13,502 bases of DNA from Gemmatimonadales bacterium (GTDB taxonomy: Bacteria; Gemmatimonadota; Gemmatimonadetes; Gemmatimonadales; GWC2-71-9): assembly GCA_038321865.1 (NCBI GenBank), contig JBBQFH010000051.1:1-13502 (forward strand), given 5' to 3'. The notes beneath the pieces are model-generated. The model had not been told where the DNA came from and ran no database searches. It saw only the letters and a program-made list of their open reading frames with translations. How positions within the stretch are numbered: the stretch's first letter is position 1; every line of letters starts with the position of its first letter. The position numbers were made by a program, and so were the translations under genes. Shown piece after piece: positions 1-13,502 of the stretch.

Positions 1-811
1 CTACCGCGGCGGGCTCCACCGAGCGGATGACCGGCTTGAGCCGGTCCTCATCCAGCCGGCTCAGGTCGAGCAGGTCGTTGATCAGGCTGACCGCCTGTCG
101 GGCTGAATCGAGCACCTCGAACGCCGCGCGGGGCACTGTCGCCGGATCCTTCTTGCGTACCAGCAACTCGGCCCAGCCGAAGACCGCCGCCAGCGCGTTC
201 CGGAGCTCGTGGTTCACCATGGCGAAGAACCGCTCACGGGCCCGGTGGAGCTCCTGCACTTCCTCGATCAGCCGGGCGCTTTCCTCGTGCAGCCGGGCAT
301 TCTCGACCGTCGCGGCGGCCGCGGCGGCGAGCAGCACGGCGATATGCTCGTCCTCATCGCTGAACACCTCCGCGCCGAGCTTCTCGGTCAGGTAGAGATT
401 GCCGAACACCCCCCGGCGCCCGACGATGGGCACGCCCAGGAATGAGTGCATCGGCGGGTGGTGGGCCGGGAAGCCGTAGGAGTCGGGGTGCCTGGCGAGA
501 TCAGGGAGGCGGATCGGGCGCGCTTCGCGGATGACGAGTCCCAGGATGCCATGCCCGCGAGGCGGGGGCCCGATCAGCTCGCGGTCCTCGGAAGAGATGC
601 CGTAGGTGGTGAAGCTCTCGAGCACGCGGCCATCGGGGGCGAGCACGCCGATCGCGGCGTAGCGGGCACCGATCACCGACGCCGCCACCTGGACGACGCG
701 CTGGAGCACGCCCTCGAGCGCAAGCTCGCCGATGAGGGAGGACGTGGCGACGACGAGGGCTTCGAGCCGCGCCTCGGTGCTCTGCAAGTGCTGGCCGGAC
801 CGGTGGGGCAT
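1..811 (-). CDS. GAF-domain sensor histidine kinase, DosS/DevS-like haem GAF + HisKA (3'-truncated by window edge)
   Basis: Not in the ORF track because it has no stop inside the window. Manual translation from ATG 811: MPHRSGQHLQSTEARLEALVVATSSLIGELALEGVLQRVVQVAASVIGARYAAIGVL...IGPPPRGHGILGLVIREARPIRLPDLARHPDSYGFPAHHPPMHSFLGVPIVGRRGVFGNLYLTEK...FSDEDEHIAVLLAAAAAATVENARLHEE...RERFFAMVNHELRNALAAVFGWAELL...LINDLLDLSRL. The GFPxxHPPM/FLGVP/FGxLYLT motifs match DevS GAF-A, and HELRN is a HisKA H-box. An in-frame stop at 880-878 limits upstream extension. Confidence 0.93.
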   Translation of the reverse strand, partial: MPHRSGQHLQSTEARLEALVVATSSLIGELALEGVLQRVVQVAASVIGARYAAIGVLAPDGRVLESFTTYGISSEDRELIGPPPRGHGILGLVIREARPIRLPDLARHPDSYGFPAHHPPMHSFLGVPIVGRRGVFGNLYLTEKLGAEVFSDEDEHIAVLLAAAAAATVENARLHEESARLIEEVQELHRARERFFAMVNHELRNALAAVFGWAELLVRKKDPATVPRAAFEVLDSARQAVSLINDLLDLSRLDEDRLKPVIRSVEPAAV

Positions 812-854
812 GCCGGAAGGTAGGGTCGGAGTGCCGGCACGGGAAACCCCTCGC

Positions 855-872
855 CTGAAGGAAGCTTCACCC
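855..872. promoter_or_regulatory. Putative transcription-factor site, copy 1 (CTGAAGGAAGCTTCACCC; TGAAG-N4-CTTCA dyad)
   Basis: Lies 43 nt upstream of the kinase ATG in a divergent intergenic region. An exact 18/18 copy is at 8659-8676. Confidence 0.65.
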
Positions 873-1186
873 CAGCCTCATGCCCCGCCGCCGGTGTCTC
901 CGACGATCCGGAGGCCACCGACGTGCTCGACGAGCTCCGGGCGGCCTACGCCGGGCGCCACCCAGCGGTCCAGGACAGGAGGCGTAGACCGGATGCTTCG
1001 CGTGCATATCGTGGCGAGCTTCGCCGAGGGAACCCGATCCTGATCGGCGGCGTGAGACGACGACTTGGTGGCGGAGAGTTTCACGCTGACTTCATCGCGG
1101 CTTCAGGGCGGCGAAATCAGACTGGATCCCGGTCGGGGTCGGTGCGAACGCGCCGGCCATCCGTGCCGAACCGACGAGTGGACATC

Positions 1187-1441
1187 ATGACGCCCATCCC
1201 AACAACGGAGGCGCGGGCGGCTTCCAGACAGCATCCGCTCCGCCGCCTGCTGGAGCAGCTGGACCGCACCTTCACGACCGAAGGGCACGAGACGGCGCTC
1301 GGGGTCGTGACCGAACTGCTGGAACGCCTCGACGATGACACGCTGCGGGCCTACGCGTACCGGCATGGCATCCGGAGCGAAGACGAATTCGAGGAGGAGT
1401 CGGGGCCGGATCGCGGCATGTCCCCGAGCCCCACGACATGA
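1187..1441 (+). CDS. Small hypothetical protein (84 aa), translationally coupled to the USP gene
   Basis: MTPIPTTEARAASRQHPLRRLLEQLDRTFTTEGHETALGVVTELLERLDDDTLRAYAYRHGIRSEDEFEEE... looks helical with GC3-biased codons. Its stop overlaps the USP start (ATGA, 1438-1441). An alternative GTG start at 923 has a GGAGG at 910-914, but the N-terminal extension is less protein-like. Confidence 0.6.
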   Translation: MTPIPTTEARAASRQHPLRRLLEQLDRTFTTEGHETALGVVTELLERLDDDTLRAYAYRHGIRSEDEFEEESGPDRGMSPSPTT

Positions 1442-2472
1442 GCACCGTCCCGTCGCCGAGCATTCTGGTGCCTCTGGACGGCTCGGTGCTCGCCGAGCAG
1501 GCGCTCTGGGTCGCCGCCCGCCTGGCGCGGCGGCGGCATGGGGTGTTGCATCTCGTCACGGTCCGGGTACCCACACCCACGGCCGGCGACAGGGCGGCGG
1601 CGCCAACCGCGGGCGCAGACAGCGGGCGCGAGATCCGGCACGATCTGCGTGAGTACCTGGAGGGCAAGGCCGAGGCGCTGGCCACCGCGCACGGGGAATG
1701 CTCTTCCTGTGGCGTGCTGCACGGCTGGCCCCCCGACGCGCTGGCGGACTACGTGCGGACGAACCGTATCGCGCTCGTCGTCATGACCACCCACGGCCGG
1801 AGCGGGGTGAGCCGCCACTGGATCGGCAGCGTCACGGACGGACTGCTCGCGCGCGTACGCGCCCCGGTCCTGGTCCTGCGTCCCGCCATGGTGGCATCGA
1901 CTGCGCGATTCCAGCGGATACTGGTCGCCCTGGACGGCTCGGCCGGGTCCAAGAAGGTCCTGGCGGAGGCCGTCGCGCTTGGTTCGGTGGAATCGGGCAC
2001 GGAGTTCACGCTGGTGGAGGTCGTCGAGCCACCGACGCCGGTTCCCCACCATGGGCCGGTCCATCCCGGGCCCGATTCGGCGGGCTCGCTCGGGCGCCGG
2101 CGGGAGGCGGCCGCGCAGGATCTGGAACGGCTGGCAGAACAGCTCACCAAGCGTGGGCTGGCGGTGACGGCGCAGGTGCTCGTCGCGCAGAGAGTTGCGG
2201 AGGAGCTCCTCACCCTTGCCCAGAGGCTCGGCAGCGACCTGATCGTCGTGGGCACTCAGCGCCCGCGGACGACGGAGCGGCTCCTGTTGGGAAGCGTGGC
2301 GGACAAGGTGGTTCGGGGAGCGAGCCAACCGGTGCTGGTGATTCCGGTCAGAAAGCGCCGGTCGCATGCCACGAGAGGGCCCGTTCGGCGGAGCGCCGAG
2401 CCGGGGAGGGCGGCGGCCAGATCAGCGCGTGCTGCCAGTCGGCCAGGGGCGGTGGCGCGGTCCGGGCCGTGA
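1438..2472 (+). CDS. Universal stress protein, two tandem USP domains
   Basis: Domain 1: ILVPLDGS...VVMTTHGRSGVSRHWIGSVTDGLLARVRAPVLVL. Domain 2: RILVALDGS...DLIVVGTQR...LLLGSVADKVVRGASQPVLVI. Ends in an Arg/Ala-rich low-complexity tail. Confidence 0.93.
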   Translation: MSTVPSPSILVPLDGSVLAEQALWVAARLARRRHGVLHLVTVRVPTPTAGDRAAAPTAGADSGREIRHDLREYLEGKAEALATAHGECSSCGVLHGWPPDALADYVRTNRIALVVMTTHGRSGVSRHWIGSVTDGLLARVRAPVLVLRPAMVASTARFQRILVALDGSAGSKKVLAEAVALGSVESGTEFTLVEVVEPPTPVPHHGPVHPGPDSAGSLGRRREAAAQDLERLAEQLTKRGLAVTAQVLVAQRVAEELLTLAQRLGSDLIVVGTQRPRTTERLLLGSVADKVVRGASQPVLVIPVRKRRSHATRGPVRRSAEPGRAAARSARAASRPGAVARSGP

Positions 2473-2629
2473 TCTCAATGAGGAGACGTGGTCCTCAGGG
2501 TGGTGGGTCGCATTCTCATGCCGTATTCACGGCCCGTTCATGGGGACACCGCTAACGTATTGGCATCGCCGTACAGAACGAGCTCGAGCGCCATCGAGCA
2601 CGACGGAGAACTTCGAGGGGAGGCACACC

Positions 2630-3298
2630 ATGAGAACCGACACCGAACTACGCACCGACGTCATCTCGGAGCTGAACTGGGATCCCAGCGTTCGCGATGA
2701 GGACATCGCCACCGCTGTGAAGGACGGCGTGGTGACGGTCGCCGGCATCGTCGACACCTATGCCCAGCGCTGTGCGGCCGAGCATGCGGTGGAGCGGGTG
2801 CTTGGGGTCAAGGCGATCGTCAACGACCTGACCGTCAAGCTGCCCGGCGCCCTGGAGCGCTCGGACACCGACATCGCCCATGCCGCCGTCAACGCGCTGC
2901 GTTGGCACATCGAAGTGCCGGACGAGCGGATCCAGGTCAAGGTGACGAATGGCTGGATCACGCTCGAAGGCGAGGTCGACCGGTACTTCCAGAAGGAAGC
3001 GGCCGAGCGCGCCGTCCGGTTTCTGATGGGCGTCAAGGGCGTGGCCAATCTCATCGCCCTGCGGGCCACGCCCACTCCGGCGGACATCAAGCAGCGCATC
3101 CGGGCCGGCATCAAGCGCCACGCCGAGCTCGACGCGGAGCAGATCGCGGTCGAGACGAGCGGATCCCAGGTCACGCTGCGGGGCACGGTCCGCTCGGTGG
3201 CGGAGCGGCGGGACGCGGAGCGCGCGGCCTGGAACGCCCCGGGTGTCCAGAGAGTGGACAATGACATCAGGGTCTCGGCGCCCGTCATGGTTATGTAA
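2630..3298 (+). CDS. BON-domain protein (OsmY-like, three BON repeats), 222 aa
   Basis: ATG 2630 follows GGAGG (2619-2623). Repeats: MRTDTELRTDVISELNWDPSV...VKDGVVTVAG...GVKAIVNDL; SDTDIAHAAVNALRW...VTNGWITLEGEVD...GVKGVANLI; ...VTLRGTVRS...AAWNAPGVQRVDNDI. No signal peptide evident. Confidence 0.92.
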   Translation: MRTDTELRTDVISELNWDPSVRDEDIATAVKDGVVTVAGIVDTYAQRCAAEHAVERVLGVKAIVNDLTVKLPGALERSDTDIAHAAVNALRWHIEVPDERIQVKVTNGWITLEGEVDRYFQKEAAERAVRFLMGVKGVANLIALRATPTPADIKQRIRAGIKRHAELDAEQIAVETSGSQVTLRGTVRSVAERRDAERAAWNAPGVQRVDNDIRVSAPVMVM

Positions 3299-3315
3299 CC
3301 TCGCGCACGTGCATT

Positions 3316-3353
3316 ACGACCCCTGGGGCGATGCTCATCGACCCAGGGGCCGT
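3316..3353. terminator. Stem-loop between convergent genes (probable bidirectional terminator)
   Basis: CCCCTGGG (3320-3327) pairs with CCCAGGGG (3342-3349), with an inner CGATG/CATCG stem. It sits between the BON stop (3298) and the convergent stop (3369). U-tracts are weak. Confidence 0.6.
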
Positions 3354-3368
3354 TGTGCGCCCCAATGC

Positions 3369-3794
3369 TCAACTTGGCGGATGGTGCCCCGCGTGCCCTG
3401 CGCTATCGGCGGGAGTCGAGTCCGCCCCAGGGATCGGCGCCGGGTGCTCCCCGGCCTCCGGCTCTTTCATCATGCGCATCATCCCTTCCCCGGGCTCCAT
3501 CATCTTGCGCATGTGCTCCTGCATCACCTTGCGCTGGGCGACCAGCTCGTTGATGACGGCGGCCATCGCCGTGACCTTGCTGTTGCCGGTCGCCCGGTTC
3601 ATCCGGCTGACCAGGGTGTCCAGCCGGGCATTCAGCGAATCCATCACCTGCATCTGCGCCGCCATCCCCGACTTGCCCGCCATGCCGCCGGGTCGGCGGT
3701 CCGGCTGTGGTGGCGCTGTCGGCTGCTGAGCGGCCAGTAGATGTGCGCTGAGCATTAGTGCCGCCAAGCCTGCTCCGAATCGAACGGTTTTCAT
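3369..3794 (-). CDS. Secreted Met-rich, His-tailed helical protein (candidate periplasmic Cu/Ag-binding protein)
   Basis: GAGG lies just upstream of the ATG. Sec signal MKTVRFGAGLAALMLSAHLLA|AQQ. 16 Met in 141 aa (EHMRKMMEPGEGMMRMMK) and a C-terminal GHAGHH. Confidence 0.8.
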   Translation of the reverse strand: MKTVRFGAGLAALMLSAHLLAAQQPTAPPQPDRRPGGMAGKSGMAAQMQVMDSLNARLDTLVSRMNRATGNSKVTAMAAVINELVAQRKVMQEHMRKMMEPGEGMMRMMKEPEAGEHPAPIPGADSTPADSAGHAGHHPPS

Positions 3795-3859
3795 GATGAC
3801 CTCATTGTGGGGAACTGATTTCCTCGCGCTTCCTCCACCTATAATAATGCGCAGCGGAC

Positions 3860-4119
3860 GTGGGCGAGCTCCTCGCGCCGATGGCGGGAATCGGTGTTGG
3901 TGAAGAACTGTTCACACACCCTGTCGGCCAGGGCGATGCGTTGCTCATCGATGCCGACCGCGTGGCGGTCACGAGCGCCGCGCACCACATCTTCACGCTC
4001 AACATCGGCGAGCTGGCGCCCGGCATCACGTTGCGCCAGGGCTGGTCCGAGGCGGACGCGAGCGTCGGAGGGCGGCGGGTAATCATCTCCAGCACGCACC
4101 CGGAGTCGAACTTCGCACC
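3860..4119 (+). pseudogene. Probable internal fragment of an endonuclease/exonuclease/phosphatase (EEP) family gene
   Basis: GDALLIDADRVAV...PGITLRQGWSEADASVGGRRVIISSTHPES resembles the RGW-x-VD-x-TV-G-R...F-x-NTHLE segment of EEP proteins. No plausible N- or C-terminus. Recognised from memory only. Confidence 0.4.
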
Positions 4120-4356
4120 CGCAGTGCAGGGTGGGTCCTGTCACCGCGCCGAGCCTTCGGCAACCGATACGCCGTCGCTGCCGTGGCGCTGGCGGTCCGG
4201 CTCCAGCTGCTCGCCAGGTTGTTTGCCCCGCTCAGCCGGGTACTCGACGTCGTGCCGCTCTCCCCGATGGATGGGCTGATCGTGGCCGCGCTCGGCCTGG
4301 TGCCCGCCGTGGTGGGCCAGACCGTCAAGTCGGTCCGCGCGCCTCATCCCGCATGA
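4120..4356 (+). pseudogene. C-terminal fragment of a cation-transporting (Ca2+-type) P-type ATPase
   Basis: Frame not in the ORF track: RSAGWVLSPRRAFGNRYAVAAVALAVRLQLLARLFAPLSRVLDVVPLSPMDGLIVAALGLVPAVVGQTVKSVRAPHPA*. This resembles the last two TM helices of Cation_ATPase_C. Its TGA (4354-4356) overlaps the ATG of the next gene. Confidence 0.72.
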
Positions 4357-5987
4357 GGTTCGCTCTCGCGATCCTGGGCCTCGCCCTCCTTTCGGCTCGC
4401 TCCGCGGCGGCGCAGGATACCGTTGGCGCCCACATCCGGACCATGATCGCCGTGGCCCGCCACCCGTGGGCCCGGCGACCGGATTTCCCCCGCCTCGTAG
4501 ACGTGGTGGCGCGGCTTTATGCCTCGCGCGGCGATGGCCCGGTCTGGCTCGCGGGGCGGCGCCTGTCCCAGGCCGGCCGCTCGGCCGTCGCCTTGCTGCT
4601 CGCCGCGGGCGATGAGGGGCTGGTGCCGGCCGACTACGATGCCGCCACGCTCGACGGCCTCGCGCGAGGGCTCCCGCATCCGTCCTGGAACGCGGTGGCG
4701 CTGGCGCGGTTCGACCTGCTGTTGAGCGTCGACCTGCTGCGATATCTCGACGATCTGCGTAGCGGCCGCGTGCGGCCGGGGCCCTTCGGCCAAGGGCGAG
4801 CGCCAGCGGGTCTGGATCTGGCCGTGAGCGTCGCGGCCGCGGCGACCGGTGATTCCGTCGCCCGGCTCGTGGGTGCGCTCGAGCCACACCTGGCACAGTA
4901 TCGAAATCTGCGGATACATCTGGCGCGGTACCGCCGCCTCGCGGCGGACACGCCCTTCGTTGCGCTGGAGGCGGACCGAGTGGTGCGTCCGGGCGACCCG
5001 TACTCCGGCGTGGGCGCCCTCCGCCGCCGGTTGATCGTGCTTGGGGACCTGGCACCGGCGGTGGCTGGCGACACGGGCGATGTCTACACGGAATCCGTCA
5101 CGAGTGCAGTTCGTCGGTTCCAGGTCCGTCATGCGCTGGAACCGGACGGGGTGCTGGGGCGCGGGACGCTCGCGGCGCTCAACGTCCCCTTTACGGCCCG
5201 CGTCGAGCAGATCGCACTGGCCCTGGAGCGTCTCCGGGCACTGCCGCCGATCGGCCGGCAGCGGTTCGTCGTGGTGAACATCCCGTCGTTCCAGCTCTTC
5301 GCCTTCGACTCAGTGGGTGGGGCCGGAGCGCCCGTGCTCCAGATGAGGGTGGTGACGGGCAAGGCCCTCGATACCCGGACGCCCCTCCTGTTCGAGGAGC
5401 TGCGGTACGTCGAGTTCTGGCCGTACTGGAACGTGCCGCGCAGCATTCTCGTGAAGGAGATGCTGCCGATGCTGAGGCGCCGCCCGAGCTACCTCCGGGC
5501 CAACCAGATGGAGGTCGTGGGCCCGCGCCGGGCGGTGCTCGGGGACGACGTCACTCCCCAGATCCTGAGGCGGCTCGCAGCGGGTGAGCTGAGCGTACGC
5601 CAGCGGCCGAGGCCGTGGAACGCGCTGGGCCTGGCGAAATTCGTGTTCCCGAACTCAGCCAACGTCTACATGCATGGGACACCCCAGACCGAGCTGTTCG
5701 CCCGCACCCGCCGGGACTTCAGCCACGGCTGCATCCGGCTCGAGGATCCGGCGGCGCTGGCGGCGTGGGTGCTGCAGGACCAGCCGGCATGGAGCCGCGC
5801 GGCGATCGAGCTAAGGATGGTGGCCGGCGTGAACACGCGGGTGCTGCTCAGCCGGCCGATGCCGGTCGTTGTGTTCTACACTACCGCGGTGGCGGCCCCT
5901 GACGGCACGATTCGCTTCTATGAGGATGTGTATGGCCACGACCACTCGCTGGTAGAGGCCCTGCGCTCCGTCACGTCGCCCCCGTGA
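4353..5987 (+). CDS. Murein L,D-transpeptidase, YcbB/LdtD-like (scaffold + PG-binding + YkuD domains), 544 aa
   Basis: Signal peptide MRFALAILGLALLSARSAAA|QD from ATG 4353. PG-binding motif AVRRFQVRHALEPDGVLGRGTL. Also VVVNIPSFQL, PYWNVPRSI, NALGLAKFVFPN and the catalytic YMHGTP...FSHGCIRL. Confidence 0.93.
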   Translation: MRFALAILGLALLSARSAAAQDTVGAHIRTMIAVARHPWARRPDFPRLVDVVARLYASRGDGPVWLAGRRLSQAGRSAVALLLAAGDEGLVPADYDAATLDGLARGLPHPSWNAVALARFDLLLSVDLLRYLDDLRSGRVRPGPFGQGRAPAGLDLAVSVAAAATGDSVARLVGALEPHLAQYRNLRIHLARYRRLAADTPFVALEADRVVRPGDPYSGVGALRRRLIVLGDLAPAVAGDTGDVYTESVTSAVRRFQVRHALEPDGVLGRGTLAALNVPFTARVEQIALALERLRALPPIGRQRFVVVNIPSFQLFAFDSVGGAGAPVLQMRVVTGKALDTRTPLLFEELRYVEFWPYWNVPRSILVKEMLPMLRRRPSYLRANQMEVVGPRRAVLGDDVTPQILRRLAAGELSVRQRPRPWNALGLAKFVFPNSANVYMHGTPQTELFARTRRDFSHGCIRLEDPAALAAWVLQDQPAWSRAAIELRMVAGVNTRVLLSRPMPVVVFYTTAVAAPDGTIRFYEDVYGHDHSLVEALRSVTSPP

Positions 5988-6027
5988 ACGGTTGCGGGCG
6001 CGCGGACCCGCAGGTTACTCTGATCGC

Positions 6028-6717
6028 ATGCTCCCGCCCACCAGCGCTCGCATCACCATGCTCGTCCTGGCGTCGCTGACGACGTTCGGGCCGCTGCGCG
6101 CCGCTCCACGTCCGAACCGCGCGGAGCCGCTGGACGTCATCGCCCTGGCCCACGCCTCCCAGCGCGCGGGGCTCCGCCCCGAAGTGCTTCGGCTCGCACT
6201 TCGGGCCCGGGACCGCGCGGCGGCGAGCGGTCTATCGGCTCGTCCGGTGCTCACCGTGATCGACTACAGCCTTCCTTCGCGCGAGCGTCGGCTCTGGGTG
6301 CTCGACCTGGCGCACGCCCGCGTCCTCGCGCGCGAGCTGGTGGCACACGGGCGCGGGACCGGTGACGATCGCGCGGTCCGCTTCTCAAATCGGCCGGGCA
6401 GCCTCCAGTCCAGCCTCGGCACGTTCGTCACCGGCGCGGCGTACTGGGGCAAGCACGGGCTCGCCCTCAGGCTGCGCGGGCTCGACCACGGCATCAACGA
6501 CCGGGCAGAGGCGCGGGCCATCGTGATCCATGGGGCGCCCTACGTCAGCGAGGCCGTGGTCGCGAAGCTCGGGCGGCTCGGTCGCAGCCAAGGCTGCCCC
6601 GCGTTGAGCCCGTCAGCGGCGGCCCGGGTCATTGGTCTCATTGGCGAGGGCACGGTCGTGTTCGCCTACCATCCGCGGCGTTCCGAGCACGCCGGCAAGA
6701 CCGCCGGGCGCCAGTAG
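6028..6717 (+). CDS. Murein L,D-transpeptidase catalytic-domain family protein (YkuD_2 type)
   Basis: Motifs VIDYSLPSRERRLWVLDL, VAHGRGTG, FSNRPGSLQSSLG, RAIVIHGAPY and GRSQGCPAL, with a hydrophobic N-terminal segment. Start uncertain (6028 or 6058). Confidence 0.9.
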   Translation: MLPPTSARITMLVLASLTTFGPLRAAPRPNRAEPLDVIALAHASQRAGLRPEVLRLALRARDRAAASGLSARPVLTVIDYSLPSRERRLWVLDLAHARVLARELVAHGRGTGDDRAVRFSNRPGSLQSSLGTFVTGAAYWGKHGLALRLRGLDHGINDRAEARAIVIHGAPYVSEAVVAKLGRLGRSQGCPALSPSAAARVIGLIGEGTVVFAYHPRRSEHAGKTAGRQ

Positions 6718-6722
6718 ACCCT

Positions 6723-6845
6723 GCCTCCGTGACGGCGGTCGTGACGATCGGGCTTCCGTTCACGCCGGGCGGCCGGCGGTACTTCGAGCTCATCGCGCCG
6801 CCGGGCCACGTCGTGGAGCTGGTCGTCCTCGTGCTCGTTACCTAG
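6723..6845 (+). pseudogene. Short fragment from near the C-terminus of an MgtA-type P-type ATPase
   Basis: Translates ASVTAVVTIGLPFTPGGRRYFELIAPPGHVVELVVLVLVT*. 6729-6764 matches 8025-8060 of the larger mgtA remnant at 30/36 nt. Confidence 0.65.
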
Positions 6846-6846
6846 C

Positions 6847-7253
6847 CTAGTTGGCTTTGTCGAGCCGGAAGTTCACGGTAGCGTCGGCCCCGCTGTAGAT
6901 CACACGGACCGTCCACGCGCCAGCGGTCCCGGCGCTGCTGGAAAACGTGCTGTTGTCGGCAAGCGAGCGGCTATAGACCTCCACCCCATTCGCGTCGCGG
7001 AGAACCAGGTTCACCGAGCCGGCCGCGACTGCCGCCGATTGGTTGACCGTCGCGGTCGTGCCGGAATTTTGCCAGCTGTAGACCTGGGTGCCCGAGAAGT
7101 TCTGGATATCAGTGATCTGGTACTGAAAGTTATCCGGCGTGTTGATGATCTCGGGATCGCGCCCGGGCGCGGTCGTACTGTCGCCGCACGCCACCAGAGG
7201 GCGGCGCCGGCAACCAGCCGCCGGCGCATGCTCTGCAAATGGAGAACCCTCAT
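6847..7253 (-). pseudogene. Small beta-rich lipoprotein gene with a -1 frameshift in the signal peptide (pseudogene or sequencing error)
   Basis: AGGAGG lies 7 nt before ATG 7253. That frame gives MRVLHLQSMRRRLVAGAAL, and another frame continues LVACGDSTTAPGRDPEIINTPDNFQYQ...VNFRLDKAN*. Adding one base near 7196-7199 gives AALLVA|C (lipobox) and a 135-aa ORF. Confidence 0.75.
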
Positions 7254-7314
7254 CGTCCACCTCCTGATAGGGAAGGATGGCCGCCGGGGGTCGGCAGCAC
7301 GGCAGGCCATGGAG

Positions 7315-7329
7315 GCAGGAGGAATGCCG
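7315..7329 (-). promoter_or_regulatory. Possible sigma-54 -24/-12 promoter for the lipoprotein gene
   Basis: Minus strand CGGCATTCCTCCTGC has the GG-N10-GC spacing, about 60 nt upstream of ATG 7253. Confidence 0.35.
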
Positions 7330-7461
7330 ACCGCCTGGCCGACGGGTTCCTCCACTGGGGCAACGACTTGGCGAGAGGCGCCGGGGTCGCGCTGTAACGC
7401 AACGTGTCGACGCTGTATCGTTTTGTGCCAACGCTCCTAGACCGTATCGCCGGCCGGCACG

Positions 7462-8060
7462 GCGGCGGCCGACGTGGGGATCTCGGTGGACTCGGGGACC
7501 GACATCGCCAAGGACGCGTCGGACGTGATTCTGCTGCAGAAGAGCCTGGACGTGCTAACCGGAGGGATCGTCGAAGGCCGGAAGACCTTCGCGAACATCA
7601 CTAAGTACATTCTCAACCACCATCAGCGCCAACTTCGGCAACATGTCGACCGTAGCGGTGTCCTCGCTCTTCCTGTCGTTCATCCCACTCCTGCCGTCGC
7701 AGATCCTGCTCAACAACATCCGAAGCGACGTCCCCCTGATTACGGTGGCGACCGACCGGGTGAATCCGGAGCTGAGGCAGCGTCCCCGGCGCTGGAAACA
7801 TCGGCGCGATCGCGCGGTTCATGGTGATCGTCGGGATATTGAGCGCGCTGTTCGACCTGCTGCTCATCGGTGCGCTGCTGCGCTGGCAGACCTCGGTCGC
7901 CGTGTTCCGCACAGCGTGGTTCGTGGAATCGGCCTGCTCGGAGGTGCTCGTCACCTTCGCGATCCGCATCCGGCTGCGGTTCTGGCGGAGCCGGCCGAGC
8001 GGCTGGCTACTCTGGAGCTCGCCGGCGACGGCGATCGTGGCGTTCGGTCCTCCGTTCACG
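7462..8060 (+). pseudogene. mgtA: Magnesium-translocating P-type ATPase remnant (C-terminal part, two frameshifts)
   Basis: Reads [28 protein letters not shown]...[15 protein letters not shown], +1 C at 7617-7618, [33 protein letters not shown]...PRRW, +1 A at 7796-7798, NIGAIARFM...FRTAWFVES...TFAIR...SRPS...PFT. It lacks the DKTGT and GDGxND motifs and the last TM segment. Confidence 0.88.
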
Positions 8061-8165
8061 CGCTACCTGCACCATACGCTGGAGCACCCCGTCGAGCGAC
8101 AGCTCCGTGATCAAGGCTGAGGTGGCGTAGATCAGGCGCTCGAGAAATCGGCCGTCGGCGAAGCG
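8061..8165 (-). pseudogene. 5' remnant of a second DosS-like GAF kinase gene
   Basis: 8144-8061 translates LERLIYATSALITELSLDGVLQRMVQVA. This matches LEALVVATSSLIGELALEGVLQRVVQVA of the kinase (766-683) at 20/28 identical residues with no gaps. Confidence 0.8.
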
Positions 8166-8561
8166 CTAAGCGCCCTTCACGAGATCGCCCACCGTCCGGT
8201 CCCGAAAGAATTCGGACACCCGCTCACTCGCCGCGCGCCACTGGTGATGGGCGGGGCACGGGTTCCGGTCGCTGCACTGGGGGCGGCCCAGGAGGCACCG
8301 GCGCTCGCCGGAGATCTGGTCGAACGGCTCGACCACGCGCAGCAGTTTCAGTCGGTGCGGGTCTACCGCGAGCCGGAATCCGCCGCCCTTGCCTCGGGCG
8401 GAGGTCAGCACCCCCTCCTGAGCCAGCCGGTACAGGGTCTTGGAGAGATAGTTCCGAGGCACCTGCAGTTGCTTGGCGATCTCGTCGACGCTGGCGGGTT
8501 CGCCACGATCGGCGAGGAAGAGCACGGCACGTAGGGCGTATTCGGCGGTATGCGAGAGCAC
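8166..8561 (-). CDS. Rrf2-family transcriptional regulator with probable Fe-S cluster ligands
   Basis: MLSHTAEYALRAVLFLA...EIAKQLQVPRNYLSKTLYRL...SARGKGGGFRL is an Rrf2 wHTH. CLLGRPQCSDRNPCPAH gives C-x6-C-x5-C-x2-H. GAGG precedes the GTG start. Confidence 0.95.
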   Translation of the reverse strand: MLSHTAEYALRAVLFLADRGEPASVDEIAKQLQVPRNYLSKTLYRLAQEGVLTSARGKGGGFRLAVDPHRLKLLRVVEPFDQISGERRCLLGRPQCSDRNPCPAHHQWRAASERVSEFFRDRTVGDLVKGA

Positions 8562-8599
8562 GGGGGCCTCGGCTGCGGGAACGACGTTTCACAGGCTAT

Positions 8600-8629
8600 T
8601 AATCATATATTCATGATAATATCCGATTA
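8600..8629. promoter_or_regulatory. AT-rich imperfect inverted repeat, candidate Rrf2 operator
   Basis: TAATCATATATT-catgat-AATATCCGATTA, arms complementary at 10/12 positions. It is the most AT-rich patch in the window and lies between divergent rrf2 and nosZ. Confidence 0.55.
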
Positions 8630-8658
8630 TACGAGCAGCCACAAGAAACGGGGGAAGT

Positions 8659-8676
8659 CTGAAGGAAGCTTCACCC
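8659..8676. promoter_or_regulatory. Putative transcription-factor site, copy 2 (CTGAAGGAAGCTTCACCC)
   Basis: Identical to 855-872. Ends 75 nt upstream of the nosZ ATG. Confidence 0.65.
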
Positions 8677-8751
8677 AGGTTCCACCGAGGCGGCCGCGCG
8701 GCGGCGCCAAGTTTCCCTCGTAGCCCCCACCGATTTCCAGGAGAACGACCC

Positions 8752-10782
8752 ATGTCGCCCACGACCGTGTTCCGCTTCCGCCGCCCCGCTGCTCTCGCGC
8801 TCTTGATGTCCGGCGCCGTGGCAGCGGCCGGCTGTGCCCGGTCGAACGCCTCCCGGCTCGGCGAGACCGGCGATGCGGCAGAGCGGGTGTACGTGGCTCC
8901 CGGGAAGTACGACGAGTTCTATGCCTTCATGTCCGGCGGGTTCGACGGGCAGGTGGGCGTCTACGGCCTGCCGTCTGGCCGGCTGCTCAAGCACGTTCCC
9001 GTCTTCTCCCAGAGCGCGGAGAACGGCTGGGGCTACAGTGAGCAGACCAAGGCGATGATGAACACCAGCTACGGTTTCGTGCCGTGGGACGACGCGCACC
9101 ATCCGCAGCTCTCGCAGACCGCAGGCGTGCCCGATGGCCGCTGGCTGTTCATCAACGGCAACAACACGCCGCGCATCGCCCGGCTCGACCTGACCCTGTT
9201 CGAGACCGAAGAAATCCTCGAGATCCCGAACTCGGGCGGCAACCACTCGTCGCCGTTCCTCACCGAGAACAGCGAGTACGTGGTCGCGGGCGGGCGCTTC
9301 AGCGTGCCGGCCCCGCAGCGCGACGTCTCCATCGACGACTACAAGGAGGCGTTCAGCGGCATCCTGACGTTCGCGACGGTTGACAGCGCCACCGGCCACA
9401 TGGCGATCGCGTTCCAGATCCGCATGCCCGCGTTCGACTACGACCTCTCCCACGCGGGGAAGGGGCCGTCGCACGGCTGGTCGTTCTTCACCAGCTACAA
9501 CAGCGAGGAGGGGAACACCAAGCTCGAGGTGAACGCCTCCCAGAAGGACAAGGACTACATTGCGGCGATCAACTGGAAGCGGGCCGAGCAGTGCGTGGCC
9601 CAGGGCAAGGCGAAGACGGAGCCGGCCCGCTACGCCCACAACCTGATGGGCGAGGACGGGATCGCGCGCACCGAATGGGGTACCAGCACCAAGGTGCTCG
9701 CCCCGGCGGACTGCCCCGGTCTGGTCTACTTCCTCCCGACCCCCAAGAGCCCGCACGGCGTGGACGTGGACCCGAGCGGCGAGTTCATCGTGGCCGGCGG
9801 CAAGCTCGCCGCGATCATCCCGGTGCACAGCTTCTCGAAGATGCTGAAGGCGATCGCGGACAAGGCATTCGCGGGCGAGGACCACGGGATCCCGGTGCTC
9901 AAGTACGAAGCCACCATCGCCGGTGAGGTGCAGAATCCCGGCCTAGGCCCGCTGCATACCGAGTTCGACGGCAAGGGTAACGCCTACACCTCGATGTTCC
10001 TGAGCTCGGAGATCGTGAAGTGGAGCCTCAAGGACTTCAAGGTGCTCGACCGCGCGCCGACCTACTATTCGATCGGCCACCTGATGATCCCCGGCGGCGA
10101 CAGCCGGAAGCCGTGGGGCAAGTACGCCCTGGCCCTCAACAAGATCACCAAGGATCGCTACCTGCCCACCGGGCCGGAGCTGGCCCAATCGGCGCAGCTC
10201 TACGACATCAGCGGTGATCGGATGAAGCTGCTCTTGGACTTTCCGACCATCGGTGAGCCGCACTATGCGCAGGCGCTGCCGGCGTCGATCCTCAAGGACC
10301 GCCAGGTCAAAATGTATCCCTTGGCGAAGAACGCGGATCCGTACGCGGCCAAGAACGAGAAGTCGACCCGGGTGGACCGGAAGGGCGCCGTGGTGCATGT
10401 GAGCATGACCTCAGTGCGCAGCCACTTCATGCCGGACAAGATCGAGGGGATCCAGGTCGGCGACTCGGTTTTCTTCCACGTCACCAACCTGGAGCAGGAC
10501 TGGGACGTGCCCCACGGCTTCGCGGTGCTGGGCGCCAACAACTCCGAGCTGCTGATCATGCCGGGGCAGACCCGGACGCTGGTCTGGGTCCCCAGTCGGG
10601 TAGGCGTGTTCCCGTTCTACTGCACCGACTTCTGCTCGGCTTTGCACCAGGAGATGCAGGGCTATATCCGGGTGTCGGCGAAGGGATCCGCGGTCGCGGT
10701 CAAGTGGAATAGCCCGAGCTACCGCGAGGCGGGCGAGCACGAGGCGGGCGAGCACGGGGCCGCCGAGCACGGAACCAAGTGA
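8752..10782 (+). CDS. nosZ: Nitrous oxide reductase, clade II (Sec/lipoprotein signal)
   Basis: CuZ His motifs DDAHHP, GNHSS, PKSPHG, GPLH, SIGH and GEPH. CuA domain DVPHGF...CTDFCSALHQEM. N-terminus ends in AVAAAG|C. AGGAG RBS. No C-terminal CxxCH domain. Confidence 0.98.
   Translation: MSPTTVFRFRRPAALALLMSGAVAAAGCARSNASRLGETGDAAERVYVAPGKYDEFYAFMSGGFDGQVGVYGLPSGRLLKHVPVFSQSAENGWGYSEQTKAMMNTSYGFVPWDDAHHPQLSQTAGVPDGRWLFINGNNTPRIARLDLTLFETEEILEIPNSGGNHSSPFLTENSEYVVAGGRFSVPAPQRDVSIDDYKEAFSGILTFATVDSATGHMAIAFQIRMPAFDYDLSHAGKGPSHGWSFFTSYNSEEGNTKLEVNASQKDKDYIAAINWKRAEQCVAQGKAKTEPARYAHNLMGEDGIARTEWGTSTKVLAPADCPGLVYFLPTPKSPHGVDVDPSGEFIVAGGKLAAIIPVHSFSKMLKAIADKAFAGEDHGIPVLKYEATIAGEVQNPGLGPLHTEFDGKGNAYTSMFLSSEIVKWSLKDFKVLDRAPTYYSIGHLMIPGGDSRKPWGKYALALNKITKDRYLPTGPELAQSAQLYDISGDRMKLLLDFPTIGEPHYAQALPASILKDRQVKMYPLAKNADPYAAKNEKSTRVDRKGAVVHVSMTSVRSHFMPDKIEGIQVGDSVFFHVTNLEQDWDVPHGFAVLGANNSELLIMPGQTRTLVWVPSRVGVFPFYCTDFCSALHQEMQGYIRVSAKGSAVAVKWNSPSYREAGEHEAGEHGAAEHGTK
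10726..10770 (+). repeat. 3 x 15-bp coding tandem repeat in the nosZ tail (EAGEH-EAGEH-GAAEH)
   Basis: GAGGCGGGCGAGCAC twice exactly, followed by GGGGCCGCCGAGCAC. Confidence 0.9.
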
Positions 10783-10847
10783 CGCGCGGGCCGGCCGGGG
10801 ACATCGACGTCCTCGCCCGGCCGCGCCCTGAACCACGAGACCATCGC

Positions 10848-11477
10848 ATGCGCCACTCTTCCCGCATTGCCGTTGCCGTCGCCGCGTTCCTGCTGCTGGC
10901 GGTCTATTTCGCCCCGCTCTGGCGGATCGAGCTGATCGCGCCGCAGTACCCGGAGGGGCTCGGACTGCGGATCTGGGTGAACCAGATCACCGGCCTCAAG
11001 CCGAACGACCTGAACAGCATCAACGGACTGAATCACTATATCGGGATGCACGCCATCGAACCGGACGAGATTCCCGAGCTCCAATTCATGCCCAAGCTGC
11101 TCGCGGTCGCGATCGGGGCTGGCCTGCTCGTCGCGCTAATCGGCCGCCGGGTCCCGCTCTACCTCTGGGCCGCGTCGTTCACCGCGGGCGCGGTGGCCGG
11201 CCTCGGCGACTTCTGGAAATGGGGCTACGAGTACGGCCATCACCTCGATCCGCGCGCCGCGATCCGGGTGCCCGGCATGAGCTACCAGCCGCCGGTCATC
11301 GGCACCAAGCAACTGCTCAACTTCCACGCGACGTCGTGGCCGGACATCGGAGGCTGGATTCTCATCGCCTCGCTCGCCTGTGTGCTGGTCGTAGCGGTCC
11401 TGGAGTGGCGACGCGTTCACGCGTCACCCGCCCGGGGGATCGCGGTCGGTGGGCCGGTCGCCCAGCCGTTGGCGTGA
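10848..11477 (+). CDS. nosB: Clade II nos accessory membrane protein NosB
   Basis: Motifs PLWRIELIAPQYPEGL, INGLNHYIGM, YGHHLDPRAAI and YQPPVIGTKQLLNF, with about four hydrophobic segments. Directly after clade II nosZ. An alternative in-frame GTG start at 10779 overlaps the nosZ stop. Confidence 0.85.
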   Translation: MRHSSRIAVAVAAFLLLAVYFAPLWRIELIAPQYPEGLGLRIWVNQITGLKPNDLNSINGLNHYIGMHAIEPDEIPELQFMPKLLAVAIGAGLLVALIGRRVPLYLWAASFTAGAVAGLGDFWKWGYEYGHHLDPRAAIRVPGMSYQPPVIGTKQLLNFHATSWPDIGGWILIASLACVLVVAVLEWRRVHASPARGIAVGGPVAQPLA

Positions 11478-11501
11478 CGCGGCCGCCGGTGCGGAGGCAC
11501 G

Positions 11502-12737
11502 ATGGGTAGCGCAGCTCTCGCGCTCGTGCTCAGCCTTGCCGGGCCGCCGGGCCCGCGGCGGATCGTCGTGGCGCCGAGCGGCCCGGTACCGACGTTGACC
11601 GCGGCTCTCCGCCTGGCACGCGCCGGCGACACGGTGGTGGTGACCGCCGGGATCTACCGGGAGCCGCGGATCATCGTCAGCGTCCCCGTCGTCATTCTGG
11701 GCGAGGGCACGGCGGTGCTCGACGGCGGCGGCACGCATGAGGTGCTCACGCTCCGGGCCGATGGCGTGACGGTCCGCGGCCTGACGGTGCGGAACGTCGG
11801 CGTCAGCTTCACCGAGGACCGGGCCGGGATCCGGATCGATGGCGTCAGCCGCTGCGTCGTGGCGGGCAATCGCCTGGTCGACACGTTCTTCGGGATCTAC
11901 GCCGCGCGCGCCACGGACTGCCTGATCGAGAACAACTGGATCGAGAGCCATGGCCGCCAGCAGGCTGCCGCAGGGAACGCCATCCACCTGTTCAACTCCG
12001 CCGGGTTCACCGTGAGACGCAACCTGATCCGCGGGCACCGGGACGGCATCTATCTGGAGTTCTCCCGTCGGGCCACCATCGTCGAGAACGACAGCCGCGG
12101 CAACCTGCGGTACGGCCTCCACTTCATGTACTCCGATAGCTGCGAGTACCGCCGCAATGTGTTTGCGGCGAACGGCGTCGGCGTGGCGGTGATGTACAGC
12201 CGGAGCGTGACCGTTGCCGACAACCGGTTCGAGGACAACCGCGGCTCGGCGGCGTACGGACTGCTGCTCAAGGAGATCAAGGACAGCCGCATCGAGAACA
12301 ACCTGTTCGCCCGGAACACCGTCGGGATCTTCGCCGAGGGCGCCGACCGGATGGTGGTCGAAGGGAACCAGTTCATCCGGAATGGCTGGGCCCTGCGTCT
12401 CATGGCCGACGCGGTCGACAACATTTTCCGCCGGAATCGGTTCGAGGGAAACACGTTCGACGTGGCGACCAACAGCCAGGCCAGCAGCCCGAGCAGCTTC
12501 GCCGGGAACTACTGGGACGGCTACGCGGGCTACGACCTCGATCACGACGGCTTCGGCGATGCGCCGTTCCGGCCGGTACGGCTGTTCTCGGTGCTGGTGG
12601 AGCAGCACGAGCCGATGCTGATCCTGCTGCGCAGCTTCTTCCTCGACCTGCTGGAGCTGGCGGAGCGGCTGGTGCCCGTCATCACTCCCGAAGCGCTGGT
12701 GGACGCGCACCCCCTGATGCGATGGAGGGCCTTGTGA
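11502..12737 (+). CDS. nosD: Nitrous oxide reductase maturation protein NosD (periplasmic beta-helix)
   Basis: GGAGG RBS and a signal-like N-terminus. Motifs GNAIHLFNS, HRDGIYLEFS, RYGLHFMYS, GVAVMYS and GNYWDGYAGYDLDHDGFGDAPF. Confidence 0.96.
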   Translation: MGSAALALVLSLAGPPGPRRIVVAPSGPVPTLTAALRLARAGDTVVVTAGIYREPRIIVSVPVVILGEGTAVLDGGGTHEVLTLRADGVTVRGLTVRNVGVSFTEDRAGIRIDGVSRCVVAGNRLVDTFFGIYAARATDCLIENNWIESHGRQQAAAGNAIHLFNSAGFTVRRNLIRGHRDGIYLEFSRRATIVENDSRGNLRYGLHFMYSDSCEYRRNVFAANGVGVAVMYSRSVTVADNRFEDNRGSAAYGLLLKEIKDSRIENNLFARNTVGIFAEGADRMVVEGNQFIRNGWALRLMADAVDNIFRRNRFEGNTFDVATNSQASSPSSFAGNYWDGYAGYDLDHDGFGDAPFRPVRLFSVLVEQHEPMLILLRSFFLDLLELAERLVPVITPEALVDAHPLMRWRAL

Positions 12738-13489
12738 CCGCCGCTCTGGACACGCGCCCGCTCCCGCTGCCGGTGACGGTGGTGTCGGCATCGGGGCTCA
12801 CCAAGCGGTTCGGCCGGCTGCAGGTGCTCCGTGGGGTCGACCTCGCCATCAGGGCGGGCCGCGTCACCGCGATCCTCGGGCCCAACGGGGCGGGGAAGTC
12901 CACCATCATCAAGGTGCTCCTCGGCCTGACCCGGGCGGACGGCGGATCGTTGGCCGTGCACGGCCAGCCGGTGGACGGCGACCCGGCGTATCGCGCGGAC
13001 CTCGGATACATGCCGCAGCACGCCCACTTTCCGGAGAACCTCACCGGTCGCGAGGTCATCCGCCTGCTCCGCGACCTCCGCGGCGACGCGGTGCCCGAGG
13101 ACGACGAGTTGTTCGAATCGTTCGCGCTTGCGGCGGAGCTGGACAAGCCGGTGCGGACACTCTCGGGCGGCACCCGGCAGAAGCTCAACGCGGCAGTCGC
13201 GTTCATGTTCCGGCCGGCCTTGCTGGTGCTGGACGAGCCCACGGCGGGACTCGACCCGATCGCGAGCGGTGTGCTCAAGGACAAGATCCTCCGCGCCCGG
13301 CGCGCGGGCACATCCATCATCCTCACCTCGCACGTGCTGAGCGAGTTGCAGGAGCTGGTGGACGACGTGGTATTTCTGCTGGACGGCCGGGTCGAATTCG
13401 AGGGCTCGCTCCGGCACTTGGCCGAGGCGACCGGCGAGACCCGGCTGGAGCGCGCCATTGCCAGCCTGATGCGGAGGGGTCCGCGATGA
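12734..13489 (+). CDS. nosF: ABC transporter ATP-binding subunit NosF
   Basis: Walker A GPNGAGKST, Q-loop GYMPQ, signature LSGG, Walker B LLVLDEPTAGLDP and H-loop TSH. GTG 12734 overlaps the nosD stop (alternative ATG 12722). Confidence 0.93.
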   Translation: MTAALDTRPLPLPVTVVSASGLTKRFGRLQVLRGVDLAIRAGRVTAILGPNGAGKSTIIKVLLGLTRADGGSLAVHGQPVDGDPAYRADLGYMPQHAHFPENLTGREVIRLLRDLRGDAVPEDDELFESFALAAELDKPVRTLSGGTRQKLNAAVAFMFRPALLVLDEPTAGLDPIASGVLKDKILRARRAGTSIILTSHVLSELQELVDDVVFLLDGRVEFEGSLRHLAEATGETRLERAIASLMRRGPR

Positions 13490-13502
13490 CGGCCGTGAAG
13501 GT
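13486..13502 (+). CDS. nosY: Start of next operon gene, probably ABC permease NosY (partial)
   Basis: ATGA overlap with the nosF stop, reading MTAVK... Identity inferred only from the usual nosDFY order. Confidence 0.5.

Follow-up and report, generated by a model that had tools for sequence, protein, structure and literature searches.

Copies of a conserved promoter motif, a likely OmpR/PhoB-family regulator site, at a GAF kinase/USP locus and a clade II nosZ operon of Gemmatimonadales

Biological removal of N2O depends mainly on NosZ. In rhizobia, the FixL-FixJ-FixK cascade combines a PAS haem sensor, a FixJ-type regulator and an indirect CRP/FNR route to clade I nos genes. Mycobacterial DosS has two GAF domains (GAF-A and GAF-B) and a HisKA_3 transmitter, and DosR is a regulator of the NarL/LuxR type. 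Sites of the OmpR/PhoB family, to which CopR also belongs (OmpR type), are direct repeats that recur every 10-11 bp near the -35 position; in activation of the PhoB/OmpR type (pho box, ResD, CusR) tandem half-sites at 11-bp steps replace the -35 element, and autoactivation occurs. A CRP/FNR box consists of inverted half-sites with a 6-base spacer. Corynebacterium glutamicum CopR, which is copper-responsive and has one genomic site, binds the direct repeat TGAAGATTTnnTGAAGATTT (PMC3140484). The clade II (Sec-type) nosZ regulators found in the literature searched, Campylobacterota Nss among them, are Crp/Fnr proteins (PMC11539149).

The window analysed here, a stretch of 13,502 bases from a Gemmatimonadales genome, carries parts of known kinds, and what is new is the wiring and the regulon, in which a DosT-type sensing module appears to be wired to a different output class. 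Its kinase resembles DosT and DosS (DevS) in a GAF-A-like domain with proximal His, distal Tyr and a DosT-type Gly, and the predicted autoregulation and USP genes resemble the DosS/DosT-DosR regulon (PMC10034137). It differs in having one GAF with HisKA, an OmpR/PhoB winged-helix regulator where DosR has a four-helix domain, another DNA motif, and predicted targets that include nosZ, NirK-like proteins and cbb3 oxidase. A DosS/DosR-type system, as suggested by an earlier sequence-only reading of this DNA, was rejected on the single-GAF HisKA kinase and its Response_reg plus Trans_reg_C partner. With FixL-FixJ-FixK the locus shares a (here predicted) haem O2-sensing kinase atop a cbb3-oxidase and denitrification regulon, but here the haem domain would be a GAF and clade II nos a direct target. 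The TGAAG half-site and 11-bp period are shared with CopR (PMC3140484), whereas here an inverted pair precedes phased repeats, many promoters are involved and the predicted sensor is cytoplasmic and of haem type. PhoB/OmpR activation is matched by the 11-bp tandem half-sites near -35 and by the regulator domains, though no named equivalog cut-off was reached and the sensor is DosT-type. Nss and other Crp/Fnr regulators are one-component proteins, unlike the two-component system described below.

Two identical copies within a longer array

The 18-mer CTGAAGGAAGCTTCACCC was found at positions 855-872 and 8659-8676, in both cases between divergent genes as previously stated: copy 1 between the kinase gene (2-811, minus strand) and an ORF at 1187 followed by a USP gene at 1438 (plus strand), and copy 2 between rrf2 (8166-8561, minus strand) and nosZ (8752, plus strand). 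A scan of the whole genome (3,403,054 bases) gave these two exact copies, one further site with 2 mismatches and no other with up to 3. The flanks, held to be unrelated, indeed showed no extended similarity between the copies, but a second box lies 11 bases past CTTCA in both, so that copy 1 (855-880) comprises a dyad at 856-869 and CCTCA at 876-880, and copy 2 (8659-8684, plus strand) a dyad at 8660-8673 and a degenerate TTCCA at 8680-8684; the latter box is CTTCA in G161, the closest relative.

A genome scan for the bare dyad TGAAG-N4-CTTCA, which the sequence-only reading had taken as the unit, showed no enrichment (5 copies vs 0-9 across spacers 0-12), nor did the non-coding genome at a moderate threshold (16 matches vs 3-18 at other spacers). 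Within the window, 5 dyads with at most 2 mismatches were found against 2.3 expected, a number reached by 12 of 200 shuffles. The significance of the motif rests on conservation in relatives and on the longer array, not on the palindrome alone. The fetched loci contained 217 distinct strong sites, forming 23,436 pairs; in 14 of these pairs the 18-mers were identical, an upper estimate as orthologous sites are included, and the 14-base core common to both copies was the second commonest (8/217). With strong intergenic dyads numbering 8 genome-wide, the chance of one identical 18-mer pair is estimated at about 2%; the 18-base identity is thus uncommon but not extraordinary, and is largely incidental, with little added meaning.

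Unseeded EM on the promoters of one OmpR-family regulator from 29 relatives (own genome excluded) returned aTGAAGatttCTTCAt in 26, with a log-likelihood of 291 compared to about 75 for three shuffled sets. The conserved promoter motif runs from TGAAG-N4-CTTCA through NTTCA boxes at 11-bp steps to a -10-like hexamer 38-39 bases on. The second box was at +11 in 23/37 strong nos promoters and at +22 in 20/27 regulator promoters, while the hexamer was present at +38/39 in 26/27 regulator promoters and in 19/37 strong nos promoters, the latter count using a pattern widened after the window nos site had been seen. Boxes at +11/+22 with a -10 at +38/39 amount to 11-bp direct repeats close to the -35 position. 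An array model gave 15 matches in the own genome, 14 of them intergenic (non-coding DNA being 11% of the genome), compared to 0-3 intergenic matches with other periods; intergenic enrichment was seen only at period 11. The exact extended pattern occurred in 46/111, 3/112 and 7/27 genomes of three families, the reversed control giving 2 matches. When the promoter of the regulator itself was set aside, the pattern was found in 32/104 regulator-positive versus 5/147 regulator-negative genomes; three of these pattern matches were later recognised as regulator promoters lying at contig breaks. The repeat unit is the array (an inverted pair and 11-bp-phased direct repeats, then a -10 hexamer) rather than a lone palindrome; it is a conserved promoter motif to which a response regulator of the OmpR/PhoB family likely binds.

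The sensor kinase, its partner regulator and the predicted regulon

The kinase is soluble and of 408 amino acids, with a single GAF, HisKA and HATPase_c; the window copy (Pfam GAF_2 and HisKA) is cut by the contig start. Its best PDB match was 2vzw (E 5e-44), followed by DevS GAF-A, and its His118, Tyr140 and Gly55 align with DevS His149, Tyr171 and Glu87, where the roles of the haem-pocket residues of DosS/DosT GAF-A, including H149 and Y171, are described (PMC4082495). Among 80 aligned kinases the proximal His was kept in 80, the distal Tyr in 79, and all 80 have Gly where DosS has Glu87; this Gly is that of DosT, which forms a stable oxy complex (PMC4082495). The GAF domain is predicted to be a haem sensor of O2, NO or CO.

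The cognate regulator had been expected left of the window; it directly follows the kinase in 71/72 loci, though the partner of the window kinase, whose gene is cut by the contig start, is missing from the assembly. It carries Response_reg and Trans_reg_C domains (PF00072 and PF00486), with DrrD, PrrA and MtrA as closest structures. Its best NCBIfam match was the heavy-metal regulator model TIGR01387, at 220.9 bits against a cut-off of 279.2, and none of the named equivalog models reached its cut-off. Membership of CusR/CzcR-CusS was rejected on this score and on the partner, a GAF-HisKA and not a membrane HAMP-HisKA protein. The regulator was present in 91/111 genomes of the uncultured Gemmatimonadales family versus 3/112 of another family; in all three of the latter a dyad (score 23-25) lies between kinase and regulator.

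Motif sites precede both regulator and kinase genes, predicting autoregulation, and a USP gene is divergent from the kinase in 50/77 loci. Kinase promoters carry tandem boxes in 65/79 cases and a dyad in only 9/79. In the window, the region of copy 1 is homologous to the kinase/USP divergent promoter, and the predicted kinase -10 hexamer TACCTT (817-822, minus strand) lies 38 bases from the dyad CTTCA, as in the regulator promoters, and 5 bases before the ATG, making a leaderless transcript likely. A triple box missed by the sequence-only reading (TTTCA, CTTCA, CTTCA in 11-bp steps; 1079-1105, plus strand), within a region that aligns with G161 (1076-1129), precedes a unit of an 84-amino-acid protein of no known family (1187-1441, plus strand), which also precedes USP in G161, and a universal stress protein with two USP domains (1438-2472, plus strand; PF00582). 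A triple BON-domain protein (2630-3298, plus strand; PF04972) follows. A weaker dyad (3900-3915, score 19.5), likewise missed, has no -10 hexamer at the expected offset and may be a chance match.

Genes behind motif sites encode cbb3 oxidase, NirK-like proteins, NiFe hydrogenase, V-ATPase, USPs and CBS/BON proteins; several of the predicted targets are copper proteins. Multicopper oxidases stood behind 4 of the 45 pattern matches examined, and an HMA chaperone, a P1B ATPase with a TPCP motif and, behind one strong site, an ScdA_N protein were also found. In 4/5 cbb3 cases the site lay about 700 bases from ccoN with an antisense gene between. The proposal that the kinase's response regulator co-controls the kinase/USP and nos loci agrees with the presence of the motif at both and with its tracking of the regulator, but not in its DosR-type form, and the predicted regulon is wider than kinase, USP and nos.

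Promoters of the nos operon

The window nosZ (8752-10782, plus strand) is of clade II, scoring 916 bits with the Sec-dependent model TIGR04246 (cut-off 625); the TAT-type model, at 358 vs 625 bits, fell below cut-off. It is followed (10848-13489, plus strand) by genes for a membrane protein without a family match, nosD and a nosF-type ABC ATPase (Pfam, NCBIfam). In the uncultured family 59/111 sampled genomes carry nosZ.

The expectation that related nosZ promoters carry the motif was borne out. With the own genome excluded and 3 truncated promoters of 126 dropped, a matrix score of at least 12 was obtained for nos-operon promoters of 46/67 regulator-positive genomes (26 genera) versus 2/56 regulator-negative ones, and of at least 15 for 37/67 versus 1/56, a contrast that largely follows family lines and is close to a single phylogenetic contrast because regulator presence largely coincides with one family. 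Shuffles gave a mean of 1.05, and spacer 4 alone worked (41 vs 0-5), in keeping with the earlier distinction from FNR/CRP boxes; a CRP/FNR box was rejected, as the motif works only as TGAAG-N4-CTTCA and not with a 6-base spacer. The remaining 21/67 regulator-positive promoters scored below 12, several having a CRP/FNR-type box instead, and no site was found at nosZ of G170, the sole regulator-positive nosZ genome of the other family.

The 18-mer of copy 2 also occurs in the nos promoter of G161, there followed by an intact CTTCA, and an identical 15-mer occurs in G217. The window promoter itself has the degenerate second box and a candidate weak -10 hexamer, CAAGTT (8708-8713, plus strand), 39 bases from the dyad CTTCA. 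The other two nosZ copies of the own genome have tandem boxes without the dyad.

The adjacent Rrf2-family regulator (PF02082, TIGR00738) has the cysteine motif C-X6-C-X5-C-X2-H common to its relatives, and rrf2 is divergent from nos in 28/65 scored promoters of family f1. An AT-rich box was present in 18/28 f1 nos promoters with adjacent rrf2 versus 1/37 without; the inverted repeat at 8599-8620 is likely the Rrf2 operator, separate from the dyad. The window nos promoter likely carries an Rrf2 box of its own besides the dyad.

Proposed mechanism and alternatives

We consider it probable that at low O2 the predicted haem-GAF kinase phosphorylates the regulator, which would thereby switch on nosZ and other low-oxygen genes. 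On the model of DosT, the kinase would be inactive while its haem carries O2 and active in the deoxy, NO or CO state. Dimers of the phosphorylated regulator would occupy the inverted pair together with the phased direct repeats, and, following the PhoB/OmpR mechanism, the last box would replace the -35 element and the regulator would recruit RNA polymerase. Both regulator and kinase would be under positive autoregulation; the position of copy 1 suits activation of the kinase gene and that of copy 2 activation of nosZ, with the Rrf2 Fe-S regulator a likely second input at the window nos promoter through its own box. A broader proposal stands at about even: a master low-oxygen switch across the family, in which a DosT-type haem GAF, a class I kinase and a regulator of heavy-metal descent directly activate clade II nosZ, cbb3, NirK and hydrogenase through TTCA arrays, and a copper-sensing paralogue on the same boxes could join O2 and Cu control. 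A candidate sensor, regulator, DNA site and promoter geometry are thereby named for an uncultured Gemmatimonadales family, and the candidate wiring is testable in E. coli without culturing the host. Control of nosZ is predicted to differ by family, O2-gated here and under other regulators in the sister family; if true, the motif would allow those Gemmatimonadales that reduce N2O only under hypoxia to be predicted from sequence alone.

The main rival, a copper or metal regulon with nosZ induced as a copper enzyme by a metal-responsive regulator or by a paralogue with a CusS-like membrane sensor, is unlikely. It draws on the TIGR01387 match, on CopR having the closest published half-site (PMC3140484), on the multicopper oxidase, HMA chaperone and P1B ATPase sites, and on a paralogue on contig C8 (57-60% identical, with a nearly identical recognition-helix region), the only one with a heavy-metal-type HAMP sensor, whose cluster also has a box array. 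The linked kinases, however, have only GAF, HisKA and HATPase domains without HAMP and keep the haem ligands; the motif tracks the main regulator, while the paralogue class of 60-67% was found in about 7/61 genomes among the matches listed; and copper defence is not the role of the genes for cbb3 oxidase, hydrogenase, USPs or V-ATPase. The TPCP motif of the target ATPase, moreover, we take to be of the P1B-5 type, which is not copper-specific. Slightly less likely still is that the same kinase and regulator answer to redox or NO rather than O2, or are active in air. G. aurantiaca presumably belongs to a family mostly without the kinase-regulator system. Its expression of nosZ in air (bioRxiv 2022.10.27.514152), the argument that DosS is a redox or gas sensor (PMC4082495) and the ScdA_N protein favour such a signal, against which stand the invariant DosT-type Gly of a stable oxy complex, the low-oxygen respiration targets and the activation geometry.

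Reading of the dyad by an unlinked regulator, of CRP/FNR or another type, or by the adjacent Rrf2 is improbable. The regulators known for clade II nos are of the Crp/Fnr kind (PMC11539149) and rrf2 is divergent from nos in the 28/65 promoters given above, but the AT-rich box tracks rrf2, sites other than regulator promoters occur in 13/52 regulator-positive genomes without a close rrf2 match, CRP/FNR boxes differ in spacing and form a distinct motif in other nos promoters, and in another family, too, the motif accompanies the kinase-regulator pair. That the two copies are a functionless duplication or recombination relic is the least probable reading: the rarity of the dyad at kinase promoters and the estimated chance of exact identity, by which copy 1 may owe its identity to local copying, speak for it, but copy 2 is native to the nos promoters of G161 and G217, copy 1 belongs to a homologous kinase promoter and keeps the canonical distance of 38 bases to the -10, the motif is conserved across 26 genera and the flanks lack extended similarity. 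A REP or IS end, named earlier as a refuting outcome, was rejected: the genome has two exact copies, and the scan of the window proteins gave no match to a transposase family. A relic is largely refuted for the motif itself, and may apply only to the letter identity of the two copies.

The window is nonetheless a decayed mosaic, which is the further point in favour of a relic. The C-terminal part of an MgtA-like P-type ATPase survives as a broken remnant (7474-8120, plus strand; pieces of TIGR01524 and Cation_ATPase_C). Directly behind rrf2, a deletion has left a relic of the 5' end of another, second GAF kinase gene (8028-8145, minus strand; tblastn 71% over 28 amino acids), with 80% nucleotide identity to the G161 kinase start.

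The repeat and the promoters that carry it

The identical 18-mer reported at positions 855-872 (copy 1) and 8659-8676 (copy 2) was confirmed, as was the location of both copies between divergent genes, and no further exact copy was found in the genome. In a repeat-finder run on the window it was not among the 20 largest repeat families; the same run brought to light the kinase relic at 8028-8145 described below. Genome-wide enrichment of the bare dyad, which the sequence-only reading had proposed as a check, was not observed (5 copies of TGAAG-N4-CTTCA versus 0-9 with other spacers). As the palindrome alone is not over-represented, the case was built on the sequences of relatives; within the genome, signal was separated from noise only by an array model (NTTCA boxes at 11-bp steps) and not by the bare dyad.

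Motif discovery by unseeded EM was performed on the 110 bases 5' of 29 orthologues of the OmpR/PhoB-family response regulator encoded after the soluble GAF-HisKA kinase, with the window's own genome excluded. All five top runs (of 40) returned aTGAAGatttCTTCAt, which was found in 26 of the 29 promoters, with a log-likelihood of 291 for the real sequences versus approximately 75 for shuffled ones. An extra NTTCA box was located at +22 from the dyad in 20/27 regulator promoters (own genome included) and at +11 in 23/37 strong nos promoters. A -10-like hexamer, matched as TAnnnT or as a looser variant introduced after the window's site had been seen, begins at +38 or +39 in 26/27 and 19/37 of these, respectively. 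In the window, copy 1 lies 38 bases from TACCTT ahead of the kinase and copy 2 lies 39 bases from CAAGTT ahead of nosZ. The start codons of the regulator and kinase often fall 5-7 bases past the TAnnnT hexamer without a Shine-Dalgarno sequence, a spacing which suggests that both mRNAs may be leaderless.

Kinase/USP promoters mostly carry tandem boxes (65/79) and seldom the inverted half that completes the dyad (9/79); the motif unit is therefore an array of TTCA half-sites, and copy 1 is an unusual dyad form of an otherwise ordinary kinase promoter. The repeat of cyanobacterial NrsR may resemble this motif. The dyad core is a common variant (8/217 sites), and the nosZ promoters of two relatives, G161 and G217, contain an 18-mer and a 15-mer, respectively, identical to copy 2. 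The letter-for-letter identity of the two copies in the window possibly reflects chance (about 2% by our own estimate) or local copying, and the regulatory reading is unaffected either way. Taken with the comparisons across relatives, the repeat is a real, conserved regulatory element of a predicted haem-sensor two-component control.

Proposed regulation of nos promoters across relatives

The nosZ upstream regions of 126 genomes, comprising nearly all strong matches (contig-end fragments from G262 and one piece from G239 were omitted), were scored with the motif matrix after walking upstream via co-directed genes to the first gap; three incomplete regions were excluded. The predicted presence of the motif at orthologous nos promoters was borne out, with a matrix score of at least 12 in 46/67 regulator-positive genomes (26 genera) versus 2/56 regulator-negative genomes, and of at least 15 in 37/67 versus 1/56. 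Shuffled controls gave a mean of 1.05 and a maximum of 6, and the signal was obtained with the 4-base spacer only. No site was found at the nos promoter in 21 of the 67 regulator-positive genomes, and G170 has both the regulator and nosZ yet no site at nosZ.

The regulator is present in 91/111 genomes of the window's own family and in 3/112 and 9/27 genomes of the other two families compared, and the kinase in 100/125 own-family genomes versus 8/175 others in a sample of the phylum. As both are largely confined to one family, the contrast at nos promoters is nearly a single phylogenetic contrast. This concern is softened by the sister family, where a dyad lies between kinase and regulator in all three regulator-positive genomes, and by the two nosZ-carrying genomes of the own family that have no regulator; both lack the dyad, albeit in a genus that mostly has a CRP/FNR-type box anyway. 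Control of nosZ appears to have changed regulators within the own family. CRP/FNR-type boxes, mostly in place of the dyad, were seen at the nos promoters of loci L138-L146 (genus g50), L148 and L187.

A separate box at nos promoters tracks an adjacent rrf2 gene (18/28 with rrf2 versus 1/37 without). It is an AT-rich inverted repeat with the core ATCA/T-N6-A/GTGAT, located at 8599-8620 in the window and in the nos promoters of relatives, and the neighbouring Rrf2 carries C-X6-C-X5-C-X2-H. The repeat is a candidate operator for Rrf2 proteins of an uncharacterised subfamily found at clade II nos, and Rrf2 is likely to provide a second input at the window's nos promoter. The TTCA motif does not require Rrf2 for its occurrence. 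In 29/55 scored promoters of the sister family, nosZ and the gene of a different Rrf2 (approximately 30% identical) are divergent; one locus there (L043:8324-8476) has an NsrR-like palindrome by eye, to which the NsrR pattern applied gave no match.

The predicted regulon

In the own genome the array model gave 15 matches, 14 of them intergenic, compared with 0-3 for periods of 8-10 and 12-14. Three lie in the window (copy 1, a triple box and one overlying the Rrf2 box), and both regulator promoters and the kinase/USP promoter of contig C17 are also matched; others precede genes for a multicopper oxidase, an acyl-CoA ligase, an HMA chaperone and cytochrome c maturation. Matches to a single model extend this set to copy 2, a CBS/BON unit, an ScdA_N protein and the promoters of the two remaining nosZ copies.

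When 251 genomes were searched, the exact extended pattern was matched 77 times in 57 genomes, against 2 matches of the reversed control. The regulator's own promoter accounts for 32 of the 77; of the 45 others, 3 were regulator promoters located at contig breaks and 1 was inside a gene. The next gene encoded a USP (6), a cbb3 oxidase (5, of which 4 across an antisense gene), a multicopper oxidase (4), a V-ATPase (4), a NirK-like protein (2), a TolC-like protein (2) or, in one case each, a hydrogenase, acyl-CoA ligase, cytochrome c, YgaP-like protein and GYD/GroEL; at the remaining matches it was unrelated or unknown, or no gene was within reach. The predicted regulon is best described as one of low-oxygen bioenergetics to which a copper component is added. 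A 'nirK' label for one whole gene family was rejected, as NCBIfam models identified only some members as NirK-like, all below cut-off; the rest are small multicopper oxidases, among them the product of the gene that follows the strongest site of the genome.

At L114:11025-13223, L316, L318, L319 and L337, a strong site accompanied by a -10 hexamer is aimed at ccoN across an opposite-strand gene of 217-228 aa, whose start abuts ccoN (gap of at most about 30 bases); the arrangement may represent a non-contiguous operon that includes its own antisense gene. The complete extended motif also occurs at the V-type ATP synthase operons of four genomes (L340, L348, L349, L351). A TPCP motif is present in the P1B ATPase behind the regulator (L031:5081-7009, L111:11980-13788), which lacks any extra domain at its C-terminus. 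On contig C8 of the own genome (positions 1-8000, L324), a paralogue of the regulator whose recognition helix is nearly identical is encoded together with a HAMP sensor, a multicopper oxidase and a small Cys-rich protein, and a TTCA array lies at approximately 392-430; cross-talk with copper through this paralogue is possible. RNA runs shared at most 0.11 of the sequence words, and the contigs, mostly less than 95% alike and informative on neither start sites nor conditions, do not enter the evidence.

The sensor kinase and the history of the window

The window contains a GAF-HisKA kinase gene cut by the contig start, genes for a USP, a BON protein and two L,D-transpeptidases, rrf2 and a Sec-type nosZ cluster. 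The kinase GAF domain is strongly similar to solved domains, its top PDB match being 2vzw (DosT; E 5e-44), followed by DevS GAF-A. His118, Tyr140 and Gly55 align with DevS His149, Tyr171 and Glu87 (numbered along the DevS chain), and are conserved in 80/80, 79/80 and 80/80 kinases, respectively. His149 of DevS/DosS is described as the proximal ligand and Tyr171 as the ligand-discriminating distal tyrosine, and DosT, which has glycine at the Glu87 position, is reported to form a stable oxy complex (PMC4082495). The best 80 of 506 kinase homologue loci are all titled Gemmatimonadales, Gemmatimonadaceae or Gemmatimonadota. The GAF-HisKA fusion is not unique, as a selection of 41 proteins among the top 150 GAF matches comprised 15 with HisKA, 18 with HisKA_3 and 8 with neither.

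The predicted input is DosT-like, but the system falls outside the DosS/DosR family, as its transmitter and regulator types differ. What the sequences establish is the motif, its geometry and co-occurrence, the gene linkage and the conserved residues. By analogy with DosT on the input side and PhoB/CopR on the output side, the kinase would bind haem, become active when O2 is absent and pass its phosphate to the adjacent regulator, which would then bind TTCA arrays and activate its targets in the manner of PhoB. An OmpR-family regulator directly follows the kinase on C17; on C76 the regulator is cut off by the contig end, and the partner of the window's kinase is missing from the assembly. A complete kinase gene is present at C76:4025-5251 and another on C17, where the regulator gene occupies 33005-33697. 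No account of this system or motif in Gemmatimonadota was found in the open-licence PMC and bioRxiv literature.

Three nosZ copies are present in the genome (in the window, C17:38959-40992 and C76:6-2039), each near a kinase paralogue. The window copy shares 93% identity with nosZ of G161, which belongs to another genus, and 65-67% with the two other copies, suggesting that it may have been gained laterally. Misbinning of contig C51, which holds the window, was not indicated by its tetranucleotide rank (30th lowest among 202 windows). G161 is the closest relative (90.6% identity across 8149-13502), with nosZ divergent from rrf2, a YgaP-like gene, USP, kinase and regulator, in that order. Behind the window's rrf2, the first 118 or so bases of a G161-type kinase are retained (8028-8145, minus strand), fused to a broken MgtA-like ATPase gene (7474-8120, plus strand) whose end they overlap. 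Compared with G161, the window is a mosaic produced by deletion. Derivation of the relic from the window's own kinase was rejected, as the relic resembles the G161-type kinase more closely.

Stretches 873-1186, 3795-4350 and 7195-7480 gave no meaningful match to anything. Between the two copies, 4353-6717 holds the two L,D-transpeptidase genes, one for a YkuD protein that also has scaffold and PG-binding domains and one for YkuD_2; neither carries the motif. Small proteins with no Pfam match and with homologues in related loci are encoded at 3369-3794 (minus), 1187-1441 (plus) and 6847-7194 (minus); the protein of 3369-3794 is rich in Met and His and is found again close to the ATPase in G153 and behind an array on contig C7.
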